Shown here: piece after piece, positions 1 to 64,000 of the stretch | Layout: every line of letters starts with the position of its first letter | Position numbering within the stretch: position 1 is the stretch's first letter | Source of the DNA: Eledone cirrhosa | Taxonomy: Eukaryota | Direction: 5' to 3' | NCBI GenBank assembly: GCA_964016885.1 | Contig: OZ024758.1 | Location: 23,374,001 to 23,438,000, forward strand | DNA length: 64,000 nt | Made by a program: the position numbers and the translations under genes | The notes under the pieces: generated by a model | The model's database searches: none | The model's input: only the letters and a program-made list of their open reading frames with translations | Told to the model about the DNA's origin: nothing

Positions 1-1227
1 GAACACACCACGCAACCCAGCCCAGGAATCGAACCCATGACATGATGATCGTAAGTCCAACACCCTTACCACTAGGCCACGCATGGATAGCCTTATCTTT
101 AATAAGATGCCTCTTGTTAGTTTAGAAACAAACCAACAAAAAAATTATACTTTTTTTTATGAACACACATGAAGCAAAATGTAACCCCCAGAAATATGGG
201 CAGCAGACTTGCTTTGCACTGTTAGGGATTTCCTGCTGGTTTCAGTACTTCTTCGGAAGGGATACATTAGAGTGACTTTTACATATCTATCATGACTAAT
301 TTATCAAATAAATTAATTGCAAATAATCGCCGAATGTCCCGATATATTACGCAGAATATATATCTCAACAAAAAGAAAATCGCGAAATTTTAGATGAATA
401 ATAATGAGAGTTTTAGGTTGATGTTTAGCTCTAAGTCAGCCCTAAATCGAGCATACCTATGATAAAAGACAATCCAGTCGTAACCATCAAGTTTATTACC
501 TAGGACGACATTGTCGAATGTCTCCGTTTCCAAAATTGTAGGGTATGATTTGAGAGAATTGTTATATCTCAACAAAAAGAAAATCGCGAAATCTTACAAG
601 GAAAAGATGGATACAGTAAAATGATTTTTCTCTGGAAATCACTTTTAGAGAGTTTAGCTCCAAGTCAGCCCTAAATCGAGCAGAGCCTATGATCAAAGAC
701 AATCCAGCCGTAACTATCATGTTTGTTATCTAGGGCTACATCGTCGAATGTGCCAGTTTCCAAAATTGTAGGGTATGATTTGAGAGAGCTGTGTCTGTTA
801 TTTCTAAGATGTCGAGTGATCGTGTAGATGTTTCCTCGTTGGCTCGATCAAAGATTCAATTCAATCTTGTAAAAATACTACTTTACAGACGGGTAACATA
901 CCGTACTAAACTACATTATAGTAATTAGTTTCGTTCTTCAGAATTTTTGAAATTAAACTCAACTTTACCTTTTATTCATGTCTATTTTTTTGTTAAATAA
1001 ACAACATACCGACATCAATACAATCCATTATATTGCCTTCCCTACAATAATAGGTAATCTAAGTTGAAGGAAATCTATCAACATTTAAGGAAATGGTATA
1101 ATAATTCAGTTCCTAGTTAGAGGTTTCAAATAATTAAAGCAGTCAGCTTAAATAGCTGCTACAGTGGCTTTTAAAAAATAATATTAATGTATTCGAACTA
1201 ACATTGTTTTGACTTTATGAATGGTCA

Positions 1228-1371
<144 letters not shown>

Positions 1372-3846
1372 TTAACAATGTAAAGTGATTATAGTTGTTT
1401 TTGTTATACAGTTATTTTTTTAAAAGTATTAGTTTGTAGTTATAATATCAAATGTGTTCAGAACAGCGTACCGCCATTAACAGTAGGTTCGCAGTTAATG
1501 TTAATTGAGTTTTCATCATGATGTAAATTTTCCTCTAAGTATTTATCATTTATGTACTAAAACTTAACGAAAAATATTCCTTTTATATATAATTTATCCC
1601 AATATATTATAAAACAAAAAATAAAATACTTTAAATTTCCTCTTATTTTCAAGTCCGTATAGTTGGTCACAGTCAAGAAATGTTCGTCGTGACTCAGCGA
1701 TGTCAAACGATAATGATCTTTGAATGGCATTAGTTGAAAGCCTGATTTTAAGTTACATTACGTCTAGTTAACACAAGAAATGTTATATCTAATTTTAATT
1801 TACATTTTCGTAAGGTTACATTTTTAAATAGTTATTGTTTAGATGCTATTCAATGACTCATTCGGGACATATTTTTCTTTTCATAATGGAAGGAAATTGG
1901 ATTGTAAGATAAATTATAATTTGTTACTATTCCACAGAGAAACTCACGTGTTTTAATATTGATTATATTTTAAAATAAAAGCTATCATAAAGTAAAATTG
2001 TTTTTCTGAATATTTAATTCCTCATATTTTAATTCCACCCAGTAGCTGCTTCAGTGCTTGAAATCGTAATAGGTTTAAATTTAGAAAGAAAAAACTGTTT
2101 CCTCGCCATTCTCAACTGTTGTTGGAGACATTTTAGAATAAATTTGAAGCGTATTTCATCTCGTAAAAATAGAAGGAACTGTTTATTCGATAGACCAGCT
2201 GCTAAAAAAATTAACTTTTTGGATATATATATAATTTATTTATTTTTTAAATTGAACCTACTTTCTGTAATCGGGTTAGGGGCTCCCTGGTATAAAAGGG
2301 TAATCGACTCTAGATACAATTATCCCACATATTAACTTCCCTGTAAATATTAAATCAATCGTGTTTATCATAGTAAAGAGATTGCTGACATAAGAACTTT
2401 AAAATTGTGTAATAAATGCTATCAGGAAAATATAAACGTATGGGGAAATTTATAGGCTAAAAATACGCATGTATTTGTGTGTGTGTGTGTGTGTATTTTA
2501 TTTTTGTTTTTCATTAGGATAGAATTGGAAGTTGTGGCATTACTTTTCCAGAATTTATCCCAATTATATATATAATGCTTTAATGATAGATCGAGAAATA
2601 ATATATATATAATGAACCCTTGAACCTTTGCCAACATGGACATTTTATACGTATTAGAATTCGACACAAATAACTACAATTATGATGGTTTTTGGTGTGT
2701 TTGTTAGTCCAGTTATGTTATGTTCACTGCTAATAAATCACATTCTGCTTACAAACAATTTATTTAAAAAAAGCCAACTGTTGTGAATATATGTGGACAA
2801 TAACTGCTCAAAGAAATAGTTTTCACCATAAGGGAGATAACCTTTTTTTCTTCTTATTTTGGTTTATTTCCCGTTTTTAATCCCCTTTGCATATTTACTA
2901 TTATTTCACTCTTCTTATTTATTTTATAACGACTTGGATTTTAAAATATACAAACAGAATAAAGTTTTTATTGTTTGTTCTCATAAAATATATTTTCCTG
3001 TTATATATAAATATTATCTTCTTTTTATTTATCCAATATATTATCTCTATCTTTAAAATGGGTTTAATAAATACCATTTTTTATTAAAATAAAATTATTC
3101 ATAAAAAATATTTTTTGTTTGTTTCCTATTTTATATTGGTGTTTTTCTTTATTTATTACTCCCCTTAATCATCCATTCACTGCGGTCCTGCTTCTTCTTC
3201 CAACATGTATACACAGACATACATATACATCGTGCATATAGTCGCACTCACATACTAAAGGAAGCCTACGCATACATCTAACTTCAAAACCCACAACGGA
3301 AAGAAATCTACTCACACACGTATACATAGATTGACCCACATGCGTAGCAGACACATACACATCTCGCAAAAAGGAAAAAAACACAAAGCATTTTAACATT
3401 GGCCTAGCTTCTATTCATACTCAAGGTGTCGCCGTTATTCTTTTCTCTCACTCACGCCGGTTGTTGTTATGTGAGTGATTTATGCAGTGTATATACACAT
3501 ATCTAAACCCATGATCTCTTAAAACTTAAAACTGACCCTCGATTTCTTTTATCTCCCGGCCACAACCAACAACCCAACAACGGAATATTTAACTTCAAGG
3601 AAAAAGGAAAACAAAAACCAAGATCCCCAACAACCAAATCATCAATCACCTCTGTTTTAAAGGAAACACAGAAATCATCTCAACAAATATCTTCCTTTTT
3701 TTTAAATTTTTCTTCTTCCTAATCGTCTTTTAAAAGCCAATCTTCATCATCACAATCATCTCCGTGTTTCTACATCTTTCTCTTCTCCTGTCTTTATATC
3801 TCTGTGAGTGTGTGTGTCTGTGTGTGTGGTGGGCCACATAGACAAC

Positions 3847-3927
3847 ATGTCGCTGACTTTCGTACAATCACAGCCTAAAGGAAAGGCTCAGCCGCCTCCA
3901 CCGCCAAATTCAAACACTATACAAAAG
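3847..3927 (+). CDS. SS18: SS18/SYT-like protein (SSXT/SNH domain), coding exon 1
   Basis: ATG 3847, MSLTFVQSQPKGKAQPPPPPNSNTIQK, donor AAG|GTATTT, phase 0. Ends in IQK, as vertebrate SS18 exon 1 does (from memory). Confidence 0.88.
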
Positions 3928-5379
3928 GTATTTTTTTTTTCTTCTTTTTCTGATCAGAATCTTTTCATCTACAGTTTACTATATACAGTCTTTTTGTTTT
4001 TGCTATTTTGTATTATGATATTCTTTTATTTTAATCAACTCTGCAGTGTCGTTGTTTATTGATCTTGAGAAATACATGACCATCTCAACATCGCGGCTCC
4101 TACCCCTCTTATAAACATAACGATACCCCTTTCTTTAAAATTGTAATGGTTTCAGACATAAAAGGAGGGTTCTCTCCTTATTGACGGGTCTGGCTCCTCA
4201 ATAAATATAAATCTATCTATATATATATTTAAAAAATCACGATTTATGTTCAACTTTGAAGTAGAACATACAAAAATGTCCCGTTCTCAGTTTAGTTTTC
4301 CTTTCAATTTTTAGTTTTCATCGCAATTTGCTATTTCCTTAATTAAAAAAGAATCATTAGTTTATCGCTATCGTCATCGTTTTTATGACAATTATAAATC
4401 TACTTAGGTGAAGTCAGATTAATAAGGTCTTCTAACAATGCTTTTTTACCCTAAAGATTTCTCTTGAACCTCGGTCACCTCTCGACAGAGTTTTCTCTCT
4501 CGTCCTTCATTTTGACTCTATTATACGCCAACCATTTCTTCACATCTTACATCGTGTGTTAGATAGAAAGATGTATTATTGAATCCCCTGTATTGGATAT
4601 AGTGGGTGCATATATAATATATATATACATATAGAGATATATATATATATATATATATCAACACAACAAGCCCTTATGTAAAATAACTGCGGCTATTTAA
4701 TCATGGTAGCAGGTTTAGTGTTGTGCACACCATCGGGGTTACTTGATCTAGTATCAGGAGAGATATGCTTATTATGAATGTCATACTGTATGTTATATAA
4801 TACAATTCCTCTCTCTCTCTCCCTAATTCTGGTTGAGAGATCGGATTTGAATTAGACATAGAAACCGACTCTTGCTTGCTTCAAGGTTTATCGTAAACAT
4901 TAATGATAACGGAAGAAGGAATGAAATAGTCGCGCAATTTCTACGAATTTGCTTCCATATTGTGTGTGTATATCGACTTTGTTGTTGATGTTGTGATTAT
5001 CATATACACAGGCACACATCTTGAGAATATTCCTGTTGATGAGAACATATAAGCATGATTTTTTAAAAAATTATATGTACACACTCACACACTATATATA
5101 TATATATATATATATAAGCATTTAGGGTGTATGTGTGTATATATATATATACACTCACACACTATATATATAGACATGCATACACACACACCGTAAATGT
5201 TTATGTACATATACTTACATTTGATTTGTTTGTCTGGCCATGCTCAAATCTCATACACCATATATGTGCTTATATCTTATGATATTTCTATGAATATAGT
5301 ATCACCTGTGTGACGTATAAACTTTCGATATGTATATATATATAGTACCTAGACAGACTATAGTCAAGCACTTCTTTCA

Positions 5380-5417
<38 letters not shown>

Positions 5418-5475
5418 ACAAAAAACAAACACCCTCTGTTGTGTGCAAATAGTTTGGACTGTTTTTGGTACATTT

Positions 5476-5512
<37 letters not shown>

Positions 5513-5700
5513 GTGGTGGTGGATGTCTCATGGTTATGATGCAGTAGTAAATGCTCTTCCTTCGCAATTCAGTTTCAATTCTCAGATGGTTATGGACACC
5601 TTTCAGTTATGACACGAATAATAAACTGGCGCCTCTACCATTGCTGTCCATTTTCCCTCTCAACTTCAGAGCTTAACACTTAACACTCCAATAAGATCTT

Positions 5701-5763
<63 letters not shown>

Positions 5764-5895
5764 TATATAAGAGAAAAAAACGAGGAAGTTTCGTTTACAT
5801 ATGAATTACATATAGATGTTTCATATGTAAACGAAACTTTCTCGTTTTCTTTTCTATTATATATAGACTCTCCCTGTGCATAGAGTGCTTGATTT

Positions 5896-6111
5896 GGTAC
5901 CAACACTAGTATTCCACTGTACTACCAACACTAGTATTCCACTGTACTACCAACACTAGTATTCCACTGTACTACCAACACTAGTATTCCACTGTACTAC
6001 CAACACTAGTATTCCACTGTACTACCAACACTAGTATTCCACTGTACTACCAACACTAGTATTCCACTGTACTACCAACACTAGTATTCCACTCTACTAC
6101 CAACACTATAT

Positions 6112-6150
<39 letters not shown>

Positions 6151-6363
6151 AATTGGTACCAACACTAGTATTCCACTGTACTACCAACACTATATTCTCA
6201 TATATATATATATATAGGAATTGGTACCAACACTAGTATTCCACTGTACTACCAACACTAGTATTCCACTGTACTACCAACACTAGTATTCCACTGTACT
6301 ACCAACACTAGTATTCCACTGTACTACCAACACTAGTATTCCACTGTACTACCAACACTATAT

Positions 6364-6402
<39 letters not shown>

Positions 6403-6615
6403 AATTGGTACCAACACTAGTATTCCACTGTACTACCAACACTATATTCTCATATATATATATATATAGGAATTGGTACCAACACTAGTATTCCACTGTA
6501 CTACCAACACTAGTATTCCACTGTACTACCAACACTAGTATTCCACTGTACTACCAACACTAGTATTCCACTGTACTACCAACACTAGTATTCCACTGTA
6601 CTACCAACACTATAT

Positions 6616-6654
<39 letters not shown>

Positions 6655-8792
6655 AATTGGTACCAACACTAGTATTCCACTGTACTACCAACACTATATT
6701 CTCATATATATATATATATAGGAATTGGTACCAACACTAGTATTTCACTGTACTACCAACACTGTATTCTCATATATATATATATATAGGAATTGGTACC
6801 AACACTAGTATTCCACTGTACTACCAACACTATATTCTCATATATATATATATATAGGAATTGGTACCAACACTAGTATTTCACTGTACTACCAACACTA
6901 TATTCTCATATATATATATATATAGGAATTGGTACCAACACTAGTATTCCACTGTACTACCAACACTATATTCTCATATATATATATATATAGGAATTGG
7001 TACCAACACTAGTATTCCACTGTACTACCAACACTATATTCTCATATATATATATATATAGGAATTGGTACCAACACTAGTATTCCACTGTACTACCAAC
7101 ACTATATTCTCATATATATATATATATAGGAATTGGTACCAACACTAGTATTTCACTGTACTACCAACACTGTATTCTCATATATATATATATATAGGAA
7201 TTGGTACCAACACTAGTATTTCACTGTACTACCAACACTGTATTCTCATATATATATATATATAGGAATTGGTACCAACACTAGTATTCCACTGTACTAC
7301 CAACACTATATTCTCATATATATATATATATAGGAATTGGTACCAACACTAGTATTTCACTGTACTACCAACACTGTATTCTCATATATATATATATATA
7401 GGAATTGGTACCAACACTAGTATTTCACTGTACTACCAACACTGTATTCTCATATATATATATATATAGGAATTGGTACCAACACTAGTATTTCACTGTA
7501 CTACCAACACTATATTCTCATATATATATATATATAGGAATTGGTACCAACACTAGTATTCCACTGTACTACCAACACTATATTCTCATATATATATATA
7601 TATAGGAATTGGTACCAACACTAGTATTTCACTGTACTACCAACACTGTATTCTCATATATATATATATATATAGGAATTGGTACCAACACTAGTATTCC
7701 ACTGTACTACCAACACTATATTCTCATATATATATATATATATATAGGAATTGGTACCAACACTAGTATTCCACTGTACTACCAACACTATATTCTCATA
7801 TATATATATATATATATATATAGGAATTGGTACCAACACTAGTATTCCACTGTACTACCAACACTATATTCTCATATATATATATATATAGGAATTGGTA
7901 CCAACACTAGTATTCCACTGTACTACCAACACTATATTCTCATATATATATATATATAGGAATTGGTACCAACACTATATTCTTATATATATATATAGGA
8001 ATTGGTACCAACACTAGTATTTCACTGTACTACCAACACTAGTATTTCACTGTACTACCAACACTAGTATTTCACTGTACTACCAACACTAGTATTTCAC
8101 TGTACTACCAACACTATATTCTCATATATATATATATATAGGAATTGGTACTAAGACTAGTATTTCACTCTACTACCAACACTATATTCTTATATATATA
8201 TATATATATAGGAATTGGTACCAAAACTAGTATTCCACTGTACTACCAACACTAGTATTTCACTGTACTACCAACACTAGTATTTCACTGTACTACCAAC
8301 ACTAGTATTTCACTGTACTACCAACACTATATTCTCATATATATGTATATATATATATAGGAATTGGTACCAACACTAGTATTTCACTGTACTACCAACA
8401 CTAGTATTTCACTGTACTACCAACACTAGTATTTCACTGTACTACCAACACTATATTCTCATATATATATATATATATATAGGAATTGGTACTAAGACTA
8501 GTATTTCACTCTACTACCAACACTATATTCTTATATATATATATATATATAGGAATTGGTACCAAAACTAGTATTTCACTGTACTACCAACACTATATTC
8601 TCATATATATGTATATATATATAGGAATTGGTACCAACACTAGTATTCCACTGTACTACCAACACTAGTATTTCACTGTACTACCAACACTAGTATTTCA
8701 CTGTACTACCAACACTATATTCTTATATATGTATATATATATAGGAATTGGTACCAACACTAGTATTCCACTGTACTACCAACACTATATTC
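5896..8792. repeat. Composite minisatellite: 25-bp unit and 68-bp higher-order unit containing (TA)n
   Basis: 25-bp ACCAACACTAGTATTCCACTGTACT arrays alternate with 68-bp units starting GGAATTGGTACC (6653, 6721, 6789, 6857 ...). Confidence 0.97.
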
Positions 8793-9189
8793 TCCACTTC
8801 TCCAACAATCGCATATAAAAAGGTATTGACTAGGGCAATAAAATATATCTATTACTCATATAAAATAACTCGTGAGAGCTTATAGTTTATATTTCTATGG
8901 TTTCTATTACTTTAAGGGGTTTTTTACTGCCCTTCTGCGATATAATATATGTGTTTTAAGCATAAGATCAAGATCTGTTCTCTCTCTCTCTATATATATA
9001 TGTGTGTGTGTATAAAGGGTTTTCACTATGTTAGTACGACATCAAATCTGCTTTAAACGTAAGATCAATATCTGGTATATATATATATAACCAAAGATTA
9101 ATATGGTTCATTGATAGTTTTACAATAGATTAAAAGCACTCTACACAAGGAAGTTTTCTGGAGTTATTTAGAATAATATATATATATGT

Positions 9190-9690
9190 GTGTGTATATA
9201 GAGGGTTTTCACTATCTTTTCACGATATAAAATATATTTTAAACATAAGATCAAGACCTGGTATATATGTATGTGTGTATATAGAGGGTTTTCACTATCT
9301 TTTCACGATATAAAATATATTTTAAACATAAGATCAAGACCTGGTATATATGTATGTGTGTATATAGAGGGTTTTCACTATCTTTTCACGATATAAAATA
9401 TATTTTAAACATAAGATCAAGACTTGGTATATATATATGTGTGTATATAGAGGGTTTTCACTATCTTTTCACGATATAAAATATATTTTAAACATAAGAT
9501 CAAGACCTGGTATATATATATGTGTGCATATAGAGGGTTTTCACTATCTTTTCACGATATAAAATATATTTTAAACACAAGATCAAGACCTGGTATATAT
9601 ATATGTGTGCATATAGAGGGTTTTCACTATCTTTTCACGATATAAAATATATTTTAAACACAAGATCAAGATCTGGTATATATGTATGTA
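9190..9690. repeat. 83-bp tandem repeat, ~6 copies
   Basis: GAGGGTTTTCACTATC recurs at 9201, 9284, 9367, 9450, 9533, 9616; degenerate copies at ~8915 and ~9015. Confidence 0.95.
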
Positions 9691-10171
9691 TGTATATATA
9701 TATGTATATATATGTGTGTGTGTGTTTGCGCATCTGACTAGCTGGGAATTGCTGTTTAACTGTTTTTCCCTGACTCACATGTTCACCGAGAAACGTGACA
9801 GTATATTTTTTTTTCTTGTTGATCTCTTAAATTTGTTATTCATGCTGTCTGCTGCACATGCTTGCTGTTTACTTGTCTACTCCTTAGTTCGCTTTCGGGC
9901 TAAAATTCTACTTCTCTCTCTCCATAATCTCTTGCTTCTTCTTTCACTCTCGCTATTATAGTCTTTCATTTATATATAGAGAGAGATGTACTCTTGATTG
10001 TGTGTGTGTGTGTGTGTGTGTGAGGGGCTTAGTCCCCTTTCGCTTTTCCATTGCTACCTCTGTGTGTGCCGTGAATATATATATATATATATATATATTA
10101 AAACTTTTATACTCTGCAATGTATTGAGTACCTTACTTACTGCGGTTACCTCCGATTCAACCCGGAATAAC

Positions 10172-10207
<36 letters not shown>

Positions 10208-10376
10208 ATAATAATAAATTTGAAGACTAAAATCCAAAGAGGGCTCGATAAGGATAAATATATATGAAATATATGAGAACCGTAGAGCAAATATTTATTA
10301 AAATAATAGATTAAAGTTTAAGCAAAGAATCGCTGCTTTGACCCTTAACGGGATCTTCTGAAACACAAGACTGTTA

Positions 10377-10443
<67 letters not shown>

Positions 10444-10790
10444 CCAAAATCAGTTCTGTATCAGCGAGACATGGTCACCTGGCCTAGCATTGCTCACAAT
10501 AGGACAACTCGTGTAACCCATGCTAGTGTGGAAAATGGACGTTAAACGTTGATGATGATGATGAGAGATATATATATATATATGTGTGTGTGTGTATAGA
10601 TACAGGGTGTCCCCCAAAATGTATACATAATTCAACAGCGTTCTAATAAAAGTGTTTATATATTTTTTTGGAGACCCTTGGTAAGCACTCTGAGACAGGT
10701 TTTGTTCGATAAAGGTTCATTCCATACCTTATTGAGTGAGTAATGTGTGCAAGCGAGAATATAGATGATACTATAACCTCAATATATAAA

Positions 10791-10836
<46 letters not shown>

Positions 10837-10906
10837 TCCCGATTTGTGTAGTGGCGTAACCATAGATTAAAACATGTACTCAGTATTTTGGTAGAGTATA
10901 GGCATC

Positions 10907-10967
10907 TTTATTAGATATATGAATGACTTCTACGGGTCTAAAACCGTTTCATTCGTATGAAATCATC

Positions 10968-10968
<1 letters not shown>
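10907..10968 (-). ncRNA. 5'-truncated hammerhead motif followed by AATAAA
   Basis: Minus strand TGATGA-tTTC atac GAAt-GAAA-CGG ttttagac CCG-TA-gaagtc...AATAAA. The first core C and the 5' arm of stem I are replaced by a (TA)n tract. Confidence 0.5.
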
Positions 10969-11000
<32 letters not shown>

Positions 11001-13390
11001 CATGTCTTAATGTGTGTATAATCTAATCTTTATAATAATTGTTTCTACATTTGGCACAAGGCCAGCAATTACCCAGTGTATTACTGGTACTTTATTTTAT
11101 CGACCCCGAAAGGATGAAAGGCAAAGTTAACCTCGGCGCGATTTGAACTCAGAATGGCAAGGGCCGTAACTCTATGCGTCAAAGCATACTGCCAATCCTC
11201 CGCCCTAATCTTTATAATAATAATTGTTTCTAACATTAATGCACGACCGATCCCGACACTTACTTGACAAGAATATGTTGGACCTCTTAAACCCGACACG
11301 TTTTTGGTTTGGGTAACCTCTTCGTTATTAGCCCCACATTTGGAATAGAAACAAACATTATATTTAACCCTTAGATGTAATCCTAATTTACACATACTGT
11401 AGGATGAGATGACCTGACTGTTTACGTAGGGGTCCTTTTCTATATTCCGGTATTCTTCCTTCATCCAGTGTGCTAGGTTTAAGAGAGCCAACCCCAGAAA
11501 GGTGATACTCCCAATCCACTATAATAATATTTTCTTTTTACATGACCATAAATGACCATATTTCAAGAAATACCAAACAAAATAACCACTAATAAATCAA
11601 AATTTATTCAAACAATACAAAGAAGCAGGTTAACAAATATATTTGGAGGCACATGGCTTAGTGGTTAGAGCATTGGCCTTCAATCGAAAGGTTGTGAGTT
11701 CAATACTCAGACCGGGTGATGTGTTGTTTCCTTGAGAAAGACACTTTATTTCACATTGCTCCAGTTTACTCAGCTGTTCCACTGCAAAGTGGTCGTAGGT
11801 GCCACGCAAAAAAGCACCCAGCATTCACTGTAAATGAGGTTGGTGTTAGGAAGGGCATCCAGCTGTAGAAATCAAGCCAGAATCAGATCCTGTCCCACCC
11901 ACCCTTGCAAGCGGGGAAAAGTGGACGTAAAATGATGATGATGATTTTACATGGCATTAGTTATAAGATATAAATTGTATACACACGTAAAGGAAGAACA
12001 TGGCCAAGAAATTCCTGAGATTTACATTATTTAAATCCTTACATAAAACACTCCAGACTATTTATCATTAACATATGTTCTGAAAATCTATTCCATACGT
12101 GGCTAAAATCTCTGTAAAACAATATTTACGTATATCTCATCTGGGTGCTTCAACAAAATCTTTTTTGAAAATATCGTTAGGGTATCGTAAAATGTTCCAC
12201 TAAATTATATAAAATTATTCATCTTTTTTTTTTGTTTTTTCTTCATCAAAAGATTCGGCTTTTAAAATAATTAAATGATCTGAATAAGAAAATTCACCAA
12301 AGCTCGCTCAATGTGATCAATATATTTTAACATCAACTATACATCTCTGATCTCGAGTATAATCAAGTTGAAGACAAATAAATAAGTTTTGGACATTTTT
12401 CAACAACTTTTTGTCTCGTGGCTTGAAAAACCTATCGAAGTTATTTTAGACGAGTGTAATGAAAACTTCAAATTGTTGGTTAAAAGAATTCTGGGGCCAG
12501 AAATATTAGAAAATTTGGGAATTTTAGTCCTAATTAGAAAATTTAGTTTTAAAATTTTCCAAACTAAAATGTAAAACCAAACGTTTTTAAACAGCCGAAT
12601 AACACCTACTCGAAATCAAAATTTAAAATTATATTGGTTAGTCTTCTATTAACAGTAAAGTCTGATTTTGCATCAACTTCATATAATTTTAAACGATAAA
12701 ACCAATTACATTTCACAAGCCATTTATATTTATATAAATTAGGGAAATTAAATGGGCAACAATTTGTTTGAGATCAAATGAGAATGGATGGATAATTAGA
12801 GGAACAATCATCTTTTTTAAAAAAATGTTCTTTTGTATTTTCCAAATAGTTTTTATACCATGTCAATCGTTTAGCTTTAATTCCTGACTTTTTAAATTAT
12901 TTTGTATCGGATGTACTCTGACCAAGGGAACTTTGAAACCCTCAATATAGCTTCACATTTCTACACTCACTTTAACCATACCACTACCAGGTTCTCTCTT
13001 TCTCTCGTTTATTAAAGCCCCATAATTTTTCTTCCGTTTGTTTTTTCTCTATACAATTTCCTCTCCCTCCTCACATTTACTTAAACCCTTTCCTATTTTT
13101 CCTTCATCTCTTTTATTACATTTTTATATTACCCTACTCTCTCACACTCTCCTGTACCATTCCTTTCCTCTTCATACATTTTAACTCGTGCATCTACCAG
13201 TCCCCCATCTTATTCCTTATCTTTTGTAGAGGGGGTGTTAACCATTCCACCTTCCTCTGTTTTAACTTTTACTATCTCGCCTTTTACACTCTTGAAAACC
13301 TTCCTAAACATTATTTCACTCACTCTCTCTCTCTCTCTCTCCCCAGACCTCCCCATTATATATATATAATTCAAATGTAAAAGATATATG

Positions 13391-13521
<131 letters not shown>

Positions 13522-13974
13522 GGAGAAGGGACCATATATCACGAATGTTTCAGTGTAACGAAATTGTTTTCAATCCCCGGCCACACGCTCGATCTCGTTA
13601 TAAATAATTTTTCGTTATAACGGAATTTCACTGTATATTTATTTATATGTGTGCGTGTGTGTATGTCTGTCTATCCTTTCCATCTCCCTTATAGTCGTAA
13701 CATGTACCTCATGCTCCTACAAAAAGCTTACCCATATAATAAATATATGGAGGACTATCGAACCCCATATTTACGGTTTCATGTAGCTCGTATCCACCAT
13801 CTAATATTTTTGATATGATATGAAAAAAAAAAAGAAGCTGACATATACTGCGCACACAGACACAGAGCCAAAGATATTTCCTCGGCTACACCACCAATAA
13901 TAGTGTATACAATGCCTAGCAACCGACAGTATTAATGTCAATATTGTCGCAAGTGTATATGTGTATGAGTGCGT

Positions 13975-14242
13975 ATTCGCTGTCCCGGTTATTCGCGGAA
14001 TTTTCATTAGAATATCTTCTGCGATTTTTTTAATGGCTTCTTTTTTTTTTTTTTTATTCGTGGCAATATATATCTTTTAACGCTAAATTATTAATATAAC
14101 AATATACCGTATCTGCCGGCCTATTTACGCTGTTTTGACGTTTATATGCATTTTTATCGATCACGTCTGGTATTCGCGGTTTCCCGCTTTTAGCTGGTGT
14201 TCTAGGAACGTAACCGCCGCGAATAGCGGGTGGCGGACAACT
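13975..14242. mobile_element. Tigger/pogo-like MITE remnant
   Basis: TGTCCCGGTTATTCGCGG ... CCGCGAATAGCGGGTGGCGGACA imperfect terminal inverted repeats. Similar Tigger-like ends at 13540-13635 and 32497. Confidence 0.5.
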
Positions 14243-17200
14243 ATATATATATATGATTATTTCGTTTCTTTTGATCTTTCTTTCAAATCTGTATAACCCT
14301 AGTTCTGCCCCTGTATCACTTATCTACTTAGAGAAAGATAGGAACACCTCGTCCTCCCCTGCTTTGCAATATTTACGCATGATGTCGCAATGACATTTTC
14401 TTAATTGCTGAAGACGTCAAAATATGTTTCTTTATATAACAACGCGTACTCGTGTTGAACTGTCCTAGAGCGCCTGTGTGGAGGGCCATGGGTACAAACC
14501 CTTTCCTCCACACCAAACCTATGAATAAATAAATGATATGTTTGTTTTTTTTTTCTTCTTCTGTTTGTGTTCGAAAGAGTACACGCCCCTGTACTAAGAT
14601 TGCACTCGCATCTACGTTTCAATCTTTAACTGGGAAGAGGGGTCAGTCAGTTCGTACTAGTCAGCCATTTCAGAATCTCTTTCTTTCTCTCTCGATTTCT
14701 TTCTCTCCACCTTACGCCAAAAAAAAGATAGTCTTGTTAATGGTTTACTATGTTCGCACACGATTTCAGATTTATTAAACATGAGAGAATTGTGTGTTTC
14801 GTGCTTTTTCCTGAAATACGTTATCGACATAAGTGAAATGTCTGTAAACTCTGTTTACCTAGAATACAGCTCTGCATCACAGGGGTCAACCACACACGCC
14901 TAAGATATACGGGGCTTTACATAAACATCAGTCTTGAGATATTCAAGCAGATAATTGTCGCCACACTAGGAATATAATTTTATGCTAAGTTTAACCCTAT
15001 AATGATATTTGGTTAGCCAAGTTGACTTCTCTTGTAATGAATATTTTCTTCATAAGACCTCTCCCCGTCCGACGGGGAGATCTCCCGACAAATTTGGGGT
15101 GGGTGAGAGATGTCTTCTCTTGTGAAAATGGGTATAGCTTTCATTATGTAAAATCTCCCCATTATGGGGTACTTTTTTTCGTGGTACTTCCCGTTTGGGT
15201 TTTTAGAGGTTGGCAGGTCTGATATTCTAACGGAAAAGTAGCTTTCCAATAGTAATTAAATAAATTTGGATTGAATGAACTGAGTTTGAGTTGAGTTTAT
15301 TTGCCATCAGTGTGACACAGACGACTCCAAATATTTATTCCGTCAGCAACGTGACACTATAACTTTCACTATCAGCGAGGTTCTCTCATGACTATCACAA
15401 AGGCTGGTCTTCTGGGAAATACTTCAGTCTTTAACAATTAACCCATTAGAAAACTCAAGCAACATCTACTTCAGACTTGATGTTACTGTTAAACTTACAG
15501 ACATCTTACACCAGTGGTTCTCAACTTGGTGGGTTTGCAAATAAAGTACTGGGAGTTTGTGAGGAGCTAAATTCAAAATTTCAAGCAATGTGTTAACAAC
15601 ATAATGTGCACACATTATTTAGATATCTATTTTTCTCAAAGTATGAGTATATCTCTCTTTCTCACTAACGATCTGAAAATGGAGTAATTATAGTAAAGGA
15701 CCATGGGAGAGTTCATTTAAATACAACCCTTGCTAACATGGAGAAATGGATGTTAGATGACGATGGCAAGAATGAAAATGTGGTCTTTGGTTGGGAAGCA
15801 CTGTGCTAGACTATATCCAGAAGAAGCTCCCTGACTGATTAGCACACTCCATCTTGCTGTCTCTCCACTTTACCTTTTTGTGTGCTACTACAGTAGCCTT
15901 GCTACTCTGAGTACAACTGTAATAACAACCTGTTACATAGTTATGTCGTGGCGACCAAACAGGCATCCCAGCCAGGCTGGCCCGATGAGGAGAGTTGCTA
16001 GAAACCTTGCAGAACATAAAAAAGAAAGGCAGACAGATGAACCCAGCACCTGATCAGTGATTGTCTTAGAAAAATGCTCAGGGACAGAAATATTCAAGAT
16101 GGTGAACAAACATGCTACCTGACCAGTTGAGGAGTGATGAACTCGAGTTCTTGTAATTCAGTATACATTTGCTCTGGAATTTGGTGGCTGCTAGTGGCCT
16201 TAGTTTCTGCATCTAGATATTATAAATATGCCTCGAAATGATTCAGCTTCAGAGGAGACTGGCTAAACCTTATTAACACATACAAACATCTTAAACTGCA
16301 TTTTAAAAAAACAGACCATTCAGTAAAAATATAGTCACTAACATACTACATGGTCACAGATATAGTGTTTCTTCTCTATGTGTCCCTTTAATAATAGCTT
16401 GTATCAAATGCTGCATACTAACTCTTAAGACCAAATTCACCATATTCCATTGGCAATGGAAAGACCAATGGAAACATTGTTCCACCTCCTCTCAGTAAGT
16501 GAATGAGGTCTGGGATCTTGTCGATTGAACTTTATGCTCTATATATCTATGTGAGTGTTTTAAGACTCCCCTCCTCAACACATCCAAAACCCCAATCTAA
16601 TCACTGCCACCCAGAACTGCAGTCCTCACTCACCCCGATCCACTTTTTTTATACAAGTTACATTGGTCTAATCAACCTGAAATATCCAGCAAAAGTCATG
16701 GTCCTTTTTTTTCCCTTTCCAAATATATATATAAGTCTGTCTGTATGCAGGTGATGCATTTCCACAGTCTCCATCCAATTTTGTTCAAATTTGATACATA
16801 GGTTATTTAGCTCCCAGATAATGTCAACAAATAGTTTAAATATTGCCCTCCCCTATAGCAGAATTCTGGGGCTATTTAAAGTCGGCCAGATGTGCCTGGC
16901 AATGACAGGCTCTTTTGCTAGTAAATAATGATTTCTAGTATAGGAACAAGGCCAGTAATTTGGGAGTAGGAGAAAGTCAATTAAATTGGGATAATTAATT
17001 AAGGATAAAAGGCAAAGTTAACCTCAGCGGGATTTGAACTCAGACTGTAAAGGACTGTAACTCTATGCTGCAAAGCATGGTGTCCAACTCTACCGATACT
17101 GCCCTTTTGCTAGTAAATAATAAAAAACGTATGAGAAAAGTTTAATGAAAAAAAACATCTTTTTCATGTGTGAACAAGAATTACACTGCATTGTTTGTTA

Positions 17201-17689
17201 AACAAAATACTGAAAGATCAGTGGCCCTCAGTTGCAACCCCTTTCTACAAGTAATTGAAATAAACATAAAACAATTTACTGGTTTGTTATTATTTGAAGT
17301 ACACTGTAAAAAATATAATGAGTTATTTCCATACATATTGTTTGATGCATTCATTAGATCTAAGATATAATGAAATCTTTGTATAACAACCCATGATATT
17401 ACATTGTTTGTGTGAGCTATTTTTCTTCTTTGTCTATCAAAACTTTTGTCTCTTTAACTAGAAACAAAGTCAGGATTTTTTTTTTTTTTTTTTTCTGTGG
17501 GATAAGTTAAAAGGATGTTTGGCTGAAATGATTTTCACTATCATCCAGATATTATATCTGGAGGAAGCTTTAATTCAAAATTTTGAAGGGCTCTTGTCAA
17601 TGTCCAGCTTGATGGGTTTTTTTTAAGGGTTAAGAATTTTGGCTGCTATTTCTAGTAGGTTAAGAGACTGTAGAGGTACCCCTCATTAG

Positions 17690-19330
17690 ATTATGTTTAT
17701 TACTGAATATTTTTGTGGTGGCTCAAATCAGACTGTGACTGTTGCTGTTTCTGTACATGCAGCTCAGCACAGTTTTGTAGGTCCTAGTAATGCTTTTGAT
17801 GTTGCAGCTATTTCTGTGTGTAATATTTTTATTGTTTGTCTGGGAAGAGTGAGAGATAGGTTTTGTAGGTTGGTGTTGTAGTGTTTTTAAGGTTGGTGGT
17901 GAGAGATATGTTTTGTAGGTTGGTGTTGTAGTGTTTTTAAGGTTGGTGGTGAGAGATATGTTTTGTAGGTTGGTGTTGTAGTGTTTTTAAGGTTGGTGGT
18001 GAGAGATATGTTTTGTAAGTTGGTGTTGTGTTCTGGGATGTATATATATGTTTGGATGTGACAGTTGGAGTTTACTGTCTGCCTTGCATATACAGATAGT
18101 CTTTAAATTTTAGGGGTTCCCAACCTTTTTTGTGTCATCACCCACTTTCACATGGAAAAATTTTCCACCGCCCACCTATATAGTAAATATTGGAAAGCAT
18201 ACCAAAAATGTCTGGTAAAAGTTTATTCCCATTTAGTTTTGGGGGTTTTTTTTTTTATTACAGGTTCTCTGCATATCTCCTTTGAATATATTTGGGGAGG
18301 GGTGTAGCACATGTTGAAATATCTTCTTAATACTCAGAACCCTATATTGTCTGCCAAAATTTCCAATCACCCACCATTCTCTGTTCCATTTCTCATCGTC
18401 CACTCAATAGTTGAAATCGCCCACCAGTGGGCGATTTCACCCAGGTCTGGATGGTCTGTGGGTGCCACTTGAGACAATGTGTAATGTTTTGTTTTCTTTG
18501 TAATCTGTTGTGAAAAGACCAGTGGGAGAATCAGGCTAGCTAGCTGACATAATGATGGATCTAATGTATTGTTTGTACATCAGTGTTGTTTCCCTCTCTT
18601 GATCATTCTAAGTATGTCTGTGCATCATTTTAACTTTTCTATGGCTTCTAGCTGTGTTGTGAATACTCTGTGTAATTACAAGTATTTTTATCTTCATTGT
18701 GTTTGTGATATGTTATATGTTGTTGAGTGTGAAGGCTGACTATATATGATGCTGTCTGCTTTTGTTGGTAAGGAGGAGGAAAGTAGGTTTTGTAGGTTCT
18801 ACTTTAAGCCTTTGCCATTTACACTACTCTCTATATACTATTGTATTTTCATGGTAAAGGCTTTACTTCACATAATATCAAATCTATGAGATTTTGATAT
18901 TATTTATGTTGAGAACAATACTTTCTGTTCAAACTGGTCATAACTGGCCACTCAAATCGACGTTGAGGTACTGTTCTCAAAATAAATAATATCAAAATCG
19001 TATAGATTCGATATTATGTGAGGTAAAGTCTTTACCGTGAAAATACAATAGTAATTATAGAGTAATGTAAATGCTAAAGGGTTAATGTTCGTATGAGTGG
19101 CTGGTTACAACCAGTTTAAACAGAAAGAGGTGAGAGAATTCTAGCTGGATATGGCTGGTCTAAATACTAAAGGGTTAAGTCTGTTGTTCTGGAGGCAGGT
19201 TTCTATGTGATTTGTGTACAGTTAAAGTAGTTTTGGAGGATAGTGGGAGAATGACAAGTGTAATGCCATTACATATATGTGTATGTGTAGCATCAGTATA
19301 ACTTAACTTCCTCAGGCTAACTATTAAAAA
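17690..19330 (-). mobile_element. Highly degraded LINE reverse-transcriptase remnant, interrupted by MITEs
   Basis: C/A-rich minus strand with MYKQYIRSII near 18560-18585, like the LYKxYIRPILEY motif; many stops. Confidence 0.4.
17850..18030. repeat. 50-bp tandem repeat, ~3.5 copies
   Basis: GAGAGATA recurs at 17851, 17901, 17951, 18001. Confidence 0.9.
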
Positions 19331-19568
19331 ATTACTGCCTGTGCTGTGTCTTTCCTAAGACTCCTGGTTGATAAATAGTTACATAGTTTCATGTCTATGT
19401 TTCACTACAGATAAGTTGTGTCCCTAAGCTAGACACTGCTCTCTATTTATCTAATGTTTCATGCTTGAATAAAAAAAAAAATCATTATCTGGTGAGAGTT
19501 ACAGCTTGTCTTTAGATGGTGACCATTCTTATTTATTTGTCTCATCAAATTTTCTTTTCTCTTTGTAG

Positions 19569-19645
19569 ATGCTTGATGAAAACATACATTTAATACAGGC
19601 TATTGTGGATTACCAAAACAAGGGTCGAGCTTCAGAATGTGCACA
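19569..19645 (+). CDS. SS18: SS18-like coding exon 2
   Basis: Polypyrimidine tract + TAG acceptor; MLDENIHLIQAIVDYQNKGRASECA(Q) is the SSXT domain core; donor CA|GTAAGC; 77 nt, phase 0 to 2. Confidence 0.95.
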
Positions 19646-20037
19646 GTAAGCATTTTGTTTTACTCCTGCCATTTTTTGCACTGTTTCTATTTTCATTCTA
19701 TATGTCCCTCACTGTAAATGTGGTTGGTGTTAGGAAGGGCATCCAGCTGTAAAAAGACCCCAGCCAAATTTACAGTCCTGTCAGACCAAGGTACGGTGTG
19801 GCCAATCCTGGCCAGACTTGTTTCTACGCAGTCGACCCGTCTGACCTGTGCAAGCAAGGGAAAATGGACATAAAACAATGATGATGTTGAAAATTAAATA
19901 TATCACCAATCATTAGTTCTTGTTGTTTTATATCAACTCACATTTCAAAATGATAGCCATAGCAACTCCTATTGTGTAAAGGGCTTATAGAAAGTACCAA
20001 CTCACAGAATTCTTGAAAGGCAATTTAGATATATACT

Positions 20038-20380
20038 GGAGGCACATGGCTTAGTGGTTAGAGCATTGGCCTTCAATCGAAAGGTTGTGAGTTCAATTCT
20101 CAGACCGGGTGATGTGTTGTTTCCTTGAGCAAGACACTTTATTTCACATTGCTCCAGTTTACTCAGCTGTAGAAATGAGATGATAGGGACTAGGGTCCTT
20201 ATCATTCCACTGCAAAGTGGTCGTGGAGATGTCACGGCAAAAAAGCACCCAGCACTCACTGTAAATGAGGTTGGTGTTAGGAAGGGACATCAAGCTGTAG
20301 AAATCAAGCCAGAATCAGTTCCCGTCCCACCCTTGCAAGCAGGGAAAAGTGGACGTAAAATGAAATGATGATGTGATGAT
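20038..20380 (+). mobile_element. SINE family A (tRNA-like head, CORE-like centre, 49-bp unit, RTE-derived tail, (ATG)n end), representative copy
   Basis: A-box TGGCTTAGTGG, B-box GAGTTCAATTC, CCTTGAGCAAGACACTT centre. Near-identical copies: + at 11645, 21495, 23733, 40519, 51518; - at 29078-30478, 32810-33158, 41254-41651, 42000-42280, 51183-51501, 59538-59870. Confidence 0.92.
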
Positions 20381-20835
20381 GACTTTTCTCCCTATCCCCA
20401 TCATGAAGGCGCATGGCTTAGTTGTTAGAGCATTGGGCTTGCAATTGAGAGGTTGTGAGTTCAATTCTTGGACTGGGTGATGCGTTGTGTCCTTGAGCAA
20501 GACACTTTATTTCACGTTGCTCCAGTAGTTTACTCAGCTGTTGAAATGAGTTGCGACATCACTGGTGCCAAGCTGTATCGGCCATTGCCTTTCCCTTAGA
20601 CAGCATCAGTGGGGAGACTGGTATGCACGGGCAACTACCGGTCTTCCACAAAACAAACCTTGCCCAGGCTTGTGCCTTAGAGGGGAAACTTTCTAGGTGC
20701 AAAATTATGGTCATTCGTGACTGAGTGGGGCCTTCGATGCTCATCATAGTTGTTCCTGTTTTTCTGTGCTGCAGCATCTTAAGTCTGTTACCTTTGGTCT
20801 ACTCTACCATGAAAACACTCCATTTCCAGCACAAC

Positions 20836-20945
20836 ACTGCTTCTTGGCCTTTTGACTAAATTCAGAGTGAATATTTGTTCTTATCAGCTTAATATCTGAT
20901 ATGTTCCCTATTTGGGACCATCAATATTAAACTGATTTTTAGAAC
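20836..20945 (+). pseudogene. U2 snRNA pseudogene (5' part) in SS18 intron 2
   Basis: ACTGCTTCTTGGCCTTTTGACTAA...TTTGTTCTTATCAGCTTAATATCTGATATG...ATATTAAACTGATTTTTAG aligns to the U2 5' half including the Sm site; the branch-pairing GTAGTA is mutated; a SINE follows at ~20960. Confidence 0.85.
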
Positions 20946-23563
20946 TATACATAGTGAATGGAGACTTGTGGTCTAGTGGTAAGGGTGTTGGACTTATGAT
21001 CATAATGGTGTGGGTTCGATTCTTGGACTGGGTAGTGTGTTTTGTTCTTGAGCAAACCACTTCATTTCACGTTGCTCCAGTATACTCAACTGAAAATGAG
21101 TATCAGCAGTAGCTGAGGGTTTAACCCTGCGATGGACTGGTCCAAGGGAAGTCTTGTACTCTCAGTCCCTTCATGCTACAGAAAACGGAATAAGCACCAA
21201 ACTAATGAGCCTCCGAGTTCTAGACAGACTTTAGACTTTTAGACATATGCGATATCGGTGACATTTGAATTACAGGTACAAACCATCTGACACAATTCTT
21301 CCACGGTTTGTCTTTAGTTTCAATCACAAAACTTGGAACTCCGAGCTCAAAACAGACTTTAAACTTTTAAAACTTTAAAACAGAGTTAGTCTTGCTACTG
21401 GTTGTTTTTGTATTGTAGTGCATCCAGACATCAACTGGATGCACCACAATTAAACAAGCTTATAAGTGAGTTTTCAAATTACACACTGCTGTCTGGAGGC
21501 ACATGGCTTAGTGGTCAGAGCATTGGCCTTGCAATCGAAAGGTTGTGAGTTCAATTCTCAGACCGGGTGATGTGTTGTGTCCTTGAGCAAGATACTTTGC
21601 TCCAGTTTACTCAGCTGTAGAAATGAGATGATAGGGACTGGGGTCCCTATCATTCCACTGCAAAGTGGACGTGTAGGTGCCACGGAAAAAAAGCACCCAG
21701 CGCTCACTGTAAATGAGGTTGGTGTTATGAAGGGCATCCAGCTGTAGAAATCTAGCCAGAATCAGTTCCCATCCCACCCTTGCAAGCAGGGAAATGCGGA
21801 CGTAAAAATGATGATGATGTCTTGAGAAAAAGATACGTTGGACAATGTAGTCAAAGGTAGACTGTCCCAGAATCAAAAGACTGGAAGGCCACGATTTATT
21901 GATGTGTTTTATATTACAATATGGGAACAATAGTATTGTTGTTACAGGTTTTCAATGACCCAATCACTGGTTCACTGTCTTAGTAACAAGCGTGTGACAA
22001 CCAGTTTTTCAGTTTCTCATTATTGTTTATATTCTTTGCTGATATATATATCTCAATGAAAAATATATATACACATACACACACACACATCATCATCATC
22101 GTTTAATACCCATTTTCCACACCAGCATGGATTAGATAGGTTGTCCCATTAGACAATTAGAGGCAAGTTGGGTCAGCTGATCGTGTCTTGCTCATAGAGG
22201 AACATATGCAACAGATTTCTGTACTGGTTCCATCCAGCTGATTCTACTCCCATACACGATATTGGTCAACCAAGTTTATGTTTATAAGATACTTACGGAA
22301 GGTAGAGACAGCCTAGTGAGATCAAACCTTTAGCTATATGTCTAACCCATGCTAGCTTGGAAGATGGAGGTTAAATGATGATGATGATGGTTATGAAACA
22401 AACTTCTTAACCATATAGCCATGCCTGTACCCATCAATTTTAATGTCTTTGATCATAGATTTACTCAATCAGGGCCGACTTGAGGCTAACGAATGACAAC
22501 ACAACACATTTTTTACTCGGCGCACATCATGCTTTCACATCATTTATTCGTCGGTATAAGAATCTCTCCTGCCTTATTTTGTATGAAGACTTTAATGCCG
22601 AGACACTTCACTAGTTACTTTAACTAAATTGGCCATCTACAACTTGAATCTTGCTTTTTGATTTTAAGAAAGAACTTTCATATCCGTATGTGAGTGTGTG
22701 TTAGCATTTGTATATTTCAAATTTCATAACTTCCCACCATTTGGAATACAATTTACATTACAATTATTAAATTCTGGTTTTAGTTTTAGAAATGTAATGT
22801 TGATTTCTACTTGAATATTCATGATTTTATAGTTAGTTACATTGACAAAAATGTTCCTTTCTTATATTATGTCCTTTAGCTAGATATTTACTTGGCTAAA
22901 CTGTAAAGTTGATTTAACAGGTTACCAACCTGGTCAAAACCAGATCTGGTTTTATGAAATAAAGTCACCCATTTTAAAGGTTTCCAATTTAAATTAAAAT
23001 CTTCCAACATAATTTTATATAAGAGCCTTACATTAAGTTACTTATCTTAGTAATGAAATCATTAATAAATTTAGTAAATCCTTCGAAATTCTTCTTTATT
23101 TAATTGCGATAGAGTGCATTTCATTAGAATTGTGGTCATAAAAGGATTAATACACAGATGATTTAAGATGTTTGGTAATATAATTTACATAAATCACATA
23201 TTAATCCTTTAGCATTTAAACCAGCCATATCAAGCCAGAATTCTCTCACTTCTTTCTGTAACTGGCTGCTCCTATTGAAGTTAAGGTATTGTTATCAAAA
23301 TCTCATAGATTCAAGATTATGTGAGGTAAAGCCTTTACCATGGAAATACACTAGTAAATATAGAGTAATGTAAATGGTAAAGAGTTAAATTAAAGAATAA
23401 ACAAAAAAGACATTAATTTTTAGTAGTGAAACTTTTGACATGATTCTAATGACAAATCTATATTGTGGTCAAGCTGTTTGTGTGATTCCTTGATTAACTA
23501 AAACTTGAGTAATATTTGATGTATTCAGATTTTTTATTTTACTGACGTTATGTTATGTTTTAG

Positions 23564-23645
23564 ATACCAAGTGATGCTGCACCGGAATCTTGTCTATTTG
23601 GCAACTGTTGCTGATTCTAATGTAAATGTCCAAGCAGTACTACCA
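23564..23645 (+). CDS. SS18: SS18-like coding exon 3
   Basis: Branch point TACTGAC at ~23540, TTTTAG acceptor; YQVMLHRNLVYLATVADSNVNVQAVLP (LHRNLVYLA signature); donor CCA|GTAAGT; phase 2 to 0. Confidence 0.95.
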
Positions 23646-25219
23646 GTAAGTCTATGTGTCTTATAAATGCTATTCATAACTACATAACTTCATAACTTCT
23701 GTTCATAACTACACACATATATATGTATATATAGGAAGCACATGGCTTAGTGGTTACAGCATTGGCCTTCAATCGAAAGGTTGTGAGTTCAATTCTCAGA
23801 CCGGGTGATGTGTTGTTTCCTTGAGTAAAACACTTTATTTCGCATTGCTCCAGTTTACTCAGCTGTAGAAATGAGATGATAGGGACTGGGGTCCCTATCA
23901 TTCCACTGCAAAGTGGTCGTGGAGGTGCCACGGCAAAAAAAGCACCCAGCACTCACTGTAAATGAGGTTGGTGTTAGGAAGGGCATCCAGCTGTAGAAAT
24001 CAAGCCAGAATCAGTTCTCATTCCACCCTTGCAAGCAGGGAAAAGCGGACGTAAAATGATGCTGATCTTGATGATGATATATATATTGTCATCATTGTAA
24101 CCCTTTAGCATTTAAACTGGCCATATCTGGCCAGAATTCTCTCACCTCTTTCTGTTCAAACCAGCCATAACTGGCTACTCCTATTTCAGTTAAGGTATTG
24201 TTCTCAAAATGAATAATATCAAAATCTTGTAGATTCAATATTATGTGAGATAAAGTGTTTACCGTGAAAATACAATAGTAAATATAGAGTAATGTAAATA
24301 CTAAAGGGTTAAAGAATACTGAATGGTTTGTGAGAACAGTGCAAGCCATATACAGAGATGCTGTCAGTCGTATGAGTTTAATGAAGAATTTAGTGTACAG
24401 AGTATTTATATCGTAAATATAGAGTAATGTAAATGCTAAAGGGTTAAAGAATACTGAATGGTTTGTGAGAACAGTGCAAGCCATATACAGAGACGCTGTC
24501 AGTCGTATGAGTTTAGTGTACACAGTATTTATATCGTAAATATAGAGTAATGTAAATGCTAAAGGGCTAATCTATCTTTTGTAGATATTTTAGTAATACC
24601 AAATCCATTAATTTTTGTTGTTCAGAATTAGTCATGGAAACATTCCAGGTTGGGTTTATTAGCTAATTTTTGACAAGCCTACATCTATGAGAGTTTTTAT
24701 CCCCTTGTCATAGAAAATATATGGAGTCCAGTAGCAGAGCATTCAGTCAGTTGCTAGGAGATTGATTTAGACTTTTAGACTAAACATATCCAGCCCACAC
24801 TGTAAAGTGGTTGTGTAGGTGGCACGACAAAACTGTAAGGTGGTCGTGTAGGAGCCACAGCAAAAAGCACTTAGCACACACTGTAAATGTGGTTGGCATT
24901 AGGAAGGGCATCCAGCTGTAGAAACGTAGCCAGAAACAGTTTTTATAGGAGTAAGACACAGTCAGATGACCCAACTTACCTCAAATGGGATGACTTGTCT
25001 AACTCATGCTAGTGTGGAAAATGGATGTTAAACGATGATGATGATGATGATGATGAACAATTCTACATTGCCTTAGATTGTGGAGCAGGAGTATCAGCTA
25101 TCAGACTGACAGACAATAACACAATATCCTTAACTCTTTTACACTTTCTACAAACATTTTGTTCTTTAATAAATGCATTGAATTTGTTTAATTATGATTA
25201 AACTTTATATAATATTTAG

Positions 25220-25361
25220 GCTCCTGGCCAGGTAAATCCCAATCAAGGTATGCCTGGAGGGCAAAACCCTGGTGGACCTCCTCCTAATAATTCAGCGCCC
25301 ATGAATCAGATGCCAAGGCCAGGAAATATGCCTCCAAACCAAATGAATGCTCCACCACCAG
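25220..25361 (+). CDS. SS18: SS18-like coding exon 4 (P/G/Q/M/N-rich)
   Basis: TTTAG acceptor; APGQVNPNQGMPGGQNPGGPPPNNSAPMNQMPRPGNMPPNQMNAPPP; donor CAG|GTCTGT; phase 0 to 1. An alternative same-phase donor exists after 25247. Confidence 0.82.
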
Positions 25362-26839
25362 GTCTGTTTCGTTTTTGTTTGTTTTATGTTGATGAGTGAT
25401 CGTGAGGTCATGGTGCTTCACTAAAGACTGGGTTTAACCTTTTAGCATTTAAACCGACCATATCCGGCCAGAATTCTCTCATTTCTTTCTGTTCAAACTG
25501 GCTGTAACCGACCACTCATACCGACATTATGGTATTCTCAAAATGAATAATATCAAAATCTAGTAGCTTTGATATTATGTGCGGTAAAGCCTTAACTGTG
25601 AAAATATGATAATAAATATAGAGTAATGTAAAAGCTAAAGGGTTAATATACATCTAGTTTGTTTTATTCGAATGCAAAACTCAGTTTGTCTCAACCTACT
25701 TGGCTAAACAAAAGTGCAACTGTAATTTCACAGTGGAGGTTGGAATGTCCAACAGCTCTTTTGCTAACAACAAACTTTGTGAAATTCAATTTGACACCAG
25801 TAAAGAATAATTATTATAAAACTATTGAGAATTGTAATTTTATACCTATTATTTTAATCACATTAAATTTAGCTAGTTTTAAAGTTGGCAGTTTTGCACA
25901 CGTTACAGAACCTGAAGAAAATTTAAAATGCCGTTGTTATCTATTATTAGTACAACAGGTCTGGCCAGCTGTTACCATCATTTTTATTTCACATGATTAT
26001 TTCACATTTTTATTTCACATTTCTGTTGACTATAGAATTTAAGGTGACAGAAACTGTTGAATGTCAGACAAAACTCCTTTGACATTTACTTTTGTCCCTT
26101 TATGTTCTGAGTTCAAATCCCATTAAAATTTACTTTATCTTTCATCCTTCCAGAGTCAGTAAAAAGTATCAGTCAATTACTGGGTGTAGTCGTCTATACC
26201 TTCTTCAAAATGGTGTTAAGAATCTTTTATGACCCTTTTGGACTGGTTATATTTTCTGCGATCTGGGGGTACTAACAATTTTATTTCAAGCGAGACTACA
26301 ACCAGATTCCTGACAACGAGGCGCGTTGCTTATTTATAGTCCGCTGAATCCATTTCTTTAATCCCAAAGGGGTGTTTGCCACAACAGAATCTATATTAGA
26401 ATTAAAAGTTGTTTCCTCTTTTGAAATAGGGAGTCCTTTTTTATAAAATGTTTACTTATGGTAGTAATGTTTTCTGTAAGTTCAGAATGTTTAATGTATT
26501 ATGTATGCTCGGAGTAGCTTTTACTGTCAAAAAGGGTCAGCATCATCCATGATACTGTATTTGTGTGCCAGCAACAGTGAAGCTGTCTGTTGTAAATTAT
26601 TAAAGTAAATTTAAGGTCGCAGCAATAGATATGTATACACTCTTTAAAGTAGTTGGAATTAGGAAGGGCATCCAGATGTAAAATCCACATCAAAACTGTA
26701 ATGTAAGCAAGGCCCCTAGTCTGTCTGGCAGAAATGTAGCTCCAATTAAATATAGAAAAATGAATATAAAATGGTAATGATTAAGCTGATTTACTAAAAC
26801 ATATTCAAGCTTTAGAAGTAAGCAATTCAACAATAGATA

Positions 26840-27234
26840 TGTAGCGAAATCTGTCCACGCCTTGAACCCTGGGTGACACCTAAAAGTCAAATTTTAGGTC
26901 ACCATCCTCTTTGGTGTGGACAGGTTCATGCGTGGGCTATCCCCTCGAGGTGAGAGACAGAAAGCGACAGGTATATAAAGCTGTATATGCCCACCTTTTA
27001 CACAGAGAGATTGGAGCACCACGATATAGACAAGCTATGTGAAAGATTCACCGCTACCTTCAGGCCACAGAGGTCTACAGACCATTACTCTCTCTCTCTC
27101 TCTCCCTCCCCCCCTCTGGTCTCCGACTACGCCAGCCTCATGAACCAACAATAAAATAACATTGTCAACCTTCGCAACTCGTGGTAACTTGTTTATTGTT
27201 CTTTTTGACTGAAGTGAAGTAAACCTACTTTATA
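26840..27234 (+). mobile_element. Probable solo LTR in SS18 intron 4
   Basis: Starts TGTAGCG; TATATAAA at 26972; AATAAA at 27150; GC content above flanks; the 3' CA end is not intact. Confidence 0.45.
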
Positions 27235-27946
27235 TATAAAGTAAATCAGCTATTCTTGTTAATCCATCTAACAACCACTACTAATACCCTTCGTTAAAGA
27301 TATGCCAAATTAATCCCAGTCATGGTAATATTGATGAATCATCATCATCACCATTATTTAACACCCATTTTCCACGCTAGCATGGGTAGGGCAGGCTGTT
27401 CCTTTGTGAGACATCACGTCGGAGGACCGATAGAAATCATAAAATGTTTATTCTGCCCTGGTTATATTTTGTATTTTCTAATTGTGTCCAATTATCGATA
27501 ATCCAATGTCTATTAAATAAACATTGTTGCCTCAAAAATTGAGACAAAGTGTGAGAGTAATTGAAATTTATTAATGACATTGTTGGCTGTTGGGACACTG
27601 CATCCTTCAAAACTGCCTTCATGAAATTCGCCAACACTACGCCTGATATTCCCCCTCCATACACATGCATGTGTGTATATCATGACTCATACACTGTTCA
27701 CTTTCCTGACATTTGTACATTATTCTATGTACTTCACATTCACCTTTGATGAGTTGTAGTGCACCTGAGCACTGTACACAATAATTTTCACTATTATTAT
27801 TATTAATATTCAACTGTTTTAACAGTTATTCCTTGTGTTCTTATTTTCAAATTATTTCTATGAATTTCTAATGCCCGTTGTTTTTCTATCCCAACAAATT
27901 AATTTACTATAAAACTATAAATATTCTCTTAACTCTCCAATAGCAG

Positions 27947-28087
27947 GTAGTTCTGGTATGCCAATGACATCTGCTGGTGGTCAGCCTGGTTATAATGGAC
28001 CTCAACAATCTATGCCAGGCTATTCTCGTCCACAGATGAATCAACAACAACAGCAAGCTATGATGACTCAAGGGAAATCTCGTGCTG
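27947..28087 (+). CDS. SS18: SS18-like coding exon 5
   Basis: TAGCAG tandem acceptor (start 27944 or 27947); GSSGMPMTSAGGQPGYNGPQQSMPGYSRPQMNQQQQQAMMTQGKSRA; donor CTG|GTAATT; phase 1 to 1. Confidence 0.85.
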
Positions 28088-28118
28088 GTAATTCTGAATT
28101 TGTTGTTTTTGATTTTAA

Positions 28119-28326
28119 CCCTTTAGCATTTAAACTGGCCATATCTGGCCAGAATTCTCTCACCTCTTTCTGTTTGGACCGGTTGTAACTAGCCACTCAT
28201 ACTGATGTTAAGGTATTGTTCTCAAAATAAATAATATCAAAATCTCATAGATTCGATATTATGTAAGATAAAGCCTTTCCTGTGAAAATACAATAGAAAA
28301 TATAGAATAATGTAAATGCTAAAGGG
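28119..28326. mobile_element. piggyBac-type MITE (~210 bp), representative copy
   Basis: TTAA|CCCTTTAGCATTTA ... TAAATGCTAAAGGG|TTAA. Copies at ~18805-19178, 23203-23388, 24097-24312, 25438-25642, 31878-32268, 37573-37808, 38713-38913, 43580-43940, 44676-44893, 47803-47971. Confidence 0.88.
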
Positions 28327-29077
28327 TTAAAAGTTTTGAATATCTAAATCTGAATGTTTCTGTTTTATTGTCACTTCTTTTGAATTTGAGTTCTCTGTCC
28401 TCTGTTAGGTATTCTTTCTTTGCCTCTGTATCTGATTCTTTGATTGCCAATATGTTTATAGTACTTAGTGTTATCATATGAGTACATATCAAAATATAAT
28501 GGATATCCCTGTACATCCCATGCAAGCGTGGAAAAAAAGGACATAAAAACAATGATGATGATGATGGTGATGACTTTTCCTAGTGAAGGCATGTGGCTTA
28601 GTAGTTACGGTATTCAACTCACAATTGTCAAGTCCTGAGTTTGATTCCTGACTCAATGTGTCCTTGAGCAAGACACTTTATTTCATGTTGTTCCAGTCCA
28701 CTCAGCTTGCAAAAATGAGTTGTACCTATAATTCGAAGGGCCAGCCTTGCCACGCTGAAACTCCGTGAGAAATACATTAAGGGTGTGTGAGTCTGTTGAA
28801 TATTCAGCCACTTGCCCATTAATAACACGAGCAGGCTGTTCAGTTGATCGTATCAACTGGAACACTCGTTATTGTAACTTAACAGAGTGCCAGAGAGTAG
28901 AACAAAGAGTAGATTATGAGGTCTAGAAGATCAAATATTAGGGGTTAGTGTTTATTAGTATTAGTAAATAGAATCAACGTAAATAAAGAAAAAAGGTGTT
29001 GCTTTAGTCTAACAAATTAGTTGTGTATATATATATATGCAGGCGAATTGGCAGAGTCATTAAGACGTCGGATAGAA

Positions 29078-30478
29078 TCATCATCATCATCATCATCATC
29101 ATTTTACGTCTGCTTTTCCCTGCTTGCAAGGGTGGGACGGGAACTGATTCTGGCTTGATTTCTACAGCTGGATGCCCTTCCTAACACCAACCTCATTTAC
29201 AGTGAGTGCTGGGTGCTTTTTTGCCGTGGCCCCTCCACGTCCACTTAACAGTGAGGGCTGGGTGCTTTTTTTGCTGTGGCACCTCCACGTCCACTTTACA
29301 GTGTGGGCTGGGTGCTTTTTTGCCGTGGCCCCTCCACGTCCACTTTACAGTGTGGGCTGGGTGCTTTTTTGCCGTGGCACCTCCACGACCACTTTGCAGT
29401 GTGGGCTGGGTGCTTTTTTGCCGTGGCACCTCCACGTCCACTTTACAGTGTGGGCTGGGTGCTTTTTTGCCGTGGCCCCTCCACGTCCACTTTGCAGTGT
29501 GGGCTGGGTGCTTTTTTGCCGTGGCACCTCCACGACCACTTTACAGTGTGGGCTGGGTGCTTTTTTGCCGTGGCACCTCCACGACCACTTTGCAGTGTGG
29601 GCTGGGTGCTTTTTTGCCGTGGCCCCTCCACGTCCACTTTGCAGTGTGGGCTGGGTGCTTTTTTGCCGTGGCCCCTCCACGTCCACTTTACAGTGTGGGC
29701 TGGGTGCTTTTTTGCCGTGGCCCCTCCACGTCCACTTTGCAGTGTGGGCTGGGTGCTTTTTTGCCGTGGCACCTCCACGTCCACTTTACAGTGTGGGCTG
29801 GGTGCTTTTTTGCCGTGGCCCCTCCACGTCCACTTTGCAGTGTGGGCTGGGTGCTTTTTTGCCGTGGCACCTCCACGACCACTTTACAGTGTGGGCTGGG
29901 TGCTTTTTTGCCGTGGCACCTCCACGACCACTTTGCAGTGTGAGCTGGGTGCTTTTTTGCTGTGGCACCTCCACGACCACTTTGCAGTGTGAGCTGGGTG
30001 CTTTTTTGCCGTGGCACCTCCACGACCACTTTACAGTGTGGGCTGGGTGCTTTTTTGCCGTGGCACCTCCACGACCACTTTGCAGTGTGAGCTGGGTGCT
30101 TTTTTGCTGTGGCACCTCCACGACCACTTTGCAGTGTGAGCTGGGTGCTTTTTTGCTGTGGCACCTCCACGACCACTTTGCAGTGTGAGCTGGGTGCTTT
30201 TTTGCCGTGGCACCTCCACGACCACTTTACAGTGTGGGCTGGGTGCTTTTTTGCCGTGGCACCTCCACGACCACTTTGCAGTGTGAGCTGGGTGCTTTTT
30301 TGCTGTGGAAGGATATGGACCCCAGTCCCTATCATCTCATTTCTACAGCTGAGTAAACTGGAGCAATGTGAAATAAAGTGTCTTGCTCAAGGAAACAACA
30401 CATCACCCGGTCTGAGAATTGAACTCACAACCTTTCGATTGCAAGGCCTATGCTCTAACCACTCAGCCATGTGCCTCC
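29078..30478 (-). mobile_element. SINE family A copy with internal 49-bp VNTR expanded to ~22 units
   Basis: Normal tail (29078-29200) and head (30310-30478) enclose tandem GTGGGCTGGGTGCTTTTTTGCCGTGGCACCTCCACGACCACTTTACAGT units. Confidence 0.93.
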
Positions 30479-30749
30479 ATAGAATGCTTTCCGGTATTCT
30501 TCCCGCCTCATTGCCTGTTCTGAGCTCAAATCCCGCCGTGGGCAACGTTGCCTATCATCCTTTTGAGGTCAATAAAAAAAGTACCAGTCCACTACTGGGG
30601 TCGATTCTTCCTCTATAGAATAAATCGGCTGTGTTCAGACCTGGAGAAGGCTAGGCTCCACTCCACCAGGTTTAAAAGAGCCCTAGACATACTGTGTGAT
30701 GATGTGTCTAAGACTCCACAAGGAGTTATGGGATCTTTATCCTTTATAT

Positions 30750-30856
30750 TCGGGGTGTCCCCAAAAAATGTATACACACTTTGATGACCTGCGCAGGCAA
30801 TATTTATTAGAATGCCATTGAAGTGTGTATATATTTTTTGTGGGGGGACACCCTGT
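30750..30856. mobile_element. Short Tc1/mariner-type MITE (related copy at 10601-10680)
   Basis: GGGTGTCCCC...AAAATGTATACAC paired with GTGTATATATTTT...GGGGACACCC. Confidence 0.65.
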
Positions 30857-30909
30857 GTATTTAATGAGTAAACTGTATGTGTCATTGTGATATTGTCATA
30901 TTTTCACAG

Positions 30910-31251
30910 GTCCTCCAATGAATACTCCAAATGCTATGAACAATCAACCTGGCTATGGTCCCCCCATGTCTCAACAGCAACAAGGACCTCCTCCCCAAAG
31001 TCCACAGGGTTATCCAGGTCCACAGCAACCTATGATGTCACAACCTTCTTCAGCTCCTCCAGGGATGTCTCAGGGTCAAGCTATGCCTCCACAGCAGTCA
31101 ATGATGCAACAGAGTCAAGCTGGCAACAATCCAATGATGAGTGGTCCCTCCCCAGGACCCCCACCTTCCAATCAACCAATGGGATCACGAGCAATGCCAC
31201 CACCCAATGCCTATAGAAGATCCCCATCTCAGGGTAGGCTCAACATGCAAG
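30910..31251 (+). CDS. SS18: SS18-like coding exon 6 (QPGY-like)
   Basis: TTTTCACAG acceptor; GPPMNTPNAMNNQPGYGPPMSQQQQG...GRLNMQ; donor AAG|GTAAAG; phase 1 to 1. Confidence 0.88.
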
Positions 31252-31789
31252 GTAAAGACACTTTCGGGATTTTTATTATTATTATTTGAGAAGGACGGTA
31301 GAATGTCAGACACCATGCTTCACAGCATGGAGTTACGGCCTTTTATGTTCTGGTATCAAATCCCACCGAAGTTAGTTTTGCCTTTCGTACTTATGAAAGT
31401 ACCAGTCACTTACGTCAATTTAATTGACTTTCCCCCGTCCCCCAAAACTGCTGGCATTGTGCCTAAATCAGAAACCATTATTCGAGAAGGGCAGTACCTG
31501 TAGAGTGCCAGACATCATCCTTCGCTGCATATAGTTATGGCCTTTTATGTTCTGATTTCAAATCCTGCCGAGATTAGTTTTGCCTTTCATCCTTAATTAG
31601 CTACTTTCAGCTATTCAACTTACATCAAACTGAAAGTTAGTTCAATAATTAAATTCACTGGATTAAATATTTATTCTTCAGACGTAACCTCTTGCTTTAG
31701 AATTTAAAAACGTTTTCCAACTTGTTATGGCCTTTTGGAATGTGACATGTTTATTTGATATCGTAGAAATGCAACATTTTGCTGTAGAT

Positions 31790-32483
31790 CAGAGGTGCCC
31801 AACCACCAGGCCACAAACTGATACCAGTCCCTGGATCATTTGCTACCGGGTCGCAAAGAAATAATTTACTTGTTTAACCCTTTAGTGTTCAAACCGTCCA
31901 GAATTCTCTACCTCTTTCGGTTGAAACTGGCTGTAACTGGTCACTCAAACTGATATTAAGGTATTGTTTTGAAAATAAATACTTTCAAAATTTCATAGAT
32001 TCGATATTATGTGAGGTAAAGCCTTTACCATTAAAATATAATAGTATATATAAAATAATTGTTTCTACATTTGGCACAAAAATCCAGCAATTACCCCAGT
32101 GCATTACTGGTACTTTATTTTATCAACCCCGTAAGGATGAAATGCAAAGTTAACCTCGGCGGGATTTGAACTCAGAATAGCAAGAGTCGTAACTCTATGC
32201 TTCAAAGCATGGCGTTCGACCCTCTACCGATACTGCCAATCCACCAAAATAATGTGAATGCTAAAGGGTTAAAATTATATAATAGATAGATTGAATATTG
32301 GACTTTAATTTAAAAAGATTTGTTTAAATATTCAATATTCATCTATTTTAATAAATTGCTCTTTTTATTATTGTTCTCTTTATCAAAATGCACTTAAATA
32401 ACACATATGTGCAACTACCGGTCCGTGGAAAGATTGTCCGACATGAAGCCTGTCCATTGTATAAAAAAGGTTGGAGACTACTG
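31790..32483. mobile_element. hAT/Charlie-like MITE containing a piggyBac MITE that contains a SINE
   Basis: Ends CAGAGGTGCCCAACC / GGTTGGAGACTACTG; flanks CTGTAGAT / CTGTAAGAT resemble an 8-bp TSD. Confidence 0.7.
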
Positions 32484-33236
32484 CTGTAAGATATTTACAG
32501 TACTGTGGAACCTCGCTTTATGAAAATGCCTCTCATCGCGAATAAATCGGTTCAGGAACAATTTTTCCGAACATAAAACATCACGGTTGACAAACGGTGT
32601 CTCGAGTAATGAACACATAAGCCAGCAACAACAGTTGGTGACAAGCTGGGAGTATCAGCAGGAATGTGTCACTTGTTGTGTAGTTAGTTACTATGGTGAT
32701 ATCTATCTGTCTTTCACACACAGTCTCTCACTCTCTCTCTCTCACTGTATTTTTCTCTCAACATTTCATATGGGGAAAATAGTTTGGGTTTACGAACATT
32801 TAGATGATGTATCATCATCATCATCATCATTTCATTTTACGTCCGCTTTTTCCCTGCTTGCAAGGGCGGGACGGGAACTGATTCTGGCTTGATTTCTACA
32901 GCTGGATGCCCTTCCTAACACCAACCTCATTTACAGTGAGTGCTGGGTGCTTTTTTGACGTGGCACCTCCACGTCCACTTTGCAGTGGAATGATAGGGAC
33001 CCCAGTCCCTATCATCTCATTTCTACAGCTGAGTAAACTGGAGCAATGTGAAATAAAGTGTCTTGCTCAAGGAAACAACACATCGCCCGGTCTGAGAATT
33101 GAACTCACAACCTTTCGATTGCAAGGCCAATGCTCTAACCACTAAGCCATGTGCCTCCATGTATGTTTGCTGAAACCCTGTAGTTTTGTTTCAGTGACTG
33201 AATCTTTCTTAATATAAATCCTTTTTCTCTTGGCAG

Positions 33237-34585
33237 GTCAACAGTACAGTCAGCAGCAAGCCTATGCTCAGCAGCAATATAATTCACAGCCACCATATAC
33301 TCAGGGCCAAGGGCAGCAGTCTTATACTCAACAACCAGGCTACAGTCAATCTCCAGGACCTGGTGGAGGTCCAGCACCTGGACCTAACATGTCTCCACAA
33401 TCACAGTACTCAAACTATCCGGGTGGTGGTCAATCTCAAACACGCTATAATCCTTATAACAGACCTCAGCAAGGTCCACCAGGTATGCCGCCTTCTGGAC
33501 CTCTTCCTCCTGGTTCTATGCAAGGCCCCCCTGGTGCTATGCAAGGGCCACCCGGCTCCATGCAAGGGCCGCCCGGCTCCATGCAAGGCCCCCCTGGAGG
33601 CATGCAAGGACCACCTGGTTCCATGCAGGGACCACCTGGTGGTATGCAGGGCCCACCTGGAGCCATGCAAGGACCACCTGGTTCTATGCAGGGCCCACCC
33701 GGTGGTATGCAAGGCCCACCCGGTGGTATGCAAGGCCCACCTGGTGGTATGCAAGGACCACCCGGTGCTATGCAAGGCCCACCTGGTGCTATGCAGGGCC
33801 CACCCGGCTCTATGCAGGGCCCACCTGGTTCTATGCAAGGCCCACCCGGTGCTATGCAAGGACCACCTGGTTCAATGCAAGGACCACCTGGCTCCATGCA
33901 GGGACCACCTGGTTCGATGCAAGGCCCTCCAGGATCCATGCAGGGACCACCTGGCTCTATGCAGGGTCCACCTGGATCTATGCAAGGCCCTCCAGGATCC
34001 ATGCAAGGTCCACCAGGCTCTATGTCTGGTCCACCCGGCCCCATGTCTGGTCCACCCGGCCCCATGTCTGGTCCACCCGGTCCCATGTCTGGCCCATCCG
34101 GTCCCATGTCTGGTCCTCCCGTGTCCATGTCTGGTCCTCCGCCTGGCTCTATGTCCGGTCCTCCGCCAGTTTCCATGTCCGGCCCTCAGGGTCCGATGGG
34201 TCCCAGCGGCGGCGGGGGGCAAATGAACCCCAACAGCAATCAGATGGGCGGACAAAACCAAATGCCAGTGTCGGGAAGTAGCTCGATGCAACAGCCGAAC
34301 AGCATGAGCAACAGTGTTGTGAGTGGGGCGGGTGGTGGTGGCGGCGGAGGCGGGGGTGGAGGTGGCGGCGGCGGTGGAGGCAGCAATAGTAGTAACAGTG
34401 GGGGAGGCGGTGGCGGCGGCGGTGGTGGTGGTGGTGGTGGTGGTGGTAGTAGTGGTAGTAGTGGTGGTGGTGGTGGTGGTGGTGCTGGTGGAAGTAGCAA
34501 CAGTGGGCAGCAGTCGCACATGCCTAATAGCCAGATGTCTGGTCAGGGTCAGTCGGGTTACTCTTACAACCAAAACCAGTATTAA
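33237..34585 (+). CDS. SS18: SS18-like terminal coding exon 7 (QPGY region, heptad repeat, poly-Gly)
   Basis: CTTTTTCTCTTGGCAG acceptor, phase 1; GQQYSQQQAYAQQQY...GQGQSGYSYNQNQY, stop TAA 34583-34585. Spliced CDS is 2214 nt (737 aa). Confidence 0.88.
33506..34200 (+). repeat. Coding 21-bp repeat encoding GPPG[S/G/A/P]M[Q/S] heptads
   Basis: About 30 units in the exon 7 frame; third codon positions vary between units while the peptide is kept. Confidence 0.95.
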
Positions 34586-34681
34586 CTTAGCAACCTCGCT
34601 GTGTTAGGCTACAACGATGCCCTACTACTCTCCCTCCACCCACATTGTCTGTTTTAGGGGGGGGAAACAGGGAGGGGGGGT

Positions 34682-34714
<33 letters not shown>

Positions 34715-35051
34715 CCTTCCTCCCTCCTCTTCCGTGGCTCTGGAAAGGACATTTAAAAGGCTGGGCATCTCTGGACTGAATGTTTTAGAATATTTTAGTT
34801 TCAAGCCATCTTGGTTCTGAATCAAATCTCACCAGAGTTGACTTTGCCTTTCTTTCTCATGGGTGGTGGGTAAGGGGTATCAAATACATACATGTCATTT
34901 TTTTTTTTTTTTTTTTTTTTTTTTTGGTGTCAATTCAGTCTCAACCCAACTTTACACTCCCCACCCCCCCTACAAAAAAATATTGGCCCTTTATCTATAT
35001 CTAGAGAAAGGAGATCATTATTATCATTATTATTCTTATTATTCTTATCAA

Positions 35052-36856
35052 AGGGCGGTGGATTGGCAGTATCGGTGGAGGGTCGGACGCCAAGCTTTCC
35101 ATCATAGTTACGACCCTTTACGAACTGAGTTCAAATCCCGCCGAGGTTGACTTTGCCTTTCATCCTTACGGGGGTCGATAAAATAAAGTACCAGTAATGC
35201 ACTGGGTAATTGCTGGCCTTGTGCCTAAAGTAGAAACAATTATTATTCTTATTATTGAAGATGGTTATATGAGTTAAAATATCTCGCCGAGGTTAACTTT
35301 GCTTTTCATCATTACGGGGCTGTCGATGAAATAAAGTATCAGTAATACACGGGGGTGGGGGTTTGATTTAATAGACTCCCCTTCCCCCCACACACACACA
35401 CGCGCCCCACCCCCCTCTCCCCCACCCCCAAAAAAATTTCCGGCCTTTTTGCCTAAATCAGAAACCATTATTACTAATGCCATGGGTGGTATGATGCAAC
35501 ATTAAGGTTTTCAAGGAACCACATAAACATTCTGGTTTCTTTCGCATCATAAATAATCAAAGGGGGAAAAGGATGTCTGTTACTGCATTCATTTGTCCCC
35601 CGTCTCTTTTAATAAACGCAAGGCTCTTTGTAAGAAATCATTATTGTTATGTTAGGACTGTGGATTGGCAGTATCGGTAGAGGGTCGGACGGCATGCTTT
35701 GCAAGCAAAGAGTTACGGCCCTTGCCATTCTGAGTTCAAATCCCGCCGGGGTTAACTTTGCCTTTCATCCTTACGGGGGTTCGATAAAAAATAAAGTACC
35801 AGTAACGCACTGGGGTAATTGCTGGCCTTGTGCCAAAAGTAGAAACAATTATTGTTATGTTAGGACTGTTACTACAAGTAGTGATGGTGCCGTTGCCAGA
35901 GATGGCAGCGGAAATGGCTGCTTCTTGCTATCAGAAACTTCAATGCCTTGTTCTATGCTCAAATCTAAGTGGAGTCAGCTTTGCCTTTCATCTCATCAGG
36001 ACCAAATAACATAACTGTGGTTTGTTAAATCAACTAAATTTCCCCCCATCTTCTTCACTACAAATTTGGCCATTGTGCATAAATTGAAAAGTAACCGTTG
36101 TTGTTGTTATTATTATCATTATGCCGAGGTTGACTTTGCCTTTCATCCTTACGGGGGGGGGGGGGGGGGTCGATAAAATAAAGTACCAGTAATGCACTGG
36201 GGTAATTGCTGGCCTTGTGCCTAAAATAGAAACAATTATCATTGGATTGGCAGTATCGGTAGAGGGTCGGATGCCATGCTTTCCAGCATAGTTACGTCCC
36301 TTTACAATCTGAGTTCAAATCCCGCCGAGGTTAACTTTGCCTTTCATCCTTACGGGGGTCGATAAAATAAAGTACCAGTAATGTACTGGGTAATTGCTGG
36401 CCTTGTGCCTAAAATAGAAACAATTATCATTATTACTAATGGCAGTGTGGATTGGCAGTATCGGTAGAGGGTCGGACACCATGCTTTGCAGCACAGTTAC
36501 GTCCCTTTATGGTCTGAGTTCAAATCCCGCCGAGGTTAACTTTGCCTTTCATCCTTACAGGGTCGATAAAATAAAGTACCAGTAATACACTGGGTAATTG
36601 CTGGCCTTGTGCCAAAAAGTAGAAACAATTATTATTACTAATGGCAGTGGATTGACAGAATCGGTAGAATGTCAGACACTATGCTTCGTGGCATAGAGTT
36701 ACGGCCTTTTACGTTCTGCGTTCAAATCCTGTTGAGGTTAGCTTTGCCTTTCATCCCTATGGGGTCGATAAAATAAAGTACCAGTAATGCACTGGAGTCA
36801 ATTTAATCGACTGTCCCCTCCCCCAAAATTGCTGGCCTTGTGCCTATACCAGAAAC

Positions 36857-36865
<9 letters not shown>
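35052..36865 (+). mobile_element. Cluster of ~7 co-oriented SINE family B copies downstream of the SS18 stop
   Basis: Head GGATTGGCAGTATCGGTAGAG, B-box GAGTTCAAATCCC, centre GCCTTTCATCCTTACGGGGTCGATAAAATAAAGTACC (resembles the Nin/Deu-type SINE domain, from memory), (ATT)n tail. Other copies near 11035(-), 16930(-), 32058(-), 47425(-), 50005, 50783, 58692, 58985(-), 62253. Confidence 0.9.
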
Positions 36866-36887
<22 letters not shown>

Positions 36888-39867
36888 GATAATATTACTA
36901 CCACTATATGAATTAAACCTTTTTCAAACTATTTACCTTGAAAGGTGGGAAAGGAGAAAGCTGTAAACCTATAGAGTGGAACAGGGGGAGGGGAGGGGCT
37001 GTACTAACACCCTAGTTGGGAACAGAACTGAAGCACCAAGTTGAGAAGAGGGCTTGCTTAGTTGTACTACATTCCCGGAGTTGACCCATTCAGGTATTTT
37101 TATATATATTGCTCTTCTTGTATGATCATTTGTGATGATGTTGCTAGAAAATACATTACAAAAACAAAACAAAGGGACTCTGAAATCTTCTGCAAAGGTT
37201 TTTGAAGTACTTGTGATCACCAGCAATATGGGTATGTGTGTATATACGCATTTCAGTGATGCGTAACACTGTCATTGCAAACCGTACAGGTTTTTTTTTT
37301 TTTGGTTTTTTTTTGTCCCCCATTCCCCTTTTTGTGTAATTCGATTTTTACCCTAACCAAGTCTCGTCCACACGCAAAAACAAAAAACATAAAAGAGACG
37401 TAACAAAAAAAAACAACAAAAAACTTCTCATAATCACCAATTAACATCACAGTTGCCTTGTATAATTAATTATTATCAGCTCAAATCTTTTTTATGGTCT
37501 TACATAAAGTGTTTTTCCTTTCTCTTCCCCTATCCCTCCTTATTTGGAATTGTTATGCTTATTTGCATTTAACCCTTTAGCATTTACATTACTCTCTATA
37601 TACTATTGTTACAGCCTTTTACGTTCTGAGTTCAGTAAAGGCTTTATCTCAAATAATATCTCAGATAATATCAAATCTATGAGATTTTGATGTTATTTAT
37701 TTTGAGAACAATACCTTAACATAAGTATGAGTAGCAAGTTACAGCCAGTTTGAACAAAAAAAGGTGAGAGAATTCTGGCCGGATACAGCCGGTTTAAATG
37801 CTAAAGGGTTAAGATGAGAGTGAGTTAAGTGTGAAAGTATTTATATTTAAAAGCTTTTATTTTTCTTTCTATTTTTTTCTTCTTTTCTTTTTTAATACTT
37901 GAAATATGCTTGTTTGCATTTAAGCTTGGTTGGGTAAAGAAAGAATGTATGTAAGTATTTATATATTTGAAAGATTTTTTCCCTTGATTATTGAAACAGA
38001 AGAATATGGGTTGAGATTTTTAAATGTATTTTTAAATTTTAAATTTTTAATTATTTTTTTTTTTAATGCTTTTTCCTTTCACCAAAGAGAGTGTTATCAT
38101 GTATGTTTGTATATAAATGTGTGCGTGTGACAATTTTAATCTTTTTTTTTTTTCAAAATGGTTATCCACTTAGATTATTTTTTTTGGTTTCTTCAGGCAG
38201 TGCAATGATTGAATAAAAGATTTTTTTTTTTCCTCCTCCTCATTCCTAATACATTTTTTTAATCAGTTTGGTTATTGCTATCTTTAACAACAGTTTGATA
38301 AAGACGATTCTTCAAAGTGAAGAGAAATGAGAGAAATCCTATTTCTGTAGTGTTTTTAGAGGCTTGTAACACCATACTAGAGTGTGCCTCTCACCTTATG
38401 AATAAGAGATTTGTGTATTATCACAAATTTTGTATTGTCCATATGAAAGCACTTTGTGCTTGTTAACCTTCACCTGTTAAAAAAGGGATAGGGGTCGCCA
38501 GGCTACATATAGCTCTAGACAGAAACAACTCTGGCCAACTGTCACAGTAATCCTAAATAGTTTAGGAATGGAATTTTGTTGTTTATTTTTCTGTGCTGTT
38601 ATCAATAATAGATCGTGAGCTGCAGTCTGTTTGGAAGCAGATACTTCTCATTCTTACGAAATAGAGACAGTGCCTACCAGATAGATGACAGACAAATATG
38701 AAGGAGACTGCTTTAACCCTTTATCATTTACATTACTCTATATTTACTTTTGTATTTTCATTATAAAGGCTTTATCTAGACATAATATTCAATCTATGAG
38801 ATTTTGAGAACAATACCATAATGACAGTATGAGCAGCCGGTTACAGCCAGTTTGAACAGAAAAAGGTGAGAGAGTTCTGGCTGGATATGGCCGGTTTAAA
38901 TGCTAAAGGATTAATGGGCTGGCATACAAACTCTAACAATCCACTACAAGAAAGATTTCTTTATTATTATTATTTTTGTTCCTTTTGGATATTTGTGGCG
39001 TGGATGGAAAAGAATGAGTGAATTCATGAGGCATGGGTACATGAGTTCGATATCTTCAACATCATTATCACCATCATCATTGTCATTATCATCATCCTCA
39101 TCATCATCATCACTACCATTATCATCATCGTCATCATCATCATCATCATCATTGGTAATTAGCCTTCAGCATATACTGGACCTAAGTCTGTAGGTGGGCT
39201 TCTCAATGAACCTAAAAACTATATCTTTTGACAGAGTTGGTCAACATCAAATTTAATAAATAAAATTTTTAAAAAAATTTCTATAAAAAAAACAACCTAA
39301 CAAACTCAGCTATAATTGAATCTAAGGACTCCAACCCATTTCAAAATTCAGTGTGGAGTCACTATTGACTTTGCAAATTTATATTTTATTTTATTATTAA
39401 TATTTTTCTCCCATTCTTCCATTAATACATTATCATTTCCCCCCTCCCCAACTACTTTTTAACCCCCAGGAACCAATTATATATTTTTTTCTTCTCTACT
39501 TCATCTCCATACTGCCTCGACTCTTGTAAAATAAAAAAAAAAAATTTAAAAATTGGTAAATAAATTCCACAATAATAAAATAAAATAAATCTATTAAAAA
39601 AAAAAAAAAAAAAAACAAACTGTGCTTCCTGATACAAAACATCATCTTTCTTCAATATTTATATAAGGTTTTGAAAAATGAATTTTGAAAAACTAAGTGT
39701 GAGAAAAAAAAATGATAGTAAATGAAAAAGAAAAGGAAAAAAAAAATGTATCTGTACCTTGAGTCAGTCAGTTGTATGCAATATATATATATATATATAT
39801 ACATACATACATACATACATAAATTGTTTGTATATATAATATATATCATATATATACATTATATATA

Positions 39868-39900
<33 letters not shown>

Positions 39901-39959
39901 CATACACATATATTATAAAACCCTTGCAAACTTCAGGTTATCAGACCAAATATGGTATG

Positions 39960-40039
<80 letters not shown>

Positions 40040-40960
40040 AATATATCATATATATACATTTTATATATATATCATATATATATATTATAAAATCCTTGCA
40101 AACTTCAGGTTATCAGACCAAATATGGTATGTGAGTGTGACATTTCGTATGTATGGTTGTCAGGCAGTTTTACTGAGTGTTTTTTGGGGAGGTTTTTTTT
40201 ATTATTATTTTTTTTTAATTCTTCAGTGAATCTTTTAGTTTATTTTGTTTGTTTTTGTTTTGTTTTTTCTTTCTAAAATTCTAAATTTCCATGTGGTTAA
40301 ATATAACTTTGTAAATATTGTGAAAAATTGTACAGTAACTGTACAGAATTTTTTTTATATATAATCTTTTTACAATAATAACTGACTTATTATTATTGTT
40401 GTTGTTGTTGTTGTTATTTATATATATTATTAGCATGATAACCTGTGATAGAACTATACAACAGTGATGAAATAGCTTCAAGATCTTTGATTCATTGGTA
40501 TATATATGTATATATAAATGGAGGCACATGGCTTAGTGGTTAGAGCATTGGCCTTGCAGTCGAAAGGTTGTGAGTTCAATTCTCAGACTGGGTGATGTGT
40601 TGTTTCCTTGAGCAAGACACTTTATTTCACATTGCTCCAGTTTACTGAGCTGTAGAAATGAGATGATAGGGACTGAGGTCCCTATCATTCCACTGTAAAG
40701 TGGTCGTGAAGGTGCCACGGCAAAAAAGCACCCAGCCCACACTGTAAAGTGGTCGTGGAGGTGCCACGGCAAAAAAGCACCCTGCACTCACTGTAAATGA
40801 GGTTGGTGTTAGGAAGGGCATCCAGCTGTAGAAATCAAGCCAGAATCGGTTCCCATCCCAGCCTTGCAAGCAGGGAATAGCGGACGTAAAATGATGATGA
40901 TGATATATATATTAAAAGTGACAAAGGTGCTGTGTGGTTACTGATAAATATTGTTAGAAA

Positions 40961-41249
40961 ATGTAAGAAAAACAGAAACATGAGGACAATTCCGCTCTTT
41001 GGCTGTCTGCCGTGGGTCGTTGATGTTTCAACGCATTAAAGACAGTACATCTCACCATAGTGCGTTAATAACTACGGGGTGTCTGGGTATTTTTGGTTTT
41101 TTTTTTTTTTCATTCCCTAATAACTACACCTTGCTGTTATTAACGTACTGTGGTGAGATGTTCTGTCTTTAATGCATCAAAACATCAGCGACCCACAGCA
41201 GACAGCCGAAGAGCAGTAATTGTCCTCATGTTTGTGTTGCTCTTATATA
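40961..41249. repeat. Hairpin element, ~120-bp inverted arms
   Basis: AAACATGAGGACAATT...GTTAATAAC pairs with GTTATTAAC...AATTGTCCTCATGTTT. Confidence 0.9.
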
Positions 41250-41665
41250 TATATCATCATCATCATCATCACCGTTTTACATCCATTTTTCCACGCTAGC
41301 ATGGGTTAGACGGGTTGTCCTGTTGTGGGCAGCGTCCAGTCGGGAACTGATTCTGGCTTGATTTCTACAGCTGGATACCCTTCCTAACACCAACCTCATT
41401 TACAGTGAGTGCAGGGTGGTTTTTTGCCGTGGCGCCTACACGTCCACTTTACAGTGTGGGCTGGGTGCTTTTTTGCAGTGGAATGATAGGGACCCCAATC
41501 TCTATCATCTCATTTCTACAGCTGAGTAAACTGGAGCAATGTGAAATAAAGTGTCTTGCTCAAGGAAACAACCCATCACTCGGTCCGAGAATTGAACTCA
41601 AAACCTTTCGATTACAAGGTCAATGCTCTAACCACTAAGCCATGCGCCTCCACATATATATATAT

Positions 41666-41911
41666 TAATAATAGAAAGGATGATTTGTTATGTCTTCATT
41701 ACATTTATTGAGTAGTTATGCACGTTTCACTATTGATCAGCTCAAGGTTCGATCCAGCCCAACTCTGAAATCAAAAACTCGTCAGACTTATGTTGTGGTA
41801 ATAGTACCACAACAGAAATTTGGTGAGCAGAGTCGGGCCGGATCGAATCTTGAGCTGATCAATAGTGAAACGTAATGAAGACATAACAAATCATCCTTTT
41901 TACTGTTATTA
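41666..41911. repeat. Hairpin element, ~80-bp inverted arms with an inner hairpin
   Basis: AAAGGATGATTTGTTATGTCTTCATTAC...GATCAGCTCAAG pairs with CTTGAGCTGATC...GTAATGAAGACATAACAAATCATCCTTT; inner TGTTGTGGTA/TACCACAACA. Confidence 0.9.
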
Positions 41912-42504
41912 CACTCTGCTTAGCACTACATCTCTATACTTACTGGAAACTACACATCGAGTGCTCACTCTGGTGAACCTACAGTAACTGGATGTTACAA
42001 TCATTATCATTTCATCTTACGTCCGCTTTTCCCTGCTTGCAAGGGTGGGACGGGAACTGATTCTGGCTTGATTTCTACAGCTGGATGCCCTTCCTAACAC
42101 CAACCTCATTAACAGTGAGTGCTGGATGCTTTTTTTGCAGTGGAATGATAGGGACCCCAGTCCTATCATCTCATTTCTACAGCTGAGTAAACTGGAGCAA
42201 TGTGAAATAAAGTGTCTTGCTCAAGGAAACAACACATCACTCAGTCTGAGAATTGAACTCGAACCACTAAGCCATGTGCCCCAATCCCTGAGTATATATA
42301 TTAGTCAGTTGATCAGACAAACCACCAACTTTTGTTGTAAACAGACGTAAAGCACTCTGATTTGTATTCCTTAGAATGTTATCGATAAGGTATCAATTGT
42401 AGTTTCTATATTATAAAGAAGAAAGACGGTTTTAAAAGTAGATCATCTGTTTATTAAATAATAAACAGGATGCACATTTAAAACCATCTCTCTCTTTTAT
42501 AATA

Positions 42505-43089
42505 TATATATAATGTGTGTGTATTTTGTATATCTAGCGATATGAAGAAACCATGCTCTGCTGGATGTGCGTGAACAACCAAGCATGGACGAGTTGAGTG
42601 AAACTGTGCATAAGAGGAATAAACTGTAGTGTGCAAGGGAGAAGACTGTTGGTGTGGCCATGTGATGCACATGGAAGATGACCGCTGGGTGAAGAAGTGT
42701 CAAGAAATCCCAGCAGATGGAAGACTACAAAAAACATGCGGAGGTAGTGAGAGCTGACCTCAGATCACTGAAGCTAACAGAGGAGATGACCAAGAACTGT
42801 GACAAATGGAGAGATGCTGAAGAGGATCTGTCCCACCCTTGCAAGCAGGAAAAAGCGGATGTAAAATGATGATACAGTATGTTTATGAATGAACATTTGA
42901 AAGCCTTCAGCTATGGATTTTGGAAACTGATAACATAGAGCCATCTAGTGGATTCCAACAGAAGCAGGAGTGGGTACCCTTGGTTCTGCTGGAATCCACT
43001 AGATGGCTCTGTTATCGATTTCCAAATGTTTATTCAGAAACATACCGTATATCGCTAGATATACAAAATACACATACCTATATGTATAC
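42505..43089. repeat. Hairpin element split by an RTE insertion
   Basis: TGTGTATTTTGTATATCTAGCGATAT (left of the LINE) pairs with ATATCGCTAGATATACAAAATACACA; inner AGAGCCATCTAGTGGATTCCA pairs with TGGAATCCACTAGATGGCTCT. Confidence 0.85.
42545..42873 (+). mobile_element. Degenerate 3' fragment of the same RTE LINE, inserted into a hairpin element
   Basis: CTGGATGTGCGTGAAC...GGCCATGTGATGC...CCCACCCTTGCAAGCAGGAAAAAGCGGATGTAAAATGATGAT matches the 63590-64000 element. Confidence 0.85.
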
Positions 43090-45748
43090 AGCTATGTTAG
43101 AGCAAACACCTTAATTATTTAATCTACACTAAAGTGGTTGTGTAGATGTCACATCAAAAAGCACCCAGTCCATGCTGTAAAGTGGTCGTGTAAGAGACAC
43201 AGTAAAAAGGCTCCCAGTCCACACTGTAAATGTGGCTGGTGTTAGGAAGGGCATCCAACCATAGAAAACGTGCCAGATAAGTCCTATACAAGCGAGACAC
43301 GGTCACCCGATCAATCTTGCCTCAAGTGGGGAAATTTACCGTCTAACCCATGATAGCGTGGAAGATAGACGTTAAATGATGATGTGTGTACAAAGTGATC
43401 GTGTTGGTGACACAACAGTGTCCAGCCCACACTGTAAAGTGGTTGGCATTAGGAAAGGCATCTAGCCCTAGAAACCAAACCAGAAGCAGTTCTGTATGAA
43501 CAAGTCACAGTCACCTGATCTGACTTGTCTCACAACAGGACAACTTGTTTAACCCATCCTAGCATAGAAAAATGGACATTAACCCTTTAGTATTTACATT
43601 ACTCTATATAAAGAATTGTATTTTCACAGTAAAGGCTTTACCATATATAACTATTTCACATAATATCAAATCTATGAGATTTTGATATTATCTATTTTAA
43701 GAGCAATACCTTAACATCAGTATGAGGGGCCAATTTGAAGAGAATTTTGGCCAGATATGGCTGCTTTAACTCTTTAGAATTCACATTATTCTATATATAC
43801 TATTGTATTTGTAAAGGCTTTATCTCACATAATATTGAATCTATAAGATTTTGATCTTGTTTATTTTGAGAACAATACCTTATGGCCGGTTTGAAGAGAA
43901 AGAGGTGAGAGAATTCTGGCCAGATGTGGCTGCTTTAAACGGTGATGATGTGTATACATATATATATATATATATATTTACTGGTTACTCTACTACGACA
44001 TTATCTTGTGTTGTGTTTAATATAATACACTGGGAGAATAGGGATGGCAGAAAAACCTAACGTTTGATTCATTGGTTTATACATATATTGTGTGTGTATA
44101 TATGTATGTTTGCTGGTAAGTTTAGCATTGACATCTGTTGCCATGTTCAATATATACATTAGGAGAACAGTGATAGCAGAAAAAGCTAACATTTGATTCA
44201 TTGGTAAATATATTGTGTGTATATATATATATATATACACTGGGAAAATGGTGATAGAAAAACCTGCTGTTGTTGTCTATATTTAACCTAGTTCACGTAA
44301 ATATACAAACATATTACACAAGAAACACAGTTCTATTGCAAAAGTCTTTTGGTTGAGCCACATAATTTTATTTGCCTTACATTCAGTGACATGTAGTGCT
44401 TTCATTTGTATTAATCAGCAAAGATTCTGTGCCAACTAGCATATTCTTTTAAGGAACCCCATTTCGGCCGCTTGAATTCGCAATCATTCTTTCGGTCATT
44501 ACCCATAGGTAAATTGAAGATAGTGAGTTTGGCTTTTACATCTACCTCCCTTCTTTTGATGACCGAATGCTAAAGCTGACACATATTGCACCAGCTCCTG
44601 CAATGGTCAGTAAGCAATTTTCAAATTTGAATGTAAAATGTTGCCAGTTGTCAAGGTGTTCTATTTTTAGATTAACCCTTTAGCATTTACATTACTCTAT
44701 ATTTACTAGAATATTTTCAGAGTAAAGGCTTTATCTTACATAATTATCTCACATATTAAATCTACAAGATTTGGATATTATTTATTTTGAGAACAATACT
44801 TTAACATCAGTATTGATGGACAGTTATGGCTGGTTTGAACAGAAAGAGGTAAGAGAATTCTGGCCGGACATGGCCGATTTCAATGCTAAAGGGTTAAATG
44901 ATCACTTTCTTTTAGATACATGAAATCTGGAAGGAAAAAAAAGTGACTGGATGATTATAGATACAATACATTTGATCATGTATTTAGCTTTGCTGAATAA
45001 TAAGCCAATATGGTTAAATAACAGCCACATTTCTGATACACAAGCAAAAAATAGCAGCTGATATTATTACTGCTATAAAGGCAACACCTTATTAAAAAAA
45101 AAAAAAAAAAAAAAACCTTTTCAAACCTACTCTGGACCCTACTGGCTAACACAGCTCCCATCGATTTACAGTCATTAATCTTAATTATAGAAGGATATCA
45201 AAGACACGATTGAGAAAGTAACTAGTAACATTGTCGAAATGTGAACATTGATGGAATGGCTGACATGCAAAGTCTAAAGTCTGCCTTGAGCCCAGAGGCT
45301 TATCCTGGTCACCATAGTCTTAAGCAATTGAGAGTACAATACTTCCCACCTGGACAGGACGCCAGTTAAACCTCCAGTTATTACTGGTACTCATTTTCAG
45401 TTGAGTATACTGGAGCAACATGAAATGAAGTGTTTTGTTCAAGAACACAACACAACCCAGTCCAGGAATTGAACCCACAACGTTACGGTCGTAAGTCCAA
45501 CACCCTTACCACTAGGCCACGCGTTTCTATGAGCTCCATGCATTGAGTAAATAACAAACTCTACTACAGGTCTTTCGGCTGGAAGTATTTCCATTATCAA
45601 TTATGTCTTTGGTGACCTTCCATAACCAAGAAAAGTTACAGTAAATTAATTGGAGGGGGGGGGGTGTCTCTTGTACTAAACTACCGTTGACCAACTTAAT
45701 ACATTTTAAAACGACCCTCGTGTGCTTCCGTAGTGAAGATAACGTTCG

Positions 45749-45778
45749 GTCTCCCTAGCAACCAGTTGCCATAACACT
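45749..45778 (+). promoter_or_regulatory. Tandem RFX X-box-like motifs, putative promoter of gene 2
   Basis: GTCTCCCTAGCAAC (45749-45762) and GTTGCCATAACACT (45765-45778) resemble GTHNYY-AT-RRNAAC. They lie in a locally CpG-containing non-repeat patch ~200 bp upstream of a strong donor. Confidence 0.5.
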
Positions 45779-45779
45779 G

Positions 45780-45979
45780 GAACCGAACGCCAGCAACGGG
45801 ATTAAAATCAATAAATTAGGTTAAAACAAAACAAACAAAAAAAATAATAATACAGGCAATATATGATTATATCGAACTATTTGTGTTTAGAATTTATTAA
45901 ATTTGCATATTTGTTGTTCTAGTAGTTGTAGTGGTGGTAATTGATATTGTACAAAAAGAAGACGAGGAAAAAAAAAGAG
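45780..45979 (+). other. Putative non-coding first exon of gene 2 (5' boundary uncertain)
   Basis: Ends in consensus donor GAG|GTAAGA (45979/45980). The ATG-bearing exon starts at an acceptor (TCTTGCAG|49132), so an upstream UTR exon is required. Confidence 0.45.
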
Positions 45980-46136
45980 GTAAGAAATTTCATTGTTATT
46001 GTTGTTGTTTAGCCTCGGATTAGCCCTAACTAGGCAGACCTGTTGACCCAAGGAACCCCAACCATAACTATATCCCTAATTACATTGTCTGAACATATCC
46101 GTGTTTATTTATTTAAGTCAGTAGGGAAATAATTTG

Positions 46137-46690
46137 CGATTCTTTCCTCAGACATTCTAACCACATGCTCATAGTATCGGAGCTGTGATCTCTCAATTCG
46201 GAGAAGTAGTGGCTCTACCTGGAGTGACTCTCTGAACCCCTGAGACATTCTAACCACATGCTCATAGTATCGGAGCTGTGATCCCTCAATTCGGAGAAGT
46301 AGCAGCTCTACCTGGAGTGACTCTCTGAACCCCTGAGACATTCTAACCACATGCTCATAGTATCGGAGCTATGATCCCTCAATTCGGAGAAGTAGCAGCT
46401 CTACCTGGAGTGACTCTCTGATCTCAGAATGACGCACTTTATCGAGTAACCTTACTCCAAAGACTCCCCTTGAGGCGGATTTTACGGGCAAAACCAACAG
46501 GTAGGAGGCCCAGGGGTAAACCCCTAACAAGATGGTTGGATAACATCCATGAGCTTGGCTGGTTACACATGGGAATCCAGCCGGAGCAGTTGGAGACGGT
46601 TGCTTTTGACAGACAGGACCCACTGGAAGGAGTGTTTGAGGACTCTGCCCCCACGACCCTCTCAGGAATATGTGGGCGAAGAAGAAATCC
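46137..46690. mobile_element. Second RTE-like LINE 3' fragment with inverted 5' part and an internal 93-bp triplication
   Basis: Minus part encodes ...QLRYYEHVVRMSEERIA; plus part from ~46471 encodes RRILRAKPTGRRPRGKP and ends in a GAAGAAGAA tail; imperfect TSD at 46121-46136 and 46691-46705. Confidence 0.8.
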
Positions 46691-46794
46691 GTAGGATATA
46701 ATTTGTAGATTTTGCTGCTATTTCTAGTAGTTCGAGCATCCGCTTAATGGCTCCCTGTGTACTTCTGCTTATTGTTGTTGTTGATGATGATGTT

Positions 46795-46960
46795 ACACAT
46801 TCGTTAGTTCGGTCAACCACTGGAACAACCTCAAACAAGAAACAGATGTCGCATCCTCAGTTAACATCTTTAAGTCGAGGCTCGTATTGATGACCACCTA
46901 GGAGGCGATCGATACTCAGAAGAGGATCATCTCTACCTTGGTATGAGTCTAATTACCCTT
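46795..46960 (+). mobile_element. CR1-like LINE 3' fragment
   Basis: Encodes VNHWNNLKQETDVASSVNIFKSRL, the typical CR1/L2 C-terminal WNxL...FKxRL motif. Confidence 0.6.
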
Positions 46961-48678
46961 ACCGGGTACCAAATGACCATACTTATCATCATCATCGTTT
47001 AACGTCTATCTTCCACGCTAGCATGGGTTAGACGGGTTTGTCCCATTTAGAGGCAAGTTGCGTCGGATGACCGTGTGTCGTTCGTATAGGACTGTTTCTG
47101 GCTGGTTTTCTACGGCTGGATGTCGTTCCTAGCACCAACCACATTTACAGTATGTGGTGGGTGTGCTTTTTGCTCTCTTTTACACGACCACTTTACAGTG
47201 GGCTGGGTGTTTTCTGGTACCTACATGACATATGCACATATATATATATCATCATCATCATCATTCGTCGAGATGATGGATCTCACTCTCATGCCCCAGA
47301 ATTCCCTGTCCCCCATCGCTGCCCCCAGGTCCTGTCTACTGATTCCCGTATCCCTAGAGATAACGTCAGGGAATGACAGCTTCCTACTCCTAGTCAGTAC
47401 TTAAGATATAATAATTATAATTCTTTCTTTCTAACATTGGCACAAGGCCGGCAATCTGAGGGGGAAAGGGAAGGTTTATTATATCGACTTCAGTTCTTAA
47501 CTGATTCTTTATTTTATCGACCCCGGAAGGGTGAAATGAAAAGCAAAGTTAACCTCGACGGGATTTGAAAGTCGTAACTATAAGCCACAAAAACATTTTG
47601 ACCGATGCTGCCAATCTACCACTCTTGATAATAATAACAACGATGATGTTAGTAGTAGTAGTAGTAGTAGTAGTTGCAGTAGCAGCAGTCGTGGTGATGA
47701 TAATCATGTTACCAGTCGAAGGAGAGGTAAATCCCTAATCTGGGATGCGACGTGTTGTGACTCATTTTACATGTGAGCTCAAACAAAGGAGTTAGTATTT
47801 AACCCTTTAGCATTTATATTACTCTATATATACTATTGTATTTTCGAAGGTACAAGATTTTGATATTATTTATTTTGAGAACAATACCTTAACATCAGTA
47901 TGAGAGGCTGGTTTGAATAGAAAGAAGTGAGAGAATTCTGGCCAGATATGGCCGGCTTAAATGCTAAAGGGTTAGGTCTGATGTGTTTTGATATGTGACT
48001 ATGGGAACAATCACATTGAGGTTTCACTACATACCCACACACTCAATCACACACCACAATAAGGGGTGCTGGAGCTTCCCTCTTATAATTATTTAGGCGA
48101 GCCAACAAACACACAGCACCCTCACAGGCATCACCTGATACATCAGTATGGTAAGCCACTAACAATGACAAGACCCTCACTAAATCCACTGAAGGATGAC
48201 AGCTGCATAAAGAAATGCAGAGTGCTCAAAGTCAAAGGAGCCTTTGGAAGGAGAAGACCTAGCCATGGGATGATGTAGTGAAGATTGACCTCATGCATTT
48301 GGACCTCACTCTAAACCCAAAGAAGCAGAGAGGTTGTACAACACCCAGGTTCCACTCCACCTACCAGTATACTCCTGAATTCCATACCAGCATGCTTCTG
48401 GTTCCCTTCTCCCACCCTAAACCTGAAGGAGCAGAGAGATGAAACAACTCTCGAGTCCTCAACTTTTAGTATACTCCTGACTTCCTCACCTAACCCATGC
48501 TAGCATGGAAAGATATGACAAAATAGTATGAACGAGAGTTGCCTGAAAAGTTCATAGGCTGACCAAGATACTCTCATGGAATGACCAAATGAGGTTTATT
48601 TTCCAACATAGTCCCTGGAAAGAAACAATGCAATTATTAATAATAAGAGTTGAAATGAATGCATGCTAGATTTCACAG

Positions 48679-48949
48679 TGGAGGCACGTGGCCTAGTGGT
48701 AAGGGTGTTGGACTTATGGTCATAATGCTGTGTGTTCGATTCCTGGGCTGCGTGTTGTGTTCTTGAGCAAAACACTTCATTTCACGTTGCTCCAGTATAC
48801 TCAGCTGTAAATGAGTACCAGCAATAGCTGGAGGTTTAACCCTGCATCCTGTCCAGGAGGAAGTCTTGTACTCTCAGTTGCTTCATGTCATGAAACCTGG
48901 ATAAACACCGGCCTAACGAGCCTTCTGGCTTACAGACTTAAAACTAGGG
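48679..48949 (+). mobile_element. SINE family C copy with 12-bp target-site duplication
   Basis: tRNA-like head TGGCCTAGTGG...GTTCGATTCC; TAGATTTCACAG duplicated at 48667-48678 and 48950-48961. Other copies at 1-85(-), 20960-21240(+), 45275-45525(-). Confidence 0.9.
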
Positions 48950-49167
48950 TAGATTTCACAGCCCTAACATCACTCCTTCATGGTCAGCCTATGAACATTC
49001 CAGCCTACCCTTATATGTTTGATTGTGAAATACAGTGTGGAGTTGTCAAGGTGATGAGACATCTTTTTATAAAGTATATTTTCTCATAAATGGAGAAGTA
49101 ATTAATTTATTTAATAATTTATATCTTGCAGGTGATCCTGCCCTAAACTAAAGGTCTAGATCCAGTT

Positions 49168-49188
49168 ATGACTTCGAAAAGCATAGGC
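49168..49188 (+). CDS. Tandem DUF1330-like protein, coding exon 1
   Basis: Exon 49132-49188; ATG 49168 preceded by in-frame TAA at 49144; MTSKSIG; donor GGC|GTAAGT, phase 0. Confidence 0.6.
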
Positions 49189-49319
49189 GTAAGTTATATT
49201 TAGGAAATCATTTTACACCACACAGCATTAATGACTTGTTTTATAGCCTTGCAAAGGTTTATAAAATATGTTGTTACTGTCACTCTTTATGAACACCATC
49301 GTAACCATAGCAGCAAGAT

Positions 49320-49990
49320 CATTGGCAGTATCGGTAGAGGGTCGGACGCCATGTTTTGACGCATAGAGTTACGGCCCTTGCCATTCTGAGTTCAAATCCT
49401 GCCGAGGTTAACTTTGCCTTTCATCCTTACGGGGGTCGATAAAATAAAGTACCAGTAATGCACTGGGATAATTGCTGGCCCCTTGTGCCTAAAGTAGAAA
49501 CAATTATTGAGTTCAAATCCCTCCGAGGTTGACTTTGCCTTTCATCCTTATGGGGTCGATAAAATAAAGTACCAGTAATGTACTGGGATAATTGCTGGCC
49601 CCTTGTGCCTAAAGTAGAAACAATTATTGAGTTCAAATCCCGCCGAGGTTGACTTTGCCTTTCATCCTTATGGGGTCGATAAAATAAAGTACCAGTAATG
49701 TACTGGGATAATTGCTGGCCCCTTGTGCCTAAAGTAGAAACAATTATTGAGTTCAAATCCCTCCGAGGTTGACTTTGCCTTTCATCCTTACGGGGTCGAT
49801 AAAATAAAGTACCAGTAATGCACTGGGATAATTGCTGGCCCCTTGTGCCTAAAGTAGAAACAATTATTGAGTTCAAATCCCTCCGAGGTTGACTTTGCCT
49901 TTCATCCTTATGGGGGTCGATAAAATAAAGTACCAGTAATGCACTGCGTATTTGCTGGCCCCTTGTGCCAAAAGTAAAACAATTATTATT
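49320..49990 (+). mobile_element. SINE family B with its 3' 120 bp tandemly amplified five times
   Basis: One head followed by GAGTTCAAATCC at 49388, 49509, 49629, 49749, 49869. Confidence 0.92.
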
Positions 49991-50253
49991 CTTATTATCT
50001 TCTATAGGGTGGTGGATTGGCAGTATCGGTAGAAGGTAAGACGCCATGCTTTGCAGCACAGAGTTACGGCCCTTTATGATCTGAGTTCAAATTCCGCCGA
50101 GGTTAACTTTGCCTTTCATCCTTACGTGGGGGGCGGGGGGGGGGGGTCGATAAAACAAAGTACCAGTAATGCACTGGGGTAATTGCTGGCCTTGTGCCAA
50201 GAAGTAGAAACAATTGTTATATTATTCAATTATTTTTGTTTTATTTCCTGTAG

Positions 50254-50319
50254 GTGCAAACAAAGGATCCCTTGGCTCCAAGCACACCAATTATAAGCAG
50301 CTGGAAACGGGAGAATGTT
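50254..50319 (+). CDS. Tandem DUF1330-like protein, coding exon 2
   Basis: TTTTATTTCCTGTAG acceptor; VQTKDPLAPSTPIISSWKRENV; donor GTT|GTAAGT; 66 nt, phase 0 to 0. Confidence 0.68.
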
Positions 50320-50464
50320 GTAAGTTGTTACTTTTTCTTTTACTTTTAATTTCATTTTAAAATTTTTTTCTTTTGAGCCAACTTATGCAGCTTCATATGC
50401 AAATGAGATTAATCACCTGATTTACACAGACGAGAAAACTATATATTCTCGGCTGTCTTCTAGT

Positions 50465-50554
50465 CCAGCAGTCGCAAGTGGCGGGAGGGATCGTCCTGAC
50501 GAAGGCCAGTTAAGCCTGAAATGCATAGACGGTTGTCCCCCTTGCTTCTGCTGG
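50465..50554 (+). ncRNA. Minimal type I hammerhead ribozyme motif (Penelope-like)
   Basis: ATCGTC-CTGACGA(50496-50502)-AGGC cagttaa GCCT-GAAA(50518-50521)-TGCA-TA-GACGGT; palindromic stem III ATGCAT; stem I extends via GCAAG/CTTGC and CCAGCAG/CTGCTGG; predicted cut after 50527. Confidence 0.75.
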
Positions 50555-50967
50555 CCATCACCAGTAGGGTTGCTAGGATGCGTCCATAGGTGGTATGCTG
50601 GTGAGAAAGAGAATTTGCTTCGAAATCACTAGACGTATCTGAGGAACTTGCGAATCCAGAGTCAGGTTCTATCTACAAATAGATCGCACCTCGAGCTGTT
50701 TACCGGAGAAACAATTGTGATACGTAATAAATTGTGTTCCGATGCATCACGTTTTCCATTATTATATATATATATATATAATAGGGCGGTGGATTGGCAG
50801 TATCGGTAGAGGGTCGGACGCCATGCTTTCCAGCATAGTTACGTCCCTTTACAATCTGAGTTCAAATCCCGCCAAAGTTGACTTTGTCTTCCATCCTTAC
50901 GGGGTCGATAAAATAAAGTACCAGTAACGCACTGGGTAATTGCTGGCCTTGTGCCTAAAGTAGAAAC

Positions 50968-51001
<34 letters not shown>

Positions 51002-51140
51002 CGCCACGGAAAAAAAGCACCCAGCACTCACTGTAAATGAGGTTGGTGTTAGGAAGGGTATCCAGCTGTAGAAATCAAGCCAGAATTAGTTCCCGTCCCA
51101 CCCTTGCAAGCAGGGAAAAGCGGACGTAAAATGATGAAGA

Positions 51141-51184
<44 letters not shown>

Positions 51185-52352
51185 CATTTCATCATTTTAC
51201 GTCCGTTTTTCCCTGCTTGCAAGGGTGGGACGGGAACTAATTCTGGCTTGATTTCTACAGCTGGATGCCCTTCCTAACACCAACCTTATTTACAGTGAGT
51301 GCTGGGTGCTTTTTTGCCGTGGCGCCTGCACGTCCACTTTACGGTGTAGGCTGGGCGCTTTTTTGCCGTGGCACCTCCACGACCACTTTGCAGTGGAATG
51401 ATAGGGACCCCAGTCCAATCATCTCATTTCTACAGCTGAGTAAACTGGAGCAATGTGAAATAAAGTGTCTTGCTCAAGGAAGCAACACGTCACCCGGTCT
51501 GATATATATATATATATGGAGGCATATGGCTTAGTGGTTAGAGCATTGGCCTTACAATCGAAAGGTTGTGAGTTCAATTCTCAGACCGGGTGATGTGTTG
51601 TTTCCTTGAGCAAGACACTTTATTTCACATTGCTCCAGTTTACTCAGCTGTAGAAATGAGATGATAGGGATTGGGGTCCATATCATTCCACTGCAAAGTG
51701 GTCGTGGAGGTGCCACGGCAAAAAAGCACCCAGCACTCACTGTAAATGAGGTTGGTGTTAGGAAGGGCATCCAGCTGTAGAAATCAAGCCAGAATCAGTT
51801 CCCGTCCCACCCTTGCAAGCAGGGAAAAAGCGGACGTGAAATGAAATGATGATGATATATATATATATATATATATAAGGGTCATCTGCTCCATACAAAG
51901 CTTAACCACTTCTTGCCCTTTATGTCTGTTCCTTCCTGGCATGAGATCTCAAATGGCTGTTGAGTCCTGTAAGCCTGTGAAACTGTGAAAGACCCGTCCT
52001 TAAATAATACAATGATGTCTCATTTTGTCCTTGTTTCCACTTTGAGTTTGCTTATTGTGTATGTTCTGATGTCGCTTCAATCCACCATATATATATATAT
52101 ATTATCATCATCATCATCATCATCATTTAATGCCCATGATGATGATAGTAATATATATGGTGGTAATATATATGATGATGATAATATTATATATATGCAT
52201 GTATTATATATGCCATACAGTAATTATATATGCCTAGTACCATTGCTTGTTTCCTACCTAACTGTCCTGTATGTACCTAACGCATTTGCACTCTCTATAC
52301 GCTTGCATATGTACTGCTAGTGTCCCCGTTTTATGAGTAACTTTCTGCCTAA

Positions 52353-52642
52353 TGCCTCTTTAATTATTATACAATTCTCTTGTAATCTCTATCACATGTA
52401 TTCCACTCTGTGCCTCTTTAATTATTATACAATTCTCTTGTAATCTCTGTCACATCCACGCCACTCTGTGCCTCTTTAATTATTATACAATTCTCTTGTA
52501 ATCTCTATCACATCCACTCCACTCTGTGCCTCTTTAATTATTATACAATTCTCTTGTAATCTCTATCACATGTATTCCACTCTGTGCCTCTTTAATTATT
52601 ATACAATTCTCTTGTAATCTCTGTCACATCCACTCCACTCTG
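52353..52642. repeat. 58-bp tandem repeat, 5 copies
   Basis: TGCCTCTTTAATTATTATACAATTCTC at 52353, 52411, 52469 and onward. Confidence 0.93.
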
Positions 52643-52994
52643 TAAATACGAAACTGTTGATGATAACATTAATATCAATGTATCTATATGATTGTTCAGT
52701 TGAATAGGAAGTGAATTATATGTCCAAACTTTGCTAGTGCTCCTATGATTCCAAACGAAAGTTTGGAAGAAACGATTGTCAGCAATAAAATGATTTGAAC
52801 ATAACATTGATATTTGTGTAATTTATATTCCTGCTCTGTAAAACATCTGATGTATTTACATTGAGCTATTTTTCTTACTGGTAATAAGGTAGTAATGAAT
52901 TACTGACCTTTCCTGTTTACAGTTGTATATAGTGTATATATAACTATAAATAATATTATATATATATATATATATATTTTTTTTTTTTTTGCAG

Positions 52995-53132
52995 TTTCCT
53001 GCAGCTGTAAAAGAAGTTTATGTAATTTTTCGTTATGGATCTGAAAGTAAACAAAGCTTTCGCAATGCCTGGGTTTTACAGCAGAAAATCATCAATAATT
53101 ATGGTGGAAAATATGTCGGATTTTCAGACAAA
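52995..53132 (+). CDS. Tandem DUF1330-like protein, coding exon 3
   Basis: Poly-T GCAG acceptor; FPAAVKEVYVIFRYGSESKQSFRNAWVLQQKIINNYGGKYVGFSDK; donor AAA|GTGAGA; phase 0 to 0. YGGKY resembles the DUF1330 YGGRF motif. Confidence 0.82.
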
Positions 53133-53989
53133 GTGAGATAGTTTTCTTCAAGATTTTGTAGTTTTGGAGTTGTGACCAATATATGGCAGTTAGATTTTGT
53201 GTTTTATGAGATATGTGATGCTTAGCTTGTTTTGGGATTGAAACATGTGGTACCTGTAAGGTTTATGAGATATGTGATACTTAGCTAGTTTTGTGATTGA
53301 AACATGTGGTACCTGAGACAATTTGTGGTTAGACATGTTATGACTGAAACTTGTGATAGCAGACACCTGAAGTGGCCAGCTTGTTTTGTGGCTGAAACAT
53401 ATGGTAGAGAATTTTCATAGGCGTAATGGAAATGTAGCTAGATGCTGGCTGCATTCTTCTGCTCTTGATGATAGGACTCAGGTGTGTGGCATTAGCTCTT
53501 CGAAGCACATCTTCGTTTGTGATCTTGTCTTGTCAGGATCTTTTGGAGGCATCTTTTTTTGGAAAGTATCACGCTGTTTCTCAGTTCTGTCGGTACTCTA
53601 TCAGGTGTCAGCAGCATAGGTTGTTGTTGAGATAATTCTAAGGCAGATATCACAGTAATTTTTTCTATATGTGAAGGTGCATCATTAAAACGTAGGAGGG
53701 GGAAGGGTACCATCCAGTGCCACCCTTGGTGACCAGCCCTCTGGCACTGATTCTGTGCTTTAGTACAAGGAAGCAGTCTTAATTCGTTTCTGTAAAATTG
53801 TGGTAAGTTGTGAATGGGTCGTTGATGAAGTCACAGAGGTGGAGTCAAAATGTTTTATAAGTCTTGAGAATGCACTGGGGTTGATTTGATTGAATTTCCC
53901 TTCTCCCCAAATTGCCGGCCTAGTGCCTAATGTAGAAATCATTATTTCACAGGGGAAGAATTCTCCTAACATTTCTTCTCCTTCTTCAG

Positions 53990-54158
53990 ATTACTTGCTT
54001 GGAGAAGTCTGACTGGCCCAGTAACTACTGCATTGTACTGCTCTGTTTCTCCAGTCTTGAGCAAGCCGTACGTTGGATAAACAGTGATAGGGTTTTTAAA
54101 CAGCAGGACATGGAATATGAAGCATTTGTTGTCCCTTTACAATATATTCCTCATATAG
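53990..54158 (+). CDS. Tandem DUF1330-like protein, coding exon 4
   Basis: CTAAC branch point and pyrimidine tract CAG; ITCLEKSDWPSNYCIVLLCFSSLEQAVRWINSDRVFKQQDMEYEAFVVPLQYIPHI; donor TAG|GTGAGA; phase 0 to 1. Matches the LEGDW...VVIEFPSxEAAxAWYNS pattern. Confidence 0.85.
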
Positions 54159-54939
54159 GTGAGATATTTTCTTTGAGATATTGTTATTGAATCCTAAGTA
54201 AAAGGTTGGACTGGGTACTTTTTCACCGTGTCACCTGCAGGACCTCCTTACAAGAATGGACTGGGTGCTTTTTGTCATGTCACCAACATGATCACTTTAC
54301 AGGGTGGACTAGATGCTATGTGTTGTATCACCAGCGTGACCACCTTACAGAGTGAACTGGGTGCTTTTTACCATGTCACCAACACAACCACTTTACAGGG
54401 TTGACTGGATGATTTTTGTTGTAACATCAACACGACTACTTTACAGAGTGGACTGGGTGCTTATTTGTCATGTCACCAATACGACCACCTTACTGGGTGA
54501 ACTGGGTGACTTTTGTCGTGGGAAAGAAGACATTCACACTCAATCTCACACCACATGGGGTGCTGGAGCTTCTCTCTAATAATTTTTTAGGCAAGCCAAT
54601 ACATTCAGAGCATTGCCACAGATGATAGCGAGGCTAAGATGTTGGAATAACCAAGCACCCTCATGGACATTGCCCAATACTTTGGTAAAGCCAGCCACCA
54701 ATGATGACAAGAACTTCATTGTCAATAGAACAGCTACCCCAAAAGTCTCCAGCACCACAAGCTGAAAAAGATAGTTTGCCAATAATTCTGGAACAGAAAT
54801 TACTGGTTAAGATTCTTGTATCCCAGCCCATCAGCAACACATTTAATTTACCAAATATATAACATTTGACCTAATTCATTATTGTTTTAATGCCAACAGT
54901 TAAATTCTGCTTCATAATGTGAATCAAAGAAGAAAGATG

Positions 54940-57355
54940 CATACATTACATATATACATTACATTACATATATACATTACATTACATATATACATTACAT
55001 TACATATATACATTACATTACATATATACATTACATTACATATATACATTACATTTTATATATACATTACATTACATATATACATTACATTACATATATA
55101 CATTACATTTTATATATACATTACATTACATATATACATTACATTACATATATACATTACATTTTATATATACATTACATTACATATATACATTACATTA
55201 CATATATACATTACATTTTATATATACATTACATTACATATATACATTACATTACATATATACATTACATTACATATATACATTACATTTCATATATACA
55301 TTACATTTTATATATACATTACATTACATATATACATTACATTACATATATACATTACATTACATATATACATTACATTACATATATACATTACATTTTA
55401 TATATACATTACATTACATATATACATTACATTACCTATATACATTACATTACATATATACATTACATTACATATATACATTACATTTTATATATACATT
55501 ACATTACATATATACATTACATTTTATATATACATTACATTACATATATACATTACATTACATATATACATTACATTTTATATATACATTACATTACATA
55601 TATACATTACATTACATATATACATTACATTACATATATACATTACATTTTATATATACATTACATTACATATATACATTACATTACCTATATACATTAC
55701 ATTACATATATACATTACATTACATATATACATTACATTTTATATATACATTACATTACCTATATACATTACATTTTATATATACATTACATTACATATA
55801 TACATTACATTTTATATATACATTACATTACATATATACATTACATTTTATATATACATTACATTACATATATACATTACATTACATATATACATTACAT
55901 TACATATATACATTACATTTTATATATACATTACATTACATATATACATTACATTTCATATATACATTACATTTTATATATACATTACATTACATATATA
56001 CATTACATTTCATATATACATTACATTTTATATATACATTACATTACATATATACATTACATTACATATATACATTACATTACATATATACATTACATTA
56101 CATATATACATTACATTACATATATACATTACATTACATATATACATTACATTACATATATACATTACATTTTATATATACATTACATTACATATATACA
56201 TTACATTACATATATACATTACATTACATATATACATTACATTTTATATATACATTACATTACATATATACATTACATTACATATATACATTACATTACA
56301 TATATACATTACATTTTATATATACATTACATTACATATATACATTACATTTTATATATACATTACATTACCTATATACATCACATTACATATATACATT
56401 ACATTACATATATACATTACATTACATATATACATTACATTACATATATACATTACATTTTATATATACATTACATTTTATATATATACATTACATTTTA
56501 TATATACATTACATTTTATATATACATTACATTACATGTATACATTACATTTTATATATACATTACATTACATATATACATTACATTTTATATATACATT
56601 ACATTACATATATACATTACATTACATATATACATTACATTACATATATACATTACATTTTATATATACATTACATTTTATATATACATTACATTTCATA
56701 TATACATTACATTACCTATATACATTACATTACATATATACATTACATTTTATATATACATTACATTTTATATATACATTACATTACATATATACATTAC
56801 ATTACATATATACATTACATTTTATATATACATTACATTACATATATACATTACATTACATATATACATTACATTTTATATATACATTACATTACATATA
56901 TACATTACATTACATATATACATTACATTACATATATACATTACATTACATATATACATTACATTACATATATACATTACATTACATATATACATTACAT
57001 TACATATATACATTACATTACATATATACATTACATTTTATATATACATTACATTACATATATACATTACATATATACATTACATTTTATATATACATTA
57101 CATTACATATATACATTACATTACATATATACATTACATTACATATATACATTACATTTTATATATACATTACATTACATATATACATTACATTACATAT
57201 ATACATTACATTTTATATATACATTACATTACATATATACATTACATTACATATATACATTACATTTTATATATACATTACATTACATATATACATTACA
57301 TTACATATATACATTACATTACATATATACATTACATTACATATATACATTATAT
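54940..57355. repeat. 18-bp satellite (ATATATACATTACATTAC), ~130 copies, in gene 2 intron
   Basis: Near-perfect 18-bp period with variants ending TTTT, TTTC or ACCT; explains the spurious 835-aa ORF. Confidence 0.98.
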
Positions 57356-57483
57356 TATATGCATACATTACTTACAAATATAATATTTTCTATAACACTC
57401 ATATGTGCATATATATATATATATAGTTGAAAAAAAATGAAAACGAAATTTCATTTCTCACTCTTAGTATGGCACTTACTTAA

Positions 57484-57538
57484 ATGTAAGTATGTATGTA
57501 TACGTACATACATATATGTATACAGACGTACAGTAGCA

Positions 57539-57588
<50 letters not shown>

Positions 57589-57998
57589 TATATACACATG
57601 CATACAGGTACACATACATATATGCACGCATCAGTTTAGCCTACGTTTATTATAACGCCGGCCGCTTTGTTCGTTTGTTTGTCAACAAAGCGAACAGCCT
57701 GAATTTATGCCATACGGTGTTAAGGCAACCACGTCACCTTTTTGTTCAACACTGACACAGGAACGATGTACTAGTTTCAAGCTTGTTAGCTATCATCAGC
57801 ACCGTTTACCCATCTGCCAGATAGTTGAACGTTCGAAAGTATATACTTTCCTTATGAAAATTAACGGCTGAGCAGCCTAATTTGCATATTGAGTGAGTTA
57901 AATCGGTCAGGCATACCGAAAACGATTAGTTGAAAAAAAAACGTAGGCTAAACTGATGCGTGCATATATGTATGTGTACCTGTATGCATGTGTGTATA

Positions 57999-58070
<72 letters not shown>

Positions 58071-58125
58071 TGCTACTGTACGTCTGTATACATATATGTA
58101 TGTACGTATACATACATACTTACAT
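57484..58125. mobile_element. Fold-back element: ~165-185 bp near-perfect inverted arms around a 290-bp hammerhead-containing spacer
   Basis: 57484-57648 is the reverse complement of 57939-58125 apart from (TA)n length. Confidence 0.9.
57762..57806 (-). ncRNA. Minimal type I hammerhead ribozyme motif (Penelope-like)
   Basis: Minus strand reads AACGGTG-CTGATGA-TAGC taacaa GCTT-GAAA-CTAG-TA-CATCGTT; 7-bp stem I with one G-U; palindromic stem III ACTAGT; GUA triplet; U-U mismatch at the base of stem II. Confidence 0.75.
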
Positions 58126-58147
58126 ATATATATATATATTTATATTT

Positions 58148-58346
58148 AAGAGGGTCAGCTGAAAGATCCATAGGCTGACCAAGATACTCTCATGGAATGA
58201 CCAAATGAGGTTTATTTTTCAACATAGTCCCTGGAAAGAAACAATGCTGTTATTAATAAGAAGAGTTAAAATTAATGCATGCAAGATTTCACAGTCCTAG
58301 CATCACTCCTTCATAGTCAGCCTATGAACTTTTCATTCGACCCATG
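58148..58346. mobile_element. Mariner-like MITE (second copy at ~48530-49015 carries a SINE)
   Basis: Terminal inverted repeats CATAGGCTGAC / GTCAGCCTATG; internal sequence shared with the 48530 copy. Confidence 0.75.
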
Positions 58347-58406
58347 TATTTGAAGATTATAATCTTCCATGTTGCATCTCTCTTTCCCATTTGTGCTCTT
58401 CACCAG

Positions 58407-58649
58407 AATATAAAACATTTATGATGATGGAAGTTGATCTACAATATCCAGATGAATTAATTTCCAAGTTTGAGAAAGAGTATGTGAAACCTGCCTCAGT
58501 CTCAATGGATAAATTTGAAGTCGCTCATGGTGTTGTTGCTTCTAGTAGCATTAATCTGCTCAGACAGACCACCTGGAATATTCAAAGCAAAACTATAGTT
58601 GTGCACCAATTCAAGTCAGATAAGCACTTCTGGGAATTTTATCAAAGCA
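58407..58649 (+). CDS. Tandem DUF1330-like protein, coding exon 5
   Basis: CTCTTCACCAG acceptor; EYKTFMMMEVDLQYPDELISKFEKEYVKP...IVVHQFKSDKHFWEFYQS; donor GCA|GTAAGT; phase 1 to 1. Confidence 0.85.
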
Positions 58650-59281
58650 GTAAGTGAATATTTTATCTAATGGCTATCATTATCAACTTTTAGTGGATTG
58701 GCAGTATCGGTAGAGGGTCGGACGCCATGCTTTCCAGCATAGTTACGTCCCTTTACGATCTGAGTTCAAATCCCGCCGAGGTTGACTTTGCCTTTCATCC
58801 TTTACGGGGTCGATAAAATAAAGTACCAGTAATGCACTGGATAATTGCTGGCCTTGTGCCTAAAGTATAAACAATTATCAACTTTTAGTGTTGTTGTCAT
58901 CATCTACCATACAACATATCACCATATAATCCTGATACCTGATTATCTCCCTTTATCTTATGTCTTTTGCCTTTCTCTTCCATTAAATAATTGTTTCTAC
59001 GTTTGGCACAAGACCAGTAATTACCCCAGTGCATTCATTACTGAAGGCCAGTAATTTGGGGGAGGGAAAAATCGATTAAATCGACCTCAGTATGTTACTG
59101 GTACTTTATTTTATCGACCCCCGTAAGGGCAAAAAGGCAAAGTTAACCTCGGCAGGATTTGAACTCAGACCGTAAAGGACCATAACTCTATGCTGCAAAG
59201 CATGGTGTCTGACTCTCTACCAATACTGCCACTCCACCGCCCTTCCATTAAATAATAATAATGAAAATTATTGTGTACAAT

Positions 59282-59510
59282 CAGACCTACCAACTTCTAA
59301 AAACCCAAACAGTGAGTACCATGAAAAAAAAGTGCCCCAAAACGGGGAGAAATGAGGCAAAATGGGGAGATTTTACATAATGAAAGCTATACCCATTTTC
59401 ACAAGAGAAGACATCTTGCAACTACCCCAAAGCAGGTGGGAGATCTCCCCGTCAGCCAGCACTTATTTTCATAGTACTCCCCACTTGGGTTTTTAGAGGT
59501 TAGCAGGTCT
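59282..59510. mobile_element. hAT-like MITE (related copy at ~15052-15221)
   Basis: TIRs CAGACCTACCAAC / GTTAGCAGGTCTG; interior matches the reverse complement of 15070-15221; no clear TSD. Confidence 0.7.
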
Positions 59511-60221
59511 GCATTGTCACACACACACACATACACACATCATCATTCATCATCATCATTTCATTTTACGTCCGCTTTTTCCCTACTTGCAAGGGTGGGA
59601 CGGGAACTGATTCTGGCTTGATTTCTACAGCTGGATGCCCTTCCTAACACCAACCTCATTTACAGTGAGTGCTGGGTGCTTTTTTGCTGTGGCACCTCCA
59701 CGACCACTTTGCAGTGGAATTATAGGGACCTCAGTCCCTATCATCTCATTTCTACAGCTGAGTAAACTGGAGTAATGTGAAATAAAGTGTCTTGCTCAAG
59801 GAAACAACACATCACCCAGTCTGGGAATTGAACTCACAACCTTTCGATTGCAAGGCCAATGCTCTAACCATATATATATATATAGATATATATATATATA
59901 TCAAATGAAAAACGGAGTTAAAGACTCACGTTAATCCACTGTAATTTAATGAGCTCAAGGAATAAGTACCAAGCTTTTCATAATACAGTATATAGAGAAG
60001 AAAACACAAAAAGGGTATGTTTTCAATTATGATTTGGTTCCTAATTTCTTTATGTTAGTTGAGCTTTTTAAGTTGAATGGTTATAGGCTGCCATTTCTAG
60101 CGGTTTCTTGATTCATTCAAGCCACTATGTACTATCTGGTGCGCATGTTTTCGTTTCTCTCACCGTGTGCGATATTTCAGTTGCCTAAAGTCTCTTTAGA
60201 AGTGTTGACGGTATCTTCTTT

Positions 60222-60306
60222 ACACCTGCTGATGAGCCCTGAGAAGTTATGGCACCAACATTGTCTATGGCGAAACATTCTCTTCTTTTTGAGTTTGTCC
60301 AGGTGT
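60222..60306 (+). ncRNA. Type I hammerhead ribozyme motif with GUC cleavage triplet
   Basis: ACACCTG-CTGATGA(60229-60235)-GCC...GGC-GAAA(60272-60275)-CA tt CTC...GAG tt TG-TC-CAGGTGT; perfect 7-bp stem I, complete catalytic core, predicted cut after 60299. Confidence 0.8.
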
Positions 60307-60462
60307 TTTATAGTTACAAAGGTGGGTCTGTACACTTTAATTTACCTTTTTAATTATTATGTATTTTCCACACTTTTCGAAGACTTTCTGTTCTTCATTC
60401 TAGTGGCTCCTTACCCCTCGTAATTGAAAACACACACACACATACATATATTTATTTATATA

Positions 60463-60507
<45 letters not shown>

Positions 60508-60589
60508 CCCCGTCCCACCCAATCCACACCGCCCCTTTCAATGAAAAGTTATGTTGGTGCCACAACATCCAGGCCGAAACAAATGAGAT

Positions 60590-61068
60590 CGTGTAGGTGT
60601 CACGACAAAAAACACACAGTCCACGCTGTAAATGTGGCCGTGTAGGCAACACGGTAAAAACCTCCCATCCCCACACTGTAAATGTGGTTGATGTTAGGAA
60701 GGGCATCCAGCTGTAGAAAACCCGCCAGACAGTCCACGCTGTAATGTGGCCGTGTAGGCAACACGGTAAAAACCTCCCAGCCCCACACTGTAAATGTGGT
60801 TGATGTTAGGAAGGGCATCCAGCTGTAGAAAACCCGCCAGACAGTCCACGCTGTAATGTGGCCGTGTAGGCAACACGGTAAAAACCTCCCAGCCCCACAC
60901 TGTAAATGTGCTTGGTGTTAGGAAGGGCATCCAGCTGTAGAAAACCCACCAGACAGTCCTATGCGAGCAAGACAATCACTCTTGCCTCAAGTGGGAAAAC
61001 CCCCGTCCAAACCCATGCAAGCGTGGAACACGGACGTTAAACGTTGATGATGATGATGATGATGATGA
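60590..61068 (+). mobile_element. Headless relative of SINE A with a ~112-bp tandem triplication
   Basis: ACAGTCCACGCTGTAA at 60616, 60729, 60841; TAGGAAGGGCATCCAGCTGTAGAAA and (ATG)n tail. Relatives at 19710, 24785, 43125, 46985(-), 54205(-), 61690. Confidence 0.8.
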
Positions 61069-61307
61069 TATTTATAGTGAAGGCGTGTGGCTGAGTGGTT
61101 AGAGAATTGGATTCGCAATCGTAAGGTTGTGAGTTCGATTCCTGGACCAGGCAATGCATTATGTCCGTGAGCAAGACACTTTATTTCACGTTGCTCCTTC
61201 TACCTGGAGTTGCGACCGATAGATAGTATTAGCAATTGGACAGACCAACGGAAACATTGTTTCCTCAGTCCGATTTGACGAAAGTCGATTGTTCCTTATA
61301 TATATTT

Positions 61308-61648
61308 ATAACTAAATGAAAAAGATCTATGTATATATATAGAGAGAAACAGCCATATATTGTTTAAGAAACAATCGTATAAGAAACACGGTATATTGTA
61401 TATATTTCAAATACATATTCTATAGAAGAATATGTACACAGGTGGAATCATAAGTGAAACTTTATAGTGATATTTCATACCTGGAGAGTGTAGCTCAAAA
61501 TCAATATGTAATCGATCATTAAAAAAAAATCAATCAATATAATCGATCATTGAAGACAAACTATTGATTATGATTAAACACATCAGACTCAGGTACTCTA
61601 TATGGCTCCTTCTCTCTATATATAGATATATCTTTTTCATTTGGTTAT
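61308..61648. mobile_element. MITE-like element with ~50-bp terminal inverted repeats
   Basis: ATAACTAAATGAAAAAGAT...AGCCATATA pairs with TATATGGCT...ATCTTTTTCATTTGGTTAT. Confidence 0.75.
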
Positions 61649-62499
61649 TATGGCTCTAGATGTTTATTGAGAAACACAAAATTCTAAACACACTGTAAAG
61701 TGATCCTGTAGGTGTAAAGACAAAAAGCACCCAACTTACACAGTAAAGTGGTCATATAGATTACACAACGAAAAGCGCCCAGGCCACACTGTAAAGTGGT
61801 CATATAGATTACACAACGAACTGTAAAGTGATCCTGTAGATGTCACGGCAAAAAGTGCCCAGCTTAACACAGTAAAGTGATCCTGTAGGTGTCACGGCAA
61901 AAAGTGCCCAGCTTAACACAGTAAAGTGATCCTGTAGGTGTCACGACAAAAAGCGCCCAACTTACACAGTAAAGTGATCCTGTAGGTAACACAACAAAAA
62001 GCGCCCAGCCCACACTATAAATGTGAGTGATGTTAAGAAAGGCATCCAGCTGTAGAAACCAAGCCAAAATTAGTCCTGTATGAGGAAGTCATGGTCATTG
62101 GACCTGGCCTGTCTCACAACAGGGCAACTCATCTAACCCATGCTAACGTGGAAAAATGGACGTTAAACAATGATGATGATGATTTCATGTAATGCACTGG
62201 GTAATTGCTGGCCTTGTGCCTAAAGTAGAAACAATTATTTGTATATATATATAGGGCGGTAGATTGGCAGTATCGGTAGAGGGTCGGACGCCATGCTTTG
62301 ACCCCATAGAGTTACGGCCCTTGCCATTCTGAGTTCAAATCCTGCCGAGGTTAACTTTGCCTTTCATCCTTACGAGGTCGATAAAATAAAGTACCAGTAA
62401 TGCACTGGGTAATTGCTGGCCTTGTGCCTAACGTAGAAACAATTATTTGTATATATATATATATATATATATATTTATGTTGTATCTTTTATTTTTCAG

Positions 62500-62600
62500 C
62501 TGACTACCAAAACTTAATTGATATCAGAAACAGCATGTACCAAACAAACGTGGTTATGTTTTCTCTTGTTAATGACCCTCCTCTTTTTAGTAAGGGTTAA
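62500..62600 (+). CDS. Tandem DUF1330-like protein, terminal coding exon 6
   Basis: ATTTTTCAG acceptor, phase 1; TDYQNLIDIRNSMYQTNVVMFSLVNDPPLFSKG, stop TAA. Completes FYQSTDYQNLIDIR, like the DUF1330 WYNSPEYQxxxxxR motif. Total CDS is 738 nt (245 aa). Confidence 0.82.
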
Positions 62601-62783
62601 GTCTTACCAATGTGATGGTACAAGTAAATTAAACTCTGATGTTCATTAGGTGCTTCCATTGTGTCTCAGATTCTCAGACATTGTGTTTCCATATTGTTCT
62701 TATTGAAAACCTGTTCCTCATACTTAATTGCTATCAAATGAAAATAATATATATATATATATATATATAGATATATATTAGTA

Positions 62784-62847
<64 letters not shown>

Positions 62848-63072
62848 TATGTGTGTGTGTCTATATATATGAGTATGTGTGTGTGTGTATATATATTATA
62901 TATAAATATAATTTGAATATATATACATTGTTTCCATATTGTTCTTATTGAAAAACTGTTCCTCATACTTAATTGCTACCAAATGAAAATAATATATATA
63001 TATGAGTATGTGTGTGTGTATATATATATATAAATATAATTTGAATAAAATATATATATAAATATAATTTGA

Positions 63073-63104
<32 letters not shown>

Positions 63105-63188
63105 ATATAATTTGAATATGAGTATGTGTGTGTGTATAAATATATAAATATAATTTGAATAAAATATATATATATAAATATAATTTGA

Positions 63189-63220
<32 letters not shown>

Positions 63221-63589
63221 ATATAATTTGAATAAAATATTTTAAAAGTTTATTTTGTCGTCATTTATTATATACTACTAAAACTCTGTGATTGTGTCTT
63301 GCCTGTAATTTGATGCAGCCAAAATGGCACAAAATGGGAAAATACTTTGAAAGGAAGTTGTCCCTGAAATGGGAATTCAAATGGAATAAAACAACTTTCA
63401 CGTAAATCGGAGCTCGGTTCCTGAGATACGGGTTTTTTTTTGGAAACATTCATAGAGAGAAAGATATAGTGGTTGTGAGAGAGTAGATTGAAATAGGGAG
63501 AGAGAGAGAGAGAGAGAGAAGAAGACAGAGAAGGAAAATGGAAGAGAGAGAGATTTGATGTGTTGTTGAATGAAATTATAAACACACAC

Positions 63590-64000
63590 ATCATCATCAT
63601 CATTTTACGTCCGCTTTTCCCTGCTTGCAAGGGTTGGACGGGTCCTATTCAGCACAGCATCACTCCACTTGTCACGGTCCTTCGTCATCTCCTTGGTGAG
63701 TTTTAGCGATCTAAGGTCTGCTCTCACCACCTCCACCCATGTTTTTCGTGGTCTACCTCTACTGCGTCTTCCCTCCACTAGGACTTCCTGGCACTTCTTC
63801 ACCCATCGGTCATCCTCCATACGCATCACATGTCCATACCATTACAGCCTTCTCTCCTGCACACCACAACTTATCCCTCTTATACCCAGTTTCTTTCTCA
63901 ACTCGTCTATGCTTGGTCGTTCACGCACATTGACATTGCACATCCAACGGATCATACTTGCTTCATTTCTCTGCAGCCGTCGCATATCTTCTGCAGTTGC
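63590..64000 (-). mobile_element. RTE-clade LINE 3' end, runs off the window
   Basis: Minus frame ATAEDMRRLQRNEASMIRWMCNV...ERRL*WYGHVMRMEDDRWVKK...GRRSRGRPRKTW...REKRT stop, then an (ATG)n tail; one internal stop. Confidence 0.92.

Follow-up and report, generated by a model that had tools for sequence, protein, structure and literature searches.

What drives the transcription of short hammerhead repeats is the question raised by two elements of the sequence analysed here, a 64,000-nucleotide window (position 1 being its first letter) within a 3.0-Gb animal genome, where an octamer, a TATA-like box and a predicted self-cleaving ribozyme follow one another closely on both the plus and the minus strand. 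For animal retrozymes, abundant expression has been reported across most tissues, an uncommon property among retroelements (PMC7229834, Discussion), and a host-matched snRNA core promoter in every unit would explain such wide expression; the papers on such retrozymes name no promoter for it in their main texts. Based on comparisons among the window elements, their genomic relatives and the host's own snRNA genes, we favour, with a probability of roughly 0.6, a reading in which each unit carries a compact host-type snRNA promoter, made up of octamer, proximal element (PSE) and TATA, that likely starts Pol II ahead of the ribozyme, the read-through RNA being cut into promoter-bearing units.

Two hammerhead units and their surroundings

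Scanned with a descriptor, the window yields two minimal type I hammerheads and no more. In both, stem I has 7 bp and stem III is palindromic, and RNA folding gives stems I and II as expected; an Rfam scan of the window lists neither, returning spurious microRNA matches on (TA)n instead. Two of the window's four ATGCAAAT octamers stand ahead of these hammerheads. The preliminary description had picked out octamer, TATATA and minimal type I hammerhead in both elements, and every word that it quoted is found at its quoted coordinate.

Element 1 (50373-50569, plus strand, 197 nt) is a partial copy of a retrozyme family with a unit of about 322 nt, hereafter F1, and is broken off at the start of another repeat. 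Its octamer ATGCAAAT (50397-50404) continues into a KAG extension as in host U6 genes (50397-50407 together) and is followed by a PSE-like motif beginning TCACC (50413-50424), a weak match alone whose position is conserved across families, by TATATA (50440-50445, 27 nt after the PSE start) and by the hammerhead itself (50489-50534; core CTGACGA at 50496, 7-bp stem I, 4-bp stem II and palindromic stem III). Transcription is predicted to start at 50468-50471 and the ribozyme to cut after 50527. An exon-like stretch with AG/GT borders lies at 50254-50319, 53 nt upstream on the same strand, so that the element 1 ribozyme may sit in a sense-strand intron.

Element 2 (57424-57941, minus strand) is one full unit (505 nt) of a second family, F2, that runs from T-run to T-run and ends in (TA)n. 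Joined to its 5' end is an inverted partial F2 unit (57942-58123, plus strand), which reads as a Penelope-type 5' inversion. Here the octamer ATGCAAAT (57887-57880) with its TAG extension (57877-57887 together) is followed by a PSE-like motif beginning TCAGCC (57860-57871, score 6.2), by TATATA (57840-57845, 26 nt after the PSE start) and by a hammerhead (57762-57806) with core CTGATGA at 57799, 7-bp stem I and palindromic stem III, the predicted transcription start and cut falling at 57816-57813 and after 57769, respectively. An 18-nt minisatellite of about 136 copies (54942-57382) adjoins element 2, and elsewhere the window holds a proline/glycine-rich coding-like repeat (33509-34491) and a truncated U2 copy, probably a pseudogene (20836-20953).

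Matches to F1 cover only 50373-50569 of the interval originally assigned to element 1; the remainder lies in a copy (50570-50755, plus strand) of a distinct repeat family, X, where an inverted 5' piece is followed by a hammerhead-like core at 50639, GAAA at 50708 and AATAAA at 50726. Family X counts 2332 candidates in the genome, and none of the 11 other loci viewed has it directly abutting F1. Its hammerhead-like core has a long stem II (an insertion of about 65 nt), which predicted folds do not reproduce, and a cleavage triplet that is altered in the window copy; in one further copy, at locus L122, CRE-like, CCAAT and TATA-like words stand upstream in place of the octamer. We therefore rejected AATAAA as a component of the cassette, to which it had initially been assigned, since the site at 50726 belongs to family X, the one in the F2 unit (57646-57651, minus strand) is not common to the other families, only one of five unit sequences contains the word, and it also occurs in 26% of the window's 250-nt stretches. 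The accompanying view that the two elements are otherwise dissimilar is accurate for their overall sequence (local score 25, with shuffles reaching up to 28) and overlooks the PSE-like motif that they share.

Tandem, protein-free families with Penelope-type insertion

F1 comprises 4562 genomic candidates, 40 of which were scored, with a tandem unit of 322-339 nt and dimers in four loci, while F2 (719 candidates) forms near-identical 505-nt arrays with orientation flips. Although the window copies of both families are single units, tandems are seen elsewhere in both, and at least two consecutive hammerhead-bearing units are present in F2 arrays and F1 dimers. Each unit carries a type I hammerhead, unit GC contents of 34-45% are as low as expected of retrozymes, and no family-owned ORF is found among the ORFs listed at the loci. 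By sequence, elements 1 and 2 are thus copies of high-copy, protein-free tandem hammerhead repeats, i.e. animal non-LTR retrozymes, a known class; of the two element types initially brought up for comparison, tandem retrozymes describe them better than do the pseudo-LTRs of a Penelope-like element with coding capacity. Two further hammerhead families, F3 and F6, are without the octamer, and the former, organized in 311-nt arrays, dominates the first 100 of 18,013 hammerhead matches. Some 30-45 nt beyond the cut site, F2, F3 and a number of F6 copies carry a CRE-type word resembling GTGACGT. F2 also reaches high contig depth in sequencing runs whose RNA or DNA kind is unstated, which has no bearing on expression.

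As to mobility, 19 of 29 F1 loci hold both orientations, and many F1 copies are circularly permuted units, with variable 5' ends, whereas the 3' ends are concentrated at two positions of the unit and continue into (TA)n; copies include a T-run together with the promoter behind it. This is the insertion pattern described for Penelope-like elements in the accessible text of PMC8557442 and PMC11167929, and both window elements are non-LTR retrozymes with Penelope-type insertion into (TA)n. The genome harbours an abundant, young Penelope-like RT/GIY-YIG family with open 713-aa frames (25,184 candidates, 150 scored), whose label comes from motifs recognized by eye and from Atlas neighbours of the 713-aa ORF that carry HTH_animal, GIY-YIG and RVT_1. 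Searching Pfam and PDB with the ORF sequence gave no match. Between this family and F1 or F2 no sequence link was found beyond chance neighbourhood, with sporadic matches in 25 loci and one family sampled, so that a mobilising partner is something we infer rather than identify. One F1 copy, although next to an RT/GIY-YIG ORF, has a TA site as its insertion point. Within 1.5 kb of its RT segment, the Penelope-like family has no consistent canonical hammerhead core.

An octamer ahead of many hammerhead cores

To follow the octamer beyond the window, we counted octamer-N72-102-core arrangements throughout the genome, excluding the stem III words of both window families, and obtained 2815 matches, in copies rather than independent events, versus three for the reversed pattern and 120 with the octamer in the other orientation. 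The 2815 matches are spread over many families, and many of the 120 are inverted pieces of a single one. The pairing of octamer and hammerhead therefore lies far beyond chance. When 132 unique hammerhead loci are grouped into 26 clusters, many of them singletons that are old, truncated or of another type, eight clusters have an exact octamer in the scored window. Because two large families, F3 and F6, lack it, the octamer is optional, and we rejected it as a universal feature of hammerhead repeats.

Promoter architecture of the host snRNA genes

For comparison with the host's own promoters, we took U6, U1, U2, U5, U4, RNase P and U6atac genes from the genome and kept one promoter per near-identical group. 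Of 16 distinct U1/U2/U4/U5 promoters, 15 carry YCAGY, the PSE word, between -55 and -58, followed 23-29 nt after its start by a TATA-like word, with no adjacent octamer in any of the four classes; the RNase P promoter has the YCAGY word too, but its TATA lies 32 nt on. The exact octamer is found in two dispersed U6 genes, starting from -76 in one and -77 in the other, a one-base variant is found at -78 in 5 of 11 U6 array copies, two further U6 matches have none, and a variant at -77 occurs in one of six U6atac loci. Overall, an octamer-like word with KAG at -76 to -78 and a TATA near -30 characterize three U6 promoter types and U6atac. In the remaining 6 of the 11 array copies, a common repeat substitutes for the octamer/PSE stretch of the promoter.

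Most of the U1, U2, U6 and RNase P promoters seen also share a distal word, TTACCTCCCTTG in form, that lies further upstream, between about -260 and -290, and was not seen in those of U4 and U5. In the host Pol II snRNA genes, moreover, the TATA-like word sits near -30, the PSE is preceded by the word AATTA at a distance of about 33 nt, and the 3' box closes with CAGAC; in F3 and F6, AATTA has no more than a loose counterpart. The PSE is bound by SNAPc with the aid of Oct-1, and polymerase choice is set by TATA, PSE sequence or spacing in a lineage-dependent manner, the combination of PSE and TATA selecting Pol III in vertebrates (PMC9652321, in its accessible text). As a by-product, the comparison defines the host's PSE, its distal element and 3' box and the arrangement of its U6 promoters, which is useful for guide or hairpin RNA expression in the species.

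A PSE-TATA core inside the retrozyme units

Between octamer and TATA, the repeats carry a motif, YCAGY-NNN-TGT, that begins 16 nt after the octamer start and matches the proximal element of host U1, U2, U4 and U5 genes. We built a 12-column PSE matrix from the snRNA genes alone and ran it on 10 octamer-bearing family representatives, eight of them identified via the octamer pattern; being related to one another, the ten represent perhaps four or five lineages. The matrix peaks at octamer+16, with a mean of 3.25 versus -14.1 ± 2.9 at the other 160 offsets (z 5.9); at the same offset, 37 unrelated genomic octamers from the same loci average -15.7, and none of 100,000 resamples reached the observed mean. 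A TATA at octamer+40 to +45 is present in nine of the ten representatives versus 3 of the 37 unrelated octamers. Furthermore, the C at octamer+17 and the A at +18 are invariant (10/10), the T at +24 is present in nine, and these are the columns of the host PSE. The octamer-free families F3 and F6 retain YCAGT, with TATA at +27 and +26. Genome-wide, the PSE-TATA-core pattern is found 46,188 times versus 981 for its reversal, and octamer-PSE-TATA 41,269 times versus one, overlapping ends being counted twice.

Individually, the matches are modest: the representatives score -5.2 to 9.7, below held-out snRNA genes (3.1 to 16.8), F1 is not significant alone (-2.6, p 0.27), and, taken one at a time, 7 of 27 upstream regions fall below p 0.05, with none among the 12 that have no visible cassette. 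A host-type PSE about 55 nt before the inferred start is accordingly a joint property of the representatives, weak for element 1 by itself. With regard to spacing, the 26-27 nt from PSE to TATA match the Pol II snRNA genes (23-29) and not RNase P (32), and the octamer-to-TATA distance, mostly 40-43 nt, departs from the 46-48 nt of U6 and thus from Pol III spacing of the U6 kind. A 3' box sought in five units was matched in none of them (p 0.19-0.93), so the units resemble snRNA genes in their promoters only and not as whole transcription units. We discarded a 3'-box-like word noticed by eye in family F4 as not significant in the unit (p 0.19; one copy scored 14.1). The host distal element, of the type situated about 260 nt upstream, was not seen by eye in the same five units, which have the adjacent octamer instead.

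A model for retrozyme transcription and its alternatives

In the model that we propose, Pol II would be started some 16-28 nt before the ribozyme core by SNAPc, with a POU factor assisting from the adjacent octamer, and the polymerase, in the absence of a 3' box, would read through the following units, which fits with the failure of every unit to match the host 3' box. The minimal ribozymes, probably acting as dimers, would cut the read-through RNA into unit lengths; each cut-to-cut RNA would include the next unit's promoter, so that a promoter of the upstream type would travel inside the RNA. The unit RNAs would then form circles, which a Penelope-like RT/endonuclease would copy into (TA)n. 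The predicted starts fall near the sites, 50470 and 57815, guessed in the preliminary description, whose notion of self-promoting, self-cleaving units is supported by sequence comparison once the octamer is taken as optional and a shared poly(A) signal is dropped. The words of the octamer-plus-TATA promoter that it envisaged are present as well, and they are better read as snRNA-type (PSE, TATA and octamer).

The cassette could instead be an ordinary Pol II promoter in which the likeness to a PSE is incidental. Octamer and TATA box are its most obvious words, the modest PSE scores are negative in 3 of the 10 representatives, and an octamer next to the PSE has no counterpart in the host Pol II snRNA genes. 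Such a promoter would nonetheless have to account for invariant repeat bases that coincide with host PSE columns (+17 and +18 in all ten representatives, +24 in nine) and for the retention of PSE and TATA in F3 and F6 without the octamer, and no poly(A) signal is shared; we regard it as improbable. Somewhat less so, if still unlikely, is that the motifs are kept as RNA structure, namely an octamer hairpin in the circular RNA, or by common descent, with the RNA itself deriving from host-gene read-through. In circular folds of F1, F2 and F2b, the octamer does pair with an inverted arm close by, the z of the local hairpin is -2 or lower for 6 of 17 rows versus none of four U6-type rows, and the exon-like stretch just upstream of element 1 is on the same strand. 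However, the partner arm and its register vary between families and between F2 variants while the octamer stays constant, 11 of the 17 rows have no strong hairpin (z -0.1 for element 1), and the same words recur at matching spacing in U6 and U1/U2 promoters, which are not transcribed.

A U6-type Pol III promoter, with the T-runs of the units as terminators, is the least probable alternative in our estimation. It would agree with the octamer, KAG and TATA of the host U6 layout, with T-runs of 5-10 upstream of the next octamer in F1, F2, F2b and F4, and with the vertebrate rule that TATA selects Pol III (PMC9652321, as above). Nevertheless, Pol III is disfavoured because of the spacing, octamer-to-TATA being about 4 nt shorter than in U6 and PSE-to-TATA (26-27) being that of U1/U2 rather than RNase P (32), and because copies include both a T-run and the promoter behind it, which termination at the T-run would drop from the RNA. 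In addition, F3 has no run above T4.

The favoured reading, of a Pol II snRNA-type promoter within each unit, is directly testable, since its predictions narrow each start to four bases and point to particular bases for mutagenesis. A broader and distinctly tentative extension is that animal retrozymes are in effect snRNA-promoter SINEs, in which ribozyme cutting, together with tandem arrangement or circular permutation, would keep an upstream-type SNAPc promoter within the RNA. In this genome, the SNAPc core would have been combined with interchangeable activator modules, the octamer in one group and CCAAT with a GC-rich word in another; considered alongside newt satellite 2, this would be a general answer, ancient or convergent, to the question of why retrozymes show high expression in all tissues. 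If true, tens of thousands of circular-RNA templates would be under the control of POU factors or other host activators.

Comparison with known systems

The window families resemble the metazoan non-LTR retrozymes of Cervera and de la Peña (2020, PMC7229834) and of Li, Clavereau and Pollet (2026, 10.64898/2026.07.22.740005) in being non-coding tandem units with one type I hammerhead each, a GC content at or below 45%, thousands of copies and co-existing Penelope-like elements proposed as mobilisers; their units measure 311-505 nt versus about 170-400 nt in those reports. No internal promoter appears in the main text of the former, where 'promoter' occurs twice and refers to T7 both times, or in that of the latter preprint, where the word occurs zero times, the supplements of both being places where promoters could be annotated. 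Like Penelope-like pseudo-LTRs (PMC8557442, PMC11167929, in the available text), the families have a minimal type I hammerhead, occur in partial tandems and with inverted 5' copies, target AT-rich or (TA)n sequence and have fixed internal 3' ends; they differ from them in that F1- and F2-type families own no ORF in the loci seen. Hammerhead families without the cassette have PSE scores at background (0/12 under p 0.05). Relative to the host snRNA promoters, the repeats have the same PSE word as the Pol II genes, at the same spacing from TATA, and the octamer-KAG of U6; in contrast, the combination of octamer and PSE-TATA is found in neither gene class, and the repeat promoter lies within the unit, without distal element or 3' box.

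The closest parallel comes from amphibian satellite DNA: Coats, Zhang and Epstein reportedly described in 1994 a newt satellite 2 promoter consisting of an octamer and a PSE. Newt satellite II is cited in the accessible text of PMC2220036 as having an snRNA promoter for Pol II, and it is likewise a hammerhead-bearing tandem repeat whose internal snRNA-type promoter is used by that polymerase. The promoter layout had initially been thought undescribed for such elements; this precedent qualifies that view, which stands for invertebrate retrozymes, for which no description of an snRNA-type promoter was found in the literature outside subscription papers. The newt repeat belongs to another phylum, and its promoter function was shown in the newt, whereas here it is read from the sequence. 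The present families have, in addition, a TATA-like box, as in the host Pol II snRNA genes, and an octamer that abuts the PSE, and their core is common to many families, some of which swap the octamer for other words. While the retrozyme class is already known, an snRNA-type promoter in invertebrate retrozymes would thus be the new element, giving the single newt precedent a counterpart in a distant phylum.

Follow-up and report, generated by a model that had tools for sequence, protein, structure and literature searches.

The described systems closest to the locus reported here are the hammerhead ribozymes of Penelope-like elements (PLEs) with a C-terminal endonuclease (Neptune, Penelope/Poseidon and Hydra), which are type I motifs lying in sense orientation within the 3′ UTR, close to the element's own 3′ terminus (PMC4209133, PMC8557442). 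Craig et al. (2021, PMC8557442) describe canonical hammerheads as universal among C-terminal-endonuclease PLEs, Hydra included; those of the Hydra clade occupy the sense strand, nearly all at about 75-430 nt from the 3′ end, and (TA)n is given as the target, also in the case of Hydra-1_Obim of Octopus bimaculoides. According to Cervera and de la Pena (2014, PMC4209133), most such motifs stand alone as what is left of truncated PLEs, and PLEs are reported to be common and expanded in Octopus vulgaris (PMC13282606). Two further groups are relevant, namely the non-LTR retrozymes, short non-coding units with one type I hammerhead in animal genomes (PMC7229834; bioRxiv 10.64898/2026.07.22.740005), and the pseudoknotted hammerheads, with a short stem II and a long stem III (PMC3088659; Rfam RF03152, RAGATH-1-hammerhead).

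We analysed a window of 64,000 nucleotides from Eledone cirrhosa (assembly GCA_964016885.1, contig OZ024758.1, positions 23,374,001 to 23,438,000 of the forward strand; positions below are counted from its first letter), for which a preliminary description had reported an intact hammerhead ribozyme at 60222-60306. The locus has in common with the C-terminal-endonuclease PLEs the type I layout, the sense orientation, the placement in a 3′ UTR near a 3′ end, the (TA)n target and the G10.1-C11.1 pair, and its putative coding remnant is nearest to the endonuclease end of Neptune and Naiad elements. It differs from them in comprising only one terminal unit, without an RT. Typical animal PLE ribozymes have a long stem II and a small loop, whereas the locus has a 3-bp stem II under a 30-nt loop; unlike the minimal, dimer-type metazoan PLE hammerhead, which has an extra base after A9 and a stem III that is absent or short and palindromic, it has no base between A9 and G10.1 and a long, non-palindromic stem III (PMC4209133). 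It resembles the non-LTR retrozymes in being a short non-coding unit with a single type I hammerhead and, like the mollusc examples of these, lacks the archetypal loop contacts; in contrast to them it is not tandem, measures about 530 bp and keeps an apparent trace of an endonuclease frame. With the pseudoknotted hammerheads it shares the proportions of stems II and III, as well as a putative helix between loop II and the stem I side, extendable here to 21 bp with a predicted inhibitory effect. We consider it probable that this type I hammerhead was brought into an intronic (TA)n run by the 3′ end of a PLE and that its cleavage is too slow to alter splicing much, the ribozyme being likely an ordinary passenger.

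A type I hammerhead in the last intron of a DUF1330 gene

Six exons on the plus strand, separated by GT-AG introns, join into one open frame.

49132-49188, 50254-50319, 52995-53132, 53990-54158, 58407-58649 and 62500-62600, plus strand: exons of the DUF1330 gene, with GT-AG boundaries
58407-58649, plus strand: penultimate coding exon, with an open frame and a homologue match
62500-62600, plus strand: last coding exon, running to the stop codon
58650-62499, plus strand: last coding intron (GT..AG)

With the penultimate exon as query, two proteins were recovered among 19 candidates, from Octopus bimaculoides (71% identical) and Argonauta hians (58%), and both carry PF07045 (DUF1330); the assignment of the gene follows the precomputed domains and the names of these two homologues, Pfam searches with single exons having given no match. 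The O. bimaculoides DUF1330 protein (P0001) mapped to five of the six exons, in order and with the last exon included. These ordered matches identify 58650-62499 as the last coding intron and place the motif on the pre-mRNA strand, bearing out the sense orientation and last-intron location originally proposed. The ribozyme lies 1650 nt from the 5′ splice site and 2200 nt from the 3′ splice site, and neither the reading frame of the host gene nor its splice sites are disrupted. The preceding intron of the gene (54159-58406) contains an AT-rich short-unit satellite of ~2.4 kb at about 54940-57350 and, as judged by eye, a long inverted duplication around a 240-bp core at about 57480-58130.

The motif itself, like its strand, intron and flanks, could be read directly from the DNA and is composed as follows.

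60222-60306, plus strand: type I hammerhead ribozyme; core 60229-60235 and 60272-60275; predicted cut after C60299
60236-60271, plus strand: stem II (3 bp, with G10.1-C11.1) and 30-nt loop II (60239-60268)
60275-60298, plus strand: stem III; 3 bp, 2×2 U·U loop, 3 bp, 8-nt loop; not palindromic

Positions C3-A9 (60229-60235) and G12-A15.1 (60272-60275) show no deviation from the hammerhead consensus, taken as C3 U4 G5 A6 N7 G8 A9, G12 A13 A14 A15, U16 H17 (PMC3088659). G10.1-C11.1 corresponds to 60236/60271 and the cleavage triplet G16.2-U16.1-C17 to GUC at 60297-60299, with the cut predicted at 60299/60300. Stem I (60222-60228 with 60300-60306) was read as Watson-Crick in 7 of 7 pairs, with no canonical bulge beyond them, and stem II, closed by G-C, has only three contiguous pairs (60236-60238/60269-60271). 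In stem III, 60275-60277 pair with 60296-60298 and, beyond the U·U loop, 60280-60282 with 60291-60293, the same pairing as that in the cmscan alignment. Three stems adjoining the core (7, 3 and 3+3 bp), with stem I open, are the layout of a type I hammerhead. The complete core, the perfect 7-bp stem I and the short but real stem III of the preliminary description were all confirmed; its G-C closed stem II is indeed closed by G-C, although that account had left out that the stem is only 3 bp long under a 30-nt loop.

A type-CSG, non-circularly permuted hammerhead (PMC10085705) was also considered and rejected, the partner of stem I being absent from loop II; by reading, the sole partner of the stem I 5′ strand follows GUC 60297-60299, after the GAAA block. 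Such an arrangement may exist elsewhere: three nematode Naiad 3′ ends in the PMC8557442 supplement, which have split cores, look by eye like complete type-CSG hammerheads as outlined in PMC10085705, with the stem I and stem III partners in loop II, a stem II of 3-4 bp and, again by eye, a helix of 9-12 bp between the 5′ flank and loop II. In PMC8557442 the split-core Naiad cases are termed HHR_half_core and Naiads are said to lack canonical hammerheads. A literature search for permuted hammerheads in Naiads found no paper, and this observation is possibly of greater interest than the octopus intron hammerhead.

The Rfam search of the window returned no hammerhead at the gathering score, and the motif did not reach the gathering cut-off of the hammerhead families of clan CL00010. 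Its best sub-threshold matches were to HH9 (12.9 bits, cut-off 52), in which the core and the stem I-proximal bases align, and to RAGATH-1-hammerhead (16.2 bits, cut-off 56.3); weak scores over a short stretch are as expected, because loop II is long. A chance match in intronic DNA would agree with the missing Rfam match at gathering score and with the failure to find relatives. However, an equal motif, with seven Watson-Crick pairs in stem I and at least 3 bp in each of stems II and III, was reached by the type I descriptor in none of 3242 block-wise dinucleotide shuffles of the whole window, and an independent endonuclease-end motif stands at the expected place and strand (see below), which leaves chance with next to no probability. 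With G-U pairs permitted, 3 of the 3242 shuffles reached the motif, and 1 of 200 did so in a separate smaller shuffle run.

On the window itself the type I descriptor yielded two motifs, that at 60222-60306 and a minimal one with C3 at 50496. The latter (50489-50534, plus strand) is a hammerhead of the minimal PLE type lying in sense in intron 50320-52994 of the DUF1330 gene, with a 7-bp stem I containing G-U pairs, a 4-bp stem II, a palindromic six-base stem III and an AUA site with a predicted cut after 50527; a (TA)n run lies about 230 nt downstream, and the motif had no Rfam match.

The sense strand, the last intron and the intact core would also suit a domesticated regulatory ribozyme comparable to the amniote intronic hammerheads RECK/HH9 and C10orf118/HH10, in which the helix between the 5′ flank and loop II described below would act as an on-off switch, and there are precedents for such ribozymes in PMC3088659, PMC6155905 and PMC10919898. 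The amniote ribozymes, the HDV-like CPEB3 among them, occupy the same strand of their introns but are conserved, whereas the motif of the locus is still embedded in a likely transposon end. It stands among young-looking simple and SINE-like repeats with the flanks of the element still attached, and the second, minimal hammerhead in another intron of the gene suggests frequent insertions. We therefore regard domestication as very improbable.

Other elements in the window

An inverted repeat at 41663-41911 (arms 41663-41767 and 41828-41911, 89-93% complementary) adjoins a TA run, has a degenerate hammerhead core inside it, on the minus strand at 41785, and resembles the inverted pseudo-LTR arrangement of PLE insertions. 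A second inverted repeat, at 40961-41248, is MITE-like, with arms of 89 and 31 nt that are 85-87% complementary. A U2 snRNA match at 20836-20953 on the plus strand (70.6 bits) is without the 3′ part and is likely a pseudogene. The exons of another gene (gene 1, 27913-34585, plus strand) abound in Q, P, G, Y and M and include a long repeat of the GPPGSMQ type; we take this gene to resemble SS18/CREST, and its exons had no Pfam match.

The surrounding segment probably represents the 3′ end of a PLE

The ribozyme stands in a segment delimited by simple repeats.

59902-60430, plus strand (that of the gene): likely 3′ end (pseudo-LTR part) of a 5′-truncated PLE
59870-59901, no strand: (TA)n left flank by repeat reading, likely the target site
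60430-60504, no strand: right flank, (CA)n at 60430-60441 followed by TA-rich DNA at 60442-60504
59900-59965, plus strand: broken remnant like the C-terminus of a PLE GIY-YIG endonuclease (L-K-T-x3-P-x2-F-N-E)

The segment measures 530 bp, with (TA)n on its left and (CA)n plus TA-rich DNA on its right, in agreement with the roughly 520 bp bounded by (TA)n of the preliminary description. The ribozyme starts 264 nt after the terminal stop of the remnant and ends 124 nt before the right repeat, so that it lies in sense close to the 3′ terminus, as do the hammerheads of PLE 3′ ends. Insertion into (TA)n is likewise a property of PLEs, but (TA)n is common in this genome and this property is weak when taken alone. 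To the left of the segment, a SINE-like repeat (59568-59869) appears by eye to run directly into the TA array and to be ~18 nt shorter than other copies (cf. 41620-41650).

The remnant spans about 20 residues, one of them extra, and is interrupted by stops at codons 3 and 15, where the Neptune and Naiad rows show W and G, before it ends with the terminal stop at codon 22. The endonuclease-end pattern, which was derived from the Neptune and Naiad rows in the PMC8557442 supplement and loosened once the sequence had been seen, has a single occurrence in the six frames of the window, at 59918 on the strand of the ribozyme. Shuffling of the 322-nt stretch produced it on the sense strand in 6 of 20000 trials, and in 1 of 20000 when followed by an acidic residue. 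A protein search with the remnant, with X at the stops, recovered no relative (none of 3 candidates). This endonuclease-like remnant appears to be good circumstantial support for a PLE origin rather than proof of it.

Self-BLAST and repeat searches of the segment detected no second copy in the window, in which it is therefore present once; the repeat search also revealed no terminal direct repeat and no target-site duplication apart from TA. An RT frame and a second pseudo-LTR are absent from the locus, as would be expected for a 5′-truncated copy, and we accordingly file it as a likely fragment and not as a full element. A 103-codon plus-strand frame over the ribozyme had no Pfam match and no match among 1.84 billion protein representatives, and a 54-codon minus-strand frame used to search for further copies gave none among 4 candidates; as evidence about relatives, the blanks from these stray frames and from the remnant are weak. 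As possible sources, the consensus ends of three octopus Naiads and the ribozyme of Hydra-1_Obim were rejected as unlike the segment, a comparison made by eye only.

A 5′-truncated PLE end, an identity that the preliminary description did not give, is likely the simplest reading of the segment and would account for the presence of the motif without any host function. In the course of events that we infer, the element would derive from the 3′ end of a PLE RNA, copied into an intronic (TA)n run, with a truncation just inside the end of the endonuclease frame that left the 3′ UTR and the ribozyme, whose original job would have been to cut the element's own transcript.

A solo unit derived from a pseudo-LTR fits the segment nearly as well. 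Taken further, the copy would be a non-autonomous, retrozyme-like insertion whose monomer is a dead end, tandem copies elsewhere making the circular RNA, and whose endonuclease remnant decayed in the founder as selection for mobility kept the ribozyme. A broken coding remnant beside a perfect ribozyme is what selection on the RNA only would leave, and animal retrozymes are reported to derive from PLE pseudo-LTRs and to leave dispersed monomers (bioRxiv 10.64898/2026.07.22.740005), with units of 350-390 bp in a mussel family (PMC7229834). Yet no tandem unit exists at the locus, its 530 bp exceed the 170-400 nt reported in PMC7229834, and an intact ribozyme in a decayed copy may reflect ascertainment, only intact ones being noticed. 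We judge this origin unlikely; its effect on the host would be the same as that of a truncated PLE end.

Predicted folding and cleavage competence

Nested folding with ViennaRNA, whose models leave out pseudoknots and core contacts, disfavoured the active structure. In 60222-60306, the models predict pairing between the core bases 60231-60237 and the cleavage strand 60293-60299 with P=0.92, against P=0.003 for the active fold; over five sequence lengths the active fold represented 0.2-0.3% of the nested ensemble at 37 °C, and a still lower share at 25 and 15 °C. The distal stem II remained below P=0.01 in every transcription prefix examined. A proximal register of stem II, created by the duplication described below, was set aside as minor (P 0.02-0.03).

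For calibration, 126 prokaryotic loci with a hammerhead-like pattern were collected and 123 matches were scored after removal of duplicates of passing motifs, 102 passing and 21 failing a type I or type III descriptor (the descriptors cover these two types only). The active fold of the motif cost 3.5 kcal/mol, against medians of 0.4 kcal/mol for the 23 type I and 1.45 kcal/mol for the 79 type III controls, which are predicted motifs selected for compact 4-bp stems II. A cost of at least 3.6 kcal/mol was found for 4 of the 102 controls and, with 20-nt flanks, for 21 of them, the motif then costing 3.8 kcal/mol. By these models the motif is in the poor tail of the control range, yet inside it, and its fold penalty is not unique.

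These predictions bear on the earlier suggestion that the ribozyme could cleave as a monomer. Its structural part stands, as a single copy can make all three stems and its stem III differs from the palindromic dimer type, whereas in silico the folds that hide the core dominate. The preliminary description had itself named a dominant fold sequestering the core as speaking against cleavage, and this is what the models return, both for the motif alone and, with the flank included, as a 21-bp hairpin. Because the models omit pseudoknots and core contacts, and because a short pseudoknot may rescue the active fold, the claim is lowered rather than abandoned, and monomer cleavage appears possible in principle. 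Loop contacts are described as required at cellular Mg2+ (PMC6155905), and among animal type I ribozymes a coral example with canonical contacts was measured to cleave co-transcriptionally at about 0.8 per min, and a mussel example lacking them at about 0.1 per min (PMC7229834).

A putative helix between the 5′ flank and loop II

Two features of the ribozyme and its flank, neither of them noted in the preliminary description, involve loop II.

60197-60220, plus strand: 5′ flank complementary to loop II (60241-60267), 21 possible pairs, predicted only
60248-60282, plus strand: imperfect 18-nt tandem duplication in the ribozyme (60248-60265 against 60266-60282, 14 of 18 matches)

With a 25-nt flank, the duplex with loop II reaches -18 kcal/mol, which was matched by 7 and 10 of 3000 shuffles. 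The proximal part, 60211-60220 with 60241-60250, holds an antiparallel helix of 6 bp (5 of them Watson-Crick) that is separated by 1 nt from stem I and by 2 nt from stem II and was matched in 473 of 20000 double shuffles. The signal of this complementarity is moderate: flanks of 12, 20, 25 and 30 nt were matched by 325, 39, 7 and 19 of 3000 shuffles (eight tests), and 152 of 9121 unrelated 20-nt windows pair equally well with loop II. Pairing of loop II with loop III (213-732 of 2000 shuffles) and with the 3′ flank (553-1967 of 2000) was at chance level, and both were rejected.

In the models, the 6-9 flank pairs adjoining stem I could form an activating pseudoknot. At this place about 40% of natural hammerheads are reported to carry a pseudoknot, in many cases beside a very short stem II (PMC3088659), and the combination is credited with cleavage above 1.2 per min at 0.5 mM Mg2+ (Perreault et al., PMC3088659); if it were real here, the 3-bp stem II would be by design and not by decay. 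The full 21-bp helix, in contrast, would block stem II, since its length would hold the strands of stem II far apart, and is predicted to be more stable than the short pseudoknot. In nested folds that include the 5′ flank the 21-bp hairpin wins, and prefix folding predicts that the flank/loop II helix forms first during transcription. Rough totals, obtained with assumed penalty values and subject to an error of several kcal/mol, were -19 to -21 kcal/mol for the active pseudoknot, -25.7 for the nested flank hairpin and about -30 for an inactive pseudoknot.

These data allow a fast pseudoknotted monomer to be weighed, in which the flank/loop II helix is the stem I-II contact and quick cutting of the nascent intron lowers or redirects splicing of the last exon. 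The proximal helix is well placed, the 3′ flank shows nothing comparable to the -18 kcal/mol duplex, the core bases and stem I are all perfect, and such contacts are frequent among natural hammerheads. Against this, the significance of the pairing varies with flank length, unrelated windows pair as well, most of the signal comes from distal pairs not plainly compatible with stem II, and the rough totals favour the inactive folds. We consider a fast monomer unlikely.

The tandem duplication is itself marked, its score having been reached by none of 500 shuffles. Loop II minus the duplication measures 12 nt, so that the long loop may be a later accident, and, as the duplication and the distal pairing occupy the same bases, one of the two may be coincidence.

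Expected effect on splicing

At the polymerase speed of 3.5-4.1 kb/min given for mammals (PMC10919898), the 2200 nt to the 3′ splice site mean that the last exon would be reached about 35 s after the ribozyme; in a cold animal, one or two minutes would be our estimate. With ~1 min available before the last exon is made, cleavage would have to proceed with a half-life of about that length to influence splicing. Fast intronic ribozymes are reported to reduce splicing and slow ones not to (PMC10919898, citing Fong et al. 2009), and the minority share of the predicted active fold puts this copy on the likely slow side. Slow cleavage is thus likely by the models, and the proposal of the preliminary description that the ribozyme affects splicing to the last exon appears weak. 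Of the retrozyme copies in two Xenopus species, 42-44% are reported as intronic, though depleted for intron size (bioRxiv 10.64898/2026.07.22.740005).

Under the passenger reading that we favour, the predicted course of folding would be as follows. During transcription of the intron the 5′ flank would pair first with loop II, and later the core could pair with the cleavage strand, both states hiding the active site. Only a small fraction of transcripts would undergo cleavage at 60299/60300 within the ~1 min before the last exon appears; the remaining ones would be spliced normally, and later cuts would fall on the excised intron.

Significance

Hammerheads carried by PLEs as type I motifs and hammerheads in introns are both already known kinds. 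Within the literature collection searched, the sole items on hammerheads in octopus or cephalopods were Craig et al. (2021) and a paper on twister ribozymes, and the PLE family of this segment may be undescribed so far. In this single copy, the predicted shape of the motif departs from the usual animal PLE form and leans to the pseudoknotted forms. A bolder version, in which the segment belongs to an undescribed Neptune-like cephalopod PLE family whose hammerhead acts as a monomer by means of a flank/loop II pseudoknot that also serves as a switch (on at 6-9 bp, off at 21 bp) and whose sense copies cleave host introns quickly enough to tune last-exon splicing, strikes us as speculative and distinctly improbable.

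If the ribozyme is a passenger, as we favour, it matters little, being one more PLE-borne hammerhead, of unusual shape, from animals in which hardly any ribozymes have been described. Should the pseudoknot be real, the locus would hold a monomer-competent animal PLE ribozyme and would offer a direct test of what PLE hammerheads do, a role termed unclear in PMC8557442. If the nascent intron is also cut, it would represent a natural, transposon-supplied control of splicing in an invertebrate, comparable with CPEB3.
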